NCBI GenBank assembly: GCA_038874435.1
Contig: JAVZCK010000006.1
Span: 37,332-101,331, forward strand
DNA length: 64,000 bases
Reading direction: 5' to 3'
From: Thermoplasmata archaeon
Lineage (GTDB): Archaea > Thermoplasmatota > Thermoplasmata > Lutacidiplasmatales > SKW197
Shown here piece after piece: positions 1 to 64,000 of this stretch. Within the stretch, counting starts at the first letter, position 1. Each line of letters begins with the position of its first letter. Below the pieces are notes generated by a model. It was not told where the DNA came from, did no database searches, and worked only from the letters and a program-made list of their open reading frames with translations. The position numbers were made by a program, and so were the translations under genes.

Positions 1-10
1 GACTGAGATT

Positions 11-406
11 ATGGCTGGCGTGAAACTTTCAAATGTGGTTTGGGCTGCTGTTGCTGGTATAGGCTTCTTGATATTGATTCTCATTTTCGTATGGATCTGG
101 CTGGTATATACACCCATGTGGGCATGTGTGATATCAGGGATTTTATCGCTTCTTCTAGGAACGCTAGCATACTTTGGACAGGCCTCACTCGAAAAACCAA
201 TATTTGGGCAGATTTCTGCAGTGGTCTTTGGAATTTTGGGTATTGGCTTTTTGATGGGTGCCGCATGGTTGCAGGTAGATGCACTGAAAATTCCTTGTCT
301 GATTGCAGTGCTTATTGTTGCTTTTATCGTGTTTGGATTCGGTGCATGGAAAATCAAAGACATTGAGCTGGAGAAGGAAATAAGGGCGAAGAGAAAGAAA
401 CTTTGA
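11..406 (+). CDS. small integral membrane protein (3-4 predicted TM helices), function unknown
   Basis: 131-aa ORF, almost entirely hydrophobic segments (VVWAAVAGIGFLILILIFVWIWLV...; AVVFGILGIGFLMGAAWL), with a basic C-terminal tail. No recognisable catalytic motif. Confidence 0.45.
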   Translation: MAGVKLSNVVWAAVAGIGFLILILIFVWIWLVYTPMWACVISGILSLLLGTLAYFGQASLEKPIFGQISAVVFGILGIGFLMGAAWLQVDALKIPCLIAVLIVAFIVFGFGAWKIKDIELEKEIRAKRKKL

Positions 407-494
407 GATTGCATTTTTTGGTGCTTAAAAATACAGTGTTTTCTGTCGTCTGGCAAGTAAGTTAACTATTGCTTGTAGTTAACAAGCGAAATGC

Positions 495-502
495 TTATAT
501 AC
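495..502 (+). promoter_or_regulatory. TATA-box-like element (ttatatac) about 40 nt upstream of the 540 ATG, plus a GGTG Shine-Dalgarno at 527-533
   Basis: AT-rich hexamer/octamer in the intergenic region with a purine-rich RBS 6-8 nt before the ATG. Typical archaeal promoter geometry. Seen directly in the sequence. Confidence 0.25.
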
Positions 503-539
503 TTCCAATTATTAGTATTAACTACAAAGAGGTGTTAAT

Positions 540-2675
540 ATGGAGCCAAAGAAAAGAAAAGGCAGAATGGTCGCAGGCGTGGCGGGTGCAGTGGTAACCA
601 TGCTGGTAATCAGCATGTTGTTGATGATTGTAAGTGTAAGGATGGGAAGTGCAGATGATGTAGAAACGGACCTTGCTGTGAATTCCACTTTGAGCGGAAG
701 TTTAAGTGGGGCTGGCAAGAAGGATTATTACAAGATTGTTGTAAACAGCGGGAGCAAGTTGATTGTGAAAATTGATGGACCAAATGGTGGGAGTGTTGAC
801 TTTGACCTTTACATAAAGAAGGACGGGAAGCCAACAACCTCAAGCTACACTGCAAGGGGTTACACGAGCTCTAGTGATGAGCAGGTGAGCGTGAGCGCGC
901 CTTCAGGCACTTACTATGCAATGGTTTATGCCTATAAGGGCTCTGGCAGTTACACAATTACTGCAACTGTGGAAGGCGGCAATGGAGGTGGTGGCGGTGG
1001 AGACAACGGCAACACGAATAATACCGATCCAAACACTCCATCCCAACTCCAGTTTGATATGCCAGTTACAGGCACACTTGATGCGAGCAAAACAAAAGCA
1101 TACTATTACTTTGATGCACCAAGGGCGGCAGCAAAAATCAAGGTTGTGTTAGACGGCCCAAGTGGTGCTGACTACGACCTTTATGTTAAGAAAGACAGCA
1201 CACCAACAACCTCAAGTTACCTTGTCAGAGGCTACACAAATTCTGCAGATGAAACAGTGCTTATCACTAACCAGACAGTAGATGTAGTCGCTGGAAGATA
1301 CTATGTGCTTGTAAACAGATACTCTGGAAGTGGACAATACACATTAACAGCGAGTTTTGAGACAATTGGTGGTGGAAGTTCTGGAAATAACTCCTCAGAG
1401 TCTGATGTGATTGAACTTCGTGCAGGTGTAGCAGTGACAGGGGCGCTAGATGCAAGCCATGCAAAAGAATACTACAAAATTACAGTGAGCTCAGGCACAG
1501 CACTCAAGGTGGTGCTGGATGGTCCAAGCGGTGCTGACTTTGATTTGTATGTGAAAAAGGGTGCGATGCCCACAACCTCAAGCTATGATGTTCGTGGATA
1601 CACAAATTCCGCTGATGAGCAGGTAAGTGTGAGCAATCCTTCTGGAACTTACTACATCATGGTAAACAGGTACTCTGGCTCTGGCAGTTACACAATCACT
1701 GCAAATGTTGACACTGGAAATAATGGTGGTGGCAACAACCCAAATGGTGATGACGACGGGGATGGACTTACAAACGCAAAAGAGACAGAACTTGGCACAA
1801 ATCCAAACAACCCAGATACAGATGGAGATTATATTCCAGATGGAATTGAAGTAAACATGTATGGCACAGACCCAACAAACAAGCAGTATGAAGCTCAATC
1901 CGCAAAAACACCATGGTCTGGATATTGGTGGCCAATGAAGGACAATGGGACCGCAGAGCCGTGTGCAAAGTACGATGCTTATGTGAACAAAACAAGGGGC
2001 TATAATCCACAAGCAGAAAAATGGGAGAAAGAACACCATGGGTGGAGCCCGAATGTGCAGTCATGGTGGGGACACTGCCATGCCTGGAGTGCAGCAGCAG
2101 TGAGTGAGGATGAGCCCACTCATTCGAAGACAGTGCAGGGGATTACATTCACAGTTGGGGACTTGAAGGGTCTGCTTACAGAATCTTACTACTCCTCTTC
2201 CTGTGACCTCTTTGTTGGCACAAGGTACAACGGGCCTTCAAACAATGTCCAGGATGTGCTGCCTAAGGACTTCCATATAACATTGCTGAAATGGATAGGA
2301 ACAAAGAAGAAAGCAGTGGTAATGGACATCACTGCCACTGAAGAGGTCTGGAACTACCCTGCCTACAAATACACAATGACCGTGAGCAATGACACACAGG
2401 ACAGCAGCAAGAAGCACTTTGTTGTAAAAGTGTGGTTTGCAGATGATGGGGTCTGGAAGGACTATGTAGGCACGAAGACGTTCACAATCACCTACAAGTA
2501 CTGGCTTAAATTCAGCACTAACGGAATAACTGATGGGGCATGGGAAGGCGGAAGTGAGAACACAAATGCAGATGCCCAGGCACATCCAGACTTCATCTGG
2601 CATCCAAGTGGTCCGGGAGTGGACTGGGGCTGTCAACTCAGGTATGAAATCGTAAAAGAAATCATCAACGCATAA
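540..2675 (+). CDS. secreted/anchored protein with 3 tandem PPC (pre-peptidase C-terminal, 'DFDLYV') domains, thrombospondin-type-3-like Ca-binding Asp repeats, and a C-terminal putative Cys-protease/transglutaminase-like domain
   Basis: There is an N-terminal basic region plus TM/signal anchor (MVAGVAGAVVTMLVISMLLMIV). Three ~100-aa repeats each contain 'DFDLY(I/V)KK...PTTSSY...GYT.S.DE.V...SGTYY..V..Y.GSGSYT(I/L)TA'. A 'DDDGDGLTNAKETELGTNPNNPDTDGDYIPDG' block follows. The C-terminal domain carries a 'WWGHCHAWSAAAV' motif that resembles the G-x-C-x-x-W/F-A/S catalytic Cys motif of papain/transglutaminase-like folds. Confidence 0.55.
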   Translation: MEPKKRKGRMVAGVAGAVVTMLVISMLLMIVSVRMGSADDVETDLAVNSTLSGSLSGAGKKDYYKIVVNSGSKLIVKIDGPNGGSVDFDLYIKKDGKPTTSSYTARGYTSSSDEQVSVSAPSGTYYAMVYAYKGSGSYTITATVEGGNGGGGGGDNGNTNNTDPNTPSQLQFDMPVTGTLDASKTKAYYYFDAPRAAAKIKVVLDGPSGADYDLYVKKDSTPTTSSYLVRGYTNSADETVLITNQTVDVVAGRYYVLVNRYSGSGQYTLTASFETIGGGSSGNNSSESDVIELRAGVAVTGALDASHAKEYYKITVSSGTALKVVLDGPSGADFDLYVKKGAMPTTSSYDVRGYTNSADEQVSVSNPSGTYYIMVNRYSGSGSYTITANVDTGNNGGGNNPNGDDDGDGLTNAKETELGTNPNNPDTDGDYIPDGIEVNMYGTDPTNKQYEAQSAKTPWSGYWWPMKDNGTAEPCAKYDAYVNKTRGYNPQAEKWEKEHHGWSPNVQSWWGHCHAWSAAAVSEDEPTHSKTVQGITFTVGDLKGLLTESYYSSSCDLFVGTRYNGPSNNVQDVLPKDFHITLLKWIGTKKKAVVMDITATEEVWNYPAYKYTMTVSNDTQDSSKKHFVVKVWFADDGVWKDYVGTKTFTITYKYWLKFSTNGITDGAWEGGSENTNADAQAHPDFIWHPSGPGVDWGCQLRYEIVKEIINA

Positions 2676-5238
2676 ACTTTTTTTCCAATTCTTCTTTTGC
2701 CTCCTGTACTTCTTTTTCTAATCCAATTTTTGCAGCTTCATTGAGGGCTTCCTCAATTGCTGATCTAAATTTTTCTTCATCACCCTTCTCTGCATATGCC
2801 TCCGCAATATCAATTTGGTTATATACCAACATCCATTTGTCCCCTGTTTTCTTGCAGAGACGCTTAACCTCAAGATAGAGCGAAAGTGCCTTTTCAATTT
2901 CACCAATTTCAAAATAAACATTTCCCAGATTGTTCTTTGCAATTGCAATACCTGCAAGGTCATGAACTATTTCTTTCATTTCCACTGTCTTCTCAAGACA
3001 TTTTCTTGCATTCCCGAAATCCTCCAATTCATAGTAAACCATTCCAAGGTTGTTGTAAACTTGGGAAAGCCCTTGTTTGTCGTTGTTTCTAGCAAAAATT
3101 TCCTCAGCCATTCTCAGGTTAGCAATGCTCTCATCGTAGTTTCCCAAGTAGTAGTAAGTGGAGCCAATTCGGGTATAGCAGTTTCCAGCATCTTTTTCCA
3201 TTCCATGTTTTGTGAAAAATTCTAGGGCTTTTTCCTGGCATTCAATCGCATTCTTATAATTACCTGCTCGTTCATGAATGTAACCCTTGATTGTAAGCAG
3301 GCGCGTGATTTCTCCTGCTGCAGTAGAGGATGTACCAGTAATAACTTCAAATGCTTTGTTTATACTTTCCATTGCTTTTTCATGCTCGCCCATCTTAAGA
3401 TAAACCTCTGCCCTAGTTGCATAGGTTCTCCCAAGTTCTGCACCAGGCTCTCCCAGGAGAGAAATCTTCTCGTCCAAAACTTTCATTGCATCCTCGTAGA
3501 GTCCAGACGCAAGATAAATCTCAAGAATCTTATTCAGGGTTTTCAAGGCAATCTCAAAATCTTGGACATCCTTCTTGTTCAACGTTGTAAAAAGCGCCTT
3601 CAAAATCTCTATAGCTTCATCGTATGCGAATCTGCCAACAAGTTTCTCAGCAACCAAAAATCCATGCTCTTTCAACTTATCCAGACGTTTTGCCTTCCTA
3701 TAATGGTAAAGTGCATCAATTATCTTTTCTTCATCACCCTTTTTGTACTCCGCCTCCAGAATTCCACCAAGCATTTCATGAAGAGCAGTTCTGAGTTCAT
3801 CACCCATCTCCTGGTATATCACATCTCTAATTCTAGTAGGGTCAAATCTATATTTGCCTTCCTCGTGCTTTATCAGTCCATGAATCTTCTCGATTCTAGA
3901 CAATGCTCTGAGAAGCTTTATTTTCTCCATGTCAACCATTTTTTCTAGCAATGGAGTGACAAACTCGGTTCCAAGAACACTAGCTGTTTCAAGCACCTCA
4001 AACTCCTCATCACTCAACCTGGTAATTTTCTCCCTTATTATCTCATAGATTCTTTCTGGGATTTTTATTTCTTCTCGATCATACGTCCACAATCCTCCCT
4101 CTTGTCTGAGCAGTTGCTTATCAGTAAGATACTTCAGCAGCTCAATTACAAAGAGTGGGTTTCCCTCTGTTTCAGAGTACACTTTTTCCTTAAAACTTTC
4201 GTCCACATGCCCTCCAAGAACGCACTCTATCAACGCGGCAACACCCTCTCTATCTAGTGGAGCAAGAGTCAAAACTTCGATTAGATTTTCAGACCGCATT
4301 GTATTTATCATCCCAGGTAAGACACTCGTAGTTGGAATTTCATCTGTTCTAATTGCACATAGCACCCCAACCTTTTCTGAAGCAATATCCCTACCAATGT
4401 AGCTGAGAAGAGAAAGAGAAGAACTGTCTGCCCAATGTAAGTCATCAATGAGTATGAGCACTGGCTTTTTCATAGCCATTCTTTTGATTCCACGAAGCAC
4501 ATTTTCAAAAATGCCTGCCTTTTTATCTGCAGTTTCCAGTGCCACCTTAGTGTATTTGTCAGATTCAACAAGTTCTCTGAGCATCACTGTGACTTCATCA
4601 ATATCTGTATCCAATGCATTAGGATTATTGTCTATTTTATCAACTAGTTTTTTCATGTCTTCTAGCAGATATTCGTTTTCAACGCCTTCAACCAATGCAA
4701 CAAGATTCACAACTCTACCAGGTAAGCTCACTATCGTAAACTCACCGTGCCGCATCACTCCAATTTTTTCCTCAATTTCTTTGTGATTTTGGCCAGCAAT
4801 CTGAGTCATCGAATCCTTTATGAAATTTTCAACCGCTGTTACCATTCCAAGAAAAATGTCAGGGTCTATGTTTTTCAAGGTCTTCTCGTGTTTTGAAAGG
4901 ATTATGCCTCCTTTATTTACCAGATAAAGAGCATCTAAGTTTGGGCATGTCTCTGAAAGTAAATGATCTAGATCTGCAGATTTAAGCATGCTGTAAAATG
5001 GTGCTAGTGGCAAGGCAGCACCAGGTAGGCACTTAGTATGAAGAACGCAGAAGTTCTCTTCCTCTGCCTTCTTCTTTACTTCTTCAAGCAATCTAGTTTT
5101 TCCCACTCCTCCCTCTCCCTGAATCAGAAAAATGCTACCGGCTCCATTTGCCGTCTTCCTAATGAGCCGATCTAGATAAGAAATTTCCTTTGTTCTGTCT
5201 ACAAATGCTGGGGGTAGGTTGAGTGCAATCGTCATCAA
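2665..5238 (-). CDS. STAND/AAA_16-type NTPase with C-terminal TPR repeat array; about 100 aa Roadblock/LC7-like insertion between Walker A and Walker B
   Basis: Walker A 'IQGEGGVGKTRLLEEV' and Walker B 'VLILIDDLHWAD' are present. The spacing between them is unusually long and contains 'ALYLVNKGGIILSK...DPDIFLGMVTAVENF...GEFTIVSLPGRVVNLVALVEG'. This aligns by eye to the Roadblock protein at 17075-17434. The C-terminal ~450 aa are TPR-like (repeated A/Y/G/N..Y..A...Y..A patterns, e.g. 'GNYDESIANLRMAEEIF', 'EDFGNARKCLEKTVEM'). The gene overlaps the 3' end of the 540-2675 gene convergently by 11 nt. Confidence 0.7.
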   Translation of the reverse strand: MMTIALNLPPAFVDRTKEISYLDRLIRKTANGAGSIFLIQGEGGVGKTRLLEEVKKKAEEENFCVLHTKCLPGAALPLAPFYSMLKSADLDHLLSETCPNLDALYLVNKGGIILSKHEKTLKNIDPDIFLGMVTAVENFIKDSMTQIAGQNHKEIEEKIGVMRHGEFTIVSLPGRVVNLVALVEGVENEYLLEDMKKLVDKIDNNPNALDTDIDEVTVMLRELVESDKYTKVALETADKKAGIFENVLRGIKRMAMKKPVLILIDDLHWADSSSLSLLSYIGRDIASEKVGVLCAIRTDEIPTTSVLPGMINTMRSENLIEVLTLAPLDREGVAALIECVLGGHVDESFKEKVYSETEGNPLFVIELLKYLTDKQLLRQEGGLWTYDREEIKIPERIYEIIREKITRLSDEEFEVLETASVLGTEFVTPLLEKMVDMEKIKLLRALSRIEKIHGLIKHEEGKYRFDPTRIRDVIYQEMGDELRTALHEMLGGILEAEYKKGDEEKIIDALYHYRKAKRLDKLKEHGFLVAEKLVGRFAYDEAIEILKALFTTLNKKDVQDFEIALKTLNKILEIYLASGLYEDAMKVLDEKISLLGEPGAELGRTYATRAEVYLKMGEHEKAMESINKAFEVITGTSSTAAGEITRLLTIKGYIHERAGNYKNAIECQEKALEFFTKHGMEKDAGNCYTRIGSTYYYLGNYDESIANLRMAEEIFARNNDKQGLSQVYNNLGMVYYELEDFGNARKCLEKTVEMKEIVHDLAGIAIAKNNLGNVYFEIGEIEKALSLYLEVKRLCKKTGDKWMLVYNQIDIAEAYAEKGDEEKFRSAIEEALNEAAKIGLEKEVQEAKEELEKKFMR

Positions 5239-5294
5239 AATAGGGTAATCTCACTAAACTATTAATCCCTTTCTAAGTTTAGTTCAAGAAAGGT

Positions 5295-5302
5295 ATAAAT
5301 AC
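5295..5302 (+). promoter_or_regulatory. TATA-box-like element (tataaata) about 30-38 nt upstream of the 5333 ATG; GGTGA RBS at 5324-5328
   Basis: Seen directly: 'aaggtataaatacc' followed by 'ggtgattaaATG'. Confidence 0.3.
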
Positions 5303-5332
5303 CAATATGTAATCCTGTTCTCTGGTGATTAA

Positions 5333-7078
5333 ATGAAAGCGGGCAGGATATTAGTTCTTGTGTTGATTTGGATAATGTTGAGCGGAGTTTTCCCCCATAC
5401 ATCGCCCAAAAATGTGGAGGGGGGCTATGCACTCGAATGGACCTGGAAATACGAGACAAACAGCACAGTAAAAGGAATCTCCATTACCGATGACGCAAAA
5501 TACATTGGTGCCTATGATTACGCAAACAATGTATATTTGTTTGAGGCAGATACAGGGAGCCTTGTAAGAACATGGATTTATGGTGCAGATATTACTGGTA
5601 TAAAAATTGCAAAAAAGGCAGACCCACCACTGCTCTTCGTCACAGATAGAGGGTCAGTAAGGGTTTATAGGCAGGACATGCAAACCCCTTATCGAATCTA
5701 TTCACCAAACCAACCGCCTCAATATGGCTGGAATGTCTCCCTGCCAAGGCCAGGCAACATAACTGGCTTCGATGTTTCTGCTGATGGGAAACTGCTGATG
5801 GTCACTTACTACTACAGATGGTCAAACACATGGAAATACAATGTTTCTATGTACAATGTCGAAACAGGCACAGAACTCTGGAACTATCAGACTGGATTCT
5901 CAGACGCAAGAGCCAAATTTGGCCTCACTGCTTCCTATGACGGAAAATTCTTCGTTGTTGGTGTATCTGAATCCGACACTTATGTACGATTGGAACTTTA
6001 TGAAAGGGATAGCCCATATGGACCAAAATGGCAGACAGACCGCTTGAGAGACATTTTGGGCTCTGGCTATTTGTCTAGAATTACTGCCATGAAGATGTCA
6101 GATGATGGCACTGTGATAATGGTCTGCACCAACAATGCAATTCTTAAGTTCATCCAGACACAAAACAAGGAGGTTTGGAGGGTGGATGGAATTAGAGATG
6201 CTGTAGCTACATCAATGAATTATTCTGGTAGTGAGGGATTCGTTGCTGTTGGGAAGCAGATTACTTTCCTTGACCTTTCTACGATGGAGTTTTCGAAGCG
6301 ATTCAAATGGAACTGGACAACACCAGACAACAATACAATTGTTAATGCGTTCATGGACAAAGATGGAAACTACATTGTAGTTGCAACTGCAAAGAACATG
6401 TGGCTGATATATGTGCCAGTGCACAAACCGTTCCGGAGCATTGAACTTTCCACGGATTTTGACCTTGTAAGTAGCATTGACTTAAGCAGAGATGATGGAA
6501 GCAGGATTGCACTTGGTGCCGCATACAGAGTGACAGACAACCCGGCAGGAGTGTACATGTTTGATAATCCAAAAGCAATTAAACCGCAACCTTGTGAAAT
6601 TTTTGGATTTTTTGATGTAACAACCACCTCAATGAATGTTACATGGTCTGCTTCAACCGCGCCTGACTTTGCGAGGTACGAACTGTACTGTGACTCTAAC
6701 CTCAACACAATCTCCACGAATCCACAGAATGCAGAAAAAAGATATGTGATAACAAACAAAGACACCACATACAAGGAAGTGACTGGTCTCCAGCCAGGAA
6801 CTACTTATTTCTTCAAGCTCAGGGTAATCTGCATAACCGAACTGTATGCGGATTCACAGGTGAAACAGAAGATGACAGAGGTGCCACCACCTCCTCCAGA
6901 TTACACTCCATACATTGTTGCTGCTGTGGTAATCACTGTACTTGTGGTATTTCTGCTCTGGTACTTCTACCTGAGACACAAGATACCTGAATGGAAAGAG
7001 AAGCGCAAGAAAAAGAAAGGCAAGAGCGTGGCATGGCATCAGAGACCAGGAGAATACCTACCACCAGGGTTTGAATAA
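5333..7078 (+). CDS. cell-surface protein: signal peptide, beta-propeller-like region, fibronectin type III domain, C-terminal TM anchor plus Lys-rich tail
   Basis: N-terminal signal 'MKAGRILVLVLIWIMLSGV'. Repeated W/Y-rich beta-strand blocks. Clear FN3 'PCEIFGFFDVTTTSMNVTWSASTAPDFARYELYC...GLQPGTTYFFKLRV'. Pro-rich stalk 'PPPPPDYTP' then TM 'IVAAVVITVLVVFLLWYFYL' then 'KEKRKKKKGK'. Many N-x-S/T sequons. Confidence 0.6.
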   Translation: MKAGRILVLVLIWIMLSGVFPHTSPKNVEGGYALEWTWKYETNSTVKGISITDDAKYIGAYDYANNVYLFEADTGSLVRTWIYGADITGIKIAKKADPPLLFVTDRGSVRVYRQDMQTPYRIYSPNQPPQYGWNVSLPRPGNITGFDVSADGKLLMVTYYYRWSNTWKYNVSMYNVETGTELWNYQTGFSDARAKFGLTASYDGKFFVVGVSESDTYVRLELYERDSPYGPKWQTDRLRDILGSGYLSRITAMKMSDDGTVIMVCTNNAILKFIQTQNKEVWRVDGIRDAVATSMNYSGSEGFVAVGKQITFLDLSTMEFSKRFKWNWTTPDNNTIVNAFMDKDGNYIVVATAKNMWLIYVPVHKPFRSIELSTDFDLVSSIDLSRDDGSRIALGAAYRVTDNPAGVYMFDNPKAIKPQPCEIFGFFDVTTTSMNVTWSASTAPDFARYELYCDSNLNTISTNPQNAEKRYVITNKDTTYKEVTGLQPGTTYFFKLRVICITELYADSQVKQKMTEVPPPPPDYTPYIVAAVVITVLVVFLLWYFYLRHKIPEWKEKRKKKKGKSVAWHQRPGEYLPPGFE

Positions 7079-7088
7079 ATTAAAATTT

Positions 7089-7922
7089 TTATTTCTTCTT
7101 TTTCTCTTTCTTTGGTTTTGATGTTTGGGTTATATGATTAGGACAGTTTGTGTTCAACGGGACTTCAAGAACTTCGAACACGTTCCTATACCCATCGTAG
7201 TAAATCAAGTTGTAAGGCAATGCATCATACTCTTTTGAGATTATCTTTATCCCACAGAGGACCTGAAGAGCAGAAATTACCGCGGTAGTTGTGATTTCTG
7301 CAGGCAATTTCGGAGAATAAATCGTCACATCCTCTCTGCCTGAACATGAGAAGATTTGCTCAAGGTTCTTGAAATGGGTTTTGTTCATCCCGCATTCGAT
7401 ACAAGCAGTTTTTGGAGGGAGTACCACCTGGACTTTGCCTGATGTACCTAGGGTACCTCCATCTACAAGTGGAATCCCATAATAATAAGCATGAGAATTA
7501 ATGTATAGCCGTGCCATGATATTGTCTAAGCATCCAAATATAATATCAAACTCCTTGAGAAAATTCTCAGGCAGTTCCTGAATTGGCTTAGAATACCAAG
7601 AAACACGAACTGTTTTATCCAGTTTCTTCAATTCTCTTGCAAGCACTTCTGCCTTCAGCAGCCCTTTCTCAGCATCCTCAATTCTAAAGAGGGCACATCT
7701 GCTTAAATTGGATTTCACAATTTTGTCCATGTCTACTATCGCAATATTCTTGAAACCGGAAAGTACTAGATTTTTTCCTACCTCATTGCCAAGGGCACCC
7801 GCACCAACAACAAGTACCTTACTCTTCTGAATTAAGTTGAATTTTATCCACGGAATCCTCTTCTCTCTATCAAACATGTCTTCGTCGTGCATTCCGACCT
7901 TCAACACTTTATCTGCCGTCAT
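7089..7922 (-). CDS. E1-like ubiquitin/Ubl-activating enzyme (ThiF/MoeB/HesA family adenylyltransferase)
   Basis: Rossmann nucleotide-binding 'KVLVVGAGALGNEVGKNLVLSGF', 'IVDMDKIVKSNLSRC' (E1 Arg-finger/NLxRQ-like), catalytic Asp region 'FGCLDN', and a Zn-binding Cys cluster 'CIECGMNK...SCSG...NCPNH'. The start ATG lies 1 nt after the JAMM gene's TAA stop. Lys-rich C-terminal tail. Confidence 0.8.
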   Translation of the reverse strand: MTADKVLKVGMHDEDMFDREKRIPWIKFNLIQKSKVLVVGAGALGNEVGKNLVLSGFKNIAIVDMDKIVKSNLSRCALFRIEDAEKGLLKAEVLARELKKLDKTVRVSWYSKPIQELPENFLKEFDIIFGCLDNIMARLYINSHAYYYGIPLVDGGTLGTSGKVQVVLPPKTACIECGMNKTHFKNLEQIFSCSGREDVTIYSPKLPAEITTTAVISALQVLCGIKIISKEYDALPYNLIYYDGYRNVFEVLEVPLNTNCPNHITQTSKPKKEKKKK

Positions 7923-7923
7923 C

Positions 7924-10563
7924 TTAACCTCCCTGTGCTTTTTTGAATCCCTTCTTCTCGAGTTTCCTCAAAATTTCTTCTGCCTCTTCTTTTTCTTTAA
8001 GAATTTCTTCTTTTTGCTTTTTCAACTTCTCCATCACCTTTTCTGCATTGGATTTTACCTCAAGGAATTTCTTTACTGCAGGAGCAAGTTCTTTTTCAAC
8101 TCTCTCCACAACTTCCTTCACAATTTCAGTTTTCAGCGCTTCCTGGGGTACCTTCTTCCCAAGCAACTCGGTTATCACAGTTTCAAGCTCAGCCCTCATC
8201 CTTTTAAGCGTCTCTCTCTCATTCTCCAAGTTATTCTTTTCCTCCAGTAATGCCTGGGTCTTCAATTCAATTTCGTGGAGCATGTCTTCAACATTCTTCT
8301 TCTCTTTCTCCACTTCCTCCTTCTTTGTATTAACCATTGCTTCAAGTTCATCCATCTGTTTCTTCCTAGCTGCAAATTCTTTTCCCATTTCATCAATAAC
8401 AGCAAGGTCTTTAGCTATCTCAGCCTCCTTCTTTTTCACTATCTCCTCCCTTTCACTTATCTCCTTTTCTCTCCTCTCAACTTCCATGACTTTTCTTTCT
8501 ACATACTCCTCTTTCTCAGCCAGGACTCTTTCTCTTTCTGTCAGAGTTGCTTCATATCTTGTGATCTTGTCAACACGCTGATTGTATTCCTTTCTCGCCT
8601 CCTCAATCTGCACGCGCTCTAATGTCATAGCTTTCTCTTGCTCAGAAATCACTGCTTCTCTCTCCCTCAGCTCCTTCTCTTTCTCCGCCAATCTCAGATT
8701 TATCGCTTTCAGTTTTTCTTCCTCTCCACGAATAAATTCTTCTTTTTCGTAGAGCACTTTTTCCTTGTCCTCTATTGCTACTTTCCTAGCTTCAAGTTCC
8801 TGCTTGACACGAATAACATCGTTCTCTTCCTTCTTCAATCTTTCTCGGGTCTCACTCAATTCAATTGCTTTCGCATTAGTTTGCTCAATTGCTTTGGAGA
8901 GAGCAATTTTTGTTTGATCTAGCTCCTCACTCTTTGCAGATGTTTCAGCTAACATCTGATTAAGTTGACGTTCTTTCTCCTCTAGTTGTGCAGCAAGAAC
9001 CCTAGCACGGTCCTCTTCTGCCTTCAACCATTCTTCTTTTTCTCGAATTATTTTCTCCTTCTCAGCAAGCATCGTTGCCATCATCGCTTGCTCCGTCGCC
9101 TTTGTATCAACTTCTCTTTTCTCTCTTTCCAGTTCTTCCATCAGCTTAATAAATTTTTCAACCTTCTCCTTCTCTCCAGTTTCTTCTTTGAGCGACTGGA
9201 TCGCATCGAGAATCCATTTTTCTTTTAAATTCAGTTCTTTTTCTTTTATTCTTATTTCCTCCCTTATCTGTCTCAACTCCTTTAAATCCGTTTCTATTTT
9301 TTTCTGCATTTCTGCGGGCATGGTAGCAATGTTCTGGGGGTATTCTTGAGCTTCTTTCAACCTTTCCTCCCACTGCCTCAATTCTTCAAACTTTGCGTTC
9401 AAAGCATTTCGTTCCATCTCCAGCTGATACATTTGAACTGTAAGATTTTCCTCACGCTTTCTGAAATCCTGCGACATTGCTTCAAATGCCTGAATTTTTG
9501 CATTTAGTTCAATCCCAATTTGTTTGATTCTCTCTTCCTCTGTTTTTAACCAGTTTTCCCACTCTGTAAGCTCTGCAATCTTCTTGTTGATATCGGAGTA
9601 ATTCTCTTGAAGTTTGTTCTCTCGCATTTTAAGGTCTTCTTCCCATACATAAAGGTCGCTTTCCTTTGTTTTCAGTGCTTCCTCTTTCTCAGCAAGTTCG
9701 TTTTTCAAATTCTCCAGTTCTCTATACTTCTCACTCAACGTAGCCAAAGAGTCTTCTATGCTGGGCATCTCAAATTCATATTTGCAATTCGGACAGATTT
9801 CTTCTGTAAAGCCAACCTCCGCTTTGCACCTAGGACAAATTTTTGTCTCGTCATCAGTATGTTCTTTTTTCTTAAGCATTTTTTTCTTTTTAACTGGGTA
9901 CTGTATTTTTCCCATCTCTGTCTTCCATTTTCCACAATCATAGGGTTTCTGTAATTCCTCCCAGAATATTGCATAAGGGCGGAGGTAATAATCCATGTCC
10001 TTAACACCAAACACAGCGAACTCCTCATTTATTGGGTCCACAACTATTGCAGAGTGATATTCATGTGGAAACATCTTGGTCTGGGTTGAGATGTCTGTGC
10101 TAGAGAGAAAACATGTATGACCTGGATGTGAATGGTACCAACCAACAAGGATGTAATCAAAAGGAATCTCATCTAGTTGCTCAAACAATTTCTCATATCC
10201 TTCCTTATCGAATTTCACATGAACAGCACTAGCATCCAGATCTGATGTCACAATGTCTCTCACTACTGCATAAACTTTACCATCGTATTTATACACATCC
10301 CCCAAAAGAAAACCCATTACTTCCAGAGTCTGTGATTTGTACTTCATCGCATGGAGAAGAATCTTTTCTTCAGCATTCTTAGAAATATATACATCAAAAA
10401 TTTTTGAGGATTCAATTGTTTTCTTGAACAGCTCAAATCCTTCTTTTGAAGCCCATTCATGGGGTGCTAAATACTCATACTGTGGTGGTTCTTTATTCGA
10501 AATTTCTTTTTTGCTTTCGCCCACAATCTTAGGCTTTTCCCTCGCCATCTTCTGCTCCTCCAA
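7924..10563 (-). CDS. JAMM/MPN+ metalloisopeptidase (Rpn11/AMSH-like deubiquitinase-type) fused to a Zn ribbon and a ~600-aa coiled-coil region
   Basis: The N-terminal ~200 aa carry the conserved Glu ('LEVMGFLLGD') and the complete JAMM motif 'HSHPGHTCFLSSTD' (H-x-H-x7-S-x2-D). A Zn ribbon 'CPRCKAEVGFTEEICPNCKYEF' follows. The remainder is E/K/L-rich heptad-like sequence (ELENLKNELAEKEEALK...), i.e. a long coiled coil. The protein ends '...KKAQGG'. It overlaps the E2 gene 3' end by 35 nt. Confidence 0.85.
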   Translation of the reverse strand: MEEQKMAREKPKIVGESKKEISNKEPPQYEYLAPHEWASKEGFELFKKTIESSKIFDVYISKNAEEKILLHAMKYKSQTLEVMGFLLGDVYKYDGKVYAVVRDIVTSDLDASAVHVKFDKEGYEKLFEQLDEIPFDYILVGWYHSHPGHTCFLSSTDISTQTKMFPHEYHSAIVVDPINEEFAVFGVKDMDYYLRPYAIFWEELQKPYDCGKWKTEMGKIQYPVKKKKMLKKKEHTDDETKICPRCKAEVGFTEEICPNCKYEFEMPSIEDSLATLSEKYRELENLKNELAEKEEALKTKESDLYVWEEDLKMRENKLQENYSDINKKIAELTEWENWLKTEEERIKQIGIELNAKIQAFEAMSQDFRKREENLTVQMYQLEMERNALNAKFEELRQWEERLKEAQEYPQNIATMPAEMQKKIETDLKELRQIREEIRIKEKELNLKEKWILDAIQSLKEETGEKEKVEKFIKLMEELEREKREVDTKATEQAMMATMLAEKEKIIREKEEWLKAEEDRARVLAAQLEEKERQLNQMLAETSAKSEELDQTKIALSKAIEQTNAKAIELSETRERLKKEENDVIRVKQELEARKVAIEDKEKVLYEKEEFIRGEEEKLKAINLRLAEKEKELREREAVISEQEKAMTLERVQIEEARKEYNQRVDKITRYEATLTERERVLAEKEEYVERKVMEVERREKEISEREEIVKKKEAEIAKDLAVIDEMGKEFAARKKQMDELEAMVNTKKEEVEKEKKNVEDMLHEIELKTQALLEEKNNLENERETLKRMRAELETVITELLGKKVPQEALKTEIVKEVVERVEKELAPAVKKFLEVKSNAEKVMEKLKKQKEEILKEKEEAEEILRKLEKKGFKKAQGG

Positions 10564-11071
10564 CTATCTTTGGAGCATGTTCTGTCTTTGTCTTCTCTAC
10601 AATTACTGGAGGTTTGTACGGATGCTTTTCAAAATACTCTGCGGCCTTCTGGCATGCCTCACTACCAAGAGGATTGCCTGGGTTAGGATTTGAAAGAAGT
10701 GTCTCAAGTCCCTTTATGAACATTAAGAGCGTAGACTGTGGGGTCCATGTGTCGAACAGCTTGGTACAGACATAGCCTCCTTCATGTGGGGGCATTATAT
10801 TCGGATGAAATATCGGACTGAGCCATCTTACAATCGGCTTCTGATATGGATACTGAGCCGTAATAATAATTTTCACTTTGTGGGTATATCTAGTAGTCAC
10901 TTTACCTTCCCAGAGAAATGGTCCAGGCGTTTTCACAAATGTGAGGTCTATTTCTATCGGAAAGTTGGATAAGCTACTGTCTGAAACAGAGAGTATGTGC
11001 CTTAGCTCTTTCTTGCACGTAAGGATTTCATTATACAATCTTTGCCTCAATACTTCGATAGGAAGCGGCAC
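10529..11071 (-). CDS. ubiquitin-conjugating enzyme E2 (UBC fold), GTG start
   Basis: 'YPYQKPIVRWLSPIFHPNIMPPHEGGYVCTKLFDTWTPQSTLLMFIKGLETLLSNPNPGNPLGSEACQKAAEYF' matches the UBC core nearly residue-for-pattern: Y-P...P, the HPN motif, the catalytic Cys about 10 residues later, W-(S/T)-P, LL..PNP..PL...A. The start codon is GTG (11069-11071), preceded by a GAGGGGGA Shine-Dalgarno. Confidence 0.85.
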   Translation of the reverse strand: MPLPIEVLRQRLYNEILTCKKELRHILSVSDSSLSNFPIEIDLTFVKTPGPFLWEGKVTTRYTHKVKIIITAQYPYQKPIVRWLSPIFHPNIMPPHEGGYVCTKLFDTWTPQSTLLMFIKGLETLLSNPNPGNPLGSEACQKAAEYFEKHPYKPPVIVEKTKTEHAPKIVGGAEDGEGKA

Positions 11072-11086
11072 ATCTGATTCCCCCTC

Positions 11087-12154
11087 TCAACATCCGCCTT
11101 CTGGGTCAGGTATAAGCTCCATTAAGTCCCCGTCTCTTATATCTGCTTCCTCCACCTTGGTCTCACCACGAAGTATGCGCTTTCCCTTGCGGAGCACATA
11201 CACACCAATGTTCTTTTCCCAGTAGGTTCCCACACTTTCTATGATCTCGTCTATTGTGTTGTCCGGCTCAAGTTCCATGTCCAGCGAAGCACCTGTCTCA
11301 GCATCACGCACTTTCACTCTTATCGACATTTCTTCCACCACCTTTTTCTTTTTTACAGTTTCTTCTTTTTCTGCCTCACTTGAAAGTAATCGGAATTTTT
11401 GCATGATGAGTTCAAAACTCTCTTTTTTTGTCTCTTCAGATTCCACAAGTTCTTCCTCCTCTTCCTCCTCACCTTTGGGTTCACTTATTCCGGCTTTTTT
11501 ATAATCTATAACCTCCAGGTATTGTTTCAATGTCTCAATTTCCTTCTTGCTCAGGACAATCGGTGAAACATGGACAATGAACACACCATTGTTCACTGAA
11601 ACCATGTCAACTACACCTTTCACAAAATCAATCACCTTTTCAAAACCGTTGGCTGTTATGAGAAGTCCGATTGCATCCAGAATGATTGCTGGTTTTGAAT
11701 TGTTTTTAACAAATTCACCGATGATGTAAGTCATCTCAAACTCCAATCGCTGCGGGTCCAAGGTCTTTTCCTTGGTCAATGTTGATGTAAGCCAGTATAT
11801 TTCCTCAATGTTTACATTGTACCTCTTTCTAATCTTTCTAGGATTGCTTTTTGTGAGACATAATCCTGCAAATCCAGCATCTAGTAAGTCCTTGAACAAC
11901 CTATAGGCAAGATTTTCATCCTCTGCGATGTAACTTCCACCCGTCTCCAAAAAGCTTGTGGGTTTCGAGGAAGCAAATCTAGCACCACAGTGAGGACAGA
12001 CTTCATCTAGTTCTCCAACCTCTCCGTTGCATTTGGGGCAGAGAAACACCTCTTCAAATAGTTCCTTTCCGCAAGAGGGACAAATAGTAGAGTCCTTTGG
12101 AATATTTTTACCGCAATAAGGACACTTCGTGGTTTCTGAAGTTTCGGGTGTCAT
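11087..12154 (-). CDS. double zinc-ribbon + DUF835-like domain protein with C-terminal ubiquitin-like beta-grasp domain ending Gly-Gly-Cys
   Basis: N-terminus 'CPYCG..x10..CPSCG..x10..CPKCN..x10..CPHCG' (four CxxC pairs). The middle domain resembles the C-terminal domain of the 20651-21820 protein. The last 80 aa 'MSIRVKVRDAETGASLDMELEPDNTIDEIIESVG...RILRGETKVEEADIRDGDLMELIPDPEGGC' parallel ubiquitin (MQIFVKT...VEPSDTIENVKAKI...LRLRGG) and terminate in GG followed by a single Cys. Confidence 0.75.
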   Translation of the reverse strand: MTPETSETTKCPYCGKNIPKDSTICPSCGKELFEEVFLCPKCNGEVGELDEVCPHCGARFASSKPTSFLETGGSYIAEDENLAYRLFKDLLDAGFAGLCLTKSNPRKIRKRYNVNIEEIYWLTSTLTKEKTLDPQRLEFEMTYIIGEFVKNNSKPAIILDAIGLLITANGFEKVIDFVKGVVDMVSVNNGVFIVHVSPIVLSKKEIETLKQYLEVIDYKKAGISEPKGEEEEEEELVESEETKKESFELIMQKFRLLSSEAEKEETVKKKKVVEEMSIRVKVRDAETGASLDMELEPDNTIDEIIESVGTYWEKNIGVYVLRKGKRILRGETKVEEADIRDGDLMELIPDPEGGC

Positions 12155-12188
12155 TTAGAGGCACACCTTCTAACCAATATAACAAAAC

Positions 12189-12200
12189 TCAAATATATAA
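12189..12200 (-). promoter_or_regulatory. TATA-box-like element (minus strand ttatatattt) about 35-45 nt upstream of the ubiquitin-operon first gene
   Basis: The plus strand reads 'aaatatataa' in the 70-nt gap between the PHP gene stop (12225) and the Ubl-gene ATG (12154). Confidence 0.3.
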
Positions 12201-12224
12201 CTAACGCTGAGTGTGGGCATACAC

Positions 12225-13511
12225 TCAAATAAAGCTGTCAAGAGTTGGCTGAGAATTTCTCCCTTTTTTCACTTCCACTCTTTTCGTTGTTCTGACTTCC
12301 TCTAGATTTTCCTGAGTACTGACCTCCACATCTGGAATTACGATTTCTCCATATTGCCCACCACCACCGGGTTTAACAATAACCTTCCCTGCTCTGAACG
12401 CCTCAATTGCCCTAACAACCTCCAGCGGTGCTACTCTGTTTATCTCCTCCATTTCTGCATCAATCAATATTCTCACTTCATTACCAAACTTGCTGATTAA
12501 TCCTTCCCAGATTTCTATAACCTTTTTGCTGTTTGGAGAACTCCCCAATGCCTTGGCAATTATTTCCGTAAGTGGGATTATGTGAATATATTTCGGTCTA
12601 TGTGAAGGCGACCTAGGTTCTGGATAAGTCGCAAGTTCCTCAACTCTATCTCGAACACCCTTCTTTATTCTTCCTCCACATCTGCACTTCCATCCTTTTC
12701 TCTTTGCCTCATTTAGCGTGTAATGGGTATAGCATTTTATGCAGGCACTTTCATTGTATTTTCCTTCCTCTGGTGGTACTCCAACATTCAGCACAACGCA
12801 CCTGCCTTTCTTGCGAAGAAGGGCCATACCCACCTCCTCAAAAGTCGGTTCTTCTACCTCCATACGCATGAATTCTCTGGCTAGGCGAAGGGGCCAAGGA
12901 GAATGGGCATCGGAATTTGTGAGGAATGTCATGTTTTGAAGTTCTGCAATTCTGTCAGCGTAAGAGGTGTCTGCACTTAACCCTAGCTCAATGTAGCCAA
13001 CATAGTCCACGAGGTCTCCGTAACACTCTTTCAGCGAATCAAATGCAGCATACACCGAAGTCCATGGCGTAAAAGCATGGCAGGGACCAATGAGCACATT
13101 GCATGTTTTTGCGATTTCTGCAATCTCAGCACCGTTGCCATGAAATCTTGGCCTCCCATCGGTCATAAGGTCTGAGACCTTTGAGATTATCTTTTCCGAG
13201 AATTCCTCTACCTTTGAAATTGAAGGGAAGATTAGCAGGTGATGAACCCTGTCACTGTCCTCTACCTCACAAGTTAAAATTACTCTCAAATTCCCAATCT
13301 CAAAAGTGCCTTCATCCACTTTTTTTAGTGCCTTTATTTCTTCAAGCCACCTAGGGTGGAGACAATCCCCTGAGCCAATCAAATTTATTCCTTTCTGGCT
13401 TGCCCCCTTCGCCAGATTCCGCATATTCATCACATCACTTGTACCTCCGGAATAGCGGCTGTGAATGTGTAAGTCAGCATTAATTTCCATTTTTAACAAC
13501 CTCTTTTCCAA
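12225..13511 (-). CDS. PHP-domain protein with C-terminal Cys4 zinc finger (Endonuclease Q / TIGR00375-like)
   Basis: PHP signature 'ADLHIHSRYSGG', with further His/Asp ligands (TNSDAHSP). C-terminal 'CIKCYTHYTLNEAKRKGWKCRCGG' Zn finger, then 'PGGGGQYGEIV'. The architecture matches archaeal EndoQ-type PHP proteins. Confidence 0.55.
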   Translation of the reverse strand: MEKRLLKMEINADLHIHSRYSGGTSDVMNMRNLAKGASQKGINLIGSGDCLHPRWLEEIKALKKVDEGTFEIGNLRVILTCEVEDSDRVHHLLIFPSISKVEEFSEKIISKVSDLMTDGRPRFHGNGAEIAEIAKTCNVLIGPCHAFTPWTSVYAAFDSLKECYGDLVDYVGYIELGLSADTSYADRIAELQNMTFLTNSDAHSPWPLRLAREFMRMEVEEPTFEEVGMALLRKKGRCVVLNVGVPPEEGKYNESACIKCYTHYTLNEAKRKGWKCRCGGRIKKGVRDRVEELATYPEPRSPSHRPKYIHIIPLTEIIAKALGSSPNSKKVIEIWEGLISKFGNEVRILIDAEMEEINRVAPLEVVRAIEAFRAGKVIVKPGGGGQYGEIVIPDVEVSTQENLEEVRTTKRVEVKKGRNSQPTLDSFI

Positions 13512-13845
13512 AAATTACATTGATTCCATGGATTTCCACCACATAAACGAAGAGAAGGCACCCAATTCCAAGAAACGCAATGGGCAACGAAAGCGTAGGT
13601 ATAAGGTAAAGAAAGGCAGTGGCCAGGAGCGAATCCGCAAACGCTAAAATTCCCCACACAAGCAACGCTTCTTTCCTTTGCCTTACCACTCGTGCAAACA
13701 CACCTGTAATCCCAAGTGGCTCAGATTTCCTTCTAGGGTCTGTACTTGCAAACGCTGAGAAAAAAGGGCTAACAAAAAACGCAAAAAATAAAATTAGAAG
13801 CAACAAAAAGAAGTATATGTCCATCCCTATGTTGGTAATGCTCAT
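13480..13845 (-). CDS. small membrane protein (3 TM), unknown function
   Basis: Hydrophobic 121-aa ORF lying between the P-type ATPase and PHP genes on the same strand. It overlaps both neighbours by a few to 32 nt. No motif. Confidence 0.35.
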   Translation of the reverse strand: MSITNIGMDIYFFLLLLILFFAFFVSPFFSAFASTDPRRKSEPLGITGVFARVVRQRKEALLVWGILAFADSLLATAFLYLIPTLSLPIAFLGIGCLLFVYVVEIHGINVIFGKEVVKNGN

Positions 13846-16556
13846 ACTTCCTCCTTGAGAGTTCGCATTAAATACTTCCGAGTTTCATCCACACAGATTA
13901 GAATGATTCCAAGCAAAAAGATAGTCAGCCAGTCAATTGTTCTGATAGGAATCGTTCGAAATGTTGAATTCATGAATGGTGCGTAGACCGCAAAAACCTG
14001 AAGTAGTATTGCAAGGACTATTGTTATCAACAACAGACGATTGTTCATTTTCAAACTGAACAGGGACTCTCGCAGATTCCTGCAGTTGAGTGCACTGTAC
14101 ATCTGGAATATGACAAATGCACTGAAGGTCATTGTCTGGGCATAGGCCTCTCTGGTAATTTGGCTGCCCATGTAGTCTGCAGGTGCAAAATTGTAGGAAT
14201 ACCAGAATACGAAAAGCGTTAAAAACGCCATTGCAAGCCCGTTCACGAGAATTGCGGATACCATCTCTTTTGAAAGAATGTGTTCTTTCGGGTTTCTGGG
14301 CTTGTGCTTCATAATCTTCTTTGTCGCAGGTTCCAGTCCTAGAGCTTGAGCAGGTGGACCATCAATCAGTATGTTAACCCATAGAATCTGGACTGGGTAA
14401 AGCGGAATCACACCAGGAACTGTGAAAATTGCAAGGAAAACGAGTGTCGTTGCCCCGATGTTCGTAGTTATCTGGTACCTAACAAACTTTCTAATATTTT
14501 CATAAACCTTTCTTCCTTCCTCAACTGCTTTCACAATTGTTGCAAAGTTGTCGTCGGCCAGCACAATTCCACTTGCATCTTTCGCTACATCTGTGCCAGT
14601 AATTCCCATAGAAATCCCTATGTCTGCATTTGCAAGGGCAGGTGCATCGTTCACGCCATCGCCAGTCATTGCCACTACATGACCTCGTTTCTTGAATGCA
14701 CGAACAATCTTCAACTTCATTTCTGGTTGCACACGGGCATAGACACTGACTTCTTCCACGATTTTAGCAAGTTCATCGTCGCTCATTTTCTCAAGTTCAC
14801 TGCCTGTAAGAATTTTTCCACTCCAGATTCCCAACTGTTTTGCAATTGCTATTGCAGTGTCTTTCTGGTCTCCTGTTATCATTACCACTTTAATTCCTGC
14901 TTCATGACATGTCTTGATTGCTTCCTTCACTTCTGGCCTCGGAGGGTCTATTATTCCTACAAGCCCTACGAATGTCATGTTGCTCTCCAGTTCTTCCACA
15001 TCATCTGGGATTTGCCCTACTTCCTTATAACCTAGAGCCAGAACCCTATAACCCATTGAGGCCATCCGTTTGTTTGCCTTTTCTATAGCTGCACGGAGTT
15101 CGGCAGAAAGTGGCAAAACTTTCCCATTATGCCAGATGTTTGTAGAAAGTGAAAGAATAACCTCTGGTGCACCCTTGATGTGAACCACTTTTTTACCATC
15201 TACTTCATTTATTGTACTCATTATCTTTTTCTTAGGGTCAAAAACCTTTTCATAAATCCGTTTGTATTTTGTATAGTATTGTTTCGGTACAAGCCCTATC
15301 TTACCAGCAAGTGCAAGAAGTGCCCCTTCTGTTGGGTCTCCTATTACCGTCCAAACATTTTTTTCTTCCATCAGGTTTGCATTGTTGCAGAGCACACCAA
15401 TTCTTGCCAACAACTGAAGGGTCTCCTTGTGCTCATTGTATCTCTCAACTTCTCCTTTTGGTTCATACCCTGTGCCACTTACCACCAGAAGCTCGCCATC
15501 CACAAAAACTTCCTTCACAGTCATCTGATTTTTTGTAAGGGTGCCTGTTTTGTCAGTACAAATTACTGATGTACAACCAAGGGTCTCTACACACATCAAG
15601 CGGCGCACAATTGCATTCCTCTTTGCCATCACCTGCATACCTATTGCCAGGGTAACGACAAGCACAATTGGAAGACCTTCTGGAATTATTGCTACAGCTA
15701 AGCTTATCGCAAGCAAAAAGTTCTGAGAAAGATGTGTTTGAGAGATTGCTGTTGCTGTGAAAAAGAGGAGTGCGGAAATTGCAATCGCAATGTAACCAAT
15801 CTGCTTGCCCAGTGTATCAATGCTCTTCTGTAGTGGGGTTTCTTCTCCTTCACTCTCCTGCACCAGCTTTGCAATTTTTCCAAGTTCTGTTGCCATTCCT
15901 GTATTAACCACTACTCCCTTTGCCCTGCCTCTCGCTAGGATTGTTCCCATATATACCAAATTCCTTCTATCCCATTTTTCAGCATCTTCAGAGCATGGCT
16001 GAGCATCCTTCTGGACTGTAACGCTTTCTCCAGTGAGCATTGACTCGTCAACTTCTACATTTGTGGTTTCTATGAGACGAAGGTCTGCAGGCACTTTGTC
16101 TCCTTCTTCCAGCACAACAATGTCCCCTACCACCACATTCTCCACAAGAATCTCCTGGCATCTACCATCTCTTATTACTTTGGTCTTAGGAGCAGTCATT
16201 CTTTTAAGGGCTTCCATGGCCTTCTCTGCTCTTGCTTCCATCATGTAGCCCATTACTGCATTTATCGTGATTGCAATAATAATAGCTGCAGTATCAGAAA
16301 GATGGTTTTCTTCTGTAAAAATTGTCAAAAGAACGGTAATGACTGCAGCAACTATGAGCATGATAATAGGTATGCTCTTAAACTGATTCAAAAATTTAAT
16401 AACTGGATGTTCCTTTTTTTTCTCAGCAAGCAGATTTTTGCCTTTTGACAATCGCCTGTTTGCTTCCTGAGATGTGAGGCCCTGATCCAGAGAAGTTTTT
16501 AACTCCTTCATTATCTCAATCGTGGTCATTGCATGCCATGAGCGTCGCGTTCCCAT
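13842..16556 (-). CDS. P-type cation-transporting ATPase, type IIA (SERCA/PMCA-like Ca2+ ATPase)
   Basis: 'ICTDKTGTLT' phosphorylation motif, 'MTGDGVNDAPAL' hinge, 'IPEGLP' in M4, 'TGES' actuator motif, 10 TM pattern. 904 aa. The probable true start is the 'MTTIEIMKEL' Met, 9 codons in. Confidence 0.9.
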   Translation of the reverse strand: MGTRRSWHAMTTIEIMKELKTSLDQGLTSQEANRRLSKGKNLLAEKKKEHPVIKFLNQFKSIPIIMLIVAAVITVLLTIFTEENHLSDTAAIIIAITINAVMGYMMEARAEKAMEALKRMTAPKTKVIRDGRCQEILVENVVVGDIVVLEEGDKVPADLRLIETTNVEVDESMLTGESVTVQKDAQPCSEDAEKWDRRNLVYMGTILARGRAKGVVVNTGMATELGKIAKLVQESEGEETPLQKSIDTLGKQIGYIAIAISALLFFTATAISQTHLSQNFLLAISLAVAIIPEGLPIVLVVTLAIGMQVMAKRNAIVRRLMCVETLGCTSVICTDKTGTLTKNQMTVKEVFVDGELLVVSGTGYEPKGEVERYNEHKETLQLLARIGVLCNNANLMEEKNVWTVIGDPTEGALLALAGKIGLVPKQYYTKYKRIYEKVFDPKKKIMSTINEVDGKKVVHIKGAPEVILSLSTNIWHNGKVLPLSAELRAAIEKANKRMASMGYRVLALGYKEVGQIPDDVEELESNMTFVGLVGIIDPPRPEVKEAIKTCHEAGIKVVMITGDQKDTAIAIAKQLGIWSGKILTGSELEKMSDDELAKIVEEVSVYARVQPEMKLKIVRAFKKRGHVVAMTGDGVNDAPALANADIGISMGITGTDVAKDASGIVLADDNFATIVKAVEEGRKVYENIRKFVRYQITTNIGATTLVFLAIFTVPGVIPLYPVQILWVNILIDGPPAQALGLEPATKKIMKHKPRNPKEHILSKEMVSAILVNGLAMAFLTLFVFWYSYNFAPADYMGSQITREAYAQTMTFSAFVIFQMYSALNCRNLRESLFSLKMNNRLLLITIVLAILLQVFAVYAPFMNSTFRTIPIRTIDWLTIFLLGIILICVDETRKYLMRTLKEEV

Positions 16557-16647
16557 GGTTGGGCAATATTTTTGGTGTATTTATTCCTTATCGGATACCT
16601 CGCTCATCCATCCTTTCCCGAAATGAAAGCAAAACTTTATATTTGAT

Positions 16648-17067
16648 TTGCGATTTCATGGTAACATGAAGTTCGTCAGAATTTCACAGGCGGAACTGGT
16701 GAAAATCAAGGAACTCTACGAAGGCGTGATGTCTCATGCCTGTCATGGACTTTTCTTCAGAGAAGGGGCAATATTTGGCGCAGAAATTGCAAATGAAGCC
16801 ATGAAGGACAAGGGAAACTACTTCAAAATAGTGGAGATGCTAATAAAGAACAGGGGCTGGGTGGATGAGATTTCCTTTAAGGAACACGAAGTAATAGTGA
16901 AGGGCTCAATTGAAGTCACACCATCTGAGATCCCAACATGTCATCGACTCAGAGGACTGATAAGACAGGTTTATGAGGTGTACTACAACACCAAAGTCCA
17001 TTGTGTGGAAGTTGAATGTGAAAGCACAGGGAAAGACAAATGTGTATTTAAGATAGAGGCAATATAG
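16648..17067 (+). CDS. V4R-domain-like small protein
   Basis: 'CHGLFFREGAIFGAEIANEAM' (C..F...GAI.GA) and C-terminal 'ECESTGKDKCVFKIEAI' (C...G...C.F.I) resemble the V4R (4-vinyl reductase) small-molecule-binding fold. Adjacent to a Roadblock protein, as in known archaeal clusters. Confidence 0.45.
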   Translation: MRFHGNMKFVRISQAELVKIKELYEGVMSHACHGLFFREGAIFGAEIANEAMKDKGNYFKIVEMLIKNRGWVDEISFKEHEVIVKGSIEVTPSEIPTCHRLRGLIRQVYEVYYNTKVHCVEVECESTGKDKCVFKIEAI

Positions 17068-17074
17068 GGGAGGA

Positions 17075-17434
17075 ATGAAAATGCCGGTGAATATGAATGA
17101 AGTGGTAAAAACTCTGAAAATAAGCACTGGAGCAATTGCAGTAGCGGTGGTGAGCAGAGATGGGCTTGTTATTGCTGCAGAGATGCCACCAGGAGTTTAT
17201 ACAGAGACATTTGCAATTATGTGCGCTACAATCCTAGGAGCAAGCATAACTGCCACGTCTGAGCTTAAACGTGCTACACCTGAAAGGATAGTGATAGAAA
17301 GTTCAGATACCAGAACTATAATTCTAGGTGCAGGGAAGAAAGCACTCTTAATCTGTGTTGTGGATTCCACAAAAGACCTGAATATGGTGCTTTCAGAAAT
17401 GCAGAAGGCAGCAGATGCAATAAAAGCACCTTAA
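17075..17434 (+). CDS. Roadblock/LC7 (MglB-like) domain protein
   Basis: 'TGAIAVAVVSRDGLVIAAEMP' is the classic Roadblock beta-strand motif, followed by a helix and 'RIVIESSDTRTIILGAGKKALLICVV'. RBS 'ggaggaATG'. Confidence 0.8.
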   Translation: MKMPVNMNEVVKTLKISTGAIAVAVVSRDGLVIAAEMPPGVYTETFAIMCATILGASITATSELKRATPERIVIESSDTRTIILGAGKKALLICVVDSTKDLNMVLSEMQKAADAIKAP

Positions 17435-17448
17435 ACTTTCTTCTTATC

Positions 17449-18879
17449 ATGCGTCCCTTAATTGAATTCCGTGTTCTTGACATCAACTCAGAATGTTTGG
17501 GAGTGAGTAGAGAGAAATTAATGGCTAATGCTGGTAGAGCTGTTGCAGATGTAATTCTGCAGCGATTTTATGCAAAAAAAATTCTTGTGGTTTGTGGTAC
17601 TGGAAACAATGGTGGCGATGGGTTTGCAATGGCTACAATACTCGGAAAGACCAACGATGTCACGGTCTGTCTCATGGAACGCCCTGAAAAGATAAAGTCA
17701 GAAATCGCGAAAAAACAGTTTAGGAATTGTAGAAAAACCTGCGATGTAGTCAGTTGGGAGAAAATTGATAGTTTGCTAGGGAAGACAGAGCTCATTGTAG
17801 ATGCAATCTTTGGTACTGGCTTAACTAGGATGCCTGAAGGAAAGTATGCAGAAGTTATCGAGAAAATCAATGCATCTGGAAAAAAGATTGTTTCTGTAGA
17901 TGTACCCAGTGGATTCCCACACATGTTGGCTGTGAAACCAACACTTACTGTCACTTTTCACGATGTGAAAGAGGGAATGACCGAAAAAAATTCTGGCGAG
18001 ATTGTTGTGATGCCTATTGGAATTCCTCCTGAAGCAGAAACTGAAACAAACTTTGGAGAGTTCATGCTCTATAAGGTGCCAGATAAAAATTCCCATAAAG
18101 GGGATAACGGTAGAGTGCTGGTCATCGGGGGAGGCCCTTACACCGGTGCTCCATACTTTGTGGCAATGGCTGCGTACAGAACTGGCGTTGACCTCGTCCA
18201 TATAGCAACCCAGGAGGAGGCATATCCAGTGCTCAGAAATTACTCGCCCTTCTTGATCGTGCATAGGATGCCAGAAGAGGCAGACAAAAGGATTGAGTTC
18301 CTGATAGACCTCCACAAAAAATTTGATGTCATTGTTGTAGGACCTGGACTCGGCAAGGAAAAGGAAATGCTTGGGACATGTAAGGAATTTATTTCCGCAT
18401 CTGAGAAACCAATGGTTGTGGATGCAGATGCAATTTCTATTCTCAGAGAAACAAAACCAAAATCTGAGATTCTAGTTACTCCCCATGCTGGCGAATTCTC
18501 AGAGTTAAGTGGCAGAAAAGTGCCAGAAGAGCTGGATTCTCGAAAAGAGATTGTGCAGAAAGCAGCAAAAGAACTTGGTTGCACGATTCTCTTGAAAGGA
18601 GCTGTGGATGTGATTTCAGATGGAGTACATGTGAAGATCAACAGAACAGGAAATCCCGGAATGACTGTAGGCGGCACTGGTGATGTTTTAGCTGGAATTT
18701 GTGCTGGTCTTATTGCAAAAGGTTGCACACCATACCAAGCTGCAAGGTTAGGTGCGTTCATCTCTGGGCTTGCTGGCGATGCTGCATTTGAAAAATATGG
18801 TTACTCACTTCTTCCCACTGATATGATTGAGCAACTGCCGGAAGTCATAAAAAAAGGTTTAAATAGAATAATAGAATAA
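17449..18879 (+). CDS. nnr: bifunctional NAD(P)H-hydrate epimerase / ADP-dependent (S)-NAD(P)H-hydrate dehydratase (YjeF_N + YjeF_C)
   Basis: YjeF_N 'ILVVCGTGNNGGDG'. C-terminal carbohydrate-kinase-like 'GRVLVIGGGPYTGAPYFVAMAAYRTGVDLV' and 'GGTGDVLAG'. Confidence 0.85.
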   Translation: MRPLIEFRVLDINSECLGVSREKLMANAGRAVADVILQRFYAKKILVVCGTGNNGGDGFAMATILGKTNDVTVCLMERPEKIKSEIAKKQFRNCRKTCDVVSWEKIDSLLGKTELIVDAIFGTGLTRMPEGKYAEVIEKINASGKKIVSVDVPSGFPHMLAVKPTLTVTFHDVKEGMTEKNSGEIVVMPIGIPPEAETETNFGEFMLYKVPDKNSHKGDNGRVLVIGGGPYTGAPYFVAMAAYRTGVDLVHIATQEEAYPVLRNYSPFLIVHRMPEEADKRIEFLIDLHKKFDVIVVGPGLGKEKEMLGTCKEFISASEKPMVVDADAISILRETKPKSEILVTPHAGEFSELSGRKVPEELDSRKEIVQKAAKELGCTILLKGAVDVISDGVHVKINRTGNPGMTVGGTGDVLAGICAGLIAKGCTPYQAARLGAFISGLAGDAAFEKYGYSLLPTDMIEQLPEVIKKGLNRIIE

Positions 18880-18896
18880 TAATTTTTGGTGGTGAG

Positions 18897-20573
18897 ATGG
18901 GCCTAAGGACAAGAATGGCACTCGCACTCGCCCTTCTGTTTGGACTTGTATTTGCAATAGGGATGGGTTTCATTGCAGTTCTAGAATACTTCGGATTTAT
19001 ACAAGGTATCTGGCTCCTGATTATTCCCTTGACATTCGCAATTTTTATGGTGTTTCTGCAGTGGGCTATCTCTCCTTTCATTCTTTCCTGGATTTACAAA
19101 ATTGAGTGGACATCTCTGGAGGCACTTCCTCCTGCAATCGGAACCTACATCACAGATGTGTGCACACGCAAAAGAATTAATGTCCCCAAGATAGGCATAA
19201 TAGACGACCTGAATCCAAATGCATTTACTTTCGGTTGGACAAAGAACCATGCTAGAATTGCAATTACAAGAGGTGTTTTGGAATACTGCGACATTGAAGA
19301 AACCAAAGCAGTTCTAGCCCATGAAATGGGCCACATTGTTCACGATGATTTTGTGGTGATGACAATTGTCTCTGCAATTCCACTGATTTTCTATATAATC
19401 GCAAGAGCTTCAATCCAAGCATTGAGGTATGTGCCAAAGGGTAAAAAAAGTGGAGGCCAGGCAGCCATTGTGTTTCTCATTACTGCAGCATTTTCCTATC
19501 TGATATACATTCTTTCGCAGTTTATTGCTCTCCTGATAAGCAGGTACAGAGAGTACTACGCAGATGAGTTCGCTGCTGAAAGCACCAGGAAACCAAATGC
19601 TCTTGCCTCAGCCCTTCTGAAGATTGCCTATGGGATGGCGACCCAGGGACTGGGTGAAGCATCAGAAAAAGGCCATCGAAAACATGTTTCCACACTTGGC
19701 ATCTTCAATGCTGACAGTGCAAGGGCACTCGCTGCAATGAGTGCAGATGCCTACGGGAATTACTCAACAGAAACAATCCAGAAGGCAATGGCATGGGACC
19801 TCTGGAATCCCTGGGCATGGTGGCTCGAACTCCATTCCACACATCCACTGCCAGCAAAACGACTTAAAAAACTTGGAGAGATGGCTGAAAAAATGGGTCA
19901 GAAACCTCTTGTGAGTTTTAAACTCAAGAAGCCAGAGTGTTACTGGGATGATTTCCTGAAGGACATTTTTGCAAAGTATGGTGGAGTGATTCTAGGAATT
20001 GTTTGTGGAGTGCTGTTGATGTGGTATGGCTGGAGCCATGGCTTCACCACTCAGAAACTTGCCTGGACTTTTCTGTTTGGATGTGCCTTTTTCATGTTTA
20101 TGGTGGGTCTATGGGGAGTCGGGTACCTTCTTGGCTATGCCTATCCGTTCAGATTCAAGGAGAGTGAAGTGGTGTCATTGCTTGAAAATCCGAAGGCATC
20201 ACCGATAAAGGGGATTCCAGTAAGATTGCAAGGAAGGATTATTGGGCGTGGAATACCTGGTTTGTTCTATTCCGAGGACATGAAACTTGACGATGACACA
20301 GGGTTGCTGTTGATTGACTATCATCAGATTTCAAAACTGATAGATTTCTTCGTAGGAATCTTTGGCACAGAACGACATGTGGGCAAGACGGTGGTGGTTG
20401 AGGGCTGGTATCGGCGGAGTATAATCCCTTATCTTGAGCTTTACAAAATGTATTTTGCAGATGGTGGAGACACTAGAAAGGTTTATACCTCCTACTTCTA
20501 TATAGGGGGTGCAGCGGCGGTGATGGGACTGGGACTGCTGTTCTCAGTCCTGTTGCTACCACTGGTGCTGTAA
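18897..20573 (+). CDS. M48-family (HtpX-like) membrane zinc metalloprotease with long C-terminal extension
   Basis: TM helices flanking 'LAHEMGHIVHDD' (HExxH) and a downstream 'EYYADEFAAE' Glu ligand region. About 250-aa C-terminal membrane/soluble extension. Confidence 0.75.
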   Translation: MGLRTRMALALALLFGLVFAIGMGFIAVLEYFGFIQGIWLLIIPLTFAIFMVFLQWAISPFILSWIYKIEWTSLEALPPAIGTYITDVCTRKRINVPKIGIIDDLNPNAFTFGWTKNHARIAITRGVLEYCDIEETKAVLAHEMGHIVHDDFVVMTIVSAIPLIFYIIARASIQALRYVPKGKKSGGQAAIVFLITAAFSYLIYILSQFIALLISRYREYYADEFAAESTRKPNALASALLKIAYGMATQGLGEASEKGHRKHVSTLGIFNADSARALAAMSADAYGNYSTETIQKAMAWDLWNPWAWWLELHSTHPLPAKRLKKLGEMAEKMGQKPLVSFKLKKPECYWDDFLKDIFAKYGGVILGIVCGVLLMWYGWSHGFTTQKLAWTFLFGCAFFMFMVGLWGVGYLLGYAYPFRFKESEVVSLLENPKASPIKGIPVRLQGRIIGRGIPGLFYSEDMKLDDDTGLLLIDYHQISKLIDFFVGIFGTERHVGKTVVVEGWYRRSIIPYLELYKMYFADGGDTRKVYTSYFYIGGAAAVMGLGLLFSVLLLPLVL

Positions 20574-20650
20574 TGGTGGAGAAAGGAAAATAACAAATAC
20601 CGAAATGCTATACAGAAAGTGCTGAAGAGTAGAGGTAGGTCTAAAAGGAT

Positions 20651-21820
20651 GTGGAAAAGTTGATGCTGACATGGTATGCGATACCCCCAGTAATTGCCAT
20701 ATCAATATTTGCAGCCCTGCTTGTGTGCTTTGCTAGATTAAGGACTAGCATTCACTATTCCGCATTTCTTTATGCATTTTTGTTCTTTCTGTGGAGTTTA
20801 GGAGAACTTATTGAAAGGTCAGCGGGTCCGCCTCCCAACGACATGGAAATTGCACTTCTTGGATTGAAAATTATTGCGATTGCAGGTGCATTTTTACCTG
20901 CTACCCTTGTGCATTTTGCATCTGAGTTCCCAGTTCATCAGGACAATGTTCCCAGGGCCGGGATCGGCCTGCTTTATGTGGTGAGTGCTATTACTGCTTT
21001 CCTCTCAGCAGGCACGAATTTTCTTGTTGAAGGTTTGATTGTTTATGAGCCGGGTTGGGGTGCTGACTTCGGAGTGGGAATGTATGTATGGGGAACTTAT
21101 ACCATTTTAGGGACTATAATTGCGATATGGCTGCTAGAAAAAAGTTCTTTTAAATTACAGTCAAGTGCCGGGAGAAGCCAAGCAAGAATTATAGGAATTG
21201 CCCTTGCGATTTCACTCTGTTGTGCTACACTTACTGGCTATGTACCTCCACTTCTTGGTACCGAAGACATATATCCTCTTACTACAATCCCGTTTGCAAT
21301 TACTGGCGTACTGATGCTCCACACATTTCTGAAATATCATCAACTTATTCGGTTCTCTGTAAAACTTCCCAGGTCTAAAAAATTGGAAACAGGTTACTTT
21401 TGGTGCACTGACGGGGATTATGCTAGGAAATATTTTTTTGGGATTGCTCAGGCACTGGGAAGTGCACTTTTCGTTACCACGGACCCAAACATTCCCGAGG
21501 AAATCCACAAATCGGCAAGGGTAATTCTGCTGGCAAAGGATGGGGATTTGAACCCGTTGGACGAGGACAAAATGCGGATGTTCACTTTTCTCATTGAAAA
21601 ATTTGTTTCGCAGGAAGAAAGGGCAGTTGTACTTCTCGAAGGATTTGATGATTTGCTGGCACATTATTTCTACTCCACAATTTCTGTACCTGATATGCTT
21701 GAGGAAATCAGGAAATGTGCGGCAAGATACAATGCTAAGATAATCTGTGTAATAAACCCAGATATTCTTGAGGACTGGCAAATAGAGGAGATAAAGAAAG
21801 GAGGGAAGCCATTAAAGTAG
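20651..21820 (+). CDS. polytopic membrane protein (about 7 TM) with cytoplasmic DUF835-like C-terminal domain
   Basis: The N-terminal 230 aa are hydrophobic helices. The C-terminal domain 'AVVLLEGFDDLLAHYFYSTISVPDMLEEIRKCAARYNAKIICVINPDILEDWQIEEIKK' is similar in pattern to the middle domain of the Ubl-carrier protein at 11087-12154. GTG start at 20651; the alternative ATG is at 20663. Confidence 0.55.
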   Translation: MEKLMLTWYAIPPVIAISIFAALLVCFARLRTSIHYSAFLYAFLFFLWSLGELIERSAGPPPNDMEIALLGLKIIAIAGAFLPATLVHFASEFPVHQDNVPRAGIGLLYVVSAITAFLSAGTNFLVEGLIVYEPGWGADFGVGMYVWGTYTILGTIIAIWLLEKSSFKLQSSAGRSQARIIGIALAISLCCATLTGYVPPLLGTEDIYPLTTIPFAITGVLMLHTFLKYHQLIRFSVKLPRSKKLETGYFWCTDGDYARKYFFGIAQALGSALFVTTDPNIPEEIHKSARVILLAKDGDLNPLDEDKMRMFTFLIEKFVSQEERAVVLLEGFDDLLAHYFYSTISVPDMLEEIRKCAARYNAKIICVINPDILEDWQIEEIKKGGKPLK

Positions 21821-21857
21821 CGGAATTCTTTAATCTACCATATGGTTAAGGTGTTCA

Positions 21858-23225
21858 ATGCAACCAAACAAAAGGATATTGCTTCTCACCACCACGCTTT
21901 CCTCCTTTCTCACGCCGTTTATGGCAAGTTCAATAAATTTAGCACTTCCGTCCATTGGCAAGGATTTTGCTGCAGATGCAATAACCCTAACCTGGATTCC
22001 CACAATTTATTTGCTTGCAGCAGCTGTGTTTCTACTTCCATTAGGAAAGCTTGCAGACATACATGGGAGAAGAAAGTTTTTCATTGCTGGCATCCTCATA
22101 TTTACATTCGGCTCTTTTCTATGTGCTGTGGCAAACACGACTAGCATGCTCCTCCTCTTCAGAGTTATTCAGGGCTTCGGCGGTGCAATGATTTTCGGCA
22201 CTGGTGTTGCCCTTCTCTCCTCTGTTTTCCCACTTGAGGAGAGGGGCAAAGTGCTCGGGATTAACACTGGCTCAGTTTATCTAGGTGCATCGCTTGGGCC
22301 AGTACTTGGGGGTGTGCTTACCCAGCATTTCACATGGCGGAGCATCTTCTTCTTCAATGTTGTGCTTGGCATCATTGTTGCAGTGCTTGCAATAATTTAT
22401 CTCAAATTTGAGTTGAACCCAGCAAAAGGGGAAAAATTTGATATTGCTGGCTCTTTTATTTATGGCATTGCTCTCGTGTTTCTCCTAGTCGGACTTTCCG
22501 AGCTCTCCGATGGAAATGGCATTTACTTTCTCGTTCTAGGGATTTTCGGAATTGGAGCGTTTGCTAGCTTTGAGCTGCGGAGTGCACACCCATTAATCAA
22601 CCTCAGGATTTTCAGAAAGAACACTGTATTCTCATACTCCAGTTTGGCAACATTCATAAATTATGCAGCCACTGCAGGTGTTGGTTTCCTGATGAGTTTA
22701 TACCTTCAGTATGCAAAAGGACTTTCGCCTCAGAGTGCTGGCTTTATCATTCTTTCCCAGGCCCTTGTGATGACTGCAGTCGCTCCCGTTGCTGGCAGGT
22801 TGTCTGACAGAATTGAGCCACGAATCATTTCTTCTGCAGGCATGGGCTGCACATTCCTTGCTCTGATTTCGCTTGCAATGGTTGATGTCTCCACATCGCT
22901 CTTTCTTGTGGTGCCAGTGCTTGCTCTTTTTGGAGTTGGTCTCGGGCTTTTCTCCTCGCCAAACGCAAATGCAATAATGAGCTCCGTAGAAAGAAAGCAA
23001 TATGGTCTTGCCTCCGCTACAATTGCAACAATGCGAATTGTCGGGCAGATGACGAGCTTAGCAATCACGATGCTCTGTGTGGCTATTTTCATTGGTAAGG
23101 TGGAAATTACCGCGGCTCAGATACCAAACCTCATCACAACCATGAAAACAGTGTTGATAATTTTTGCTGGACTCTGCTTCTTTGGAATTTTTGCCTCACT
23201 GAGAAGAGGGAACTTGAGGGGGTGA
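21858..23225 (+). CDS. MFS transporter (DHA2/EmrB-like drug:H+ antiporter family)
   Basis: Multiple TM helices. MFS motif A-like 'LPLGKLADIHGRRKFFIAGI'. Internal repeat of the 6-TM unit. About 455 aa. Confidence 0.8.
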   Translation: MQPNKRILLLTTTLSSFLTPFMASSINLALPSIGKDFAADAITLTWIPTIYLLAAAVFLLPLGKLADIHGRRKFFIAGILIFTFGSFLCAVANTTSMLLLFRVIQGFGGAMIFGTGVALLSSVFPLEERGKVLGINTGSVYLGASLGPVLGGVLTQHFTWRSIFFFNVVLGIIVAVLAIIYLKFELNPAKGEKFDIAGSFIYGIALVFLLVGLSELSDGNGIYFLVLGIFGIGAFASFELRSAHPLINLRIFRKNTVFSYSSLATFINYAATAGVGFLMSLYLQYAKGLSPQSAGFIILSQALVMTAVAPVAGRLSDRIEPRIISSAGMGCTFLALISLAMVDVSTSLFLVVPVLALFGVGLGLFSSPNANAIMSSVERKQYGLASATIATMRIVGQMTSLAITMLCVAIFIGKVEITAAQIPNLITTMKTVLIIFAGLCFFGIFASLRRGNLRG

Positions 23226-23313
23226 TTTCAAGAGTCATACACAGCCAGTTCAAGCCAGATATCAGCGAAACATTTATATATGTGTATGACTATATATTAT
23301 AATTGTCTGACAG

Positions 23314-24333
23314 ATGTCAGAAGGGGTGGGAAAAATGCATGTTTATGAAGATAGAACCACAAAAAAGCTGATGCGAAAAGGTGTGTTCTCTCTGTCTAGC
23401 AAGCACCATGACCGTGAGGCACACACATTCAAGGAACATGCACCATTTAGTATTCCTCAGGCAATTGGACTCTGCTTTGTGCTCTCTGTTCTACTTTACT
23501 GGCTCCCAATCTTTGGCCCAATGATTGCCGGCTATGTGTGTGGAAGAAGGGCCGGGACTGCGCTAAAGGGTGCTGCCTGCGGGCTTGTGGCAGGGCTGAT
23601 TCTGTTTATCATTGGCTACATTCTTATACTTGACATATTCTCTGCGGGCACAATTCTGAGAACATGCCAGGACACTCTCTGGAACTGGATTCAGGGTGCT
23701 AATCCTGTAATCGCAAGCTATTGTCTCTTCATAAGCCAGTGGGCTGCATTCATTGCTGCAGTTTTCAGAAGTTTCCTCCTCACGGAGCCAGGGAATCTTG
23801 TGCTTCTTGTGGTTTTTGGATACATCGGTGGTGCAATCGCCGCCCAGAGATACAGAGAAATCAGTGCTAAGGGAAACCATTTTGCAGGAAGTCATGACTC
23901 CAAGCCAAAGCACACCTGGACATTCTTTAACTCAAGGGCAAGGTATGAACCTGAGAGATACTACTATGTGAAGGCAAAAGAGCCAGAAAGAAAAACCTAT
24001 TATGTGAGCAGGCCAGTTGAACCAGTAGAGATTGAGGAAGAACCAGTGGTCATAAAAGCGAAACCAGAGAGGAAGAGAGGAGAACAGCGAAAAAAGGGCG
24101 GGAGGAGAGAAGACGCAGTAAAACGGGAAGAAGTCAATACATTCTCAGATGACGAATACTACATTCTTGGAAAGGCAAAACCAGTAAAAGATGTTGAACC
24201 AGAGGAGAACGAGGAACAAGCGATCACGAGAAAGAACAGAGGTATCAACAGCATTGTGGAGCGAGCAATGAGGGCAAGAGAAGAGGAGATGGAGAGAGGG
24301 AGCCAGAGGGCTGAGGAACTGGGGGTGCTGTAG
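23314..24333 (+). CDS. membrane protein with Pro/Glu/Lys-rich charged cytoplasmic tail, unknown function
   Basis: The central hydrophobic helices (IPQAIGLCFVLSVLLYWLPIFGPMIAGYV...) are followed by low-complexity 'KAKEPERKTYYVSRPVEPVEIEEEPVVIKAKPERKRGEQRKKGGRRED'. Confidence 0.4.
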   Translation: MSEGVGKMHVYEDRTTKKLMRKGVFSLSSKHHDREAHTFKEHAPFSIPQAIGLCFVLSVLLYWLPIFGPMIAGYVCGRRAGTALKGAACGLVAGLILFIIGYILILDIFSAGTILRTCQDTLWNWIQGANPVIASYCLFISQWAAFIAAVFRSFLLTEPGNLVLLVVFGYIGGAIAAQRYREISAKGNHFAGSHDSKPKHTWTFFNSRARYEPERYYYVKAKEPERKTYYVSRPVEPVEIEEEPVVIKAKPERKRGEQRKKGGRREDAVKREEVNTFSDDEYYILGKAKPVKDVEPEENEEQAITRKNRGINSIVERAMRAREEEMERGSQRAEELGVL

Positions 24334-24337
24334 GAAC

Positions 24338-25540
24338 TTAGATTTTTATTTCTTCCCCCACATCAATCACCCTTGCTTCTCCCATCCTGCTTATGACTAT
24401 ATCCAGGTCTTTGAAGCCCGTACCCGTGACCAGGCACACAACATTGTCATTCTTGCTTATTACACCAGCATTCCTTAATGCAATTATCCCGGCGAGCGAT
24501 GCACTTCCTGTGGGTTCTGCAAAAATCCCAGCATACTTTGCAAGCAACTCCTGGGCCTCAAGAATCAGAGCATCTGGCACTGCAATTGCACTTCCACCAT
24601 TTCGATACATCAACTTCAATGCCGCATTTCCATCCCATGTATAGGGGTCAGCAATTCCGCCAGCAACTGTTTTCGGGCCCTCCCATGCTCTAATCTCTTT
24701 CCGCTCCTTCCATGCTCTCACAAGGGGCGCACAACCCTCTGACTGTACAGCATGCACAACAGGCTCTTTTCCTATCCAGCCAAGCTCCTTATACTCTCTA
24801 AAGCCCTTCAGTGTGCCGAGCAAGAGCCCGGCACCACCTACAGGCACCACAACCGCATCTGCCTCTATTTGCTCTGCAACCTCATACGCAATTGTTTTTG
24901 CACCCTCTATCTGATAAGGATTGAAGCTTCCAAAGCTCGGCACAGCATGCCAGCCGAATTTTTCCACACAAATAGAGAGCATCTCTGCAGTCGGGTCCTT
25001 TCCCTTTTCTCGCTCCCTTACCCTGTAAACTCTCGCACCCAGCATCTGCAATTGTGCAATCTTGGATTTAGGTGCATCAACTGGCACAAAGGTAACGCAT
25101 TTCAATCCAAATCTGGCACACCAGGCCGCAAGTGAGGTTGCAGCGTTGCCTGATGAAGCACTGGCTAAAACCTCCGCCCCAAATTCCAGGGCCTTGTTTG
25201 CACCCACAACAATTGGCCTATCCTTGAAACTACCAGTCGGATTCACTGTCTCATTTTTCAGGTAGAGATTTTTCAGCCCGAGTTTTTCGCAGAGCCGTTC
25301 AGATTTTATGAGAGGCGTGTAGCCCTCCCCAAGTGTTTTCGGGTTTTTAGCCAGCAATGGCAAAAACTCAAAGTATTTTGCAACCACATTTCCTTTGCGA
25401 TGCTCCACTTCCTCCCTTGAAACCTCAATTTCATCAATGTTCATGAAAACTTCTAACCTCCCTGAGCAGGGGCATGTGTAGATTTTTTCCATTCCGTACT
25501 CTTTCCCGCACTTTTCACAAACGAGTTTGTACTTCTGCAT
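24338..25540 (-). CDS. thrC: threonine synthase (PLP-dependent)
   Basis: N-terminal Zn-ribbon-like 'CEKCGKEY...CPCSG'. PLP-lysine motif 'NPTGSFKDRP'. Gly-rich PLP-phosphate loop 'VVVPVGGAG'. Confidence 0.85.
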   Translation of the reverse strand: MQKYKLVCEKCGKEYGMEKIYTCPCSGRLEVFMNIDEIEVSREEVEHRKGNVVAKYFEFLPLLAKNPKTLGEGYTPLIKSERLCEKLGLKNLYLKNETVNPTGSFKDRPIVVGANKALEFGAEVLASASSGNAATSLAAWCARFGLKCVTFVPVDAPKSKIAQLQMLGARVYRVREREKGKDPTAEMLSICVEKFGWHAVPSFGSFNPYQIEGAKTIAYEVAEQIEADAVVVPVGGAGLLLGTLKGFREYKELGWIGKEPVVHAVQSEGCAPLVRAWKERKEIRAWEGPKTVAGGIADPYTWDGNAALKLMYRNGGSAIAVPDALILEAQELLAKYAGIFAEPTGSASLAGIIALRNAGVISKNDNVVCLVTGTGFKDLDIVISRMGEARVIDVGEEIKI

Positions 25541-25747
25541 GAAGCTTGGAAAACCTTCACTTATTTATCACTTGGGACAAAAGGCAATCAGTAAACTTTT
25601 TATATTCTTACTTAGTTATAGATAACGAGAGCTGTATGGCGATACCAGCCTCATGGATTGCATGCGTCCAGCGTGCAGGTTTATTTGGTTAGATGCTCAA
25701 AGCATACTAGCCGACCTCATATCCATGTATTTAGGGCTGGCGCTGAA

Positions 25748-26743
25748 ATGCAGCTGGAGCAATACGAGGGCATTCTTTCTGGAAAGAGAAAAGCCAACTT
25801 TCTGCTAGCGAAAAAATATCGCTTGGATTTTGAAAAAAATGCATCGCTAGAAGAACTCTGGGAGATTCATGATGAAGCAGTTGCAGAACTGAAAAACGGA
25901 AATCAGCATAACAAAGGAAAATCCAGTCTGCTGGAATTGAAAAAAGAGATTGCCTGGAAAATGCTGGAGAACTGTGAATTCTGCGAACGGCGATGCAAAG
26001 CAAACAGAAAAGCTGGAAAGCGAGGGATGTGTGGTGTCTTAGAGCCAAAAATTGCCTCTGAGTTTCTGCATTTTGGCGAGGAACCAATGCTTGTGCCCTC
26101 CCACACAATTTTCTTTGCTGGCTGCACTTTCAAATGCATTTTCTGTCAGAACTGGGACATAAGCCAGTATCCAGAGAATGGAGTGAGTGCTTCGCCAGAG
26201 GAAATGGTTGCAGTAATCAAGGCAAGGCACACTGTTTCATTGAATGTGAATTGGGTTGGTGGTGAGCCAACACCGAATCTTCCGTTTATCATAGATGTGC
26301 TCTGCAATCTTGAGATTAACATTCCGCAAATCTGGAATTCCAATATGTACATGACCAGAGAAACCATGAAGTTATTGGATGGTATTGTTGACCTTTATCT
26401 TTCCGACTTCAAGTATGGCAATGATACCTGTGCAGAAAAACTATCTGGTGTAAAGAAATACATGGAGGTTGTGCTCCGCAACCACAAGGAAGCAAACAGG
26501 CAGTGCGATTTGTTAATCAGACATCTCGTGATGCCTGAACATGTGGATTGCTGCAGCCTTCCATTGCTGGATTTGATAGATAAAGAACTTGAGAAAAAAA
26601 ATCTGCTGCTCAACATAATGGACCAATACAGGCCAGAATACAAAGCCCATGAAGTGCCTGGAATGGACAGAAGAATCACGAACAAGGAGTTTTACACTGT
26701 GTTGAAGCATGCAAAAGGGTTAGGGTTTTCCTGCACTCCCTGA
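25748..26743 (+). CDS. radical SAM protein, PflX-like (pyruvate formate-lyase activating enzyme homologue, COG1313-type)
   Basis: 'FAGCTFKCIFCQNWDIS' is the CxxxCxxC radical-SAM cluster motif with the FCQN signature typical of PflX. The ORF track starts at 25658, but those first 30 codons look non-coding, so I take the 'MQLEQYEG' Met. Confidence 0.65.
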   Translation: MQLEQYEGILSGKRKANFLLAKKYRLDFEKNASLEELWEIHDEAVAELKNGNQHNKGKSSLLELKKEIAWKMLENCEFCERRCKANRKAGKRGMCGVLEPKIASEFLHFGEEPMLVPSHTIFFAGCTFKCIFCQNWDISQYPENGVSASPEEMVAVIKARHTVSLNVNWVGGEPTPNLPFIIDVLCNLEINIPQIWNSNMYMTRETMKLLDGIVDLYLSDFKYGNDTCAEKLSGVKKYMEVVLRNHKEANRQCDLLIRHLVMPEHVDCCSLPLLDLIDKELEKKNLLLNIMDQYRPEYKAHEVPGMDRRITNKEFYTVLKHAKGLGFSCTP

Positions 26744-28030
26744 ACTTACTAATTTTGCCATTCCCCTGCAGAGCAGGAACATTGCTGCAAATTCTGGCAC
26801 TTCCGCTAATCCTTCCTTGTGCGAAAATTTTTCTCCCTTGAGTTGAATTTCGACTGGCTTTGTAATCTCAAGTTTCACTGGCACATCAGAATATGTTGGA
26901 GGCACTGCATCTCTCAATGGCTCAAAATCCTCAAATTCCTGTCTCGTCATCTCCTTCACAACCAGCCCTGTTTTACCATGGAGCGTGAATGGAAGGCGGA
27001 TAAGCCGCTTGATGTCTGATGTTACTGGCTCATCGGTCTCGCCACCGATTGCGGGTGTTAACTTCTGCACCACAAACAAAATGAGTGCATTTTGGGATGT
27101 TGCGGACAACACAGCCAGTGTTTCTTTCTCAATCACCACTTTGTATTTTTCTTTCAAATACAGTTCATCGTAAAGCGCTTCTCCGGTTGCGGGTCCAATA
27201 CCTTTCACACCACCTTTTCTACCTTGAATCATAGACTGGAATTCCTCTTTGCTGAGATTTTTCCACTCGAGAACTGTAGAAATGATTCCATCCCTCAATC
27301 GTTTTTTCCAGCCCATAGCATCTGGTGGCGGAAGTTTTATTGAAATTTTTCCTTTCTGTGGATACTTCGAGTCTTCCTTCAGCCCTCCTGGAATGTAATC
27401 ATCCACATCAAACAGATACCTTATGTTTTCCCTAATTTCACCAATCCTCTCCCCCTCTATCAGTCCGGTTCCAGCAATGTAGTCCACAATCTCTCGCCTC
27501 TCGTTTGAACCGAGTTTTCTGACGCAATCCTTGGTTATGTGGGCATGATAGCCCCTGCCTCCAGAAAACACAATCTTCACATCGTTTTCCTCAAACCCAA
27601 AGTCGTTGAGCAGGTAATCATCCACGAGTTTCTTGAATTCCTCCTTCACCTTTGCCAGCATCTCTGGATAGCTCATTTTCTCGCTCCCTGGGATGTGGTC
27701 TGCGTCAAGGTCAAATATCAGGTCGGCACCGAGCCAGCCCTTCTCATCCATTGTTCTTGCATCTGGCTTTCTGTAAAGAGCAGAGGAATAATAAATGTGG
27801 GCGGGCACTCTCTCTACAATAAACTTTTTGAGGCCAGCAGGTGCAAAGCCAATGTGTCTTACCATCCCCGGTTTTCCAAAGAACATAAAGGCAAACTCTC
27901 TCTGCTGAATGTCTGAAACAGAAAGCTCTGTCTGCTGGTAATACTTCTTGAATCTTGTCTGGATAAAGCTTATGCGTTCCCTCTCCTCTGGCTGAATTTT
28001 TTGCACCTCTTTCTGCTCTCCTTGGGTCAT
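26720..28030 (-). CDS. priS: DNA primase small (catalytic) subunit PriS (archaeo-eukaryotic primase)
   Basis: 'WLGADLIFDLDADHIPG' is the AEP catalytic DxD motif, and the overall N-terminal region matches archaeal PriS. The 3' end overlaps the convergent radical-SAM gene by 24 nt. Confidence 0.8.
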   Translation of the reverse strand: MTQGEQKEVQKIQPEERERISFIQTRFKKYYQQTELSVSDIQQREFAFMFFGKPGMVRHIGFAPAGLKKFIVERVPAHIYYSSALYRKPDARTMDEKGWLGADLIFDLDADHIPGSEKMSYPEMLAKVKEEFKKLVDDYLLNDFGFEENDVKIVFSGGRGYHAHITKDCVRKLGSNERREIVDYIAGTGLIEGERIGEIRENIRYLFDVDDYIPGGLKEDSKYPQKGKISIKLPPPDAMGWKKRLRDGIISTVLEWKNLSKEEFQSMIQGRKGGVKGIGPATGEALYDELYLKEKYKVVIEKETLAVLSATSQNALILFVVQKLTPAIGGETDEPVTSDIKRLIRLPFTLHGKTGLVVKEMTRQEFEDFEPLRDAVPPTYSDVPVKLEITKPVEIQLKGEKFSHKEGLAEVPEFAAMFLLCRGMAKLVSSGSAGKP

Positions 28031-28278
28031 TGGAAGCGGGAGAACACAAAAGTAAAAAAAGGTTTGCAGAGCATCTACGGAAACTTAATATCCTTCCAAA
28101 AATTATAGGTATCGTGGGAAATTTCATAGTGTACACGGGCTATTTCCTTGCAGTGGTAATCATGCTCCTAGGAGTTTACTTTGCAGTGCGACAGCACGAA
28201 TTGGTTATTGGAGCGGTGTGCTTGATTGCAGGGATAATCATGGCATACCTTTTCCTGATGAGAAGACCAGAATACTAG
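28030..28278 (+). CDS. small 2-TM membrane protein, hypothetical
   Basis: 82-aa ORF with two hydrophobic helices (IVGNFIVYTGYFLAVVIMLLGVYF; AVCLIAGIIMAYLFL). It fits the gap between the PriS start and the S2P stop exactly. Confidence 0.3.
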   Translation: MEAGEHKSKKRFAEHLRKLNILPKIIGIVGNFIVYTGYFLAVVIMLLGVYFAVRQHELVIGAVCLIAGIIMAYLFLMRRPEY

Positions 28279-29789
28279 CGCCGCATTGCCACTGTAAACT
28301 CAATGCTTTTCTCCATTGAGGTTCCTGCAGGCATCACCTTGAACTCCAGCTTGACGAAATTGTATGTTGAATAATTTCCAATAAACTGAAGCCAGATCAT
28401 GCAGTTGATTTTCTCACCTGGCTTCAAGCGTGGAGTAAAAGCTGTGAAATTTGAAATCGTGGATGTTTGATTTTTGTGGATGTAAGAGTATTCAACCGTG
28501 AGATTTTGTTTATAATCTCTATCAGGAATTGTGGTGTTGTTTGTGGTAAGTTTCACACCAACAAGCACAATTGCGTACCTGGAGTAAATTTCGCCCATGT
28601 TCTCTATTTGAATTTCAAAGTCAACAGTAAGGTTTTCATTAACTGACTTTTCTTTCACATCAGAATTCAACCCAAAATTCATACTTGCATCCCTCAAGGG
28701 CACCACAACAAAACTGCTTATCAGTATAAGCACCGCCACAACACCAACAATCTTTCTTTTATTGTCCAGTTTTGATATAGTGTTAAGAGGTGGTGGATGT
28801 CGCAATCCCAAAATTATCACAAGGAACGCAAAAAACAACCACCCAGGATACATAAAGCTCATCACGAGCATTCCCAACACTGCTGCATAGCCAAGATACC
28901 TTGCATTGCTTCCAAACAGGGCATTCACAATGTGGCCTCCATCAAGCTGTCCTGCGGGCAGAAGATTGATTGCAGTGACAAACAGCCCCACCCATCCAGC
29001 AATAGCCGTGGGATGAAGCCCTTCTGGAGCAAAGGGAAGCATTGAGGAAAGCAATTCAAAGAAGAGTGAGGAGCCCAAGACCAAGCCACCACCATCAAGA
29101 ATCACAGGAGGATGGATTGTCGAAAGGTAAAGTCCAATCCCTGTTACTGGGATTGCAACTAGAAAACCACAGATGGGGCCAGCAAATCCTATGTCCATTA
29201 ATGCCTTCCTATCTGGAATTGGCTCTTTGATGCTTATAAAAGCCCCCATTGTGCCAAAGAGGAAAGGTGGAGGAACAGGAATAAAGTAAGGCAGTGTTGC
29301 ACTTACTCCATGCCTTTTTGCTGCAAAATAATGTCCCAGTTCATGAATGCCCAAAATTAGCATAAGTGGGATGGCAAAAAAGAGAATACCCGAGAACACA
29401 ACACTTAGTGTAAGCATACCGCTCATCTCTGTAATTCCCACATACCCAGCCCATAGTGTCATTCCTGCCAATGTAGTGGTTGCAATCGTGCCGATGAGCA
29501 AAATTATGTTCCAGATTATATTTGATTGCTTTGTAGGTGGCTTTTTCAACACATGCACCACATGCTCCCCATTCTCTAGGGTAAGTGTAGGCACATAGTT
29601 CTGGGGAATTAGCTCTTTTCGTAATTCGTCAAATTTAGAATCAATCGATTCTAGAGGCGTGCGAATATAGAAAGCAATCTCCATAGGCGAAACTCTGATC
29701 TCATAGATGGAAAAGTATTTGCCCACAGCTCTCTTCAAATAATCAATTTCTGCAGAATTTGCACCTGGGGTTTGCGGAGGAAAGCTCAT
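28275..29789 (-). CDS. site-2 protease family (M50) intramembrane zinc metalloprotease with extracytoplasmic C-terminal domain
   Basis: 'GIHELGHYFAAKRHGV' (HExxH within a TM helix) and 'LPAGQLDGGH' (the LDG motif). C-terminal ~150-aa soluble domain with N-glyc sequons. Confidence 0.8.
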   Translation of the reverse strand: MSFPPQTPGANSAEIDYLKRAVGKYFSIYEIRVSPMEIAFYIRTPLESIDSKFDELRKELIPQNYVPTLTLENGEHVVHVLKKPPTKQSNIIWNIILLIGTIATTTLAGMTLWAGYVGITEMSGMLTLSVVFSGILFFAIPLMLILGIHELGHYFAAKRHGVSATLPYFIPVPPPFLFGTMGAFISIKEPIPDRKALMDIGFAGPICGFLVAIPVTGIGLYLSTIHPPVILDGGGLVLGSSLFFELLSSMLPFAPEGLHPTAIAGWVGLFVTAINLLPAGQLDGGHIVNALFGSNARYLGYAAVLGMLVMSFMYPGWLFFAFLVIILGLRHPPPLNTISKLDNKRKIVGVVAVLILISSFVVVPLRDASMNFGLNSDVKEKSVNENLTVDFEIQIENMGEIYSRYAIVLVGVKLTTNNTTIPDRDYKQNLTVEYSYIHKNQTSTISNFTAFTPRLKPGEKINCMIWLQFIGNYSTYNFVKLEFKVMPAGTSMEKSIEFTVAMRR

Positions 29790-29834
29790 TCATAATCCTC
29801 AAAAATCTTGGTGTAAATAATACTTTTTAAAGGT

Positions 29835-31697
29835 TTACTTCTCATCTACCTTCTTGTATTCCGCATCCACATATTCTTTCTTTCCTTCTTCCTTCTTTTC
29901 CCCTTGGGAATTCTCTGCGTTAGTAGAAGAGGATTGTGCGGTTTGCTGGTAGAGCCGTGTGCTCACAGCACCCACTGTGTTCAGCAGTTCCTCCATTCCT
30001 TTCTTCATAGCATCCACATCTTCCTTTTCCACCGCCTTGTTCAAATTATCAATTGCGTCCTCTATCTTTTTCTTCTCATCCTCGGTTATTTTGTCCTTGA
30101 ACTCATTGAGCATTTTTCTGGTATTGTAAATCAGTCCTTCTGCTTTATTCTTTGTCTCCACCTTTTCCACTACCTTCTTATCCTCTGCCGCATATTTCTC
30201 TGCCTCTTTCACCATTGCATCTATCTGTTCTTTGCTGAGTTTTGTGGAAGCGGTTATTGTGATGCTCTGGGATTTGCCAGTAGCCCTGTCCTTCGCAGAA
30301 ACATGGAGTATGCCATTGGCATCAATGTCAAAAGTCACTTCTATCTGGGGCACGCCTCTGGGTGCAGGTGGAATCCCTGAGAGCAAAAATTTTCCGAGGG
30401 AGGTGTTGTCCTTAGCCAACGGCCTCTCGCCCTGAAGCACATGAATCTCCACAGTGCTTTGGAAGTCAGATGCTGTTGTGAATACCTCTGTTTTCCTTGT
30501 AGGAATTGTGGTATTTCTCTCAATAATTTTCGTGAACACACCGCCAAGCGTTTCTACACCAAGAGAAAGTGGTGTGACATCCAGGAGCAGAATGTCCTTT
30601 ACTTCTCCAGCCAGCACTGCTCCCTGGATTGCTGCACCTATCGCAACGCATTCCATCGGGTCAACACCCCGTTCAATTTTTTTGCCTAAAATTCGTTCAA
30701 CAAAGTTCTGGACTGCGGGCATTCTTGTTGGCCCACCTACAAGAATAACCCTATCAATGTCCTCCTTTGTGAGTTTCGCATCCTTCAACGCCTGGTTAAT
30801 CGGGGTTTCACACCTCTTAAGAATTGGCTCAATTAATTCCTCAAGCTTCGCTCTCGTGAGTTTCATCTGAAGATGTTTGGGTCCTGTACTGTCCGCAGTA
30901 ATGAACGGAAGATTTATCTCTGTTTCCAGCACAGAGGAAAGCTCAATCTTTGCCTTCTCCGCTGCCTCTTTTAATCGCATCATTGCCATTCTGTCATTTC
31001 GTAGGTCTATTCCTGTTTCCTCCTTGAACTTACCAGCAACGTAGTCAATTATTGCATTGTCCATGTCTGTGCCACCAAGTTGGGTATCCCCAGATGTTGA
31101 GAGAACCTCGAAAACACCTTCGCCAAATTCCATAATTGTAACATCAAGTGTTCCTCCACCTAAATCAAACACTAGAATTTTCTGTTCCTTGCCTGCCTTA
31201 TCTATACCATAAGCAAGCGATGCAGCGGTGGGCTCGTTTATTATTCGCACTACCTCCAGTCCCGCAATTGTCCCAGCATCCTTTGTTGCCTGTCTCTGAT
31301 TATCGTTGAAGTATGCTGGTACAGTGATTACTGCTTTATCCACTTTCTCGCCTAGAAATGCCTCCGCATCCTTCTTTATCTTCTGGAGAATGAAGGCAGA
31401 GAGTTGCTGGGGCGTGAATTCCTTTCCATAAATGTTGTACTTGTAGTCGGTACCCATTTTTCGCTTCACAGCATAAACCGTGCCTTCAGGATTTGTAATT
31501 GCCTGCCTCCTTGCTGGTTCTCCCACGAGCAACTGTCCATCCTTTGTGAATGCTACATAAGAGGGAAATGCCTTGCCTCCGATTGTAGTGCCTTCAGCAC
31601 TTGGGATTATAACTGGCTTTCCTCCTTCAATTACTGCTGCTGCAGAATTACTTGTGCCCAGGTCAATCCCTATAATTTTGCCCATATGCATCACCAA
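29835..31697 (-). CDS. dnaK: molecular chaperone DnaK (Hsp70)
   Basis: '[15 protein letters not shown]', '[16 protein letters not shown]', '[13 protein letters not shown]', EEVD-less C-terminal acidic tail. The true start is probably the '[10 protein letters not shown]' Met at 31685. Confidence 0.95.
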
Positions 31698-31714
31698 AAT
31701 TGGTATAAATGCAC

Positions 31715-31780
31715 TACTATATAAAACTTTCTAAATGGACACTGGCATACCAGCCAACACCCTCAAAACATTTATATAAT
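31715..31780. promoter_or_regulatory. divergent promoter region with TATA-like boxes for dnaK (minus) and the 31804 gene (plus)
   Basis: 'ggtataaatg' and 'actatataaaac' read as TTTTATATAG on the minus strand, about 40 nt upstream of dnaK. 'catttatataatc' lies about 25-30 nt upstream of the 31804 ATG, a likely leaderless transcript. Confidence 0.3.
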
Positions 31781-31803
31781 CTCTCACAAATATAGATGTC
31801 AGC

Positions 31804-34110
31804 ATGGCGAATATGGTTGTCTGCCCGAAATGTGGTTCCATCAACTCCCCGAAAGCTATGGAGTGCACAGAATGTGGTTCTCCGCTAGTTCCAGATAAGC
31901 TCCGATTCTTACTGGATGTGCAAGGTATGAACCCATCATTAATTCAAAAACTCTACCTTGCCGGTTTTAAAAATGCCGACGACCTCAAGAATGCTAGTGT
32001 AAAAGAAATCGCCAAAGTTGAAGGTATCACAAGAAATATGGCTGAGAGAATCAAACAGCAAATAATCAAACTTGAACTTACTGGGAACCAGAAGAGTGTT
32101 TCTCTCTACATTTGCTCTCACTGTGGTGCGCTTCTCTCAGAAAAAGCCACATCCTGCCCACAATGTGGTGCTGCAGTGGTCCAAGAACCAGAGACAGAAG
32201 TTCAGCTTGAAACGAAAACTTCCCCAGAAGAAGAGAAACTGATAAAAGAACTGGAAAAGCCAAAAATTACCCTTTTTCTCTGCTCAAACTGTGGGGCTTT
32301 TGTATCCAGTGATGCAAGAGCATGTCCAAACTGTGGTGCTCTAATGGAAAGTGCTGCTGAGGAAGAAATTGAAACCAAGGAAGGCACATCAGAAGTCAAA
32401 ACAACCCCTGAAATTACACCAATGCACGAGATGGATGGTGCGATCATAGGTGTGTGCAGTTCCTGCGGTGCATTTCTGTCAAGAAGTGCAAAGGCATGTC
32501 CAGTATGTGGAAGCCCAGCTGAAAACAACATTAGTGTGGCAATAAATTCCATTGGTGAAGTGGAAACAAGAGGTAAAGAAACACCAATCAAGCCAGATTT
32601 TGCAATATCCAGCTTCGATCCGAAGCTTGAATCAGAGGGCAAAATTTTTTTGTGTGAGGTCTGTGGTGCGTTTGTTTCAGAAGGTGCCGAAGTGTGTCCT
32701 GTGTGCAACTCCCCAACCACAAATATGAAGAAGGAGGTAATCAGAATAGGCACACCTGAGAAAATGAGCAGTGAGGAGCTCATAAATCTTTTAGAAAAAG
32801 AAATAACTAAGGCGATAGATGATGCAGAGAAATCAATAGCCGAAGAGAAGAAAATTGAGATGCAACAGATGCCTGTTGAACCAGAAGTTGTCGAACTCCA
32901 TGGCTTTGAGTCCATTGAAGCGGAATTGAAGGAGGCAATTCCTGAGCATCAGACGGAGCCGGAATCTGAAGAGGCGCAGGAACATGTGGAACATCTAGAG
33001 GATGTGCATTCTGCAGTCACCTATGAAATTGGAGACATTCTTGTAGAAAGTGTGCTGAAGAATAAATTCTCTTTTGAAGAGACGGAAAATGTAGAAAAAA
33101 TAGAGCATGTTTCAGACCCTGTTGGAGAGGTCGAAAGCGAACTCTGGGAGTATTTTTTTGACGCCGAGGAGGAAAAAACAGAAGTGGAAGGAACTGAATG
33201 TCCTATATGTGGTTACAAAAATCCAGCCAATGAGGAAAAGTGCGAGATTTGTGGCTCAACCATTATGCCAGAAGAGGAAGAGAAACGGGAGGAAGAAATC
33301 ACTGAACCACCTAAAAAAGTGAAAAAGGAAGTAGTGATCGAAGAAAAAAAGGCACAGCCAGATAAAGCAGCCAAAGAAGTTGAAAAGGTGAAAAAGGAAG
33401 TGATGACTGTGCCTGTTGGCAAAGTAAAGGTGAAGCCCATCCCAGTTGGAAAGAAAGTTTCTCGAGTATCTCCTCTTGAAAAGCATTATTATAAAATACT
33501 TGGAATTTCTCTTGCAGGTACTGGGATTGTATGTTTGCTTGTTTTTGGTGTATCAACTCTATCTGCGGGTGTTATGGCTCTCGTCTTTATTGTTATAGGG
33601 GCGATTTTCTCGTTGTTGATGCTGAAGCATCAGAAGAAGGAAGAACCTACAGTTCAAAAATTTCTCAAGGTTCCTCAACCCTCGAAACCCAGTGAAGTTG
33701 CTTTGTTCAATATGGGGTCAACATATCTTACTACAGGGAGATTCAATGATGCAGTGAAGGCCTTTGAAGAGGTTGTGAAATTGAATCCAAGAAATGAGGT
33801 TGCATGGAATAATCTGGGCAGCGCGCTTTCAAAACTGGAGAAACATGAGGATGCACTGAAATGCTACGAAAAGGCACTAGAACTTAAACCAGATTTTGAG
33901 ATTGCATGGAATAACAGAGGGAATGCCCTTGCACGACTTGGAAGATTTGAGGAAGCACTTGAATGCTATGATAAAGCGATTGCACTAAAAAGAGATTATC
34001 ATGATGCCTGGGTGAACAAGGGCTATGTGCTAGTTAAAATTGGGCGATACAGCGAGGCAATCGCCTGTGCAAATGAGGCAAACAAGCTCGTGGAGAGAAC
34101 CTATGGCTGA
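31804..34110 (+). CDS. multi-zinc-ribbon protein (six CxxC...CxxC ribbons), helix-hairpin-helix, acidic linker, TM segment, C-terminal TPR repeats
   Basis: The six ribbons are 'CPKCGS..CTECGS', 'CSHCGA..CPQCGA', 'CSNCGA..CPNCGA', 'CSSCGA..CPVCGS', 'CEVCGA..CPVCNS' and 'CPICGY..CEICGS'. HhH 'VKEIAKVEGITRNMAERI'. TM 'ISLAGTGIVCLLVFGVSTLSAGVMALVFIVIGAIF'. TPRs 'AVKAFEEVVKLNPRNEVAWNNLGSAL...ALKCYEKALELKPDFEIAWNNRGNAL...'. Confidence 0.65.
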   Translation: MANMVVCPKCGSINSPKAMECTECGSPLVPDKLRFLLDVQGMNPSLIQKLYLAGFKNADDLKNASVKEIAKVEGITRNMAERIKQQIIKLELTGNQKSVSLYICSHCGALLSEKATSCPQCGAAVVQEPETEVQLETKTSPEEEKLIKELEKPKITLFLCSNCGAFVSSDARACPNCGALMESAAEEEIETKEGTSEVKTTPEITPMHEMDGAIIGVCSSCGAFLSRSAKACPVCGSPAENNISVAINSIGEVETRGKETPIKPDFAISSFDPKLESEGKIFLCEVCGAFVSEGAEVCPVCNSPTTNMKKEVIRIGTPEKMSSEELINLLEKEITKAIDDAEKSIAEEKKIEMQQMPVEPEVVELHGFESIEAELKEAIPEHQTEPESEEAQEHVEHLEDVHSAVTYEIGDILVESVLKNKFSFEETENVEKIEHVSDPVGEVESELWEYFFDAEEEKTEVEGTECPICGYKNPANEEKCEICGSTIMPEEEEKREEEITEPPKKVKKEVVIEEKKAQPDKAAKEVEKVKKEVMTVPVGKVKVKPIPVGKKVSRVSPLEKHYYKILGISLAGTGIVCLLVFGVSTLSAGVMALVFIVIGAIFSLLMLKHQKKEEPTVQKFLKVPQPSKPSEVALFNMGSTYLTTGRFNDAVKAFEEVVKLNPRNEVAWNNLGSALSKLEKHEDALKCYEKALELKPDFEIAWNNRGNALARLGRFEEALECYDKAIALKRDYHDAWVNKGYVLVKIGRYSEAIACANEANKLVERTYG

Positions 34111-34498
34111 GAAAATAACAGAACCAGAGAGAGAGGCCTTGCTTTACGAAATTAGGCGCTCATTTGCGATTCTGAATGCTGATATACCTGAAAAAGTTGA
34201 ACTTAAGGGTTTTAAGGAAGTTCCACTAAGAGAGATAGTTCTGGAAATTCGGAAAGGAGGAGTAAAGAATAGAGATTACATTATCTCACTAATTGAGGCA
34301 ATCAACCAGAAGGTCAAGGAGATGGAGGAAAAAATTTACGGAGAAATTACAATTGAGGAGGCAATCTGTCTTAAAGATTCAATACTCGGTTTAAAAAGAG
34401 CAAGAGCAGAGCTTGAGAGTGAGCTGGATGGCAATTCCAATATGGAACTTGAAGACACGAAAAGGTTTTACAACCTTGTAAAGGAGCTGAGAAGATGA
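34103..34498 (+). CDS. hypothetical cytoplasmic protein (131 aa), translationally coupled (ATGGCTGA overlap) to upstream gene
   Basis: The ORF is in frame from 34040, but the ATG at 34103 overlaps the upstream TGA stop (ATGgcTGA). Charged helical protein, no motif. Confidence 0.45.
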   Translation: MAEKITEPEREALLYEIRRSFAILNADIPEKVELKGFKEVPLREIVLEIRKGGVKNRDYIISLIEAINQKVKEMEEKIYGEITIEEAICLKDSILGLKRARAELESELDGNSNMELEDTKRFYNLVKELRR

Positions 34499-34989
34499 GA
34501 TACACAGCTAGACACGCACTGATTGTAGGAACCTGGTTTGCTATTTTGGTTTATGCTTTGCTCATTTTCCAGCTTTCCTCTGCTCCCATGAATGCACAAC
34601 CTCAACCAATCCAAACCACTTACCAGACAATAAACGAGACCGTGAGCCAAACCATTGTTGTGCCCACAGGACAGCCCCAGAGATATACACCGGACTATCT
34701 TCATCTCTTTCTGTTTGTCGGTTTCGGTTGTTTGCTTTATGCTGGCTTTTTTGTGCTCGGAGGTAGGGCGAGACATTTTGCAGTCAATTTAGCATGGATT
34801 GCTGGCACTATCTATGGAATTGCGGATGAATACCACCAGAGTTTTGTCCCAGGCAGAACAATGGACTGGAAGGATGCTGTTGCTGATGCCAGCGGTGTAT
34901 TTCTTGGAATCCTGATCGCTGTGCCTCTCGTTCTTGCAGTAATTAAACTCAGGATAAGGTTCCGCTCAAAGTGGCTGGATTATGCTTAA
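34495..34989 (+). CDS. VanZ-like family membrane protein
   Basis: 'AGTIYGIADEYHQSFVPGRTMDWKDAVADASGVFLGI' matches the VanZ-like conserved (D/E)E.HQ.F.PGR...D...D..G core. Four TM helices. ATGA overlap with the upstream gene. Confidence 0.65.
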   Translation: MRYTARHALIVGTWFAILVYALLIFQLSSAPMNAQPQPIQTTYQTINETVSQTIVVPTGQPQRYTPDYLHLFLFVGFGCLLYAGFFVLGGRARHFAVNLAWIAGTIYGIADEYHQSFVPGRTMDWKDAVADASGVFLGILIAVPLVLAVIKLRIRFRSKWLDYA

Positions 34990-35201
34990 CAACACAAAAC
35001 GAAAACTGTAGTGTTCTCCCATATAAACCTATATAAACCTAATGTGTGATTTCACAATTTGACGCTGTTTTTTATGATTATTTGAAATTACTGGCATAAT
35101 TTTTCACAAACAATCCAGAATGTGCCAGATTTTATGCTTCAAACTGTGAAAACTTGCGATATATATATATATGATTTGTTTTCTTATTATTGGTGAGAAA
35201 A

Positions 35202-36260
35202 ATGGGCACAAAATGGAGAGTATTCGGGATAGGAATAGTGCTTTTCGCACTATTCTGGTGCTCTGTGGCTCAGATGCCTACAGTGAACGCAGGGAATGAT
35301 GACACACAGAAGGAAGTTCTTGCAGAGTGGGTGAATCAGTATAATGGTAAGGCTGGGGACCTTCCCTACTCTGACATTGATGCATACGGAAGAACTGGCT
35401 GGTGGTGGTACTGGCCGATATTAGGATATGTGTATGGAACCAAACCAGGATTCGGGTATGTAATGTCCCAGCATGGATGGGAGACAACAGTGTGGGGGAA
35501 CAACAATGCTATACCAGATGACTTCGCAAGACCAGCTGAATTTGGTGCATCTCGTGATTTTATCTATTTTGCAGGACATGGTACTGGCGGCGGAACGATA
35601 CGAGTAAATGGTCAATTTATCCACTTTAGCGCAATGGTATTCGGTACAGATCAATCTTCTGCGATATCTATGCCTCCAAACAGCTACGACCCATTAACTC
35701 AACCAGCATCAAATTATGCAGATTCGTATGAAACTTTGCTGGGTGATAATGACGATGTGGAATGGCTTACTCTTTCTTGCTGTCGGGGACTAGCAGGTGG
35801 AGCAAGTGCCGTATGCACCCAAACATGGGGATATGCAATGTACCACCATACACCAACAAACACGCAGGGCATTCATGTTGTCAACGGGTATGTAACAGAT
35901 TCTTATTGGTATGGGACTTGGTCATGGTGGGACCATAAAACTCGCGGGGCAATTTATGCAGAATGCCTTTTTGAAGGAGGAACCCAAAATGGATATCTGA
36001 AGCGTGCCGTGGGATTTGCATGGCAAAGAGCGACAATTCGGGATGTATCTGAGAATTGCTGGGGTGAGCATCACTATATTGTGGGTGCAAGTGTGGCAGC
36101 AGTGGGCAACATATACGAAAATGGAGAATTAGTAGATATAGTGGAATATTTCTATGAAGATACGATTGATTCCCCGCTTCCAGACCCGATAAACAAAAAT
36201 ATAGGAAATATTATATCAATATACACGCCACAGTATTATGAATGGGTTGTGGACCAGTAG
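35202..36260 (+). CDS. secreted protein (signal peptide), W/Y/G-rich, unknown function
   Basis: Signal 'MGTKWRVFGIGIVLFALFWCSVAQMPTVNAG'. The ORF track begins at a TTG (35190), so the ATG at 35202 is preferred. Preceded by an AT-run 'atatatatatat' (35161-35172). No catalytic motif recognised. Confidence 0.55.
   Translation: MGTKWRVFGIGIVLFALFWCSVAQMPTVNAGNDDTQKEVLAEWVNQYNGKAGDLPYSDIDAYGRTGWWWYWPILGYVYGTKPGFGYVMSQHGWETTVWGNNNAIPDDFARPAEFGASRDFIYFAGHGTGGGTIRVNGQFIHFSAMVFGTDQSSAISMPPNSYDPLTQPASNYADSYETLLGDNDDVEWLTLSCCRGLAGGASAVCTQTWGYAMYHHTPTNTQGIHVVNGYVTDSYWYGTWSWWDHKTRGAIYAECLFEGGTQNGYLKRAVGFAWQRATIRDVSENCWGEHHYIVGASVAAVGNIYENGELVDIVEYFYEDTIDSPLPDPINKNIGNIISIYTPQYYEWVVDQ
35229..35275 (+). repeat. 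47-bp direct repeat copy A (inside the signal-peptide coding region of the 35202 gene)
   Basis: ataggaatagtgcttttcgcactattctggtgctctgtggctcagat. It is 45/47 identical to the copy at 38575-38621. Confidence 0.8.
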
Positions 36261-36272
36261 GAGGCGAATACC

Positions 36273-37262
36273 ATGAAAAAAGTGACTAAGATAATAATTT
36301 CTCTGGCGGTATGCGGAATGCTTTGCGGAGTTCTGGTTTGGTATTTAACAGCACCTGCTCCAAGAACAGAAGAAAACGAGAATGTGGCTTCATCCGTTCT
36401 CATTGGAACACAGAGTACCTATGCCCCCTATCTTTACAATGGAGATGTAGATTTCGACAAAAATCTTTCAGGTGTTCTCGATAGCTGGCCAAGCAAAAGA
36501 GCCCTCCTTACATTGACAATTTTCTCACCACTCCAAGGTGCGAACAAACAGGATGCTTGTATTGCCATTGCGAAAGCATTTGGAATTTACACAAACACAA
36601 CTGAGGAGAGTCCGCTTGGAATCACAGTTAAAGATGAATCTAGACAAGTTGAAGTTAGCACAGTTTCAATTTTGTATTCCACAGACTACGCTGTTCCGCC
36701 AACATTGCCAGAAAAATTTATCTCTGACGATAAAGCGGTAAGCACAGCATGGAATTTTATAAATTCCACAGTTCCACATATCTTGAAGAATGCATACCCA
36801 CATCTAACAATAGACTTCCATGCGATTGATGCCGATAAGAAAAGTGATGGTGTCGTTACTTACTACACCACGAAAGTTATATCCTTCTCACTTGCATACG
36901 ATGACTATCCAATTGCGCCAAGAGTGATGGTACGAGTGAACGCTACAGGAACAGTTACCTGGTTATCCATGTCCTGTGATTTTGCAGTTTCAAATTATGG
37001 CTGGATTGATGCAAAACAACCAGCCGAAATTATAAACTATCTCAGAGGTAAAGGTATTGGTATCTCCAAACCTCCTCAAAATGTAAAAAAAGCAAGTATT
37101 ACAGGAATTGATATCTACTATGTGACGTCAGAGAAACCTCTGCTTCCAGATAAACCGCACCCACCATTACTTGTACCACTTTACGAAATGAAGATAACTG
37201 TTATGTACAATGACGGCACCACTGAAAACATCCAACAAAACCTCAGGGTGGAATTGGCATGA
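36273..37262 (+). CDS. secreted/membrane-anchored protein, unknown function
   Basis: N-terminal signal anchor 'VTKIIISLAVCGMLCGVLVWYL'. 13-nt gap after the upstream gene with RBS 'ggaggcg'. ATGA overlap with the downstream gene. Confidence 0.5.
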   Translation: MKKVTKIIISLAVCGMLCGVLVWYLTAPAPRTEENENVASSVLIGTQSTYAPYLYNGDVDFDKNLSGVLDSWPSKRALLTLTIFSPLQGANKQDACIAIAKAFGIYTNTTEESPLGITVKDESRQVEVSTVSILYSTDYAVPPTLPEKFISDDKAVSTAWNFINSTVPHILKNAYPHLTIDFHAIDADKKSDGVVTYYTTKVISFSLAYDDYPIAPRVMVRVNATGTVTWLSMSCDFAVSNYGWIDAKQPAEIINYLRGKGIGISKPPQNVKKASITGIDIYYVTSEKPLLPDKPHPPLLVPLYEMKITVMYNDGTTENIQQNLRVELA

Positions 37263-38578
37263 GAAAACTATTCCTATTTTTATTTATTTTCTTTCTTGCG
37301 ACTATTTCATTTGTTCACATCAACGCCCTTGCAGAATCAGCGCCTTCGGACAGATACTTAGAACATGCCCCTATTAAGATTACCTCAAAAAGTGAATTCA
37401 CAAAAGAGAATGGCGTGGTTGGGGGCTGCGGGACTGCAAATGACCCCTTTATCATTGAAGGTTGGAAAATTGTGAATGCTATAGAATGGAGTGGCATTTA
37501 TGTAAGATGCAGCACAGAGGTTTTTTATATCATAAGAAATTGTTTTGTTGTCGGATGTCATATTACACTGTATGCCGATAACGGTCTTATCATGGACAAC
37601 ATAATATATAATCCCGATTATAATGCCAGTGGTTACGGAATATACATCGGAGCAAGAAACATAGTCATCTATAACAATACAATTACCGCATACTACGCAG
37701 GAGTTGAGGTCACTAAGGGATGGGATTTAAGAACAGATTCTCAAAATATCCAGGTTATCTCAAATAATATTACCTCCCTTAACGGTGTTGACCTTCAACA
37801 TGTATCCAATGCGAGAGTTGAGTCAAATCACATAACGGGATTTTGTGGGGTGATGGATGGTGAAAGCGAAAATGGCAAAATAATCTCAAACAACTTTTAC
37901 ATAGTTCAAGGATGTGCAATAAATGGAAGAAACGAAATTCATCATAACAACTTTCACAAGCGATTTGAAAATGGAGTTTTAAACAAAAGTCTGGGTGAAG
38001 ATAGGTCTGGGAGAAGCATCTGGTATGACCCAGAAAGAAAAGAAGGAAATTACTGGTATAACTGGGATGGTAAAGGCTGGGGCACAGAAAATGCATATCC
38101 GATTAACGGTTCAAACGTATCCGATTACTACCCTCTGAGGACACCACTAGAAAATCAAACAATCTTTATAAAATACAACAAGACGATTTCTATGTCTGAG
38201 AAAATTAAGGTATATGTAAAGAATGCTAGCTCAGAACCGCTTAGGGGTTGTGGTCTCTCTGTGGAATTCGTTTTTGACGCACCTGCTGGAGTTAGAGCAT
38301 ATGTTGAAAACGCTCAATCTGATGAAAATGGGAGTGCAGAGGTGGATGTGGAGGTCAATCCCAACGCAAATTCTGGGAAACATCTTGTGATTCTAATGAT
38401 AAAATCTAATAAATCTGGCTATTTGAATTCTTCAAAGATTGTGATTCTCACAGTTTGCATAAACACAGGTTCTCCTTTGGAGTTAAATCCGTTGGTTATT
38501 ACTACTCTTCTTATTATACTATTAGCTTGTTTCATTGGGTATGTCTTCCACATGAGAAAAAAGAGGAGGGGAAAATAG
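37259..38578 (+). CDS. secreted right-handed parallel beta-helix repeat protein with C-terminal TM anchor and basic tail
   Basis: Signal 'MRKLFLFLFIFFLATISFVHINALA'. PbH1-like repeats ('IYNNTITAYYAGVEV', 'ISNNITSLNGVDL', 'VESNHITGFCG', 'ISNNFYIVQGCAI'). C-terminal 'SPLELNPLVITTLLIILLACFIGYVFHMRKKRRGK'. Confidence 0.6.
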   Translation: MRKLFLFLFIFFLATISFVHINALAESAPSDRYLEHAPIKITSKSEFTKENGVVGGCGTANDPFIIEGWKIVNAIEWSGIYVRCSTEVFYIIRNCFVVGCHITLYADNGLIMDNIIYNPDYNASGYGIYIGARNIVIYNNTITAYYAGVEVTKGWDLRTDSQNIQVISNNITSLNGVDLQHVSNARVESNHITGFCGVMDGESENGKIISNNFYIVQGCAINGRNEIHHNNFHKRFENGVLNKSLGEDRSGRSIWYDPERKEGNYWYNWDGKGWGTENAYPINGSNVSDYYPLRTPLENQTIFIKYNKTISMSEKIKVYVKNASSEPLRGCGLSVEFVFDAPAGVRAYVENAQSDENGSAEVDVEVNPNANSGKHLVILMIKSNKSGYLNSSKIVILTVCINTGSPLELNPLVITTLLIILLACFIGYVFHMRKKRRGK

Positions 38579-38621
38579 GAATAGTGCTTTTCGCACTATT
38601 CTGGCACTCTGTGGCTCAGAT
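38575..38621 (+). repeat. 47-bp direct repeat copy B (begins at the stop codon of the 37259-38578 gene, non-coding context)
   Basis: ataggaatagtgcttttcgcactattctggcactctgtggctcagat. Flanking sequence diverges immediately on both sides. Confidence 0.8.
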
Positions 38622-38662
38622 ATGAACGGTGATGCAAATGCAGACAGTGGTATGCCTCATTT

Positions 38663-39073
38663 CTATTTCACCAGTGCAAACTTATACCCATAGTAGATTA
38701 TTCCTGCCTTTCCATCCTCGCCAAGCCGCCTGAACACCATCTCCACCTTTGAGCCAATCTTAACCTCCTCTGGATTGCAATCCACAATCTGGGCTGTGAT
38801 TTTTGGGCCCTCATCCAGCTGAATTATTGCCATGATGTAAGGCACCTGGTTCTCAAATCCATCTGCTGGCTCGTACACCAATGTATAGGAATGCACAACA
38901 CCCTTACCACTCAACTTGTATTGTTTCATCTTTCCTATGCTCAATCGATGGCAATCTGGACACACAATCCTCGGCGGAAAATACACCTTCTTGCAATTCT
39001 CGCACTGCACACCAATCAGGTTATAGCGGTTTGGAATCTGACGCCAGAATCTCGGTATCTGCATTTTGACCAC
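38663..39073 (-). CDS. DUF35 OB-fold/zinc-ribbon protein (scaffold subunit of archaeal thiolase-HMG-CoA synthase complex)
   Basis: Rubredoxin-like 'CENCKKVYFPPRIVCPDCH' plus an OB-fold C-terminus. It sits immediately downstream of the thiolase and HMGCS genes on the same strand. Confidence 0.8.
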   Translation of the reverse strand: MVKMQIPRFWRQIPNRYNLIGVQCENCKKVYFPPRIVCPDCHRLSIGKMKQYKLSGKGVVHSYTLVYEPADGFENQVPYIMAIIQLDEGPKITAQIVDCNPEEVKIGSKVEMVFRRLGEDGKAGIIYYGYKFALVK

Positions 39074-39074
39074 C

Positions 39075-40244
39075 TCAATTCTCCCGCTTGAGAATGCTCA
39101 CAAAGGCAGTTGCACCAGTACCTCCAATGTTCAGTGTCAAGCCCACATTTGCATTTGGCACCTGCCTTTCCTTCGCCTCGCCTCTCAGCTGTTGCACAAT
39201 CTCAACCACCTGCGCAATTCCCACAGCACCTGGCGGCTGACCTCTGCCCTTGAGTCCACCAGAGGGATTCACCACCACTTTACCTCCAATGTCTGTCTGG
39301 CCCTCTGCAGTTGCCTTGCCTCCTTCACCCTTTTTCACTAGTCGCAAGTCCTCTATCTCCACAATCTCTGCAATAGTATAACAGTCGTGTACCTCTGCTA
39401 TATTCACCTCTCGCGGACCAATCTTCGCCATGTGGTATGCCCTGCTGGATGCCCTCACAACCGCATCCATGGTGCAGATGTCCCTTCTGCTATGCAATGC
39501 AATTGTATCTGTGGCAAGACCTACACCTGCAATCTTGACTGGAGTATCACAGAATTTTTTAGCATGGTCCCATGGACAGAGTACCACCGCTGCCGCACCA
39601 TCTGAAACCGGGGCACAGTCAAGGGTCTTTATCGGTGTAGCTACTGGTGAAGAAGAAAGTACTTGCCCAACCGTCAGTGTGTTCTTGAAATGCGCAACTG
39701 GGTTCTTGGAAGCAAATTTGTGATTTTTCACAGCCACATGAGCCATCTGTTCTTCGGTAGTTCCATATTCATACATGTGTCGCCTTGCCATCATTGCAAA
39801 CAGCGAGGCATAGGTAGCCCCAAAAATGCTTTCCCACTCGTTGTCTGCAGTGGAACAAAGTTCTCTGTTGGCTTCCGCATCTCCTACATCCGTCATCTTT
39901 TCTGCACCACCAACCATCACGAAATCATACATGCCAGAGGCAACTGCAAGGTATGCTTCATAGAGAGCAACACCTCCAGATGCACTTGCTGCTTCCACAC
40001 GCACAGCTGGTAGATGCTTGGAAGAATAGCCAGAATAGTCAAGAATCAATGAGGAAACATGCTCCTGTTCAATAAGTTTGCCAGCAGACATATTTCCAAC
40101 ATAGAGAGCGTCAAGCAAATCACCACTTATCTTTGCATCTTCAATCGCTCTGAGCCCTGCCTCAATTCCAATCTCTCTAAAGGATTTTTCCCAGAGTTCC
40201 CCGAACTTTGTCATTCCAATTCCAATTATTGCTACATCTCGCAT
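39075..40244 (-). CDS. acetyl-CoA C-acetyltransferase (archaeal thiolase, mevalonate pathway)
   Basis: Thiolase fold: 'VAIIGIGMTKFG', active-site Cys region 'EAASASGGVAL', C-terminal 'GLKGRGQPPGAVGIAQVVEI...NIGGTGATA'. 1 nt after the HMGCS stop. Confidence 0.85.
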   Translation of the reverse strand: MRDVAIIGIGMTKFGELWEKSFREIGIEAGLRAIEDAKISGDLLDALYVGNMSAGKLIEQEHVSSLILDYSGYSSKHLPAVRVEAASASGGVALYEAYLAVASGMYDFVMVGGAEKMTDVGDAEANRELCSTADNEWESIFGATYASLFAMMARRHMYEYGTTEEQMAHVAVKNHKFASKNPVAHFKNTLTVGQVLSSSPVATPIKTLDCAPVSDGAAAVVLCPWDHAKKFCDTPVKIAGVGLATDTIALHSRRDICTMDAVVRASSRAYHMAKIGPREVNIAEVHDCYTIAEIVEIEDLRLVKKGEGGKATAEGQTDIGGKVVVNPSGGLKGRGQPPGAVGIAQVVEIVQQLRGEAKERQVPNANVGLTLNIGGTGATAFVSILKREN

Positions 40245-40248
40245 TTGA

Positions 40249-41298
40249 TCATTCCTCCCTTAGAATAATCTGGTGCTTTAGTTTCGTGTAGATTGCATAG
40301 TTTACCTCAACTGCATTCTCAATGTAGTGCCTGATTAGGGGTGCGTTTTCTCGCTTGAAATTCTGGATTTCCTCAGTCACAGTTATATCAAAACCGTCTG
40401 AGCCAGCACCTGAACCAAAGGCAACAGCGAGAATTCTGTCCCCTGGCTTTGCAACATCAAGCACAGAACATAGACCAAGCATTACTGCTCCTGAATACGT
40501 GTTGCCGATGTAGGGTGTAAGCAAGCCCTGGTTTATCTGTTCGTCCTTGAAACCAAGCATTTTGCCTGCCCTTCTTGGAAATCTGCCATTGGGCTGATGG
40601 AAAATTGCATACTGGTAATCCTCTGGTTTCGTGCCCTGCATCTCCATCAATTTTTTGGCACAGGTGAGCACATGTCTGAAGTATGCTGGCTCTCCTGTAA
40701 ATCTGCCACCATGACTGGGATACATCTGTCCCTCTCTTCTCCAGAAGTCAGGTGTGTCTGTTGTAAAAGAGTATGTGCGATTGATTTCCGCAATCACCTT
40801 CTCATTGCCGATGAGGATTGCAGCACCACCAGCACTTGCAGTATATTCTAGTGGGTCTCCAGGTGCTCCCTGAGATGTGTCAGCACCTATTGCAAGTCCA
40901 TACTTTATCATCCCTGATTTCACAAGGCCCATGCAGGTCTGGATGCCTGCAGTCCCTGCCTTGCAGGCAAATTCGTAGTCAGCAGCAGTTAAGTCAGGCG
41001 TTGCACCTATTGCCTCTGCAACAACGGTGGCAGTGGGCTTCACAGCATAGGGATGCGACTCTGAGCCACAATAGATTGCTCCAATTTCTTTCGGATTAAT
41101 TGAAACTCTTTTCAGTGCGTTCCTTGCCGCTGTCACCGCAATTGTGATTGTGTCTTCATCCGGGCCTGGCACTGATTTGGCTTTCACACCTAAGCTCTCG
41201 CCGTAGCTCTTTCCATCGATTCCCCACACCGCTCCAATCTCTGCAGGTGTTATCCTGTAGCGGGGCACATAGCCACCATAACTTACTATTCCTACCAT
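40249..41298 (-). CDS. hydroxymethylglutaryl-CoA synthase (archaeal type)
   Basis: '[16 protein letters not shown]', catalytic Cys '[12 protein letters not shown]', 'HQPNGRFP'. 349 aa. Forms the canonical archaeal HMGCS-thiolase-DUF35 operon. Confidence 0.85.
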
Positions 41299-41302
41299 TT
41301 TT

Positions 41303-41998
41303 TCACAACTCCTCTAATCTTTTTATTATTTCATTCAGGTTCATTTTTGTGACAAGCAAGGGAATGTTTTCCAGTTCTGCAATTTTTATTGCAAGTGGGT
41401 CAAGTTCCTTTGGTGCATGGAGCACCACACAGGCAGGTTTCAGGGGATGGACCCTTATTGCTACCATGGGACTTCGGCCAAACCTTACATCGGTAAATAT
41501 GAGGGCCCTCTCAGTGCTCCAGCCATAAATTTTGAGATAGTCAGTAGCATTCAGGGAGAGAATTGCCTTAACACTATCAACTATTGTGTAGCCATGTATG
41601 TCACGCTGGAGTGAGCAAGGAGAAACATTTTTTGCACCAAGCACATCCTTGAAGTCGGTTAGTGGAATTCCAATGGGAAACTCACGAATCTGAATAATGG
41701 CATCACTTTCAACACCAAGCATGTATTTTTTAATGACTTCCCCACCTTTTTTTCTATCAATATTTATTATAGACTGGACAATTCTAGAAATTGTCTTTAT
41801 GCCTGGCGACTCCCTTCGCTCATGTTCGTAGTCGCAGATTGTGGATGGCGAGACACCCAGTTCTTCAGCAAGTTCTTTCTGACTCACTTTGAAGGTTTCC
41901 CGCCATTTCTTTATTGTCTTGCCAGGGCTTTCAGAAAGCACGATTTCGCCAGCCATTTTTTCAGCAAGTTTATCAAGCATTCGGGGTTTCAATGGCAT
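41303..41998 (-). CDS. XRE-family helix-turn-helix transcriptional regulator with uncharacterised C-terminal domain
   Basis: HTH_3 '[40 protein letters not shown]'. About 150-aa C-terminal domain. 4 nt after the HMGCS start (upstream, same strand). Confidence 0.6.
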
Positions 41999-42080
41999 CT
42001 AGTATATAAAACTTTTTCAAAGAATGCCGAATAGGTAGTTCGCTAAAGAGCGAACTAATATGGTAATTTCTATTTGCGTT

Positions 42081-42398
42081 CTATTTGCGAATTTCCTTTA
42101 TATCTTCCTGGATTTGTTTTTCCATTTCTCGGTCTATGCTTACCTCACTTTCCCAGATTTCAAGGTTTTCAATCAGTTCCTTAAGGGCTTTAAGGCAATT
42201 GATACATATGTATTTGTTTCCGATTTTCTTGACAGGGATTCTTTTATAACAGATGGTATCACAGAGAAAGCAAACATGCATCTCCTTTGTTTTGTATTCT
42301 GCATAACTCTCAAGCTTCTTCCCTTCGATTATTGCTTCTATCCACTTCTCTCTTTTTGCAGTTTCTTCAATCGTGCCTTTTTCTTTTTCATCAGGCAT
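42081..42398 (-). CDS. small zinc-finger protein, hypothetical
   Basis: 'CFLCDTICYKRIPVKKIGNKYICINCL' has two CxxC pairs, flanked by charged helices. 105 aa. Confidence 0.35.
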   Translation of the reverse strand: MPDEKEKGTIEETAKREKWIEAIIEGKKLESYAEYKTKEMHVCFLCDTICYKRIPVKKIGNKYICINCLKALKELIENLEIWESEVSIDREMEKQIQEDIKEIRK

Positions 42399-42461
42399 AA
42401 TCTCTTAACATGAATTTACGAAAGGTATTTAAATGTATTTGCTGTCTCCCTTCTGAGATAG

Positions 42462-43019
42462 ATGAAAGCTTTGGATTACAAAGACAGTGAGATAAAAACT
42501 AGAGGAGTGAATATAAAAAATCTCCTTGATACTATGAAATTTAAACGGGGAAGTGAGGGCCTCGCTGAGCTAAATAAACATCTATTAAATAACTATGGAC
42601 TTGACCTCTCCCATGTGATTGAAAAGGACTGGTACCCTCTGTGGTACGAATTTGCTGTGCTTGAAACCCTTTGCTCACAACTCCACGGTGACCCATACAA
42701 GAATGCAGAGGTAATAGGGGTGAGAGGTGCAGAAGACATTGGAATTCTTAAGTTTTTTGTAAAGTTTGTTATGAATCCAAACGAACTAGCTGCGAAATCA
42801 CAGAGTGATTGGAGAAATTTCTACGATGGTGGAAAATTTGTCATTCACAAGAATGTGCCAGGAGAGATAATCTGCGAAATTTGTGATTTTCCATACTTTG
42901 AACTTTACGCCCACAATATCAAAGGATTCTTGAAAGGAGTGCTCAAGCTGGGCGGTGCAAAAAACCCAAGGGTGGAAATTATAGAAAATTACAAATACAG
43001 ATGCACCTGGGAGCAGTAA
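42462..43019 (+). CDS. hypothetical protein (possibly V4R-like)
   Basis: 185 aa. 'CEICDFPYFELYAHNIKGFLKGVLKLGG' and C-terminal 'YRCTWE' are vaguely V4R-like. Weak. Confidence 0.3.
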   Translation: MKALDYKDSEIKTRGVNIKNLLDTMKFKRGSEGLAELNKHLLNNYGLDLSHVIEKDWYPLWYEFAVLETLCSQLHGDPYKNAEVIGVRGAEDIGILKFFVKFVMNPNELAAKSQSDWRNFYDGGKFVIHKNVPGEIICEICDFPYFELYAHNIKGFLKGVLKLGGAKNPRVEIIENYKYRCTWEQ

Positions 43020-43936
43020 AAGGCATGGATGGAAGAGACACCAATCAGAAGGAAGAATACATTTCCTAGAATTACACTTATAAATAAACCAGCGGTGATT
43101 GGAATTATGAATGGAATCTGTGGCGTCACCCAAACCTCTTTTCTGCCGAGCCGTTCAAGTTCTGCGACCTCTACAGCAATGTTTTCGTCCTCGTCCTTAT
43201 CTGGAGTGTATTTTGTAACAATTTTTCCGTTCACAGGATGTTCCATGAGCCAAACGAATTTTTTCTTTACATCACACACTGGCATTTTATAGCCAAAAAA
43301 TGCATGAGGAATCTTAGCGTTGCCCTTTACTGCATTGTAAAGGAAGAGCACTAGGGGATAAAAAATGAACCAGAACACTGCATTCAGAAGAACTGTAAGG
43401 GCAAAAGGAAACATAGTTTCAAACATGGAAATGTTTGTTTCTGCAAGCGGGAAATTGAGAAAACGAGGGTATGTGGGAAAAAGAAGAGCTATGAGCATGA
43501 GGGCTTTAGCATCTGCACCACCGTGAATTATGTTGAGCTCATAGAAAACTCGCATGAGCACCTGCATTGCAACAATGCCCATCAGAATTCCATTTTCAGG
43601 AGAAAACCAGTAAAAGCCAATCAAGAATGTGAGGGCTGTGAGCAGGATGTAAAGCGTCATTTCAACATAGATTTCCGTCGTTTCTGAAATGCCAAACCGT
43701 TCGAGGGAGATGTATGGTGTGAAGAAAAGAGCTATTGCAAGTAAACCAAGAAGATAAGCAATACCCGAGCTTGAGATTAAAATGAGATGGCTAAAAAGAA
43801 GTAGAGAACCAATTGCACCACCAATCAGCCAGACATAGTTTTCTATCTGACGTGTGCGATAGTCTGAGTAGGAAGCGATGCTAAACAAACCCAAAGCAAC
43901 AATCACACGGGTTATGTCAATGTATTCCAAGAGCAT
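42989..43936 (-). CDS. type IV prepilin/preflagellin peptidase (A24 family, PibD/FlaK/EppA-like) with C-terminal extension
   Basis: First catalytic Asp 'IASYSDYRTRQIEN'. Second Asp in 'IIHGGADAKALMLIALL' (GGxDxK signature). Polytopic membrane topology. Confidence 0.7.
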   Translation of the reverse strand: MLLEYIDITRVIVALGLFSIASYSDYRTRQIENYVWLIGGAIGSLLLFSHLILISSSGIAYLLGLLAIALFFTPYISLERFGISETTEIYVEMTLYILLTALTFLIGFYWFSPENGILMGIVAMQVLMRVFYELNIIHGGADAKALMLIALLFPTYPRFLNFPLAETNISMFETMFPFALTVLLNAVFWFIFYPLVLFLYNAVKGNAKIPHAFFGYKMPVCDVKKKFVWLMEHPVNGKIVTKYTPDKDEDENIAVEVAELERLGRKEVWVTPQIPFIIPITAGLFISVILGNVFFLLIGVSSIHAFYCSQVHLYL

Positions 43937-44025
43937 AATTCAGGTTAAAGAACAGTTATATATATGTGTAAGGGCGGTAATGTGTCAAAAGTGAAGCACA
44001 AATAAAAATAAAAAAACAGAGAAAA

Positions 44026-46509
44026 TTATTTTTGTCTTCTTCTATACAGTATTGAAAGCACACCTATGCAAAGTACCAACAACGCAAATACTGGGAATTG
44101 CGAGAACTCTGGAACACTCAAAGGATACCAGTCGCTCGCACCTGCACCACCAGCTATCGGATAAGCACTTGCCGTACCCCATTCCTTGCCGTCCCAGTTG
44201 CTCCAGTAGTTGCCTTCCTGTGCAGTATTATTGTACCAGAGGTTACCTGTACCTGCATCATATGCTTGACTTTTGCCATCTGTGGTACCTTTGGTTGCGC
44301 CGTTGTTCCCTGTAAAGTTATTATAACAGATGTAATTGTTTGCGGAAGTAGATGTGAGATAGATACCATAATTTGTGTTTTGGTATATCCTGTTATGTGT
44401 TATGTTATTAAAGGATGATGAGGTTATGTAGATTCCATAAGTGCCGTGGTTGTAGATATTGTTGTAGATTATTGTTGTATTGTTTGCATAGGATGATGTT
44501 GCAAAATAGATACCATATTGTGTATTGCTGTATATATCGTTGTTAATTATCGTGGTATTGTTCGCATATGATGATGCGAAATAGATGCCGTACTGTGCAT
44601 TGTTGTAGATTGTGTTGTTTGCAATAGTGTTGTTCTCTGGTTTTGTGCCCGTAAGATATATGCCTGCCCTACTGTTCCCAAAGGCCTCATTTCCGAGCAC
44701 TATGTTATTCCTCGAAGTGGTCAGTCTAATACCATCTCTGTTTCCATAAACAGTGTTATTTTTTACTGTGTTCCATACACTACTTGTTTGCAGCCATATT
44801 CCAAATGTGTGGTTATATACAATGTTCTCTTGAATTGTGACATTAGTGGCAGTGATGAGCGATATTCCAGCACTGTTTGTTCCACCTGATACATTCTCGA
44901 GTTCGCAGTTTTTGATGACTACATGGAGATTTGTATTCTGAAGAGAGATACCGTATGTGCCAGAGTAAGTAGATATCTTGTAGTTTTTGATTATGTATGG
45001 GTTCGATTCACTGCCGTCTCCATCCCAACCCCATTCAGCTGCCTTTCCAATCAGAGCGCTGTCTCCGTTTATTGCGAATGGCACTGTTCTCTTCATCGCT
45101 TCGTTTGGTGCAACACCACTGTTAATGTTCTCAATCCATGTGAAGTTCAAAATTTTAGGGCTATCACCTGTTGGGTTTTCCTTCGGAGACGCACCGAACA
45201 GGTAGTTGTTTGCACCATTTGTGATGTAGAAGAGAATGTTGACCTGCGTGGGATTTCCTATATCGGCAAATGGAATCGCTATCTCTGCGGTCTGGGAACC
45301 TTTTGCCACACCTCCTGTGAAACTCTGATCAGCAAGCCAAGCACCTGCATTTGAATCCCACATTCTTAGATTCCAATAAGGCGTTGCTCGACCTGGTGCA
45401 TAGACGAAACACCAGTCAGCATAGAAGGAGAAATTGTGCCAACCATTCCAGTCCACTGATGTGCTTCCACCACCACTGGCTGTGTCCATGTAAATCCAGA
45501 GCACATCCTCTTCAGTGCCTCCATGAAATGCCTCTCCTCTATCAACACCGATATAAAGATTATTTGCATTCCATGTGAGATACCAATTTACATTATCTTT
45601 ACCGCCCATGTTCTCGTCTGCTTGCCATTCTCCAAGGTCACCATCAACAACAATGTCATGGTAAGAGGTTTTACCATTTGAAGATAACTCAGTGTACTGG
45701 AGCGTTGTAGAAACGCTAAATTTCCAATCAACCATATAGTAATAAACTGCATAGGTCTCGCCTATACCAAGTGTGTTCTTCCCAGCCATTGTCTCCATTT
45801 CTCTGCCGTTCGTTGCTGCTGCCACACTATCGCCAATGTTCCATGTCCATTCCTGCTGCACCACACCTGCAAATGTCAGCACTCGGCTTGCCTCTATCTT
45901 TCCGTTCTTGCCTACAATTTCTATGGCCTTGTCAGCTCCAACTGCAAAGTTTTGCGAGGGCTTGAAACCAGTTGCTGCGTTATTGTCCGTGTCAATAAAT
46001 ACATACGCCACATCCCTTCCATTTGCGTTTGGAATTGCAGTTTCTCGCTGATTCGCAACATACACCGGATTTTCCGATGGTGCCTCCACAATGTATCTGC
46101 CATCACCAGCAAGCAAATTACCATACACCTTTGCATAAAACGCCACACTCTTGCCAGATTCCGCTGTTGCATATTCAGCAATGTCTATGTTTTCTGGCAC
46201 ACCGAAATTCCTTGCCTTCGAGGTCTTTTCAATGCCCTGCCAGTCCTCAAAATTACCATCTACCTTTATTACACTAGCATTGTTATTCTGCCATGTAAGC
46301 ACCGCAATTGCACTGAGCACTACTATACCTATCAGAAACACAGCCAAGATACGTGCATGATTAACACCTTTGTTCATTCTCTTATTGTATTTGTGTTTGT
46401 GCGTTAAACCACTTGTAAACCCACTGGGATACCCATATTTGTTATTCCTAATGCCCTTCAACTCCAAACCTTTTGTGGTTTTGCTTTCCAACTTCATTTG
46501 AATCACCAA
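44026..46509 (-). CDS. secreted parallel beta-helix repeat protein with PEF-CTERM-like sorting signal
   Basis: Basic N-terminus plus signal anchor. Long tandem PbH1 repeats ('NNTIANNTIYNNAQYGIYFAS', 'INNDIYSNTQYGIYFATSS', 'IYNNIYNHGTYGIYITSSS'). C-terminal 'SVPEFSQFPVFALLVLCIGVLSILYRRRQK' (PEF + TM + basic). Confidence 0.7.
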   Translation of the reverse strand: MVIQMKLESKTTKGLELKGIRNNKYGYPSGFTSGLTHKHKYNKRMNKGVNHARILAVFLIGIVVLSAIAVLTWQNNNASVIKVDGNFEDWQGIEKTSKARNFGVPENIDIAEYATAESGKSVAFYAKVYGNLLAGDGRYIVEAPSENPVYVANQRETAIPNANGRDVAYVFIDTDNNAATGFKPSQNFAVGADKAIEIVGKNGKIEASRVLTFAGVVQQEWTWNIGDSVAAATNGREMETMAGKNTLGIGETYAVYYYMVDWKFSVSTTLQYTELSSNGKTSYHDIVVDGDLGEWQADENMGGKDNVNWYLTWNANNLYIGVDRGEAFHGGTEEDVLWIYMDTASGGGSTSVDWNGWHNFSFYADWCFVYAPGRATPYWNLRMWDSNAGAWLADQSFTGGVAKGSQTAEIAIPFADIGNPTQVNILFYITNGANNYLFGASPKENPTGDSPKILNFTWIENINSGVAPNEAMKRTVPFAINGDSALIGKAAEWGWDGDGSESNPYIIKNYKISTYSGTYGISLQNTNLHVVIKNCELENVSGGTNSAGISLITATNVTIQENIVYNHTFGIWLQTSSVWNTVKNNTVYGNRDGIRLTTSRNNIVLGNEAFGNSRAGIYLTGTKPENNTIANNTIYNNAQYGIYFASSYANNTTIINNDIYSNTQYGIYFATSSYANNTTIIYNNIYNHGTYGIYITSSSFNNITHNRIYQNTNYGIYLTSTSANNYICYNNFTGNNGATKGTTDGKSQAYDAGTGNLWYNNTAQEGNYWSNWDGKEWGTASAYPIAGGAGASDWYPLSVPEFSQFPVFALLVLCIGVLSILYRRRQK

Positions 46510-46611
46510 AGAAAGAGTATCTGTTCTTAATATTTATAATTTTGTATTAGGAATAACCCTGCTAACTGAAAACCATAAAAAATGTGAAAAGTTTATTTTT
46601 TATGTTGTGAG

Positions 46612-47814
46612 TTAACCATCTAGAAGTCGTTTCTCACCCTCGATTTTCTTTATTTCAGTTATGTCCTGGGTTACTTCAAGACAGCCAAGATATTCTCCTT
46701 GTTTATTTCTCACTGGGAAATACCTGATATAAATCTGTCTGCCCTTCAGATTAATCCAGAACTCTGCTTTATCCCGTTTACCTGCCTTGAAGTCGTTAAT
46801 AATCGCGTTTACCTTTTCCAAACTCTTCTGGGGATGGCAGTTCTGGACTTTTCTTCCAATAACTGCCTTGGTCCTTGGAAAGATTCGGTCTTTAGTGTCG
46901 TTGTAATACCTTACAGTGTCCTCTTTGTCAACAAAAGAAATGTCAACTGGTAGAGCGTTCAGAATTGCATCCAGTTCTTCCACAGATAATTTTCCTGTAT
47001 CCAGTGGTACTTCTCCATCCACACATAGTGCTTTAAGATTTCTATGCTCTTCTTTTGTCCCTACAACAGTTTGACCTACACCAAGAACAGTGCTCGGTGT
47101 GAAGCAGCAGTATCCCAGTTCATCAAATTCTTTCCTTGCCTCCTTCCATTCCTCCTCTGAAATGACTCGCAGAGCCGTTGGGAAAAGGATGTTGTTCTCT
47201 TTGTAAAAGTGGGACTGCAAATTTTCCAGTAGTTTGAGTGTAGTTTCCTGAAGTTTTGCTACATCCACATCATTGCTCTCTGCAATTGCATAAATCTCCT
47301 TTTTTATCTCTCTTATCATATCATGTTCCATCCACATCACTTGCGGTGGCTCGGTAATCCCGTGCCTTTCAAGGTAGGGAAAGAGTGCATTCTCCTCTCG
47401 CACATAATGGCTTTCGGAACTTTTCAGATGCTCAATCACATGCTCCAGTTTCTCATGTTCACTGCCTCCCCAATCCCTTGCTATCTGCAATAACTCACCG
47501 GCAAATCCAAGCAGCATTTCGTGTTCTGTGAGAAGAATTTTCAGAGGATGTCCATCTGGCACATCCATTTTACCACCTTGCAATTCATTGAAAATTTTAA
47601 GATGGAGGTCGCACAATTTTCTTATTTCCTCTCTGGGAATGCCTTCTTTAATCAGCTCTTCCTCCGCTCTCGCAATTTCCAAGGGTGTCACTTGAGAGAG
47701 AAACTCCCTGAATTCAGCCTTCACATTCTCTGGCGTTGCACCTTCATGCAATTTCTTCAGAATGCCCTTCAAAATCTCCTTTCTTCTGGTCTCCTCTTCC
47801 ATTTTATTCACCAT
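46612..47814 (-). CDS. DUF438 + hemerythrin-like (HHE) + PAS domain sensor protein (COG2461-type)
   Basis: N-terminal 'KEILKGILKKLHEGATPENVKAEF' (DUF438). His/Glu-rich metal-binding helices (HLKIF, HEMLLGFAGE, HVIEHL...H, WMEHDMIRE). C-terminal PAS 'ISFVDKEDTVRYYNDTKDRIFPR...KGRQIYIRYFPVRNKQGEYLGCLEVTQDIT'. Confidence 0.7.
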   Translation of the reverse strand: MVNKMEEETRRKEILKGILKKLHEGATPENVKAEFREFLSQVTPLEIARAEEELIKEGIPREEIRKLCDLHLKIFNELQGGKMDVPDGHPLKILLTEHEMLLGFAGELLQIARDWGGSEHEKLEHVIEHLKSSESHYVREENALFPYLERHGITEPPQVMWMEHDMIREIKKEIYAIAESNDVDVAKLQETTLKLLENLQSHFYKENNILFPTALRVISEEEWKEARKEFDELGYCCFTPSTVLGVGQTVVGTKEEHRNLKALCVDGEVPLDTGKLSVEELDAILNALPVDISFVDKEDTVRYYNDTKDRIFPRTKAVIGRKVQNCHPQKSLEKVNAIINDFKAGKRDKAEFWINLKGRQIYIRYFPVRNKQGEYLGCLEVTQDITEIKKIEGEKRLLDG

Positions 47815-47924
47815 CCAACAGGAATATATGCAGATATATGTAAATTACGGAAGGGACAATATTATGCTGGCATAAACAAAACATAGAAAAATCAGATAAA
47901 AATGAATAAAAAGGGTAAAAGAGT

Positions 47925-50900
47925 TCAGATTTTTCTTTTTCTGAGGGTTACCACTGCAAACACTGTTACCAACATTGGTATCAGAATATATCCTATAGAG
48001 AATTCGCTGACTGGCTGGATTGTTACTGGGAAACTTCCGTTTTCTGGAAGTGTTGCAGTGTTGTTTCCGCTATCCCATGCCTGGATATAGTAATAGAGGG
48101 GGCCTGGTGAACTCTGAGCTGGAATCTGTCCGTGCCATGTACCATTGGTGTTGTTGCCTGCAATCAAAGACATAGCAATCGCTATTGTGGTATCACTTCC
48201 AACTGGTTGGTAGAACACTTTTACATCCGTTATGGGTTCCGCACCAGCTGTTACATTGGCATAAATGTCGATTGGATCTCCTACATTCGCAGCGGTTACT
48301 GGTGTGTGGCTGATGAGAATTGTACCTGCGGGAACTATATTTATATACACCACCTTTGCGTCATTTCCAGTAGCTATATCTGCGCCGAGTTCTGTATTTA
48401 CCATGATTTTGTATCTTCCTGTTTCGGTGAAGTTGTATATCCAATCTAGGTTTACCTCCGCATTTTGAGGCATTGTTATCCCTGTGGGCTTCGTCTGATT
48501 GAATATCTCTGTCAGTACTGTGTTTTTCTTCCCTATTACCTGCACATCGTCAAGATACCAACCCAGGTAATTGACCATGCTATCTGCACCGAAATTAAAT
48601 CTCACTTTAACATTCGAATTGCCAACCCATCTTGTAAGGTTTACTGTCACTTCAACCCATGTTTGGACTCTTCCTGAAAATGCTTTCTTTCCACCGAGTG
48701 GATTGCCCCATGAGGAGGAAATTGTTCCGTTGTAATAGGGTTGAGGATTAACATTTGGCTCGTCTACCTGCATCCATGTGCTTCCATCAGTTGTTATTTC
48801 TATTAACCAACCATCATACACCGTGTAAGTTCCAGTTTCCATGTCCACCCACTGCCAGTACTTCATAACAACATAGTCGTAACCCGAGAGGTCCATTGCT
48901 GGTGAGATCAGCGCTGCTGAATATGCATTTGCGTAATTGCCAGCTAGATTTGTGCCCCAGACATTTGAGCCACTGTGTGGTGTTGGTGCACCTGTGCCTG
49001 ATGGCGTCCCTCTTGCCCATTGGTCCACTGCATTGCCACCTGTATTCTGGTGTGTCCAGCCCTTGTCTATCTCAAAGTCATCCACAAAGACTGTGTCCTC
49101 CGTGCCTGGTAGAACTTCCCAGATTCTGCATCTCACATCAAAAGAATCCTGGGTGTTTGGTCCATAGTTTTTGATTTTCGCACTCACTGTTCGTTCGCCA
49201 GTATAGTAGGCGTTCTCATTTATCGGAGAGATAATACTCTCAACGCCTACATCATCAAGGGTTTTGAATACCCTGACTGTAGCAGTGCCATCAAGTCCTG
49301 TGTCGTCTATTGCCACAACTCTGATTCTGTAGGTTCCAACAGGATAGGATGTGAGGTCAAGTGTGTAGCTGTTTCCAGTGGTGCTTCCAATGTAACTCCA
49401 GGATTGCCCATCGTCAGGGCTGAGGTAAATGTCAAACTTCACGATTGTCCTCGTATCGCTGGCACTCCATGTTACATTAACAATATCATAAAAGCCAGTA
49501 TTTTCCTCTGGAGCGGTGATAGTCACCGTGGGCTTTGAGCCACCAAGCAGGTAGGAAAGCGAGCGATCCATGAGAGTTGCCCTTATACTCCTTGAGGAGA
49601 TGTCCTCAAACGCAAAGGCATAGTAAACCACTCCATGACTCCCTAGATATCTAACACCAGCAGTGTTTCCACTGGAGTACATTAGGAAGGCATAGGCACC
49701 TGTGCGGGCAGAAACTCTATCTGGATAATAACCCCCAATTACATCCTGCAAACTTGCACTGATTCCATCGCCTATTGGGTCACCAGCAACACCATTGATT
49801 GCATAACTCCCATCATTGTCCGCTGAATAGGTGGCATGAAGGTAGGTCTGGTACCATGTAGCATTGTTGTACTGGGTTCCATCGGTAGCACAGAGGTCCC
49901 ATCCGATATCCTGCCCTGAAATTACAAGTTTTCCTCCTCCATCAAGATAACTCCCGAGCAAACTGCGGTCATCTGCAGAGAGCTGTGGATAGCAATCACT
50001 TGTGTGCCATACCACTGCCTTAAATTGCTGAAGGTATGCCAAGGTGGGCATGCCCTGTTTTGCCTTGCTCCAGATTCCATAGCTCCAACCCGCGTCTCCA
50101 ACTGCGTCAGTATAGTACTTGTCAAATATGAGATAGGACCCACCATCTATTATAAGAATGCTAGCTAAGGTTGTTGTGAACTTATAATGCAGACCGCCAT
50201 TCGTGTCTATACCCACGTTACCTACAATGTCCCTACCTTCCAGATCAAAAACATAGGTTGTGTTGAGTTCCAGACCGTATAACCTTATTCTATGAACGAA
50301 CGAAAGAACACTCGAATAAACTGTAAGTGTCGGAGAGTATACTCCATACTTAACTTTAGAAGTTGTTGGTTCGTTAGTTGTCCATGTAATCTCAGCGTAG
50401 TTTCCCGCGATGACCTCAACAGATACATTTGTTATTACAGGGGGTCTTCCATCCACATTTGCGTATGCGAAAACAGGAGAATGTGGTGCGGATTGATCGA
50501 TATATTTTGCAACAATCCTATCTCCATCTGAAATTTGTAAAACCCCATTAGAATTCGTATGAGAAATAGAAATGCTCCCTTCAAAAATATGGCAACCCGA
50601 AGAGAGTTCCGTAAGAATTACTGTTTCACCATTTGGTTCTGTAGTGGAATTTACCACACCAGTAAGAAGCCCAGAAGCATCTAGATCTATAACTCGTAGT
50701 TTTATCATCCCCTCGAGAGAATACCAATATTTGTCCATATGTATTTCTCCCTGTGTGTCACTTAACCCTCCAGTGACTACTAGTGCAAAATCTTGAGGAC
50801 CAAAAGGAACATTTACTGCAGATATCCTTACCCTATAAAGCCCTACTTCTGGCGTGTTCAAATAGACACACTCTTCTACGTTAGTGTTATCAGATATCCC

Positions 50901-52853
50901 TCCCGGAATTGATTGCCCATTTGCAAACACATTTCCTAAATATTGGGTCCCATTGGGTGCAACCACGATAAGGTCTAAGTCGTTTACAATCGCTCTAGAA
51001 GAGAGTGGCTCGCCAGGATAATCCGTCCATGCTAGAGTTATTTTCAACGGAACTGAAGAATTGGAAACATAGTATAGATATTCCACACAATCTCCAGTCA
51101 AAAGTCCGTCTCTGAAATCGACTACTCGCAACCTCTCAGTATCTCCATTGAAATACAATACTCTGTCTAGATTTATTATTCCCCATCCTATGTCGTTGTT
51201 AGGCACGGAGAACGCGGCAAATGGGACACCACTATTTATCAATGCGGCCTTTATCAGAGCCGCAGAAGGAGTAAAACCATTGCTGCTCACCTTCGTGCCG
51301 GTTGGATACCAACCTTCGGTAAAGTACTGCCTCACAAGTGCAGCACCACCTGCAGCTGTAGGAGTTGCCATCGAAGTGCCACTCATTGTAATGTATCCTG
51401 AGTTGTTTGAATGCAAATTCCCATCTGAGTCTGCAGACACAATATATCTACCTGGTGCGCATATCGTGGGTTTAAGGCGTCCATCTGCAGTTGGCCCCCT
51501 GCTCGAAAAGTCCGCAATCTCCGTCCCGTAATGAGAAGTCGCTCCTACGGTAACAATGTTCTTTGCAGTACCTGGGCTTCCGACTGTGTTTGGACCTGAG
51601 CCACTATTACCAGCTGCAAAAAAGATAAGCATGTCCTTGTGATACCACATAAACTCATCTGTCTGCATGGATTCGCTTGTATAGTTGTTACTTGAAGAAC
51701 CCCAGGAGTTTGAGTGCAATCTGGCCCCATCATTGTATGCCCAAAGGAAAAGAGTATTAAGGTCTGGAGGTAATACGAGTACATCATTATATCCAGAGAC
51801 ATTACCGATGTCCGCAAATGAGAGCTTTGCACTCGGAGCTATACCTATTCCATTTAGATTAGTTCCACCCACATAGCTATTATTTCCAGCTACCGTACAT
51901 GCTACATGCGTTCCATGACCAGAATAATCGCTGTCACTCTCATTTGCGTTCACATGATAGTTGACTATTTTCCTATGCTGGAGGTCTGGAGGTAGAGAAC
52001 CCGGAGGATTAGAGTACTGGACTGGGAAGTGACTTGGATCCCTAAATGCTTCGTGGTCCCAATCAATACCAGTATCACTTACTCCAATTATCTGGTCATC
52101 ACCATAAAGCCCATGATTCCAGATTGGCGTGTTTCCGCTTGTGCCTGACTGAATCACGCCTGCTGAAATTGAGTTAGATATTTTCATCTCGCTCCGCTTT
52201 TCTATCCATCGCACATCTGGCAAAAATGCAATTTTCTCAGCAAGTTTTGAGTTCATCTCCGCTATTATGGTTCCACCATCTCCGTACATTGATGGTGCTA
52301 CATCTTTCACAATGCCTCCATTCTTTCTGATTGCCATAGCCACTCCATAAATGTTATCGAATACCAGAATTTTGAGCGTTTGAGAAGGTGTATCGTATAC
52401 ACTATTGTCTATCTTATAATATGGTTGATAAATTCCCCACCACTGCACAAACGGAAGATTTGCAATTTCCTGCATCTGGGAAAAAGTTGCTTTTACAGTA
52501 TAGGCATTGTCGGGTATGTATGAAAGAATCTGACAGTGTTTAGAAAGCTGGACTTTCCAGTTTTCTTTTATTGGACCCTTCATTTGGACTATGTAAACTC
52601 CACTAACCCATCCAGGATAGGAAGATATCCTCAGATGGGAAGGGATCTCTGGTTCTCCTGCAGAGGTGGAAAATATAATCTTCTTCAGAAAAATCTGGTC
52701 GCTCGCATATCCACTCTGAACTTTATCATTTGCCTTCACCTCTTGGCCTGGCGTCAGTGGAACTATAAGAGATGCCATCACAATCGCAATCACCACAAAT
52801 AGGATTTTCATCTTGTTGCCCCCAGTTTTCATAATTCTACCATAGTGCTTCAT
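47925..52853 (-). CDS. giant secreted subtilisin-like serine protease (S8) with multiple accessory domains and C-terminal TM anchor
   Basis: Catalytic triad blocks 'IIGVSDTGIDWDHEAF' (Asp), 'YSGHGTHVACTVAG' (His), 'MSGTSMATPTAAGGAAL' (Ser). Signal anchor near the N-terminus (MKILFVVIAIVMASLIV). 1642 aa. C-terminal 'SEFSIGYILIPMLVTVFAVVTLRKRKI'. Confidence 0.9.
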   Translation of the reverse strand: MKHYGRIMKTGGNKMKILFVVIAIVMASLIVPLTPGQEVKANDKVQSGYASDQIFLKKIIFSTSAGEPEIPSHLRISSYPGWVSGVYIVQMKGPIKENWKVQLSKHCQILSYIPDNAYTVKATFSQMQEIANLPFVQWWGIYQPYYKIDNSVYDTPSQTLKILVFDNIYGVAMAIRKNGGIVKDVAPSMYGDGGTIIAEMNSKLAEKIAFLPDVRWIEKRSEMKISNSISAGVIQSGTSGNTPIWNHGLYGDDQIIGVSDTGIDWDHEAFRDPSHFPVQYSNPPGSLPPDLQHRKIVNYHVNANESDSDYSGHGTHVACTVAGNNSYVGGTNLNGIGIAPSAKLSFADIGNVSGYNDVLVLPPDLNTLFLWAYNDGARLHSNSWGSSSNNYTSESMQTDEFMWYHKDMLIFFAAGNSGSGPNTVGSPGTAKNIVTVGATSHYGTEIADFSSRGPTADGRLKPTICAPGRYIVSADSDGNLHSNNSGYITMSGTSMATPTAAGGAALVRQYFTEGWYPTGTKVSSNGFTPSAALIKAALINSGVPFAAFSVPNNDIGWGIINLDRVLYFNGDTERLRVVDFRDGLLTGDCVEYLYYVSNSSVPLKITLAWTDYPGEPLSSRAIVNDLDLIVVAPNGTQYLGNVFANGQSIPGGISDNTNVEECVYLNTPEVGLYRVRISAVNVPFGPQDFALVVTGGLSDTQGEIHMDKYWYSLEGMIKLRVIDLDASGLLTGVVNSTTEPNGETVILTELSSGCHIFEGSISISHTNSNGVLQISDGDRIVAKYIDQSAPHSPVFAYANVDGRPPVITNVSVEVIAGNYAEITWTTNEPTTSKVKYGVYSPTLTVYSSVLSFVHRIRLYGLELNTTYVFDLEGRDIVGNVGIDTNGGLHYKFTTTLASILIIDGGSYLIFDKYYTDAVGDAGWSYGIWSKAKQGMPTLAYLQQFKAVVWHTSDCYPQLSADDRSLLGSYLDGGGKLVISGQDIGWDLCATDGTQYNNATWYQTYLHATYSADNDGSYAINGVAGDPIGDGISASLQDVIGGYYPDRVSARTGAYAFLMYSSGNTAGVRYLGSHGVVYYAFAFEDISSRSIRATLMDRSLSYLLGGSKPTVTITAPEENTGFYDIVNVTWSASDTRTIVKFDIYLSPDDGQSWSYIGSTTGNSYTLDLTSYPVGTYRIRVVAIDDTGLDGTATVRVFKTLDDVGVESIISPINENAYYTGERTVSAKIKNYGPNTQDSFDVRCRIWEVLPGTEDTVFVDDFEIDKGWTHQNTGGNAVDQWARGTPSGTGAPTPHSGSNVWGTNLAGNYANAYSAALISPAMDLSGYDYVVMKYWQWVDMETGTYTVYDGWLIEITTDGSTWMQVDEPNVNPQPYYNGTISSSWGNPLGGKKAFSGRVQTWVEVTVNLTRWVGNSNVKVRFNFGADSMVNYLGWYLDDVQVIGKKNTVLTEIFNQTKPTGITMPQNAEVNLDWIYNFTETGRYKIMVNTELGADIATGNDAKVVYINIVPAGTILISHTPVTAANVGDPIDIYANVTAGAEPITDVKVFYQPVGSDTTIAIAMSLIAGNNTNGTWHGQIPAQSSPGPLYYYIQAWDSGNNTATLPENGSFPVTIQPVSEFSIGYILIPMLVTVFAVVTLRKRKI

Positions 52854-52945
52854 GGCTTCGCTCTATTTATACTTATCTGGTTTGGTTGTAGGAAAAGATA
52901 TATAGATGAACTAGTTATGAGGTTGAGAACAGGAATTACTGAGGT

Positions 52946-55900
52946 ATGGCTATGGCTGAAAAAACGGATGCAAAGCTGAAGTTATCAGATAGAGTAATAA
53001 TGTGGTGCAACGAGCATGGAACTACAGTGCTTTACCTAGCAACAATATTCTTCATCGGATTGCTGATGCGGGTGTACTTTGCAACTGAACTTATAACACA
53101 GCATGGGCCTCTGTATCTCTACTCAGGAGGCTCGGACTCCTACTACCACTCCAGAGTAATTGAATACATTGTTGCCAATAAACACCACCTTGTTCTCGAC
53201 ACAATGTTAAACTATCCCACTGGTGCAATTAACCCAAGGGCACCATTGTTTGACTGGATGGTTGCTGTACTTGGCACTGTTCTCGCTCCGTTATTCGGAG
53301 GAGATGCGGTGCTTGCTGCCGCCTATGTGCTGGTTTACATTGCACCTATCTGGGGCTCCCTATGCATCTTCCCACTCTACTTTCTTACCAAAGACATTTT
53401 TGGAAGAAAAACTGCTCTGCTCTCAGTGTTCCTTCTCACATTCATGGAGGCACAGGTGGAGAGGAGCATTGCTACTTTTGGTAACTATCTCCCATTCTAC
53501 ATGTTCATGGTACTCACAATACTCTTCTTCTATGTTCGAACTATAAAAATGGTAGGAAGCCATAGATGGGTTAGTTCCTGGCAAAGCAGAGAGGAAATTG
53601 GAAAAGGACTGAAAGCATTTTTCAGAAATGAGAAAAGAGCTCTGCTCTATAGCGTGATGACTGGCGTGGCTTTCGGCGCTACCTCCATGGCATGGCAGGG
53701 TTTCACATATATGGAAGCAATCTTGCTCATCTATCTCTTTGCTCAGATTCTCCTCAATCATATTAGAAAGGTTGACTCTACAGGCGTATATATTGTTACG
53801 ATGGTAGCAATGGGCGTTGGTTTCCTCCTCGCATTTCCATACTACTATGGTGACCAACTCATCCCAATCTGGTTTGATGTGCCTGTTTACCTTTACATTG
53901 GAGCTGCTGTACTTGGATTTATCTTCGTATCCTCCAGAGATGTTCCATGGATTATTGTGTTCCCTGCAGTAGGTGTCCTCCTCGGTGTCATAGCCCTCTC
54001 TGTTTATTTAATAAACCCTGGATATTTCGAAATAATCGTCTCAGGACAGGGTTACTTCGTCAAAACCAAAGTTTATTCCACTGTTGCAGAGGCGCAGGCA
54101 CCTGACTTCAGTCGGGTGGTTCTGGCATTTGGTGCGGCAACTACATTTCTTGGTGTGCTTGGACTTGGATATCTCCTTTATAAAACCTACAAATCCTGGC
54201 GAATGGACTATATCTTCTTCGCAACATTCAGCACAATGTCAGTGTACCTTGCATCTACTGCAGGTAAGTTCACATTCCTCGGCTCTCCAATGTTTTCGGT
54301 GCTTTCTGCATGGTTCATTCTCCTCCTTATTAACATAGCCAATTTCTCAGAGATGCAAAAGACATTTGCGGGCACAATTGGTGGAGGACTCTGGAATGCT
54401 CTGAAAAAAAGTGTGAAGGTCACCCACGTAGTTGTGGTCCTCTTCATAGCATTCCTTGTAATTTTCCCGAATATCTGGTTTGCGGTGGATGCTTCCATAC
54501 CGTATGAAACCAAGCGAAAGTTTGATAAGCAGGTCTATGAGGCCATGCCAGATTTTGCAAAGCCCACAGATTATGACAAAGTTAATGGTTCTTACAAGTA
54601 TTTTGGTGCCTTTGGCTTCTCTGTGCCTTTGCCGTCATCTTACTGGCCCGATGCCTACAAGTGGCTTTCCAAGCAGGATATAAATGATACGCCAGATAAA
54701 AGGCCTGCCTTCGTAAGCTGGTGGGACTATGGATTTGAGGCCGTAGATGTAGGACATCATCCAACTGTAGCAGATAACTTCCAGAATGGAATTCCAATAG
54801 CAGGAAATTTCCTAATGGCTCAAAATGAAAGCCAGGGTATCTCCCTCATGATTGCACACCTTCTCTATGCATGGTACTACAAGGACAAAACCAAGTGTGA
54901 AGAAATATTCAAAGCAATTGAGGATGCGGGTGTGGACATAGCACCAGTAAAGGCACGATTGAATGACCCAAAAGGCACAGTGAAAATTGTGTTAGACAAC
55001 CCAAGCGTCTTCGGTCCTAGATCGGCCGACCTGAATGTTCACAATGCATACTATACCTGGATGTCTGTCTATCTTCTAAGCAATTTAAACTTGAGACAGC
55101 TATCAGAACTTTACAATGTGGTTATGGACATTACTGGCAACAGAATATATTACTTTGCAGTTGACTCAAGGTTGTTCCCCTTCTCAGGGACCAATACAGG
55201 CATCTTCTATGCTCCTGCCAAACTATCAGACCAACGAATGAAGGGCAGAGGCGAGTCCGTACCCTATGATTATTACAATCTGAAAGCAATCAGTGAGTAT
55301 GGTGGAGAATATGAGCTTGACGAAATTCCTGCTGGGGTTAGAATTGTTAACTATAAGATAGAATACAAGGATATGTTCTACAATTCTATGCTATACAGAA
55401 TTTATGTAGGTTATAGTGGAAAGGACATTGGTATGGGCGATGGAATTCCTTCACTCACTTCTGGGTTCGAAAATTATCAGAGAATGCCTGGCTGGAACAT
55501 GACGCATTTTAGAGTAGTGTATCTCACTGCCTACTGGAACCCGTACAAGGACTATCAGAATCACACCGATGCATGGAGAGCAATAAACTATGAGGAGGCC
55601 TACCAGAAGCAACTTAGTGGCGAAGGTGTTGTAGATCTAAATTCCAGAAGCAGCATAGGTCAGAGCGTGGCGATGATAAAGTACTTCCCGGGTGCGTTCT
55701 TCAATGGAACTTTGAAATTACCAGATGGTAGGATTGCTAAAGGACTCAGAATCACTGTGCAGGATGAATACGGGATTCCACATATGAGCACTATAACAGG
55801 GGATGATGGTAAGTATAACCTTATTTTACCATTTGGAAACATAAGCATTTTAGTAACTACTGGTGGCGAACTAAACAAGCAATCCATGACAGAGCGTATC

Positions 55901-58900
55901 CAGGTAGCAAGAATGACACTAAACATCTCCCAGGATGCGGCATACAGAAAGAATGTAGACAGTGACAGAGATGGGGTCTGGGATTATATTATCAATCGAG
56001 ACATTGAGGTTGCACCTGCAACAATCAAAGGCACAGTTTACTGGGATAATGACAACAGCGGGAGTTATTCCTCAACTTCGGATACTGTGATTCCCAATGC
56101 AAAGGTCTACTTTGTAAGAAATGAGACAAATGATACTTACACTGTGACCACGGATGCAAGTGGCACCTACATTATCAATAATATCACTCCTGGAAGCTAC
56201 AATGTCTCCGCAGTGGTTGACACCTACAAGACGATAACTCTGACCACAGAGGGAAAACCTAACGAACAGGTAACAGCAGACATAGGAATACAACCTGGCA
56301 AAATAGATGGAAATGTCTCGCTTGGAGAAAAAAAGATGGCTAATGTGACTGTAGCGCTAAAGCGTGAAAATGGCACAGTTACTACCACAACTTCAAATGA
56401 AACAGGCGAATTTGAATTTGAGCACCTACTGCCCGGAAATTACACCCTCTACATAGATGACCCTGAGTATGTGTCAGAGAAGATTGAAATCACACTTAAT
56501 CAAGGTGAGCGTTCAACGCAAGCGCTCCAGATATTCGAAGCAGCAAAAGTGAAAGGAAAGCTGAAAATCGGAAATGCACCAGCAAGCTATGCAAGCGTGA
56601 GATTCATAAACCTAGACAACAGGAAATTGAGTGATACTGTAGTTGCTAATGCCAATGGAGAGTTCAATCTTTCTCTACCAACAGGTTTCATGTATTCTGT
56701 TTATGCTCTCATGATGAAAGGCAATGACAGATACACCCAGTTTACAAGCTTTATTTTGGAAAACGACATGGAAATTGTTCTAAACCTTCAAAAGGCAGTG
56801 AAAATCTATGGAGAGGTGAAGTCAAAACCTACAAATGAAATCATGTATGGCTACACGATGCAGATAGACAGGGGCAATGAAAAACTCTGGTTCTTCACAA
56901 ATTACTCTGGTTATTATGAAATTTATCTACCACCAGGCACTTACGAGTTGAAGAATCTTGCATGGATTACGGGCGTAAATTGGACTTATCTTGAGAAACG
57001 AACAATCTACGCAGACACAGAATGGAATGTTGCAGTAGTTGATGGTGATGCCTACAACGGAAGGGTTTACTACGATGCGAATGAAAACGGTGTACACGAT
57101 GCAGGCGAGGAAATTGCAAATGCTAGAGTATTCCTCTACGATGAAAATAAAAACAGCATTTACACGAAAACAGGTGATGACGGAATGTTCCGTGCCAATA
57201 TACCAAAAGATAGAACATACACAATGAAAGTGTTGGCTGATGAATTCAATCCACGGGAATTCTCACCAATGAAGTTTGCAGAACTTCCAGGAGAAATTGC
57301 ACTCATCCCAGTGAATGTCTCAATTTTAGGCAACATAAAATTCCTGAATTTCGTAGATGAAAACATTTCTGTATCGCTCACTGGTGGGATGGGCAACAAA
57401 ACATATCACATAAACACCAGCCAAAGCACGAATTTCACACTTACAGTAGCACCTGGCAATTACAATGTCCGAATTACATATCAAACCCAGGAAGTAAATG
57501 AAAATGACACTAGATATGTTGTTGAGGGGAACACAGAATTTAACACAAACTTAAACAGAAAAGTAAATCTCACTGTTAAAAAAGAAGTCAAGATAACTGC
57601 AAATCTTTCTCTCATTGATGGCACAACTCTCAACGCTGTAGTTAAACTTACGAACCGCTCAAATGAAATGACAGTGGATACGACAGCTGACGAGTTAAAA
57701 GACGGAGAATTTGTGCCGGTTGGAGAATGGAATGTGGAATGCATAGGAGAAAGAGGAGAACTCCATTATGCATCTATTACCCAGATTGAGGTTACAAAAC
57801 CAGCACATTTCGACTTCACCCTTTATCCTGCTCATAGAGTCAATGTGAAAGTAGAGCATGACGGAGAGGGTGTAAGTTATATCCAACTGATGGCAACTGT
57901 TGATGAAATTACTCTTCAGAAAACTACGGACATAGGCGGGAATGCAGAATTCACAGTGCCTGCAAACAAATCAGTGAAATTCTGGGTAGATTACACAGGC
58001 ACTGAAACTATTTCTAGCTTAAACAGAACTGTTCACTACGAAGGCAACAACACCACAGTAGCAAATGCTGACAAGACGGTGATTGTTGAAGTCACAAAGG
58101 AAATCCATAGCAGAATTCTTTCTGGAAACGTGGTTTACGAAGGGCAGAGGATGCTATCTGGCTATGTGGAATTCGTGTCAGATGCCACCGCACAAAAGTT
58201 TAGAACAGAAATTATAAACAGCAGTTTCAGCATTGAACTGCCTGCAGACACATATAATGTGTATGCATACGCACAAGATTACGCAATGGACTATGTGAAT
58301 TGCACAAAGGTTCTTGTTAAGGAAGACAGTGAAACCCAACTCACTCTTGCGCTTGTGAAAGGTTACCGACTCAACGTACATGTAACAACTGAAACAAGTG
58401 CAGAAAAGACCTTGAAGATAACCACGCCTGAATGGAAATATGAGCTTGCTACCCTCGACACCGAATTCAGTGTTATTTTGCCTGGTGGTGAATATAAGCT
58501 AAGGACATCGCAATTCGGCTATGACAACGGAATGCGAGTTGAATACGCTGACGAGAAAACGGTGACAATCTACAACACCACAACTGCGGTCTATCTTTCA
58601 CCTCAGAAAGTTGTGATTCGTGCCCTTGAAATCACATGGAATGAAATAGAACATGCCGTGATGGACCAGAACGATACCCGAGTGTTCAGTTTGATTGTTA
58701 AAAATCTAGGAAATGTAGAAGACAAGGTATCACTCACGGGCTCTCCTGTGGATTGGAGATTCAATTTCAGCGATAACAACTTTGCTATCGGTTATGGCTC
58801 TGGAAATAACACAAAGAGAATAGAGGTCTATGTGACTACACCAGATGATGCTAAAGTAAACCATCCACCAGTAATAATTACTGCCATCTCCATGCTAGAT

Positions 58901-59455
58901 TCGTCGGTCTCAACATCCACTCAAATCAGAATAGAGGTTTTGGAAAAACGTGCCTGTGCATTGCTTGAAGGAACTAATTATAAGTTTGAAAACGGTTCTC
59001 TTGCATTCGACATTCAGGTAAAGAACACCGGAAATACTCTGGACACATTCCACTTAACAATTATTAATGCCAATGAAATCGCTGCACTTGGCTGGACACC
59101 AAAAATTTATGTGGGTGAACGTGAGGTAAACAAAACTAGCGAAATAGAGCCGAATGCTACAACCACACTTACTATTCGCCTTACACCAGGACAGGGTGCG
59201 ATGCCGATAGTTACAAGAGCTTCTGTTAAACTCTATGCAATTTCTGAAACAAAGAAAGGTGATACAGCAACGGCCGAATATAGAATCCCAGTTTCAAACT
59301 TTACAATGAGTGCTGATGAATTTTCTGCAGCAGGAGAGAGGATTTCAATGAAGCCAGAAACCGTGGATTACTCTCCATACATTTGGGCAACCGCAATAAT
59401 AATAATCGTGTTGCTTGCAATTCTGGTTTACTACAGATGGGGGGTGGTAAGGTGA
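52946..59455 (+). CDS. aglB: archaeal oligosaccharyltransferase AglB (STT3 family), giant 2169-aa form with ~1400-aa C-terminal repeat extension
   Basis: The N-terminal 13-TM region carries the acceptor-binding 'FVSWWDYGFEAV' (WWDYG motif) after the last TM. The C-terminal region contains repeated CarboxypepD_reg/Cna-B-like modules ('GTVYWDNDNSGSY...', 'GNVSLGEKKMANVTVALKRENGTVTTTTSNETGEFEFEHLLPGNYTLY', 'GRVYYDANENGVHDAGEEIANARVFLYDEN...') and ends in a TM anchor 'IWATAIIIIVLLAILVYY'. Confidence 0.9.
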   Translation: MAMAEKTDAKLKLSDRVIMWCNEHGTTVLYLATIFFIGLLMRVYFATELITQHGPLYLYSGGSDSYYHSRVIEYIVANKHHLVLDTMLNYPTGAINPRAPLFDWMVAVLGTVLAPLFGGDAVLAAAYVLVYIAPIWGSLCIFPLYFLTKDIFGRKTALLSVFLLTFMEAQVERSIATFGNYLPFYMFMVLTILFFYVRTIKMVGSHRWVSSWQSREEIGKGLKAFFRNEKRALLYSVMTGVAFGATSMAWQGFTYMEAILLIYLFAQILLNHIRKVDSTGVYIVTMVAMGVGFLLAFPYYYGDQLIPIWFDVPVYLYIGAAVLGFIFVSSRDVPWIIVFPAVGVLLGVIALSVYLINPGYFEIIVSGQGYFVKTKVYSTVAEAQAPDFSRVVLAFGAATTFLGVLGLGYLLYKTYKSWRMDYIFFATFSTMSVYLASTAGKFTFLGSPMFSVLSAWFILLLINIANFSEMQKTFAGTIGGGLWNALKKSVKVTHVVVVLFIAFLVIFPNIWFAVDASIPYETKRKFDKQVYEAMPDFAKPTDYDKVNGSYKYFGAFGFSVPLPSSYWPDAYKWLSKQDINDTPDKRPAFVSWWDYGFEAVDVGHHPTVADNFQNGIPIAGNFLMAQNESQGISLMIAHLLYAWYYKDKTKCEEIFKAIEDAGVDIAPVKARLNDPKGTVKIVLDNPSVFGPRSADLNVHNAYYTWMSVYLLSNLNLRQLSELYNVVMDITGNRIYYFAVDSRLFPFSGTNTGIFYAPAKLSDQRMKGRGESVPYDYYNLKAISEYGGEYELDEIPAGVRIVNYKIEYKDMFYNSMLYRIYVGYSGKDIGMGDGIPSLTSGFENYQRMPGWNMTHFRVVYLTAYWNPYKDYQNHTDAWRAINYEEAYQKQLSGEGVVDLNSRSSIGQSVAMIKYFPGAFFNGTLKLPDGRIAKGLRITVQDEYGIPHMSTITGDDGKYNLILPFGNISILVTTGGELNKQSMTERIQVARMTLNISQDAAYRKNVDSDRDGVWDYIINRDIEVAPATIKGTVYWDNDNSGSYSSTSDTVIPNAKVYFVRNETNDTYTVTTDASGTYIINNITPGSYNVSAVVDTYKTITLTTEGKPNEQVTADIGIQPGKIDGNVSLGEKKMANVTVALKRENGTVTTTTSNETGEFEFEHLLPGNYTLYIDDPEYVSEKIEITLNQGERSTQALQIFEAAKVKGKLKIGNAPASYASVRFINLDNRKLSDTVVANANGEFNLSLPTGFMYSVYALMMKGNDRYTQFTSFILENDMEIVLNLQKAVKIYGEVKSKPTNEIMYGYTMQIDRGNEKLWFFTNYSGYYEIYLPPGTYELKNLAWITGVNWTYLEKRTIYADTEWNVAVVDGDAYNGRVYYDANENGVHDAGEEIANARVFLYDENKNSIYTKTGDDGMFRANIPKDRTYTMKVLADEFNPREFSPMKFAELPGEIALIPVNVSILGNIKFLNFVDENISVSLTGGMGNKTYHINTSQSTNFTLTVAPGNYNVRITYQTQEVNENDTRYVVEGNTEFNTNLNRKVNLTVKKEVKITANLSLIDGTTLNAVVKLTNRSNEMTVDTTADELKDGEFVPVGEWNVECIGERGELHYASITQIEVTKPAHFDFTLYPAHRVNVKVEHDGEGVSYIQLMATVDEITLQKTTDIGGNAEFTVPANKSVKFWVDYTGTETISSLNRTVHYEGNNTTVANADKTVIVEVTKEIHSRILSGNVVYEGQRMLSGYVEFVSDATAQKFRTEIINSSFSIELPADTYNVYAYAQDYAMDYVNCTKVLVKEDSETQLTLALVKGYRLNVHVTTETSAEKTLKITTPEWKYELATLDTEFSVILPGGEYKLRTSQFGYDNGMRVEYADEKTVTIYNTTTAVYLSPQKVVIRALEITWNEIEHAVMDQNDTRVFSLIVKNLGNVEDKVSLTGSPVDWRFNFSDNNFAIGYGSGNNTKRIEVYVTTPDDAKVNHPPVIITAISMLDSSVSTSTQIRIEVLEKRACALLEGTNYKFENGSLAFDIQVKNTGNTLDTFHLTIINANEIAALGWTPKIYVGEREVNKTSEIEPNATTTLTIRLTPGQGAMPIVTRASVKLYAISETKKGDTATAEYRIPVSNFTMSADEFSAAGERISMKPETVDYSPYIWATAIIIIVLLAILVYYRWGVVR

Positions 59456-60240
59456 AGCCTGTTGCACTTCTTTCGATTTCCATGCTTTTGACAGCTCTTC
59501 TTTTCCCTCTATCTTCAGTAACACATGCAGCAGCCCAGGGCTATGAGCCTGTGAGAGTAGTTATCTCTGGCCCAGACACTGTAGGTGTTAAAGAGGTTCG
59601 CACCTACTACATCAACATCACAGGTGGTCCAGCAACACTGGGTGGGAATTATTCTTACAAGGCAGTGATAAAGGGAGAAAATACTACTGGAGCCTATGTC
59701 ACTCCTGCAGAAGGCAACAACACGGAAGGCAATTTTGAAGTAAATGTTACAATGCCTGAAAAGGCACAGCGACTCACGCTTGAGGTAAATGCCACCTCCT
59801 CTCACGAAGGCATAGACAAGTCGGTGGTAAAGGCATTCACCATAGAAGTAGTAAACCCATACACCTTCAAAGCTACAATAAAGAACTCTGGAAACATTGA
59901 TGTCTATGGTTGCCAGATTGATGTGCTGATTGACGGAGTTAAAATTACAGAATTTAAGGTTGACATTCCAAAGAACTCCACATATACCTTTGAATATAAC
60001 TACACTGGCAAAATAGAACAACCAGGGTGGCACACAGCAAAATTCGTGATAAAGAATGGATACGGGATGCTCTACTTCGAAAATGCCAGTGAAGAAATTT
60101 CGTTCTCCTTCTACAAGGCGCCACCCCCATTACCAAAATGGCTTCCGCTTGCAATTGCCCTTATCCTTATCCCTGTGGTAAGTATTATAATCCTCCTCCT
60201 TTTAGGAAGGAGAAAAAAAGGAAGTGGTAAAAAATGGTAG
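59437..60240 (+). CDS. secreted Ig-like/beta-sandwich surface protein with C-terminal TM anchor and basic tail
   Basis: Signal 'VKPVALLSISMLLTALLFPLSSVTHAAA'. C-terminal 'PPPLPKWLPLAIALILIPVVSIIILLLLGRRKKGSGKKW'. The start overlaps the AglB stop (an ATG at 59437, or a GTG at 59452 in the GTGA overlap). Confidence 0.5.
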   Translation: MGGGKVKPVALLSISMLLTALLFPLSSVTHAAAQGYEPVRVVISGPDTVGVKEVRTYYINITGGPATLGGNYSYKAVIKGENTTGAYVTPAEGNNTEGNFEVNVTMPEKAQRLTLEVNATSSHEGIDKSVVKAFTIEVVNPYTFKATIKNSGNIDVYGCQIDVLIDGVKITEFKVDIPKNSTYTFEYNYTGKIEQPGWHTAKFVIKNGYGMLYFENASEEISFSFYKAPPPLPKWLPLAIALILIPVVSIIILLLLGRRKKGSGKKW

Positions 60241-60398
60241 AAATCGCGTGTGTCTCCTGTGGAACAAGATCGCTCCAGAAAGGTGCGGTGAAATTCAAGT
60301 GTCCGGCTTGCGGAAAGGTAGAAATCTGGCGATGTGAAGAATGTAGAAACCAGAGCAGGGCATACACATGCAGAGAATGTGGATTTACTGGACCTTGA
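60234..60398 (+). CDS. small Zn-ribbon protein (COG2888-like, translation-associated), 54 aa; absent from the ORF track
   Basis: Translation is MVEIACVSCGTRSLQKGAVKFKCPACGKVEIWRCEECRNQSRAYTCRECGFTGP. It has four CxxC pairs. ATGGTAG overlap with the upstream stop. It lies directly upstream of aEF-1beta, as in many archaeal genomes. Confidence 0.6.
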   Translation: MVEIACVSCGTRSLQKGAVKFKCPACGKVEIWRCEECRNQSRAYTCRECGFTGP

Positions 60399-60407
60399 GG
60401 TGAAAAT

Positions 60408-60674
60408 ATGGGAAATGTATCAGTAATATATCGGGTGCTTCCCCAAGATGTGGAAGTAAACATCGAGAAAATAATGGAAGAAGTAAAAAATGTGATGCCA
60501 AAGGATGTTACCCTGAGAGGCATGCAAGTGAAGGATGTGGCCTTCGGACTCAGAGAGGTACTCGTTGCTGTAGTTATGAAAGATGAAGGAGGAAAAAGCG
60601 ACGAAGTTGAAAAATTACTGAGTTCCATTCCTGGCGTTGGCTCTGTAGATGTTCTAGACCTTACCCTTGTGTGA
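60408..60674 (+). CDS. ef1b: translation elongation factor aEF-1 beta
   Basis: 88 aa. 'VIYRVLPQDVEVNIEKIMEEVK...VAFGLREVLVAVVMKDEGGKSDEVEKLLSSIPGVGSVDV' matches the archaeal EF-1beta length and pattern. RBS 'gaggtgaaaatATG'. Confidence 0.85.
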   Translation: MGNVSVIYRVLPQDVEVNIEKIMEEVKNVMPKDVTLRGMQVKDVAFGLREVLVAVVMKDEGGKSDEVEKLLSSIPGVGSVDVLDLTLV

Positions 60675-60683
60675 GGTGAAAAA

Positions 60684-60917
60684 ATGGGCAGGATTAGGCA
60701 GACATATATAAAAAGGGTGGCTATTGAACTGATTTCCAAACATGGAGATCAATTCACTGGCGATTTTTATCACAATAGGGAAAAGGTGAAAGAGCTTACA
60801 GACCTTGTAGTCAGGGATGGAGACAAAGAAAAAATTCTTTACAAGCAAATGCTAAACAGAATTGCTGGCTATGTGACAAGATACAAAAAGCGAAAGAGAC
60901 ACAGCGTTCTCGGCTGA
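60684..60917 (+). CDS. rps17e: 30S ribosomal protein S17e
   Basis: 'MGRIRQTYIKRVAIELISKHGDQFTGDFYHNREKV...NRIAGYVTRYKKR' is the S17e signature (MGR.R...IKR.A..L......FT.DF..NK...NRIAGY.TR). RBS 'gaggtgaaaaaATG'. Confidence 0.85.
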   Translation: MGRIRQTYIKRVAIELISKHGDQFTGDFYHNREKVKELTDLVVRDGDKEKILYKQMLNRIAGYVTRYKKRKRHSVLG

Positions 60918-60965
60918 GTTTGTTTCTTTTTTCATACCACATTTTTCTGTTTTTTTCTTATTCTT
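60918..60965. terminator. bidirectional T-rich terminator region between convergent rps17e and ABC permease genes
   Basis: 'tgagtttgtttcttttttcataccacatttttctgtttttttcttattc' contains multiple oligo-T runs, the archaeal termination signal. Confidence 0.35.
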
Positions 60966-62121
60966 TTCGTCGCAATAACATCGTGCTCCCTGCAAGTGTA
61001 ATAGCTGCGAACGCAAGTAGAACACAGATTTCAAGCCAAACATCACCGATACCGAGTCCTCTCACCATTATCGAGCGTTCTGCATCTATACCGTATCTGA
61101 GCGGAACAAAATAAGAGATAGGTTGAAGGACCTCGGGTATAGATTCCACTGGCCAGAAAAGTCCTGAGAGAAGCACAGAGGGAAAAATGATAAAGGGTAT
61201 AAACTGGATCGCCTGAAGCTCGTTTTTAGCACCTGATGAAAGAAGAATCCCCATTCCCTGATGGCCAACTCCTATAATGAAAAACACAGCAAAAGCAAGA
61301 AGCACATTTCCCTTGATTGTGATTCCGAACAAGAGAATACCTGTGAGCATGATTACACAACTCTGGAGAAGGCAAATAATTCCAAACGCAAGGGCATATC
61401 CAAGCACCACCTCCTCTGCCTTTGCAGGCGTAGCCATAATTCTTTGCAGAGTTCCATTTCTTCGCTCATTCACAAAAAGAATTATTGTTAATATCGTGGT
61501 AACCATCATCACAGCAAACGACATAACACCAGGTGCAAAGTAATCTATGAATTTCGTGTCCTCACTTCCGTAGATGTAATTTCTTTCCAAACCTACTGGA
61601 CTCTTTTGTGTTAGATTCGGGCCAGAAATTTCCTCAACTGCCTTTTTTACCGCTTCACCAAGGGCAGAAAGCACTGCTCCTGTTATTGTAGGATTTGAGC
61701 CATCAAGGTAAACTGTAATTTTTGAACCATTGCCTACACCAGAAGCCGCAGACAAAAACTCATTTGTAAAATTTCCTGGGATGTAAATTAAAGCCCAAGC
61801 CTCTCTATTTTCCACCTGCCTTCTTGCATTCTCAAAATCCTGCTCCACTTTCAGATTCAAAACCTCTCGGTCTATGTTTTTGAAAATTTTATCTGAGAGA
61901 TTAAAGTCCTTATGAGGAAAGAGTGGAAATTGTGTGGAATTCACGCCTGTATCTTCGCTAACAAATACCACGCTCACATTTTGTACTTCTCCTGAAAAAG
62001 TGTAGCCGAAAATGAGAATCATCAGCAAAGGCACAGCTAGAATAAATGCAAATGTTCTCTTATCATGTCTGAATTGGAAAAGAGCTCGTTTTGTAAATAC
62101 TAGAACCCGCTTTGCCTTCAT
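60958..62121 (-). CDS. ABC-2 type transporter permease
   Basis: N-terminal TM, large extracytoplasmic loop, then 5 C-terminal TM helices (ABC2_membrane topology). Overlaps the upstream ATPase gene by 4 nt. Confidence 0.75.
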   Translation of the reverse strand: MKAKRVLVFTKRALFQFRHDKRTFAFILAVPLLMILIFGYTFSGEVQNVSVVFVSEDTGVNSTQFPLFPHKDFNLSDKIFKNIDREVLNLKVEQDFENARRQVENREAWALIYIPGNFTNEFLSAASGVGNGSKITVYLDGSNPTITGAVLSALGEAVKKAVEEISGPNLTQKSPVGLERNYIYGSEDTKFIDYFAPGVMSFAVMMVTTILTIILFVNERRNGTLQRIMATPAKAEEVVLGYALAFGIICLLQSCVIMLTGILLFGITIKGNVLLAFAVFFIIGVGHQGMGILLSSGAKNELQAIQFIPFIIFPSVLLSGLFWPVESIPEVLQPISYFVPLRYGIDAERSIMVRGLGIGDVWLEICVLLAFAAITLAGSTMLLRRKE

Positions 62122-62843
62122 TTTCCCATCCCCCCCGCATAGTGAAGAAATACCTCTTCCAGCCCCTTAACACCAATTTCTGCCTTGAGTTTGTCGGGCT
62201 CCCCTTGTGCGATCAACTTACCGTTTCTCATCATCCCTACCCTGGTGCAATGTTCTGCCTCGTCCATGTAATGGGTGGTAAGAAAAATAGTGGTTCCATC
62301 CTTTTTGAGTTTGTGAAAATATTGCCAGAAGGAAACGCGTAGTTCCGGATCTACCCCTACAGTTGGCTCATCTAGAAACAAAATTTTCGGTTCGTGAATT
62401 AACGCACATGCTAAGCTAAGGCGATGCCGCATTCCGCCACTCAAATTTGTCACTAACACATTCTTCCACTTTGTCAGATTTATAAACTCAAGAAGTTCCT
62501 TTTCCCTCCTCTGGATGTCTGCATTCTCAAGTCCATAAATCTCACCAAACAGCAGAAGATTCTCATGCACTGTGTTATCCAGATAAAGTGCGGTCTCCTG
62601 GGGCATATAGCCCACCTTTTCTCTGTTTTTCCCGGAGGCAACACCACTGCCAAGCACATATGCCTCTCCAGATGTGGGCTTCATTATTCCATTCAAAATC
62701 TTCACAAGGGTGGTCTTACCGGCACCATTTGGTCCGAGCAAGCCGTAAATCTCGCCTGTTTTAACCCTCAAACTGACACAATCGAGGGCCACAAAGCTTC
62801 CGAATCTCTTGCTCAAGCCATCAACTCTTATTGCATCCTTCAT
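62118..62843 (-). CDS. ABC transporter ATP-binding protein
   Basis: Walker A 'GLLGPNGAGKTT', signature 'LSGGMRHRLSLA', Walker B 'ILFLDEPTVGVD', H-loop 'TTHYMDEA'. The ORF-track N-terminal 65 aa (Phe-rich, no similarity) are rejected, so the start is taken at 'MKDAIRVDGL' (62843). Confidence 0.85.
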   Translation of the reverse strand: MKDAIRVDGLSKRFGSFVALDCVSLRVKTGEIYGLLGPNGAGKTTLVKILNGIMKPTSGEAYVLGSGVASGKNREKVGYMPQETALYLDNTVHENLLLFGEIYGLENADIQRREKELLEFINLTKWKNVLVTNLSGGMRHRLSLACALIHEPKILFLDEPTVGVDPELRVSFWQYFHKLKKDGTTIFLTTHYMDEAEHCTRVGMMRNGKLIAQGEPDKLKAEIGVKGLEEVFLHYAGGMGK

Positions 62844-62931
62844 AGTAATGGACAATGGATATAGAGATTTAGAGTTTTTGCATAGAGAAAGGGTTATATC
62901 CTGTTGATATATCAGCCAATATGGTGAAAGA

Positions 62932-64000
62932 ATGCCAAAGACAAAGAAAAAAGCAAAGAAGATTGAAGAGGTTTTGCTCAGAAAAAAAGAATCAATCTGG
63001 AAAAAAGCTAGTAAAAAGGACATTGATAATTTCTTCAAGTATGCTGAAGGTTATAAGAAATTTATGAAAGATGCGAAAACAGAAAGGGAAACAGTTGCAA
63101 AGGTTGTAGAACTTGCAAGAGCCAATGGTTTCAGAGAGCTTTCGGAAATCAAGGAAATGAAACCAGGCGATAGATTTTACGAGGTGAATAAGGAGAAGAT
63201 GGTGATTTTGGGTGTGGCAGGAAAAAAGAGCATAGGAGAAGGGCTTAACATTATTTCTGCGCATCTGGATTCACCGAGGCTTGACTTAAAACAGCTCCCG
63301 CTTTACGAAGATGGCGAGACAGAAATTGCCCTTTTCAAGACCCATTACTATGGTGGAATCAAGAAGTACCAGTGGGTTGCCTTCCCGCTTGCAATCCATG
63401 GCGTGGTTTATACAAAAGATGGGAAGAAAGTCACAATTAAAATAGGTGAAAAAGAAGGAGACCCGGTGTTCATCATCCCTGACTTGCTGCCGCACCTCGC
63501 AAGAAATGTACAGGGTGAGAGAAAGCTGTTTGATGGAATTAAAGGTGAGGAATTAAACATCATAGTGGGCTCAATTCCAGTGCAGGACGAGGATGCGAAA
63601 CAGAAGGTGAAGGTGGCTGTGCTAGATTATCTTAACAAGAATTACGGAATTGTGGAAGAGGATTTTGTGTCTGCAGAACTTGAAGCTGTGCCTGCAGTAG
63701 CTCCCATGGACTCTGGTTTTGACAGAAGCTTTGTACTTGCCTACGGACAGGATGACAGGGTCTGCGTTTACACTGCACTCACTGCCCTGATGGAACTCAA
63801 GAAGCCAGATAGATGGTGTCTTGCAGTTTTCTTTGACAAGGAGGAGATTGGAAGTGCTGGCAATACCAGTGCGACCTCCTATTTCTTTGAGAATTTTGTG
63901 GCAAAACTCTGTGCAATGTGTTCAGAACATCACTGCGGCTGCGATGTGAAAGAAGTGCTGGAACGAAGCAAAGCATTGTCTGGTGATGTAGATGCCGGCG
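62932..64000 (+). CDS. M18-family aminopeptidase (aminopeptidase 1 / ApeA-like), 3'-truncated by the window edge
   Basis: Open frame from the ATG at 62932 to the window end. 'GLNIISAHLDSPRLDLK' corresponds to the M18 'SHTDSPRLD' block. The Lys-rich N-terminus 'ESIWKKASKKDIDNFFKYAEGYKKFM' resembles the ApeA N-terminus. Confidence 0.6.
   Translation, partial: MPKTKKKAKKIEEVLLRKKESIWKKASKKDIDNFFKYAEGYKKFMKDAKTERETVAKVVELARANGFRELSEIKEMKPGDRFYEVNKEKMVILGVAGKKSIGEGLNIISAHLDSPRLDLKQLPLYEDGETEIALFKTHYYGGIKKYQWVAFPLAIHGVVYTKDGKKVTIKIGEKEGDPVFIIPDLLPHLARNVQGERKLFDGIKGEELNIIVGSIPVQDEDAKQKVKVAVLDYLNKNYGIVEEDFVSAELEAVPAVAPMDSGFDRSFVLAYGQDDRVCVYTALTALMELKKPDRWCLAVFFDKEEIGSAGNTSATSYFFENFVAKLCAMCSEHHCGCDVKEVLERSKALSGDVDAG

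Follow-up and report, generated by a model that had tools for sequence, protein, structure and literature searches.

A 64,000-nucleotide stretch of archaeal DNA (referred to here as the window) contains a gene encoding a STAND-class P-loop NTPase, in which an AAA_16-type NOD is followed by a TPR sensor and in which a folded domain of some 130 residues has been spliced into the loop running from strand β2 to the helix just ahead of the Walker B strand. This insert is very probably real and of longin/roadblock fold. As best explanation of the whole, it is proposed, with a probability of roughly 0.5, that the protein is a STAND switch in which the inserted longin/roadblock module serves as output or adaptor.

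A STAND NTPase with a domain spliced between its Walker motifs

The ORF in question (Table 1) encodes 857 residues if read from a TTG codon, with an ATG at position 5235 being the next codon. The latter is likely the true start of the gene, yielding a protein of 856 residues; the database version (P0121), identical in sequence to the ORF, begins at this ATG. The protein is also identical to NCBI entry MEM3396433.1, a 'tetratricopeptide repeat protein' of a Thermoplasmata archaeon. RNA folding of the 5' leader of the gene revealed nothing notable (z = -0.19), and no tRNA or Rfam features were found in the 64-kb window.

Table 1. Positions in the window of the STAND gene, its parts and other genes considered.
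Feature	Residues	Position	Strand	Basis
STAND NTPase with inserted longin/roadblock-fold module and C-terminal TPR array		2665..5238	-	
Walker A (P-loop), GEGGVGKT	41-48	5095..5118	-	
NBD core from P-loop to insert: helix α1, strand β2, two short helices	49-98	4945..5094	-	
Inserted module of about 130 residues, longin/roadblock superfold	99-229	4552..4944	-	
Core helix returning to the NBD and leading to the Walker B strand	230-260	4459..4551	-	
Walker B, LILIDDLHWAD	261-271	4426..4458	-	
Remaining NOD	272-500	3739..4425	-	Full model
TPR sensor array	~501-857	2668..3738	-	Pfam and model
β-propeller/fn3/TM gene, divergently transcribed neighbor of the STAND gene		5333-7078		
V4R gene, paired with the Roadblock gene		16648-17067		Pfam V4R, E = 7.9e-12
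Stand-alone Roadblock/LC7 gene, separate from the STAND gene		17075..17434	+	Pfam Robl_LC7, E = 6.8e-13

Searches of Pfam with the protein returned AAA_16 (E = 2.9e-20; 73.9 bits, as compared to a cut-off of 32.6), with the match spanning residues 12-285 but covering just 158 profile positions. The C-terminal region was matched by TPR_12 (E = 4.1e-31), as well as by TPR_1, TPR_2 and TPR_8, and a weak TPR_MalT match was also obtained. In the full-length AF2 model (pLDDT 91.5; pTM 0.79), a five-stranded core, a helical domain, two β-hairpin winged helices and the TPR repeats, all helical, were seen. When this model was compared to the PDB by Foldseek, the top match was 6mfv, a Pyrococcus STAND-TPR structure (E = 4.8e-19), with other matches including the TPR domains of LGN and KLC. 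Indeed, like the MalT-type protein PH0952 of Pyrococcus horikoshii (i.e., 6mfv), the window protein comprises an NBD with Walker A and B motifs, helical and winged-helix domains and TPRs. An earlier note, which had described the gene product as a STAND NTPase with a TPR array, is thus borne out on this point.

P-loop residues G40, G43, G45 and K46 (856-residue numbering) are invariant across 79 family members, while Walker B retains the family-conserved D265, W268 and D270. The remainder of the NOD includes a sensor-1 strand with a conserved Arg, a helical domain with an EGNP motif and two winged-helix-like hairpins. Only 34 residues lie upstream of the P-loop strand and TPRs extend throughout the region downstream of the NOD, such that neither Pfam nor the full model revealed any effector domain in the protein other than the insert. 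The window protein does, however, deviate from the family at several positions. The winged-helix F-D-H motif, whose His is kept in 91% of the 79 members and presumably plays an MHD-like role, contacting ADP, reads F-D-P (H466P), while W208L and G210T have abolished a W-x-G-D motif in the α2-α3 linker of the module. As such, the window protein may represent a paralog that has diverged or partly degenerated; H466P bears on this paralog and leaves the assignment of the STAND fold intact.

Walker A and Walker B are separated by 220 residues in the window protein, as compared to a median of 112 residues (interquartile range, 109.5-115) in 105 insert-free AAA_16 relatives, confirming the earlier proposal that this spacing is about twice the usual value. 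The extended spacing arises because an entire folded domain has been inserted; in insert-free relatives, a linker of about 35 residues stands in its place. In 92 module-bearing relatives, the spacing had a median of 226 residues and ranged from 217 to 232. On the N-terminal side of the insert, the full model contains a helix (residues 46-59), a strand (63-68) and two short helices (78-86 and 90-93), in a segment that homolog comparison revealed to be common to insert-free relatives as well. On the C-terminal side, the core helix (residues 235-256 in the full model) aligns with 'ELQKAQLLEHVLGTL...' of the insert-free relatives.

Fold and distribution of the inserted module

Modeling of the insert alone by AF2 (pLDDT 88) yielded a five-stranded antiparallel sheet sandwiched by helices, i.e., the longin/roadblock core, with LAMTOR2 being the best match returned by Foldseek (E = 2.8e-4). 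The elements of the module appear in the order β1, β2, α1, β3, β4, β5, α2 and α3, which is the longin topology. Helix α1 carries a DxDIF..M..AV..F.KDS motif; the conserved motifs of the module itself are DxDIF..M..AV..FVKDS and, in most members, W-x-G-D.

Sequence searching by itself was unable to place this fold. The excised insert matched neither Robl_LC7 nor any other relevant Pfam family at E <= 10. Among 46 diverse modules, three were matched by Robl_LC7 (best E = 2.6e-5), with no other Pfam family matching more than one. The two Robl_LC7 matches inspected, both to modules of relatives, scored 17.4 and 14 bits, below the 23-bit gathering cut-off, and aligned in register across the whole β-β-α-β-β-β core (profile positions 12-90 of 91). 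Such weak matches thus connect some relatives to the Roadblock/LC7 family (PF03259), whose members include MglB, LAMTOR2/p14-MP1, dynein Robl and archaeal Roadblock proteins; ten membrane-type or otherwise divergent modules gave no Robl_LC7 match. When the longin families of Pfam (Longin, Clat_adaptor_s, Sedlin_N, Sybindin and Fuz_longin) were considered, the sole match to the 46 modules was that of Fuz_longin_1 to a single module (E = 0.13), meaning that there is no significant Pfam match to longin domains such as those of AP μ/σ, VAMP7/Sec22/Ykt6, δ/ζ-COP, Mon1-Ccz1 and TRAPP, and the module has motifs of its own. Finally, phmmer and hmmsearch comparisons of the insert, of the insert profile and of the N-terminal 498 residues to PDB sequences returned spurious helical matches or none. 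One family member has been labeled by the JGI pipeline as a 'predicted regulator of Ras-like GTPase activity'.

The module is, then, of the longin/roadblock superfold, yet outside Pfam Robl_LC7 by the curated threshold. In addition, whereas Roadblock is a stand-alone protein of about 120 residues with an N-terminal helix, the module is embedded and ends, as do longin domains, in two C-terminal helices. No equivalent of the N-terminal helix of Roadblock is present, since β1 is the first element of the module in all contexts, coming right after the TM helices in membrane proteins; in the STAND protein, the helices ahead of the module are part of the NBD and are also found in insert-free relatives. 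The earlier assignment of the insertion as a Roadblock domain accordingly holds in terms of a Roadblock-like α/β fold lying between Walker A and B, but not in terms of membership in Robl_LC7. The same note had reported a strand-by-strand match between the insert and the product of the gene at 17075-17434, annotated as a 'roadblock/LC7 domain-containing protein' of a Thermoplasmata archaeon. Here, the alignment is in register but the similarity is not significant, be it by BLASTP (E = 0.083 over 52 residues) or by hhalign comparison of the insert to the local Roadblock family (88 columns; E = 0.057; probability of about 1%). Local HMM cross-searches between insert and Roadblock gave weak matches (best E = 4.5e-4 in a set of 154 sequences).

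An exhaustive HMMER search with the module profile matched 2,073 proteins, 432 of these at E <= 1e-10, showing that the insert is no product of chance. It was through this search that the family surfaced; a word-indexed search with residues 1-343 gave only one insert-bearing homolog and a homologous-protein search with the module alignment only a single weak match. Seventy-eight genomic loci were recovered, all from Thermoplasmatota and 10 with tandem paralogs, and many paralogs of the module-bearing STAND family are found per genome. The locus scan relied on eight closer sequences and is thereby biased to one subfamily; as genomes were scanned with only two peptide motifs, both narrow, the restriction to Thermoplasmatota may in part reflect sampling. 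As far as sampled, the insert is probably a family-wide trait restricted to Thermoplasmatota. The insertion noted earlier is hence no singular case but rather a constant of a large and paralog-rich family.

The module is not confined to NTPases. It was also detected directly after TM helices, as tandem pairs and in large CARDB/DUF5915 proteins, with membrane proteins of ectodomain-TM-module and multi-TM-module architecture being represented. Moreover, some family members are fusions of an ectodomain, a TM segment and the insert-bearing STAND protein, corresponding to single-pass transmembrane receptor forms that set the family apart from STAND-TPR NTPases such as PH0952. The module is thus mobile and is membrane-proximal in receptor-like proteins. 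The insertion loop, for its part, is a recurrent insertion point. In three actinobacterial AAA_16 NTPases (P0026, P0033 and P0041), a PF07905 (PucR-like) domain of about 130 residues lies at the equivalent site, past the 'GP..LARLLP' helix and ahead of the helix leading into Walker B, giving a spacing of 244-245 residues. PF07905 and the module are unrelated families, the former in bacterial hosts, and their shared site does not make the inserts related; rather, it suggests that the loop is a permissive and not a catalytic position.

Possible roles of the module

Everything in the protein apart from the insert is NOD or sensor, and it is on this basis that an output or adaptor role is proposed for the insert. 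Given also that the protein carries no other effector, that membrane proteins bear the module as well and that some family members have Ras-family neighbors, the insert is tentatively taken to be an output or adaptor platform, this being more likely than its serving as regulator of its own P-loop. Longin and roadblock domains are well known as platforms for small GTPases and typically form homo- or heterodimers (PMC3747258). In the mechanism envisaged, the protein would, like other STAND proteins, be relieved of autoinhibition once a ligand is bound by its TPR array, enabling ADP/ATP exchange and oligomerization of the NOD. This change of state would expose or pair the modules seated in the NBDs, with the paired modules forming a longin/roadblock dimer platform of the partner-binding kind known elsewhere. 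Of possible partners, a small GTPase of the Ras family and copies of the module on membrane receptor-like proteins would be the likeliest.

Ras-family genes (PF00071; E = 1e-27 to 1e-35) were found at family members, or no more than about 3 kb away, in nine of the 78 loci. In eight of these nine, the Ras-family gene abuts the STAND gene, much as MglA adjoins MglB; in L064, L065, L071 and L077, the two genes share a strand. In L065, for instance, the STAND gene lies at 1828-4521 and the GTPase gene at 4517-5425, and in L064 the GTPase gene lies at 4647-5618 and a STAND gene at 5683-8667. The GTPases come from no fewer than three subfamilies and occur in several arrangements. No Ras-family GTPase was encountered nearby in the other 69 loci, and none of the associated type was matched anywhere in the 64-kb window; in this respect, the window gene differs from an MglB-type regulator, given how it has no cognate Ras-like GTPase beside it. 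A small GTPase is accordingly a doubtful partner for the window protein itself.

An explanation considered unlikely has the Roadblock-like insert acting in cis on the STAND P-loop, as a GAP/GEF-like or lid element that would modulate the hydrolysis of ATP or the release of ADP with no external partner. The location of the domain inside the NBD, rather than at a terminus, is consistent with such a role, as is the strict conservation of insertion site and length, which would fit a constraint of active-site geometry; longin/roadblock domains, moreover, regulate NTPases elsewhere (PMC3747258). Against this, the module is also found in proteins that are not NTPases, namely TM proteins and the giant CARDB proteins, pointing to a role independent of a P-loop in cis, while the unrelated PF07905 domain occupies the same site in actinobacterial relatives. 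Action in cis would, furthermore, leave the STAND protein with no output domain. Finally, known longin/roadblock regulators target TRAFAC-class GTPases, engaging their switch regions, rather than STAND ATPases of the ASCE class.

In eukaryotic STAND pathways, death-fold or TIR domains relay signals homotypically. It is conceivable, if improbable, that the module does likewise, with the copy in the STAND protein pairing with that of a membrane receptor so as to relay an external signal, rendering a GTPase unnecessary. The placement of the module right after TM helices, sometimes as a tandem pair, the direct fusions of ectodomain, TM segment and insert-bearing STAND protein, and the typical dimerization of longin/roadblock domains (PMC3747258) all argue for such pairing, as does locus L064, where, within 10 kb, two STAND genes are accompanied by genes for a Ras-like GTPase and for a multi-TM protein with a C-terminal module (1319-2764). 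L064 is, however, the only one of the 78 loci in which a non-STAND module gene is near a STAND gene. Nor did the window offer a candidate receptor, with an HMM built from the 46 diverse modules matching the STAND ORF only (E = 5.6e-37) and no second copy. The TM protein encoded at 5333-7078 was considered as a conserved partner and rejected, as it contains no module and is absent beside the orthologous gene in L080.

That the protein is an antiviral or conflict STAND of the Avs type, with the TPRs sensing a viral protein, the insert being a lineage-specific effector or decoy and the expansion of paralogs reflecting an arms race, is very unlikely. The many paralogs per genome and their tandem arrays would be in line with such a role, and Avs3 is among the Foldseek matches of the full model (E = 1.6e-9), while the P-loop region gives a weak Pfam match to BrxC_BrxD (E = 5.9e-4). 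Yet PADLOC matched the STAND protein to the generic 'TPR' model PDLC01169 only (E = 7.3e-7), with the NTPase and the neighboring genes giving no match, leading a defense system to be rejected and the earlier suggestion of a defense-type role to be left unsupported. The protein, moreover, lacks killing domains, nuclease, protease and TIR domains included, its gene neighbors encode housekeeping or surface proteins and, to our knowledge, longin/roadblock folds do not serve as effectors of defense systems. Lastly, an artefact, be it an ORF that was fused or wrongly assembled or a linker that mimics strands and helices without being a domain, could find encouragement in the lack of significant similarity when the insert is compared pairwise to the Roadblock protein of the window but is refuted by the identical protein on at least six independent contigs or assemblies and by the same architecture in hundreds of homologs.

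Comparison with known systems and significance

The STAND switch with an output or adaptor module proposed here differs from what has been described elsewhere. Relative to insert-free AAA_16 proteins, a folded domain has been added between Walker A and B and, relative to other STAND-TPR NTPases, neither terminus carries an effector such as an HTH, cyclase or kinase domain. Combinations of a nucleotide-binding domain with a longin- or roadblock-type platform are found in Rag/Gtr proteins (C-terminal roadblock), in SRP receptor α (N-terminal longin-like SRX) and in Asgard RagA-like and Roadblock-Longin fusions. These are, however, small GTPases of the TRAFAC class with the platform at a terminus, whereas here the host is an ASCE-class ATPase and the platform lies inside the nucleotide-binding domain. 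Likewise, longin domains are mainly eukaryotic and Asgard, whereas the module belongs to Thermoplasmatota. In the literature searched on STAND, Roadblock, longin, MglB and Thermoplasmata, no description of the insert architecture and no earlier report of a STAND ATPase fused to a longin/roadblock domain were found.

The module may represent a non-Asgard archaeal branch of longin/roadblock domains that joins membrane receptors, STAND switches and Ras-family GTPases into one system, although this broader view is speculative and the odds seem to be against it. In such a system, STAND oligomerization would assemble module dimers acting as GEF, GAP or scaffold for the GTPase. If true, this would be a prokaryotic analog of the logic of Ragulator-Rag and Mon1-Ccz1, with an NLR-like ATPase as the gate, and the first instance of a longin/roadblock platform forming part of the nucleotide-binding domain of a STAND protein.

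At present, the module of about 130 residues has no Pfam model and the labels of proteins containing it go no further than 'TPR repeat protein' or 'predicted ATPase'; defining the domain would allow some 2,000 protein clusters to be annotated better. STAND ATPases (e.g., NLRs, Apaf-1, MalT and Avs) and longin/roadblock GTPase platforms are among the commonest signaling devices in biology. Should the link between them prove functional, the module-bearing family would offer a tractable prokaryotic system in which an ATP switch controls a GTP switch, and elaborate longin/roadblock-GTPase circuitry would extend beyond Asgard archaea and eukaryotes.

Walker spacing and the inserted domain

The ORF encoding the STAND protein comprises 857 codons starting at TTG, the next codon being ATG. 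The 856-residue form beginning at that ATG is identical to NCBI MEM3396433.1 (labelled 'MAG: tetratricopeptide repeat protein [Thermoplasmata archaeon]') and to other entries, and is found on at least six contigs. Pfam assigned AAA_16 (73.9 bits; 158 profile positions spread over 274 residues), with TPR repeats making up the C-terminal ~350 residues. Walker A, Walker B and the sensor-1 arginine are all intact. The two Walker motifs are 220 residues apart, as compared to a median of 112 (interquartile range 109.5-115) in 105 insert-free AAA_16 relatives retrieved with residues 1-343, and of 226 (range 217-232) in 92 module-bearing relatives. As such, the anomalous spacing described in the earlier note is real, with a linker of ~35 residues having been swapped for ~130 residues, a net gain of ~105.

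In a full-length model (pLDDT 91.5, pTM 0.79), the best structural match of which was the Pyrococcus STAND-TPR protein 6mfv (E = 4.8e-19), with Avs3 also among the matches, the order of elements (see the table) places the predicted insertion site between beta2 and beta3 of the nucleotide-binding domain. Beyond the Walker B strand come the remaining strands of that domain, followed by a helical domain and a pair of winged-helix hairpins, the rest of the model being TPR. Among the initial matches, three AAA_16 proteins from actinobacteria (P0026, P0033 and P0041; Walker spacing 244-245) carry an unrelated ~130-residue domain at the same point, namely PF07905, PucR-like, by precomputed annotation. 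Thus, this loop is a recurrent insertion site.

By sequence alone, the insert is almost silent. Once excised, it matched no Pfam family, Robl_LC7 included, and no PDB sequence. The proposed resemblance to the stand-alone Roadblock protein encoded in the window (Robl_LC7, E = 6.8e-13) was not significant at the sequence level, with BLASTP returning E = 0.083 and profile-profile comparison with that protein's family E = 0.057 at a probability of ~1%, the elements beta-beta-alpha-beta-beta-beta-alpha being aligned in register throughout. Searching exhaustively with HMMER and a profile of the insert uncovered 2,073 proteins at E <= 1e-3, of which 432 reached E <= 1e-10 and 46 reached E <= 1e-30. 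Robl_LC7 was the sole Pfam family matching more than one of 46 diverse modules (3/46; best E = 2.6e-5). In the two of these three matches examined, module residues 2-82 aligned with profile positions 12-90 of 91, the entire core beyond the Roadblock N-terminal helix; the scores, 17.4 and 14 bits, fell short of the 23-bit cut-off. One family member is labelled 'TPR repeat protein/predicted regulator of Ras-like GTPase activity' by the JGI pipeline. The residual similarity of the module points to Roadblock, and the curated threshold places it outside Robl_LC7; no dedicated Pfam model exists for it.

AlphaFold2, supplied with an alignment of the 46 module copies, modelled residues 97-229 with pLDDT 88 and pTM 0.80 as beta1-beta2-alpha1-beta3-beta4-beta5-alpha2-alpha3. 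The top Foldseek match was LAMTOR2 (E = 2.8e-4). In a comparison table with an unlabelled value column, the AP-4 mu longin domain stands at 11.6, delta-COP at 11.3, VAMP7 longin at 11.2, Asgard Roadblock3 (9jue_D) at 11.0, MglB (3t1r_A) at 10.7, p14/LAMTOR2 at 10.6 and Streptomyces Roadblock (3kye_A) at 10.3. The insert accordingly belongs to the longin/roadblock superfold, being longin-like in its element order, two C-terminal helices and lack of an N-terminal helix. Of the Roadblock-like insert envisaged earlier, the superfold was borne out and Robl_LC7 membership was not.

Features of the window, the window protein and related loci (nt, nucleotides; aa, residues of the window protein; E, strand; H, helix)
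Feature	Positions	Strand	Remark
PPC/TSP3/transglutaminase-elicitor protein, secreted	540-2675 nt		convergent with STAND gene
STAND NTPase with insert and TPR array	2665-5238 nt	-	
Signal-peptide/beta-propeller/fn3/TM protein	5333-7078 nt		divergent from STAND gene
ThiF-type E1	7089-7922 nt	-	ubiquitin-type cluster
JAB/MPN protease fused to ~700-aa coiled coil	7924-10563 nt	-	ubiquitin-type cluster
UQ_con E2	10529-11071 nt	-	ubiquitin-type cluster
Zinc-ribbon + DUF835 protein	11087-12154 nt	-	ubiquitin-type cluster
V4R-domain protein	16648-17067 nt	+	directly upstream of Roadblock/LC7 gene
Stand-alone Roadblock/LC7 protein	17075-17434 nt	+	
Helix-hairpin-helix + multi-zinc-ribbon + TPR protein	31804-34110 nt		
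NosD beta-helix protein	44026-46509 nt	-	
Subtilase	47925-52853 nt	-	1,642 aa
CarboxypepD_reg-repeat protein	52946-59455 nt	+	2,169 aa
beta1	35-40 aa		model; followed by P-loop
Walker A GEGGVGKT	41-48 aa		
alpha1; beta2	46-59; 63-68 aa		model
Short helices ahead of insert	78-86; 90-93 aa		model
Insert, first half	E99-107, E112-117, H125-147, E159-163		model
Insert, second half	E166-172, E176-183, H188-202, H207-223		model
Core helix	235-256 aa		model
Walker B strand	259-264 aa		model
Walker B LILIDDLHWAD	261-271 aa		
DUF835 protein, locus L002	4031-5005 nt		
DUF835 protein, locus L018	2899-4794 nt		
Four related genes, locus L064	1319-11385 nt		within 10 kb
Multi-pass membrane protein, locus L064	1319-2764 nt		module at C-terminus

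Distribution and contexts of the module

A search for homologues with the same insertion was successful, with most of the best 150 module matches (~900-1,050 residues; Walker A near residue 40, Walker B near 262) sharing the architecture of the window protein. Two module motifs, scanned against 185,579 species with a single genome representing each, yielded 78 confirmed loci, all from Thermoplasmata, Thermoplasmatota or Methanomassiliicoccales MAGs; because the motifs are narrow, absence outside these archaea is unproven. Up to eight loci come from a single MAG, and 10 of the 78 contain two or three tandem paralogues.

The module is mobile and exists independently in membrane-proximal proteins. 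It immediately follows the TM helix in ectodomain-TM-module proteins (P0267 and P0269), forms a tandem pair following four TM helices (P0254, P0263 and P0265) and ends the multi-pass protein of L064. Proteins of 1,200-2,200 residues that are TM-less (P0131, P0169, P0172 and P0250, one of them from 'Candidatus Proteinoplasmatales archaeon SG8-5') contain two to three copies ~460-510 residues apart together with CARDB-like domains and, in all except P0172, a C-terminal DUF5915. In single-pass receptor-STAND proteins (P0125, P0126, P0129, P0136, P0138, P0148 and P0205), a large ectodomain of NosD beta-helix, fn3, He_PIG, FG-GAP, Big_9 or cadherin-like type is followed by a single strong TM helix and then by an insert-bearing STAND region and TPR repeats.

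Relative to the family consensus, the window protein (numbered in the 856-residue version) shows W208L and G210T, in the W-x-G-D motif linking alpha2 to alpha3, as well as G230K, R118K and H466P (F-D-H to F-D-P). W208, G210, G230 and H466 are each conserved in >90% of the family, and loss of W-x-G-D is common to the closest relatives of the window protein, which may, judging from these substitutions, belong to a functionally shifted subfamily.

Genomic neighborhoods

When the ORFs neighboring the 78 loci were clustered, the commonest neighbor after the STAND family itself was a Ras-family small GTPase (Pfam Ras, E = 1e-27 to 1e-35) of ~280-300 residues, the C-terminal extension of which is helical. 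These neighbors, 12 genes of at least three subfamilies in 9 of the 78 loci, are recurrent; taken alone, this minority pattern is suggestive. In eight of the nine loci, the GTPase abuts the STAND gene, lying on the same strand upstream (L064 and L071) or downstream (L065, with a 4-nt overlap, and L077), divergently (L002, L003 and L079) or convergently (L056). In L064, genes for the multi-pass protein, a Ras-like GTPase and an insert-bearing STAND protein are grouped with another gene of the STAND family. Three loci (L002, L003 and L018) have a DUF835 protein encoded between their Ras-like GTPase genes and the STAND gene; DUF835 also occurs in the window, beside the ubiquitin-like cluster.

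The STAND gene of the window is unaccompanied, neither a GTPase of the associated type nor a second module copy being present within the 64 kb. Its 3' end overlaps that of the convergent gene by 11 nt tail to tail (2665-2675). In locus L080, which encodes an orthologue of ~70% identity, this neighbor and overlap are retained, and the divergent neighbor is not. The stand-alone Roadblock gene, of a family highly conserved across Thermoplasmata, is followed by a gene for a YjeF-like protein and no GTPase. The window also holds a eukaryote-like ubiquitin-type gene cluster (7089-12154) and a series of very large secreted or surface proteins (44026-59455).

Proposed mode of action

The window protein is a STAND NOD-TPR protein with a longin/roadblock-fold domain inside its nucleotide-binding domain and no other effector domain. 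In the reading tentatively favored here (probability about 0.4), the TPR array would sense a ligand, upon which the NOD would change nucleotide state and oligomerize, and the inserted module would serve as output, a dimerizing platform engaging a partner, the candidates being a Ras-like GTPase and the module copies borne by membrane proteins. Regulation of the STAND protein's own P-loop in cis, as first put forward, is unlikely: the module works elsewhere without any P-loop, the loop takes unrelated domains in other lineages, and the window protein would have no output left, which together make it less economical than an output platform. A role in defence is unsupported.

Full-text literature searches found no paper joining STAND ATPases with Roadblock, longin or MglB, and no description of this Thermoplasmata family; coverage being incomplete, novelty here is absence of evidence only. 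In the covalent NTPase-platform combinations of Rag/Gtr, SR-alpha and Asgard fusions, a small GTPase carries a terminal platform, whereas here the platform lies within a STAND ATPase, an arrangement that, to our knowledge, none of them shares. The architecture joins a known switch to a known fold, what is new being their family-wide combination and an undescribed domain family.

Follow-up and report, generated by a model that had tools for sequence, protein, structure and literature searches.

In a few Thermoplasmata, a probable Rpn11-like protease of a ubiquitin-like modifier is extended by a long helical rod

In the 64,000-nucleotide stretch of DNA from a Thermoplasmata archaeon that we analyzed (hereinafter the window), the third of four genes in a compact operon, ordered pro-Ubl, E2, JAMM-rod, E1, codes for a protein that joins an intact JAMM/MPN+ domain to a Lys-rich linker, a four-Cys zinc ribbon and ~610 helical residues (Table 1; hereinafter the JAMM-rod protein). 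With a probability of roughly 0.6, we propose that this is the Rpn11-like JAMM of a four-gene ubiquitin-like modifier (Ubl) operon in a small Thermoplasmata group, namely a processing and deconjugating protease with a lineage-specific oligomerizing or scaffolding rod. Operon-encoded eukaryote-like archaeal ubiquitin systems have been characterized mainly in Caldiarchaeum and the Asgard lineages, where their parts are minimal. The present analysis shows that the Thermoplasmatota carry a widespread Ubl–E2–Rpn11-like–E1 system. In two small sub-lineages the tag and the protease were enlarged together, the former by an inactivated KaiC-like domain and the latter by the long rod.

The genes of the operon overlap or stand 1 nt apart, and the ribosome-binding site (RBS) of every internal gene lies inside the preceding gene. 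In the ORF list, the frame at 7924..10563 (-) has 879 open codons counted from a TTG at 10563; an ATG at 10548 sits 6–8 nt downstream of GGAGGAG, a motif that takes in this upstream TTG. Because the orthologues are annotated from the ATG equivalent to 10548, with N-termini of the form MAREKPK/MAKEKPR, translation most likely starts there and yields a protein of 874 aa.

Table 1. Positions in the window of the four operon genes and of the parts of the JAMM-rod gene
Feature	Position	Strand	Remarks
E1-like adenylating enzyme (ThiF family)	7089..7922	-	Pfam ThiF E=3e-51; begins 1 nt past JAMM stop
JAMM–zinc ribbon–helical rod gene	7924..10548	-	874 aa + stop; maximal ORF reaches TTG 10563
GGAGGT, terminal Gly-Gly codons and E1 Shine-Dalgarno	7927..7932	-	5 nt before E1 ATG (7920-7922); DNA of four orthologues compared
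C-terminal helix	7930..8127	-	aa 813-878; canonical a/d hydrophobic pattern; conserved basic tail
Rod segment 2	8161..9315	-	aa 417-801; after Pro409/Pro416 break; more variable; charged d
Rod segment 1	9346..9759	-	aa 269-406; most conserved rod part; AF2 helix; invariant Trp residues
Zinc ribbon CPRC-x10-CPNC	9772..9843	-	aa 241-264
Lys-rich linker VKKKKMLKKKEH	9859..9894	-	aa 224-235; matches basic C-terminal tail of stand-alone JAMMs (P0002, P0005, P0016)
MPN+/JAMM catalytic core	9949..10398	-	ORF aa 56-205; catalytic E81 at 10321-10323
Zn-binding JAMM motif HSHPGHTCFLSSTD	10093..10134	-	aa 144-157; regex match; H144, S145, H146, S154, D157 invariant
Family-specific N-terminal extension	10399..10548	-	ORF aa 6-55; P11, P26-P27, H35, W37 (nearly) invariant in 58-sequence alignment
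E2 (UBC fold; FHPN...C motif)	10529..11071	-	Pfam UQ_con E=1e-13; overlaps JAMM gene start
Shine-Dalgarno of JAMM gene, GGAGGAG	10555..10561	-	inside E2 tail codons (..VGGAE..)
Modifier precursor	11087..12154	-	double zinc ribbon aa 7-58, DUF835/iKaiC aa 78-211, C-terminal ubiquitin fold; Pfam
Ubiquitin-fold domain of modifier precursor	11090-11335	-	ends ..PDPEGG|C

The presence of a JAMM/MPN+ domain with an intact Zn motif, proposed in an initial annotation made from the sequence alone, is borne out by a match to the Pfam JAB model PF01398 over aa 57–163 (E=6e-14, above the cut-off). The E81...H144-S-H146...S154..D157 motif is intact and invariant across 58 aligned family members. The nearest solved structures are yeast Rpn11, the Caldiarchaeum Rpn11 homologue CsRpn11 (6fnn) and CSN5: the sequence match to Rpn11 in the PDB reaches 1e-13, and Foldseek matches Rpn11, CSN5 and CsRpn11 with E about 1e-9 to 1e-10 and a target-normalized TM of about 0.7. 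AF2 models aa 20–220, comprising the N-terminal extension from ~aa 20 and the JAMM domain, with pLDDT >90. The initial annotation took archaeal Rpn11-like JAMMs to be usually about 130–150 aa long, a figure that needs revision: the close stand-alone relatives are 195–225 aa and share the conserved N-terminal extension. The N-terminal domain is thus a credible candidate for a Ubl isopeptidase or processing protease, a reading rendered much stronger by the operon context, which was absent from the initial annotation. C-terminal to it, the linker region falls below pLDDT 50 (aa 226–238). The CxxC...CxxC ribbon recognized at the outset is likewise present as CPRC (243) and CPNC (257), with all four Cys invariant in close orthologues; AF2 predicts short beta elements here (pLDDT about 75), while no Pfam zinc-ribbon model scores above threshold and only a weak TackOD1 match (E=0.005) is seen.

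The ubiquitin fold of the modifier precursor is modeled with an AF2 pLDDT of 88 and matches SUMO, Caldiarchaeum ubiquitin and ubiquitin in Foldseek (TM about 0.8); it is 61–65% identical to free-standing 62–80 aa Ubls of other Thermoplasmatota. What follows the Ubl Gly-Gly varies across the family—nothing, H, C, I, M, IREGE, LGWQNLYLL, or an entire E2—and such variable tails imply that a processing protease is required. The E2 contains FHPNIMPPHEGGYVC, with the HPN...Cys signature of the UBC domain, and is 97–99% identical among close orthologues, while the E1 shows NCBIfam matches of the ThiF/MoeB/Ube1 type, all under their cut-offs. A Pfam scan of the four operon genes and of flanking genes revealed no RING-finger E3, the zinc ribbons not being RING domains. 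Other Thermoplasmatota possess the same system with a 60–80 aa Ubl and a 210–220 aa JAMM, and the E2, E1, JAMM core and Ubl of the window are 47–65% identical to those of loci with a 212–216 aa JAMM and a 62–80 aa Ubl. The rod-bearing JAMM always occurs with a DUF835-Ubl fusion (in the window, L001, L002, L003, L008-L013 and L016), a co-occurrence drawn from few, related lineages; conversely, in a search of 5.8 billion proteins the DUF835-Ubl fusions were confined to the rod-bearing clades.

Since most family members are 195–225 aa long and the join falls near the Lys-rich tail where stand-alone JAMMs stop, the rod could in principle stem from a frameshift or mis-assembly that fused the JAMM gene to an unrelated coiled-coil gene. 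This is effectively refuted by comparison with other genomes. The same fusion, which the initial annotation proposed to seek in other archaeal genomes, was found in MAGs and metagenomes of Thermoplasmata: a full-length, uninterrupted ORF is present in at least three other independently assembled contigs (L001, L002, L012), encoding orthologues 72–89% identical with no stop and no frameshift, and partial copies occur in L003, L013, L016 and P0269. Synonymous sites are saturated (pS 0.8–0.9) and the rod has a pN of 0.07–0.17, a pattern indicating that the protein is under purifying selection; that the ORF stays open in the window and in three more full-length assemblies in spite of such divergence marks a genuine single gene. 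Nor did a separately conserved gene for the coiled coil turn up: searches of 1.84 billion representatives and of 5.8 billion clusters gave no free-standing version, with or without the ribbon. Moreover, a second, more distant clade has a JAMM-rod fusion in the same operon, with DUF835 and without the zinc ribbon. The JAMM tree unites the two rod-bearing clades with weak support (bootstrap 47/100), and rod-to-rod similarity exceeds that of heptad-preserving shuffles only modestly (z = 2.9–3.9).

The heptad segment of ~600 residues running to the C-terminus, as well as its E/K/L-rich composition (E 23%, K 15%, L 10%), were correctly described from the start: it spans aa about 267–878, with a Fourier power of the hydrophobic pattern of 2.4–2.6 at periods 7, 3.5 and 2.33, more than 10 times the shuffle mean (shuffles: mean 0.2, max about 1.2). 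AF2 predicts helices at 269–406, 417–461, 464–719, 723–801 and 813–878, and a register-tracing script places four register shifts in 613 residues. Apolar residues occupy 92% of a positions and 41% of d positions, the latter dropping to 19% in 571–720, with the canonical a/d pattern confined to the last 74 rod residues (0.91 and 0.80 apolar). Because of this disparity between a and d, the hydrophobic core of the rod would be weak and partly charged, and in places the rod could depart from a classical dimer, either as a weak coiled coil or as a lone stable helix; the AF2 monomer run (pTM 0.37) gave no confident global arrangement. Conservation is uneven along its length. Segment 1, with pN 0.03 as against 0.02 for the JAMM core, has 70–78% of its positions invariant in four sequences, and all six rod Trp residues are invariant; segment 2 has pN 0.10–0.24 and d positions that are 19–42% apolar, and 74% of positions in the final 34 residues are invariant. 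We consider an oligomerization or scaffolding element the most likely role for the rod, which probably lies outside the catalytic machinery. The architecture that the initial annotation likened to a filament or scaffold is real, conserved and rare; the suggested tie to the membrane or a division/ESCRT-like apparatus finds no counterpart, with no membrane, cell-division or ESCRT genes near the operon. The one indirect hint at a localizing role is that other members of the JAMM family have C-terminal transmembrane anchors in place of the rod.

The closest precedent is CsRpn11 (PDB 6fju, 6fnn), whose MPN+ JAMM core is likewise closest to eukaryotic Rpn11 (32% identity to the window's domain; target-normalized TM about 0.68) and whose gene adjoins those for a Gly-Gly-ending pro-Ubl, E1 and E2. 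In experiments it cut pro-ubiquitin precisely behind the Gly-Gly and also acted as a deconjugase (PMC5654768, PMC6043591), the role that we infer for the JAMM of the window; its C-terminal helices are dispensable for catalysis, while those of eukaryotic Rpn11 anchor the enzyme in the proteasome lid (PMC6043591). CsRpn11 differs in being about 200 aa long with two short C-terminal helices, as opposed to the 50-aa N-terminal extension, zinc ribbon and ~610-residue rod seen here. In contrast to the Caldiarchaeum operon, that of the window lacks a RING E3, has the gene order Ubl-E2-JAMM-E1, and encodes a Ubl fused to a double zinc ribbon and DUF835. The stand-alone Thermoplasmatota JAMMs (195–225 aa; P0002, P0005, P0016) share the N-terminal extension, a JAMM core of 45–55% identity, the basic tail and the Ubl-E2-JAMM neighborhood with orthologous E2, E1 and Ubl; they differ in stopping at the point of the window's Lys-rich linker, in the free 62–80 aa Ubl of their loci, and in an E1 gene that lies upstream rather than immediately downstream.

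By analogy with the biochemistry of CsRpn11, and given the variable tails of the neighboring Ubl, the JAMM domain would hydrolyze, in a Zn-dependent manner, the peptide bond that follows the Gly-Gly in the Ubl precursor encoded upstream, stripping one residue in the window and 1–9 residues in relatives. This would expose the Ubl C-terminus for adenylation by the E1 and transfer to the E2, and the same enzyme would also take the Ubl back off its conjugates. In the rod lineage the modifier has been enlarged to about 40 kDa as a double zinc ribbon, an inactivated KaiC-like DUF835 (iKaiC) and the Ubl, and in step with it the protease has gained its C-terminal zinc ribbon and ~610-residue helical heptad rod. 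The rod would measure up to about 90 nm if fully extended, or about 45 nm if folded back. Through it the protease may be kept as a dimer or in some larger complex, of which the iKaiC-Ubl protein is possibly a part.

Eukaryotic MPN+ deubiquitinases such as Rpn11 and CSN5 similarly combine a catalytic domain with helical segments by which the enzyme is positioned within a larger complex, as do BRCC36-Abraxas and AMSH with its MIT domain, in which the MPN+ domain is joined to such segments. Their helices are, however, tens of residues long and packed in defined bundles with partner subunits, whereas the window's protein has one continuous-frame heptad rod some 600 residues in length, and the neighborhood of the operon encodes no MPN- partner subunit. 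Should the rod organize or localize deconjugation, it would provide a prokaryotic precedent for MPN+ deubiquitinases in large assemblies (cf. the eukaryotic proteasome lid, signalosome and BRISC), and a tractable four-gene system for the study of a 40-kDa protein as a ubiquitin-like tag.

A bolder version of this scheme, which we regard as doubtful, sees in the protease and the iKaiC-Ubl a co-evolved pair that makes up a self-contained, scaffolded tagging machine lacking an E3, with the Lys-rich rod (about 90 nm, or a 45 nm hairpin) as the platform and perhaps the acceptor, to which the 40-kDa iKaiC module would be attached covalently via the Ubl and from which the JAMM head would remove it; if true, this would amount to a reversible, ubiquitin-driven cytoskeleton-like or signaling assembly in an archaeon outside Asgard and TACK. 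Also unlikely is an SMC/Rad50-like arrangement, in which the rod forms an intramolecular antiparallel coiled coil of about 45 nm whose basic tail returns to the ribbon and linker, yielding a deconjugase tethered on DNA or chromatin. The rod does recall the arms of SMC, Rad50 and the archaea-specific SMC-related protein (ASRP) in its long, weakly hydrophobic, E/K-rich heptads and adjoining CxxC metal site; a basic linker and the zinc ribbon stand at its base, and weak profile matches run from the ribbon into the rod (SMC 1.5e-8, ASRP 5e-7, Rad50 1e-4, LmuB 7e-6). Yet all of these matches lie well under the family cut-offs (17–33 bits against 300–1087 for SMC, Rad50 and ASRP), as is usual where coiled coils match through composition. 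The ribbon made by the four Cys is intrachain, unlike an inter-chain zinc hook, and there is no ATPase head (no ATPase matches), no hinge and no DNA-binding domain detected in the JAMM-rod protein. A dip in AF2 confidence at 569–582, the exact midpoint of the helical part, and some register or helix breaks roughly mirrored about residue 565–572 would suit a hairpin, but AF2 runs on a monomer tend to bend long helices back at the middle in any case; and while conservation within the rod peaks at both ends, its profile is asymmetric, with 32% of positions invariant in 761–800 as against 70–75% in the presumed partner.

An antiviral or conflict operon of the Bil or CBASS-Cap2/Cap3 kind, with the rod as a sensor or effector scaffold, seems to us improbable. 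The gene set of Ubl, E1, E2 and JAB is that of bacterial BilABCD and CBASS Cap2/Cap3, where one JAB enzyme processes the Ubl to its mature form and also takes it off again, and bacterial Ubl-E1-E2-JAB operons act in phage defense (PMC10557695). The E1 matches CBASS E1-E2 models at 1e-15 and the JAMM matches defense JAB models at 5e-7, one family member (P0142) is fused to a STAND/TPR NTPase, and a STAND-TPR gene (2665..5238) lies two genes away. Against this, PADLOC recognizes no system: its E1 and JAB matches are generic domain matches, and neither the E2 nor the Ubl protein gives a match. The window's system is further set apart by its archaeal provenance, its Ubl—a single beta-grasp fused to iKaiC—and the long rod of its JAB. 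Its chromosomal context is also conserved: in other Thermoplasmatota the basic Ubl-E2-JAMM cluster occupies a conserved site by ribosomal protein genes, and the close clade keeps the operon neighbors (a P-type ATPase and a TIGR00375 protein), which speaks for vertical, housekeeping-like inheritance rather than a mobile defense island.

The protein does end in Gly-Gly (..KKAQGG*), as first remarked, but the significance of this is weakened, since the two codons are the RBS of the downstream E1 gene. In all 4 of the full-length close orthologues they form a GGAGG-type RBS, and SD-like 5-mers are in use in the same genome, being enriched upstream of long ORFs in the window (12/33 vs 8% background). 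A functional Gly-Gly, its tail trimmed by the protein's own JAMM prior to E1 activation and conjugation as a covalent anchor, or else docking as an autoinhibitory product mimic, appears very unlikely. It would accord with retention of the Gly-Gly in 5/5 close sequences while the preceding residue varies, with the 0–2 residues that follow (QGG*, QGG*, QGG*, SGGSS*, GGND*), resembling the variable tails of Ubl precursors, and with the E1 start immediately downstream. However, the codons (GGA GGT, GGA GGC or GGG GGC) always form an RBS 5–10 nt before the E1 ATG, the tail length tracks the SD-to-ATG spacing, and a comparable Gly-Gly in the E2 tail serves as SD for the JAMM gene. The distant rod-bearing clade ends in ..VWKKAAK without Gly-Gly; no beta-grasp domain precedes the Gly-Gly in the AF2 model, where 813–878 is predicted as one helix; and the tail KKGFKKAQGG is unlike the Ubl tail ELIPDPEGG. 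Most simply, then, the terminal Gly-Gly is a by-product of an E1 ribosome-binding site placed in the last two codons; more generally, where the genes of an operon are tightly packed, a Gly-Gly at the C-terminus can be no more than an in-frame GGAGG ribosome-binding site.

The Ser/Phe-rich ORFs antisense to the rod (on the + strand, e.g., 7943..8581) are artefacts, as the initial annotation held. Its attribution of them to GAA/AAG-rich repeats does not stand, as no true DNA repeats were found and the similarity is compositional only; they arise because the coding strand is purine-rich, and GC skew and AT skew are each -0.37 at 8001–10000.

The JAMM-rod protein has the architecture that the initial annotation had described, a JAMM/MPN+ head, a zinc ribbon and a long heptad rod, with a Lys-rich linker between head and ribbon. 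The head matches the Pfam JAB/MPN domain at residues 57–163 (E=6e-14) and retains the complete metalloprotease motif (E81, H144-S-H146, S154 and D157), which is invariant across 58 aligned family members, while AlphaFold2 (mean pLDDT 75 over the protein) models a confident JAMM domain with pLDDT >90 across residues 20–220. By both fold and motif, the head belongs to the Rpn11-like JAMM family. Two CxxC pairs (residues 243 and 257), at which small β elements are modeled, come after the linker, and from about residue 267 to the C-terminus the composition is 23% E, 15% K and 10% L. An exact-sequence look-up with the 879-aa protein returned no identical record. Translation probably begins at the ATG at 10548, for a product of 874 aa, because the TTG that opens the reading frame falls within the GGAGGAG ribosome-binding motif and the orthologues start with MAREKPK. 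The Ser/Phe-rich reading frames noted earlier on the plus strand are present, and they are indeed artefacts of a coding strand with an extreme purine bias.

The fusion is real, conserved and rare; its core function is predictable, while the added parts are unexplained. When one genome for each prokaryotic species was scanned, the same gene was recovered at three loci from Thermoplasmata MAGs, with 89% (L001) and 78% (L002) protein identity, the third copy (L003) ending prematurely at a contig end; other assemblies contribute L012, which is full-length at 882 aa, and the partial copies L013, L016, P0269 and P0138. All full-length copies are collinear and without stop or frameshift, despite synonymous sites being saturated between these genomes (pS 0.8–0.9). 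Non-synonymous differences amount to 0.02–0.07 in the JAMM core and 0.07–0.17 in the rod, dropping as low as 0.03 in the first rod segment (269–405); all six rod Trp residues are invariant among the close orthologues, and conservation within the rod is highest in its N-proximal third and its last 34 residues. Searched exhaustively with HMMER, 1.84 billion representatives yielded nothing else matching the rod, and a ribbon-plus-rod query (aa 236–879) against 5.8 billion clusters retrieved two fragments only, both JAMM-containing; on these searches we reject a stand-alone rod gene. Thus, neither of the doubts initially raised about the fusion, a frameshift or mis-join of two genes and a separately conserved coiled-coil gene, is borne out.

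The gene lies in an operon of four tightly packed genes on the same strand, in the order modifier precursor, E2, JAMM-rod and E1; its start overlaps the E2 gene, and the E1 gene begins 1 nt past its stop codon. DUF835, present in the modifier precursor, is according to earlier work an inactivated KaiC-like domain (iKaiC; PMC5847659). The last 82 residues of the precursor are predicted to adopt a ubiquitin-type β-grasp fold (pLDDT 88), with SUMO, Caldiarchaeum ubiquitin, Hub1 and ubiquitin as the closest structural matches (TM ~0.8). The operon works like the Caldiarchaeum/Asgard ubiquitin system but is without the RING E3: no E3 is seen in the operon or in the flanking genes scanned with Pfam, and PADLOC assigns it to neither Bil nor CBASS. 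Genes comparable to those upstream of the operon are present at the relatives' loci L012–L015 (Pfam-annotated gene calls) and L001 (ORF length only), a pattern that speaks for a vertically inherited region. In the JAMM-rod protein the zinc ribbon, ICPRCKAEVGFTEEICPNCKYEF, is similar to the second ribbon of the modifier precursor, LCPKCNGEVGELDEVCPHCGARF: by visual comparison, about 11 of 24 residues match. The two may represent a duplicated module or bind a shared ligand, although all ribbons of this type look alike. This genome is rich in zinc-ribbon modules, and a second DUF835 protein in the window has a 7TM sensor-type N-terminus.

Table. Operon genes, ribosome-binding sites and other features in the window
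Feature	Position	Strand	Remarks
STAND (AAA_16) + TPR protein	2665..5238	-	857 aa
E1	7922..7089	-	ThiF, E=3e-51
Shine-Dalgarno sequence of E1, GGAGGT	7927..7932	-	in-frame Gly-Gly codons of the JAMM-rod protein tail
JAMM-rod ORF	10563 (TTG) to stop 7924-7926	-	open reading frame, 879 codons
Zinc ribbon of JAMM-rod protein	9772..9843	-	
Shine-Dalgarno sequence of JAMM-rod gene, GGAGGAG	10555..10561	-	in-frame Gly-Gly codons of the E2 tail ..VGGAEDGEGKA
E2	11071..10529	-	UQ_con, E=1e-13; HPN...Cys
Modifier precursor	12154..11087	-	355 aa; double zinc ribbon (DZR) + DUF835 + C-terminal ubiquitin-fold domain (Ubl) ending ..ELIPDPEGG, then C
Second ribbon of modifier precursor	11981..12060	-	
TIGR00375/MJ0043_C PHP-type protein	12225..13511	-	E=4e-105; upstream of operon
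Small ORF	13480..13845	-	upstream of operon
P-type cation ATPase	13842..16556	-	upstream of operon
Second DUF835 protein	20651..21820	+	HisKA_7TM + DUF835, the latter scoring just under the Pfam cut-off
Zinc-ribbon/TPR protein	31804..34110	+	768 aa; helix-hairpin-helix domain + several zinc ribbons + TPR repeats
Predicted surface protein	47925..52853	-	1642 aa; subtilase with Ig-like domains
Predicted surface protein	52946..59455	+	2169 aa; CarboxypepD_reg-like repeats

In the clustered database, 335 relatives of the JAMM head are found, and almost all are Thermoplasmatota proteins of 195–225 aa, rather than the 130–150 aa initially assumed for stand-alone forms. They have in common a conserved N-terminal extension (PKIxxExK+E...PP...H.W) as well as a basic tail. 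Three loci with stand-alone JAMM proteins show the gene order free 62–80-aa Ubl, E2, JAMM (at L007 the contig breaks off inside the E2 gene, so that the Ubl is not visible), with E1 nearby in the two long contigs; their free Ubls end in PDPEGG or PDPEGGH. Judging from identities to the window of 52–57% for E2, 47–51% for E1, 47–54% for the JAMM core and 61–65% for the Ubl domain, all four operon components are clear orthologues of their counterparts at these loci. About a third of the best 150 representative clusters of the family exceed 300 aa. Other additions include C-terminal transmembrane anchors, tandem JAMM domains and a STAND/TPR NTPase, and some of the JAMM domains are terminal in very large proteins; the C-terminus of the family is evidently a hot spot for localization modules. 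Tandem-JAMM or transmembrane-anchored forms, sometimes encoded in tandem, are seen in P0001, P0007, P0101, P0122, P0126 and P0162 and at L017; the context of the anchored P0126, a 2-kb contig with only another JAMM-TM fragment, is uninformative. P0142 (912 aa; locus L018) fuses a family JAMM to the STAND/TPR module. In the window a STAND-TPR gene is found two genes away from the operon, and L001 carries an ORF that matches it in length (857 aa) at the corresponding position (13325..15898). A functional link is possible.

A distant rod-bearing clade, P0125 (629 aa) and P0128 (634 aa), has the identical operon (DZR-DUF835-Ubl, E2, JAMM-rod, E1), and in its JAMM proteins the head is followed by ~400 heptad-rich residues ending in ..VWKKAAK, with no zinc ribbon. 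In BLASTP these proteins align collinearly with the window protein into the rod; the rod-to-rod score reaches z ~7 over plain shuffles and z = 2.9–3.9 over heptad-preserving ones, and a neighbor-joining tree of the JAMM core places the two rod-bearing groups as sisters with a bootstrap of only 47%. These comparisons are suggestive, though not proof, of a single origin of the rod. When the DUF835-Ubl protein served as a database query, such fusions turned up in rod-bearing clades only, the Ubl elsewhere being a free protein of 62–80 aa; hence, throughout the available data the rod is always accompanied by the DUF835 extension, and vice versa. The rod-bearing MAGs are JAOAJK01, JBMFNP01, JAWACX01, JAVZEM01, JAVZGA01, JAMDBY01, JBMFRP01 and JBMFVL01.

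The hydrophobic pattern of the rod has Fourier power of 2.4–2.6 at periods 7, 3.5 and 2.33 (shuffles: mean 0.2, maximum ~1.2), and AlphaFold2 places helices at 269–406, 417–461, 464–719, 723–801 and 813–878. The a positions of the heptads are very strongly apolar (92%), the d positions weakly so (41%), and canonical heptads are confined to the last 74 residues. The GAA/AAG-rich repeats mentioned in the initial annotation amount to purine-rich similarity and are not real DNA repeats: tandem and direct repeat searches of 7900–10600 gave short similarities of this kind only, thereby ruling out a recent repeat expansion. Matches to SMC, Rad50, ASRP, LmuB and HmpF in Pfam, NCBIfam and PADLOC are all sub-threshold and were treated as compositional; the protein is not an SMC or Rad50, as it has no ATPase and scores far under the cut-off. 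An α-helix rises by ~0.148 nm per residue, and the 613-residue rod could thus extend up to ~91 nm, or half of that if folded back. It may form a parallel dimer, a hairpin or, in part, a single helix: the modeled confidence falls at the rod midpoint (569–582) and some discontinuities are roughly mirrored, while the conservation profile is asymmetric.

The C-terminus of the protein (..KKAQGG) does carry the Gly-Gly noted earlier, and in all close orthologues this pair is followed by 0–2 residues (QGG, QGG, QGG, SGGSS and GGND), at first sight like a Ubl precursor. We seriously considered a Ubl-like end, and set it aside after seeing GGAGG and ATG in the DNA of every orthologue. From the Gly-Gly codons to the E1 start the DNA reads GGA GGT TAA G ATG in the window and L001, GGA GGC AGC AGT TAA ATG in L002 and GGG GGC AAT GAT TGA TG in L012. 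In each orthologue compared, the codons for Gly-Gly make up a GGAGG-type Shine-Dalgarno sequence 5–10 nt ahead of the E1 start, and the tail after Gly-Gly is the spacer to the ATG; in the distant clade, which is without Gly-Gly, the E1 ATG sits inside the Val-Trp codons. With this simpler DNA-level cause, a protein-level role for the terminal Gly-Gly is improbable and no longer needed. Shine-Dalgarno-like 5-mers precede 12 of the 33 long ORFs in the window, against a background of 8%. Both in-frame Gly-Gly tails, those of the JAMM-rod protein and E2, mimic a ubiquitin-like C-terminus.

The closest characterized enzyme to the window JAMM is the Caldiarchaeum Rpn11 homologue CsRpn11, which cuts pro-ubiquitin exactly after Gly-Gly and strips ubiquitin from conjugates and linear fusions (PMC5654768, PMC6043591). 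The extensions of the Ubl precursors past Gly-Gly vary (C, I, M, IREGE, LGWQNLYLL and, in P0275, a whole E2) and thus require a processing protease, for which the operon JAMM is the obvious candidate. In P0275 (249 aa, Logan assembly), the Ubl is fused straight to E2, with ..ELIPDPTGG running into ANLPEDLL..; the JAMM would have to cut such a linear fusion, releasing both parts. We propose that the operon JAMM would trim the Ubl precursor after Gly-Gly, whereupon E1 would adenylate the Gly-Gly end of the processed modifier and E2 would carry it to targets; since the modifier would stay joined to its N-terminal ribbon and iKaiC domains, the tag would be of ~40 kDa. Eukaryotic Rpn11 is held in the proteasome lid by its C-terminal helices (PMC6043591). 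The rod is probably dispensable for catalysis, as are the corresponding helices of CsRpn11. Given that those helices are non-catalytic and those of Rpn11 serve as anchors, the rod most likely serves oligomerization or scaffolding, having arisen along with the larger modifier. A more speculative reading, which we consider unlikely, is that rod and iKaiC-Ubl assemble covalently and reversibly into a scaffold. In the searchable literature we found no report combining DUF835 or iKaiC with ubiquitin, and, among the papers listed, no description of a DUF835-Ubl fusion, an archaeal JAMM-coiled-coil fusion or the window operon. Farther from the operon, the window encodes two very large predicted surface proteins.

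Follow-up and report, generated by a model that had tools for sequence, protein, structure and literature searches.

Does a ubiquitin-like (Ubl) domain that has become the end of a longer protein still reach the cell as a free modifier? The question is raised by a gene in a 64,000-nucleotide stretch of DNA from a Thermoplasmata archaeon (hereafter, the window), in which an in-frame ATG stands at the border between a long carrier protein and its terminal Ubl domain. Work on the eukaryote-like ubiquitin systems of archaea has so far centered on Caldiarchaeum and Asgard. In our literature searches the Thermoplasmata system and the fusion were both undescribed, and the sole mention was of a Thermoplasmatota E2 clade (bioRxiv 10.1101/2023.07.25.550441).

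The fused gene and its operon

According to the ORF list, an ATG opens a single uninterrupted ORF of 355 codons, which runs from 12154 to 11087 on the minus strand of the window. The following features were assigned to it.

12193..12200, minus strand: candidate archaeal TATA box (TTATATAT), inferred from reading the sequence
11087..12154, minus strand: fusion CDS, 355 aa, 40.0 kDa, stop codon included (ORF list and Pfam)
11981..12136, minus strand: double zinc ribbon, residues 7-58, four CxxC pairs (Pfam)
11522..11923, minus strand: DUF835 domain (inactivated KaiC/RecA-like), residues 78-211 (Pfam, 2e-26)
11330..11500, minus strand: disordered acidic/basic linker, residues 219-275, about 57 residues (AlphaFold2)
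11093..11329, minus strand: ubiquitin-like beta-grasp domain, Met276-Gly354, ending ELIPDPEGG
11092-11090, minus strand: single Cys codon after the di-glycine, a one-residue pro-peptide (sequence)

The original prediction held that the Ubl is the C-terminal domain of a 355-aa protein and not a stand-alone gene, and that its carrier contains a double zinc ribbon and a DUF835-like domain. Both points were borne out by the single ORF, Pfam and AlphaFold2 (AF2). The domain order from the N-terminus was double zinc ribbon, DUF835/iKaiC, disordered linker, Ubl and GG-Cys, and the orthologs P0001-P0005 were arranged likewise. The zinc-ribbon region matched Zn_ribbon_3 (1.4e-10), Zn_Ribbon_1 (2.9e-8) and DZR (2.6e-7), and all eight of its cysteines were invariant (alignment A3). 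The DUF835 match (PF05763, 2e-26) exceeded the curated cut-off, and the fold is RecA/KaiC-like. Reading the translation of the fusion from residue 60 to 216, we found no Walker A P-loop (GxxxxGK[ST]). Judged by its sequence, the domain is of the inactivated KaiC (iKaiC) signalling type, the P-loop having been lost. The candidate TATA box sits about 40 nt upstream of the fusion ATG. The upstream gene (12225..13511, PHP/MJ0043_C-type) was considered as a member of the system and rejected, because orthologs differ in whether it adjoins the fusion: it does in L010-L012 but not in L008 or L014.

The linker (residues 219-275) had AF2 pLDDT values below 50, apart from one short conserved helix at 247-258 (KESFELIMQKFRLL). 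Its sequence and length differed between orthologs (55-82 codons, divergent). Frame 0 of the linker had zero stops in 8/8 orthologs, and every other frame had 1-17. The open frame of the linker thus appears to be under selection, and because it stayed open in all eight orthologs despite their divergence, we counted the fused form as selected. We also sought in the orthologs a conserved linker GG at which a JAMM protease could release the N-terminus of the Ubl, and found none.

For the Ubl itself (residues 278-347), the Pfam matches to beta-grasp families were weak (YukD 1.3e-4, ubiquitin 0.04). AF2 predicted a beta-grasp, the fold of ubiquitin, at 278-349 with pLDDT of 82-87. The chain ends ...IPDPEGGC, followed by TGA (stop codon 11089-11087), so that it does stop one residue past the di-glycine, at PEGGC, as had been proposed. 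The family also proved to be conserved as a unit up to its C-terminus, which the original prediction had left in doubt: members shared 57-71% identity, with an invariant ELIPDPxGG end in the alignments. An exposable C-terminal Gly-Gly was present in every aligned Ubl sequence.

The terminal Cys is a different matter. The codon aligned with it in orthologs is ATT, ATT, ATC or ATG, the nearest orthologs read Ile, Ile, Ile-Arg-Glu-Gly-Glu and Met after the GG, and the Cys is specific to the window genome. Among 78 related loci, 38 had no residue after the GG and 40 had tails of 1-15 residues. Because these tails are variable or absent across orthologs, we read the Cys as a disposable tail, by analogy with the pro-ubiquitin of Caldiarchaeum, whose tail CGEPIRRAA must be removed by the Rpn11 homologue before E1 can use the protein (PMC5654768). 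For the trimming by a JAMM, this precursor is a better precedent than the QbsE/CysO sulfur carriers with which a parallel was drawn earlier.

The genes directly downstream encode an E2, a JAMM protease and an E1. The operon order is [Zn-ribbon-iKaiC-Ubl], E2, Rpn11-like JAMM, E1, all on the same strand.

11080..11086, minus strand: Shine-Dalgarno (SD) sequence of E2 (GAGGGGG), invariant in five orthologs, -10.3 kcal/mol
10529..11071, minus strand: E2 ubiquitin-conjugating enzyme, 180 aa, GTG start (Pfam UQ_con 1.2e-13)
7924..10563, minus strand: Rpn11-like JAMM/MPN+ metalloprotease (HSHPGHTCFLSSTD) with a Zn ribbon and a coiled coil of about 600 aa (Pfam JAB 6.2e-14)
7089..7922, minus strand: E1-like adenylating enzyme, 277 aa, ThiF fold, GxGxxG (Pfam ThiF 2.9e-51)

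The SD of E2 starts directly after the stop codon of the fusion. E2 had the active-site motif HPN...Cys (FHPNIMPPHEGGYVC), and its best PDB matches were eukaryotic UBE2A/Rad6 and UBE2N (2e-12). The JAMM, whose true start is probably the ATG at 10548, had an intact ExnHxHx7Sx2D motif and matched Rpn11 (1.2e-13), the Rpn11-like chains 6fjv/6fju (5e-13) and CSN5 (2e-11) in the PDB. Fused-clade orthologs were 634-882 aa long and those outside the clade about 219 aa. The C-terminal ...KKAQGG of the JAMM was considered as a second modifier-like tail and rejected: the codons for this GG, GGAGGT, double as the SD of the downstream E1, and L002 and L017 do not have the GG. The E1 matched the active adenylation domain of UBA1 (1.3e-30) and UBA3 (3e-27), with ThiF/MoeB at about 1e-13 to 1e-12, and beyond the ThiF core no further Pfam domain was detected in it. 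No canonical RING-finger pattern was found in the six frames of the 64-kb window. The four CxxC pairs of the fusion form two sequential zinc ribbons according to Pfam, and their spacing is not that of a cross-brace. As judged by the canonical RING pattern, the operon is apparently E3-less.

Free-standing Ubl genes in relatives

In most relatives the Ubl is a free gene of 77-88 aa. About 200 Thermoplasmata/Methanomassiliicoccales species had a match, and of the 78 genome-collection loci from these species that could be scored, 73 had an unfused Ubl. Sixty free homologues of 77-88 aa were 57-65% identical to the window Ubl, and their start Met aligned exactly with Met276 of the fusion. Free Ubl genes carried GGTGGT, GGAGG or GGTGA 4-8 nt before the start. 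The fusion was confined to a small clade, represented by independent assemblies. These comparisons indicate that the free gene is the ancestral and by far the commonest state of the Ubl. It had been conceded at the outset that the Ubl might turn out to be always fused in relatives, with no conserved internal Met or RBS (ribosome-binding site); the 73 unfused loci show a different situation.

The order Ubl-E2-JAMM was kept in nearly all loci, and linkage of the Ubl to E1 and E2 was seen in about 80. Like the window, these free-standing operons encode an orthologous Ubl (with the ELIPDPEGG end), an E2, a JAMM and an E1. They differ in several respects: the Ubl has a gene of its own, whose product in most cases stops right at the GG; the E1 lies upstream of the Ubl, whereas in the window it comes last, after the JAMM; and the JAMM is about 219 aa long without the coiled coil. 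At the examined loci of relatives, no DUF835 gene was found near the free-standing operon. The neighborhood of these operons was conserved and housekeeping in character, with ribosomal-protein and tRNA-synthetase genes. An orthologous, apparently E3-less E1-Ubl-E2-Rpn11 cassette is now known in about 200 species of Thermoplasmata/Methanomassiliicoccales. As the order includes cultivable methanogens, a tractable experimental model may be within reach.

One sequence, P0069 (87 aa), starts exactly at the internal ATG of L017 and was considered as an unfused intermediate. It came from contig fragments of 541 and 618 bp that are identical to L017, and was rejected as a truncation artefact.

A probable start signal at the end of the linker

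Met276, at which the free genes start, is an in-frame ATG inside the fusion. The sequence before it reads aaaaaGGTGGTGGaagaa. The following features were assigned here.

11327..11329, minus strand: internal in-frame ATG (Met276), the ancestral Ubl start, aligned with the starts of free genes
11331..11347, minus strand: internal ribosome-binding region AAAAAGGTGGTGGAAGA, the longest invariant run
11335-11342, minus strand: SD core GGTGGTGG, with a 5-nt spacer to the ATG

The original prediction had noted an SD 5 nt from the ATG at 11329-11327. This was confirmed: an in-frame start with its own RBS (GGTGGTGG-5nt-ATG) lies inside the ORF, the SD at 11342-11335. With the anti-SD taken as the canonical archaeal 16S 3′ end, from which that of the host may differ, the internal SD:anti-SD duplex was -10.3 kcal/mol, ranking 5th among 418 in-frame internal ATGs in the 38 genes of the window. 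(An Rfam scan of the whole window returned no RNA family, hence no 16S rRNA for the anti-SD.) The strength is in the top 1.2% of internal in-frame ATGs and equals that of the E2 gene's own RBS. The predicted unpaired probability of the RBS was 0.69, compared with a median of 0.49, which places its accessibility in the top 3%.

The conservation of this site is stronger than the protein code requires. In the five orthologs of the window clade, no other stretch of invariant nucleotides in the gene was as long as the 17 nt of AAAAAGGTGGTGGAAGA, and the next two measured 11 and 9 nt; as these orthologs are related by descent, the invariant sites are not fully independent observations. The internal ATG was conserved in all five. 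The string AAG GTG GTG GAA GAx ATG was identical in them, although their DNA identity is just 76-87% and the RBS is placed in a divergent linker. Among conserved degenerate codons, 25% were identical in all five orthologs. For the conserved Val codons the figure was 2/19, and those two are exactly the valines of the SD; GTG makes up 38% of Val codons. The internal RBS therefore appears, from these comparisons, to be under selection.

More divergent fused lineages had their own signals at the aligned linker position. L002 and L097 showed GAGGTGG-8nt-ATG and L017 showed GAGGAGGT-10nt-ATG, each of them among the top 1-2% when ranked against its own background. The SD and ATG in these two lineages lie 9-12 codons upstream of the Ubl domain, so the free product of L002 and L017 would bear a short N-terminal extension. 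An internal start with an RBS was found in two forms: kept down to the synonymous sites in the window clade, and as a separate SD and ATG in the divergent lineages.

It is also possible, although unlikely, that the 355-aa protein is the sole product and that the Ubl acts just as the C-terminal domain of an iKaiC protein. In that case GGTGGTGG and the ATG would be leftovers of the gene fusion, a translational pause, or a Lys-Val-Val-Glu-Glu peptide signal. In favor of this, the linker has plainly kept its frame open, the residue of L017 that aligns with Met276 is Ile, and an unrelated protein, P0090, shows that this Ubl family can be used as an internal, non-conjugatable domain beside DUF835. 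However, a leftover would have decayed, and between the two main fused lineages the linker sequences cannot be aligned except at the SD and ATG. The SD belongs to the longest invariant run in the window clade, three synonymous third positions included, and selection on a peptide would not fix synonymous sites, which disfavors the peptide version. Against a sole product, too, the site ranks in the top 1-3% of internal ATGs for both the strength of its SD and the accessibility of its RNA.

Dual products from the fusion gene are strongly suggested by these sequence features. With a conserved RBS and start ahead of the Ubl, the fusion and a free Ubl of about 9 kDa are probably both translated from this gene.

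A model and its comparison with known systems

We therefore favor, with somewhat better than even confidence, the interpretation that the locus is the modifier gene of a eukaryote-type ubiquitylation operon, one reading frame of which likely yields both the fusion and a free pro-Ubl. In the ancestor of the small clade, a double-zinc-ribbon/DUF835 gene would have been joined in frame to the following Ubl gene, whose former 5′ leader would have become the end of the disordered linker. The ancestral SD (now codons for Lys-Val-Val-Glu) and ATG would have been retained. Ribosomes starting at 12154 would make the 40-kDa fusion, and those binding the internal SD at 11342-11335 and starting at 11329 would make a pro-Ubl of 80 aa and 9.0 kDa; both products would end Gly-Gly-Cys. 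By analogy with Caldiarchaeum, the Rpn11-like JAMM would cut off the residue or residues after Gly-Gly, the UBA1-like E1 would adenylate the exposed glycine, and the modifier would move to the E2 cysteine and then to target lysines, with the JAMM also reversing the modification. The part of general modifier would probably fall to the free Ubl, as in the roughly 200 related species with a separate gene. The fusion might be a selected second form, which would tether the Ubl to the iKaiC signalling module or be activated via its own C-terminus. An SD inside an ORF could also serve as a translational pause site.

In-frame internal initiation that yields a shorter, C-terminal form beside the full-length protein is familiar from E. 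coli CheA-L/CheA-S, the IF2 isoforms and ClpB. The window gene shares with them a start codon that lies in frame within a longer ORF and has an SD of its own. It differs in that the predicted short form is a complete, once independent Ubl gene product, and in that the internal start seems to be a retained ancestral one.

Eukaryotic ubiquitin precursors include polyubiquitin with an extra C-terminal residue, a single residue past the last GG being common, and the fusions Ub-eL40 and Ub-eS31. Like them, the window Ubl is encoded within a larger polypeptide and would depend on a deubiquitinase for release or trimming at Gly-Gly; the Ubl-E2 fusions P0006, P0114 and P0137 in the same Ubl family follow this logic. 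However, eukaryotic ubiquitin precedes its partner and is cut free after the GG, whereas the window partner is N-terminal to the Ubl. A GG-specific protease thus cannot free the window Ubl, and a second translation start is the apparent solution. The fused clade is in effect a natural experiment in which a ubiquitin gene faced an N-terminal fusion unresolvable by such a protease, and the evidence suggests that the Ubl keeps its own RBS inside the new ORF. This makes the gene a clear and testable case of selection at synonymous sites for internal initiation in archaea.

A less probable interpretation is that the full-length species is the one that matters: trimmed by the JAMM and activated by E1 and E2, it would attach the whole Zn-ribbon-iKaiC protein to targets or to itself, and free Ubl would be a by-product. 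The fusion has an intact ELIPDPEGG C-terminus beside E1, E2 and JAMM genes, and its reading frame is under apparent selection. As the linker is long and disordered in the AF2 model, the Ubl would be sterically free. In the fused clade a Zn ribbon and a coiled coil were added to the JAMM and the E1 gene moved, which suggests co-adaptation. Eukaryotes can conjugate N-terminally extended or tagged ubiquitin, so the cell might not strictly need a free Ubl. However, this gives no reason for the internal RBS being conserved better than any other DNA stretch of the gene; it has no known target or E3, and the free form is ancestral and by far the commonest. A combination of both modes, in which the internal start supplies the free modifier and trimmed full-length protein is charged by E1 and E2, ligating Zn-ribbon-iKaiC onto targets or the coiled-coil JAMM scaffold, can be proposed only tentatively. 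If true, such a two-output device would be a prokaryotic 'domain ligation' by a ubiquitin system, in which translation initiation determines how much of each product is made.

Our preferred model, in which one gene gives fusion and free pro-Ubl, can be compared with the operon of Caldiarchaeum subterraneum (Aigarchaeota), which encodes Ub, E1-like, E2-like, a small RING finger protein and Rpn11 (Nunoura 2011, PMC3082918; Hennell James 2017, PMC5654768; Fuchs 2018, PMC6043591). Both are archaeal operons with a ubiquitin-fold modifier, a eukaryote-like E1, an E2 and an Rpn11-type JAMM, and in both the modifier precursor has residues past Gly-Gly, the two tails beginning with Cys. Unlike in Caldiarchaeum, the window operon is without a RING E3 gene (by the canonical pattern, in the 64-kb window), its E1 is just 277 aa and by Pfam the ThiF core alone, and its JAMM lies inside the operon with a Zn ribbon and a coiled coil of about 600 aa. 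A Zn-ribbon-iKaiC protein whose gene has an internal RBS carries the modifier as its C-terminal domain, and the host, a member of Thermoplasmata, belongs to neither TACK nor Asgard.

In the QbsE/QbsD, CysO/Mec and haloarchaeal SAMP/UbaA/JAMM1 systems, a beta-grasp protein ending in GG works with a ThiF-type activator and with a JAMM by which residues or adducts past the GG are cut off. A sulfur carrier of the QbsE/CysO/ThiS/MoaD type, trimmed by the JAMM and turned into a thiocarboxylate for cofactor or cysteine synthesis instead of modifying proteins, is a very improbable alternative here. The GG-then-Cys end and the adjacent JAMM do recall QbsE/QbsD and CysO/Mec, and the E1 is a short ThiF-fold protein. 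However, those systems are not known to have an E2 and work with ThiS/MoaD-type carriers linked to sulfur chemistry, whereas the window has a UBC-fold E2 with HPN...Cys, an E1 much nearer UBA1 (1e-30) than ThiF/MoeB (1e-13), and a JAMM matching Rpn11 and CSN5. ThiS/MoaD Pfam matches were zero, the terminal Cys is unconserved, and the operon is without a sulfurtransferase, CysM or cofactor genes. An artefact, in which a sequencing or assembly error erased the stop codon between two genes, has in its favor only that the source organism was uncultured, and its chance is negligible because the fusion architecture recurs (P0001-P0005, L008-L015, L017, L094-L098) as an uninterrupted ORF in independent NCBI, ENA, JGI and Logan assemblies with identities from 42% to 97%.

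The gene order Ubl, E2, JAMM, E1 is also that of Bil (BilABCD), and the enzyme folds are shared with BilABCD and CBASS Cap2/Cap3. Membership in such an antiphage system was rejected: neither the Ubl fusion nor the E2 matched any PADLOC model, the E1 and JAB similarities to these models were generic, and the operons of relatives lie beside ribosomal-protein and tRNA-synthetase genes.

P0090, the 1684-aa protein mentioned above, is unrelated to the fusion but likewise joins the window Ubl family to DUF835, and along with the open linker frame we counted it in favor of selection on the fused form. A 1642-aa ORF in the window was examined as its counterpart and rejected as an unrelated subtilase-type surface protein. 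No E1, E2 or JAMM was found at the P0090 locus, and a neighboring 78-aa ORF was not a Ubl. The repeated pairing of Ubl with inactivated KaiC hints that ubiquitin-like modification may be linked to KaiC-type signalling hubs.

The fusion protein and its operon

The ubiquitin-like (Ubl) domain is the C-terminal part of a single open reading frame; genes for an E2, a JAMM protease and an E1 come next, all on the minus strand. The features are as follows (SD, Shine-Dalgarno sequence).

11087–12154, minus strand: fusion CDS, single uninterrupted ORF of 355 codons, ATG start
Fusion residues 7–58: double zinc ribbon (Pfam)
Fusion residues 78–211: DUF835 (Pfam E 2e-26, well over the curated cut-off)
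11342–11335, minus strand: SD GGTGGTGG 5′ of the internal ATG, 5-nt spacer
11329–11327, minus strand: internal ATG (Met276), from the sequence
10529–11071, minus strand: E2, GTG start, UQ_con match, FHPN...C
7924–10563, minus strand: JAMM/MPN+ protease, 879 aa, intact HxHx7Sx2D motif, zinc ribbon, ~600 aa coiled coil
7089–7922, minus strand: E1, 277 aa, adenylation domain

The original prediction of a Ubl fused behind a zinc ribbon and DUF835, a GG-Cys end and an internal SD with ATG was correct in all parts, as judged by the ORF, Pfam and the sequence. The chain ends in IPDPEGG-Cys-stop. Pfam gave weak beta-grasp matches at residues 278–347. In an AlphaFold2 model with six orthologs as input, residues 278–349 formed a confident beta-grasp (pLDDT 82–87), the DUF835 domain was also confident (pLDDT 80–90), and residues 219–275 made up a linker predicted as disordered (pLDDT below 50) that includes a single short helix. 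DUF835 has been classed as an inactivated KaiC (iKaiC), an output domain in archaeal signalling proteins (PMC5847659). The protein nearest to the fusion (97% identity) was annotated from a Thermoplasmata MAG.

The best PDB matches of the E2 were eukaryotic UBE2A and UBE2N, and those of the JAMM protein were Rpn11 (1e-13) and the Rpn11-like chains 6fjv/6fju (5e-13). The E1 adenylation domain was far closer to UBA1, UBA3 and SAE2 (1e-30 to 1e-23) than to ThiF/MoeB (about 1e-12). We are almost certain of the domain parts and folds of the operon as identified here. The presence of an E2 and the closer match of the E1 to UBA1 led us to reject a sulfur-carrier system, and an antiphage system was rejected because PADLOC gave no defence-system assignment. 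The window system would operate in the manner of the Caldiarchaeum/Asgard ubiquitin cassette, from which it differs in the RING E3, as a pattern search found no RING pattern anywhere in the 64-kb window. In the literature searched, the Thermoplasmata cassette was not described, its sole mention being a 'Thermoplasmatota E2' clade in a single preprint, and a DUF835-Ubl fusion was not reported.

Free-standing relatives and the fused clade

When only the 80-aa Ubl served as query, 60 clusters of free-standing Ubl proteins were found (77–88 aa, 57–65% identity). When one genome per species was scanned, 200 species had a relative, nearly all of them Thermoplasmata or Methanomassiliicoccales. The original prediction had considered that the Ubl might prove always fused, with no conserved internal Met or RBS. 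This was not what we found: 73 of the 78 best scorable loci carried a free Ubl gene, and Met276 aligns exactly with the start Met of the free Ubls. These comparisons show the free state of the gene to be ancestral. DUF835 was never found near a free Ubl among the relatives' loci compared. Loci in which all four genes were recognised usually had the order E1-Ubl-E2-JAMM, and the operon often adjoins ribosomal-protein and tRNA-synthetase genes. In three closely related free-standing operons (L003, L004 and L005), a 374-aa gene without a Pfam match (L003:9489-10613) lies 3′ of JAMM and in the same orientation. It is a candidate for a further component of the Thermoplasmata system, perhaps an E3 or a substrate.

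Only one small, two-branched clade has the fusion. Its window group comprises five species-level variants with 76–87% DNA identity (window, L012, L013, L014 and L010/L094-096), and the divergent branch (loci L002/L015, L097/098 and L017) has 42–45% protein identity to the window. In the fused clade the E1 is at the operon end, whereas it is upstream of the Ubl in free-standing loci (L003, L006 and others), and the JAMM protein has 634–882 aa, with an added Zn ribbon and coiled coil, compared with about 219 aa. The coincidence of DUF835-Ubl fusion, E1 relocation and JAMM enlargement suggests that the entire cassette was remodelled in a co-adapted way.

The linker of 55–82 codons had zero frame-0 stops across eight orthologs and 1–17 stops in each other frame, and its indels were all multiples of three. 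These comparisons show that the open frame of the fusion is under selection. A linker motif, KESFE-x-IMQKFR-x-L (window 11379–11420, residues 246–259), is kept in the window clade though the linker varies; AlphaFold2 predicts it as a helix, and it was absent from the linkers of L002 and L017.

The proposed internal start

GGTGGT, GGAGG or GGTGA sits 4–8 nt 5′ of the free-standing Ubl starts, and these leader motifs read in frame as Gly-Gly or Val-Val. The Lys-Val-Val-Glu-Glu-Met of the window appears to be this free-gene leader, now translated. Operon-internal genes of the host clearly use SD sequences. With a canonical archaeal anti-SD, which was assumed since there is no rRNA gene within the window, the duplex energy of the internal SD was -10.3 kcal/mol, the same as for the E2 gene RBS. 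In SD strength the site came fifth among the 418 in-frame internal ATGs that 38 window genes contain. The mean unpaired probability around the site was 0.69, in the top 3% when set beside 74 internal ATGs from neighbouring genes, whose median was 0.49.

When the five window-clade orthologs, which are related so that shared sites are not fully independent, were aligned by codon, SD and ATG were invariant and AAAAAGGTGGTGGAAGA (11347–11331) was the longest invariant run, with 17 nt (next 11 and 9). It falls within the linker, which is elsewhere divergent and indel-rich. Only 25% of conserved degenerate codons were identical in all five orthologs. Just two of the 19 Val codons were so, exactly the two SD valines, and GTG accounts for only 38% of the window's Val codons.

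The divergent branch has an SD and ATG of its own: GAGGTGG-8nt-ATG in L002 and L097, and GAGGAGGT-10nt-ATG in L017. They lie at aligned positions 9–12 codons 5′ of the Ubl domain, in linkers with nothing else in common with that of the window, and each ranked first or second among the 75–123 internal ATGs of its own locus. The predicted free product would start 9–12 residues before the Ubl domain there. Between L002 and L097 the distal SD and ATG were spared and the proximal Met region was hit by synonymous changes, and L017 has Ile, not Met, at the Met276 position. Selection on the internal RBS was shown, at the level of these sequence comparisons.

Residues after Gly-Gly and predicted products

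After GG the window has the codon TGT, and its four closest relatives have ATT, ATT, ATC and ATG; in L014 the stop is mutated and the tail runs through the E2 SD to give IREGE. Across 78 related loci, 38 had no tail and 40 had 1–15 residues, with Cys first in six. Because of this variability, the Cys is regarded as a lineage-specific, disposable residue. For trimming by JAMM, Caldiarchaeum is a better precedent than the QbsE/CysO theme of the original prediction; the four closest relatives lack the Cys, and this is not a sulfur-carrier system. The pro-ubiquitin of Caldiarchaeum carries CGEPIRRAA after GG and is refractory to E1 until an Rpn11 homologue takes off the peptide (PMC5654768), a direct precedent for a disposable tail.

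We favour, with some reserve, dual products through internal initiation. The first cistron would yield the 40.0-kDa fusion and an 8.98-kDa pro-Ubl, and the latter would become 8.88 kDa upon Cys loss. JAMM would trim the residues after GG, E1 would adenylate the exposed glycine, E2 would bring the modifier to targets, and JAMM would also reverse the modification. The fusion itself may tether Ubl to a KaiC-type signalling hub or be cargo for ligation.

In the Ubl-E2 fusions P0006 (L001:259-1008), P0114 and P0137, E2 comes straight after GG without a start codon at the junction; P0006 reads GGANLPEDL where the E2 Met would be. A GG-specific protease can part such a C-terminal partner, and no junction start is kept; for an N-terminal partner, as in the window, the protease is of no help and start signals are retained. 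P0090 (L129:6001-11055), a 1684-aa protein of another metagenome, has a FYVE-like Zn finger, TPR repeats, a long coiled coil, a Ubl of this family without GG (ELIPDPKPE), Pro/Glu-rich spacers and a C-terminal DUF835. No E1, E2 or JAMM was found at its locus. In it, this Ubl family and DUF835/iKaiC have been joined independently a second time. The further family members P0079, P0089, P0099, P0145 and P0083 include Ubl-FHA proteins of ~185 aa without GG and a membrane-anchored protein with two Ubl domains in tandem.

Other large window genes, with no evident link to the operon, include those for a STAND-like AAA_16/TPR ATPase that weakly matches RPN7 (2665–5238, minus strand), a 1642-aa subtilase surface protein (47925–52853, minus strand) and a 2169-aa protein with an STT3-like N-terminus and CarboxypepD_reg repeats (52946–59455, plus strand). 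The JAMM protein ends in ...KKGFKKAQGG (7924–7935), and orthologs end in TQGG, ASGGSS and AGGND. A modifier-like tail was rejected here; the Gly-Gly is probably an SD by-product, as it is encoded by GGAGGT, the SD of the E1 gene (start 7922), and is missing in L002 and L017. The short basic-hydrophobic motif [KR]-[PI]-[KR]-[IV]-[IVL]-G was found both in the E2 C-terminal tail and at the JAMM N-terminus in the window (10519–10573, minus strand) and in many Thermoplasmata loci (L003, L019, L022, L023, L026, L029, L031, L036 and others). The E2 version reads APKIVGG in the window and RRIRIIGDADG, KPRILG or PPKVLG elsewhere; the JAMM version reads EKPKIVGES, and ARPKILGET or KPRIVGEV elsewhere. 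The two versions may act as docking peptides for a partner that E2 and JAMM share.
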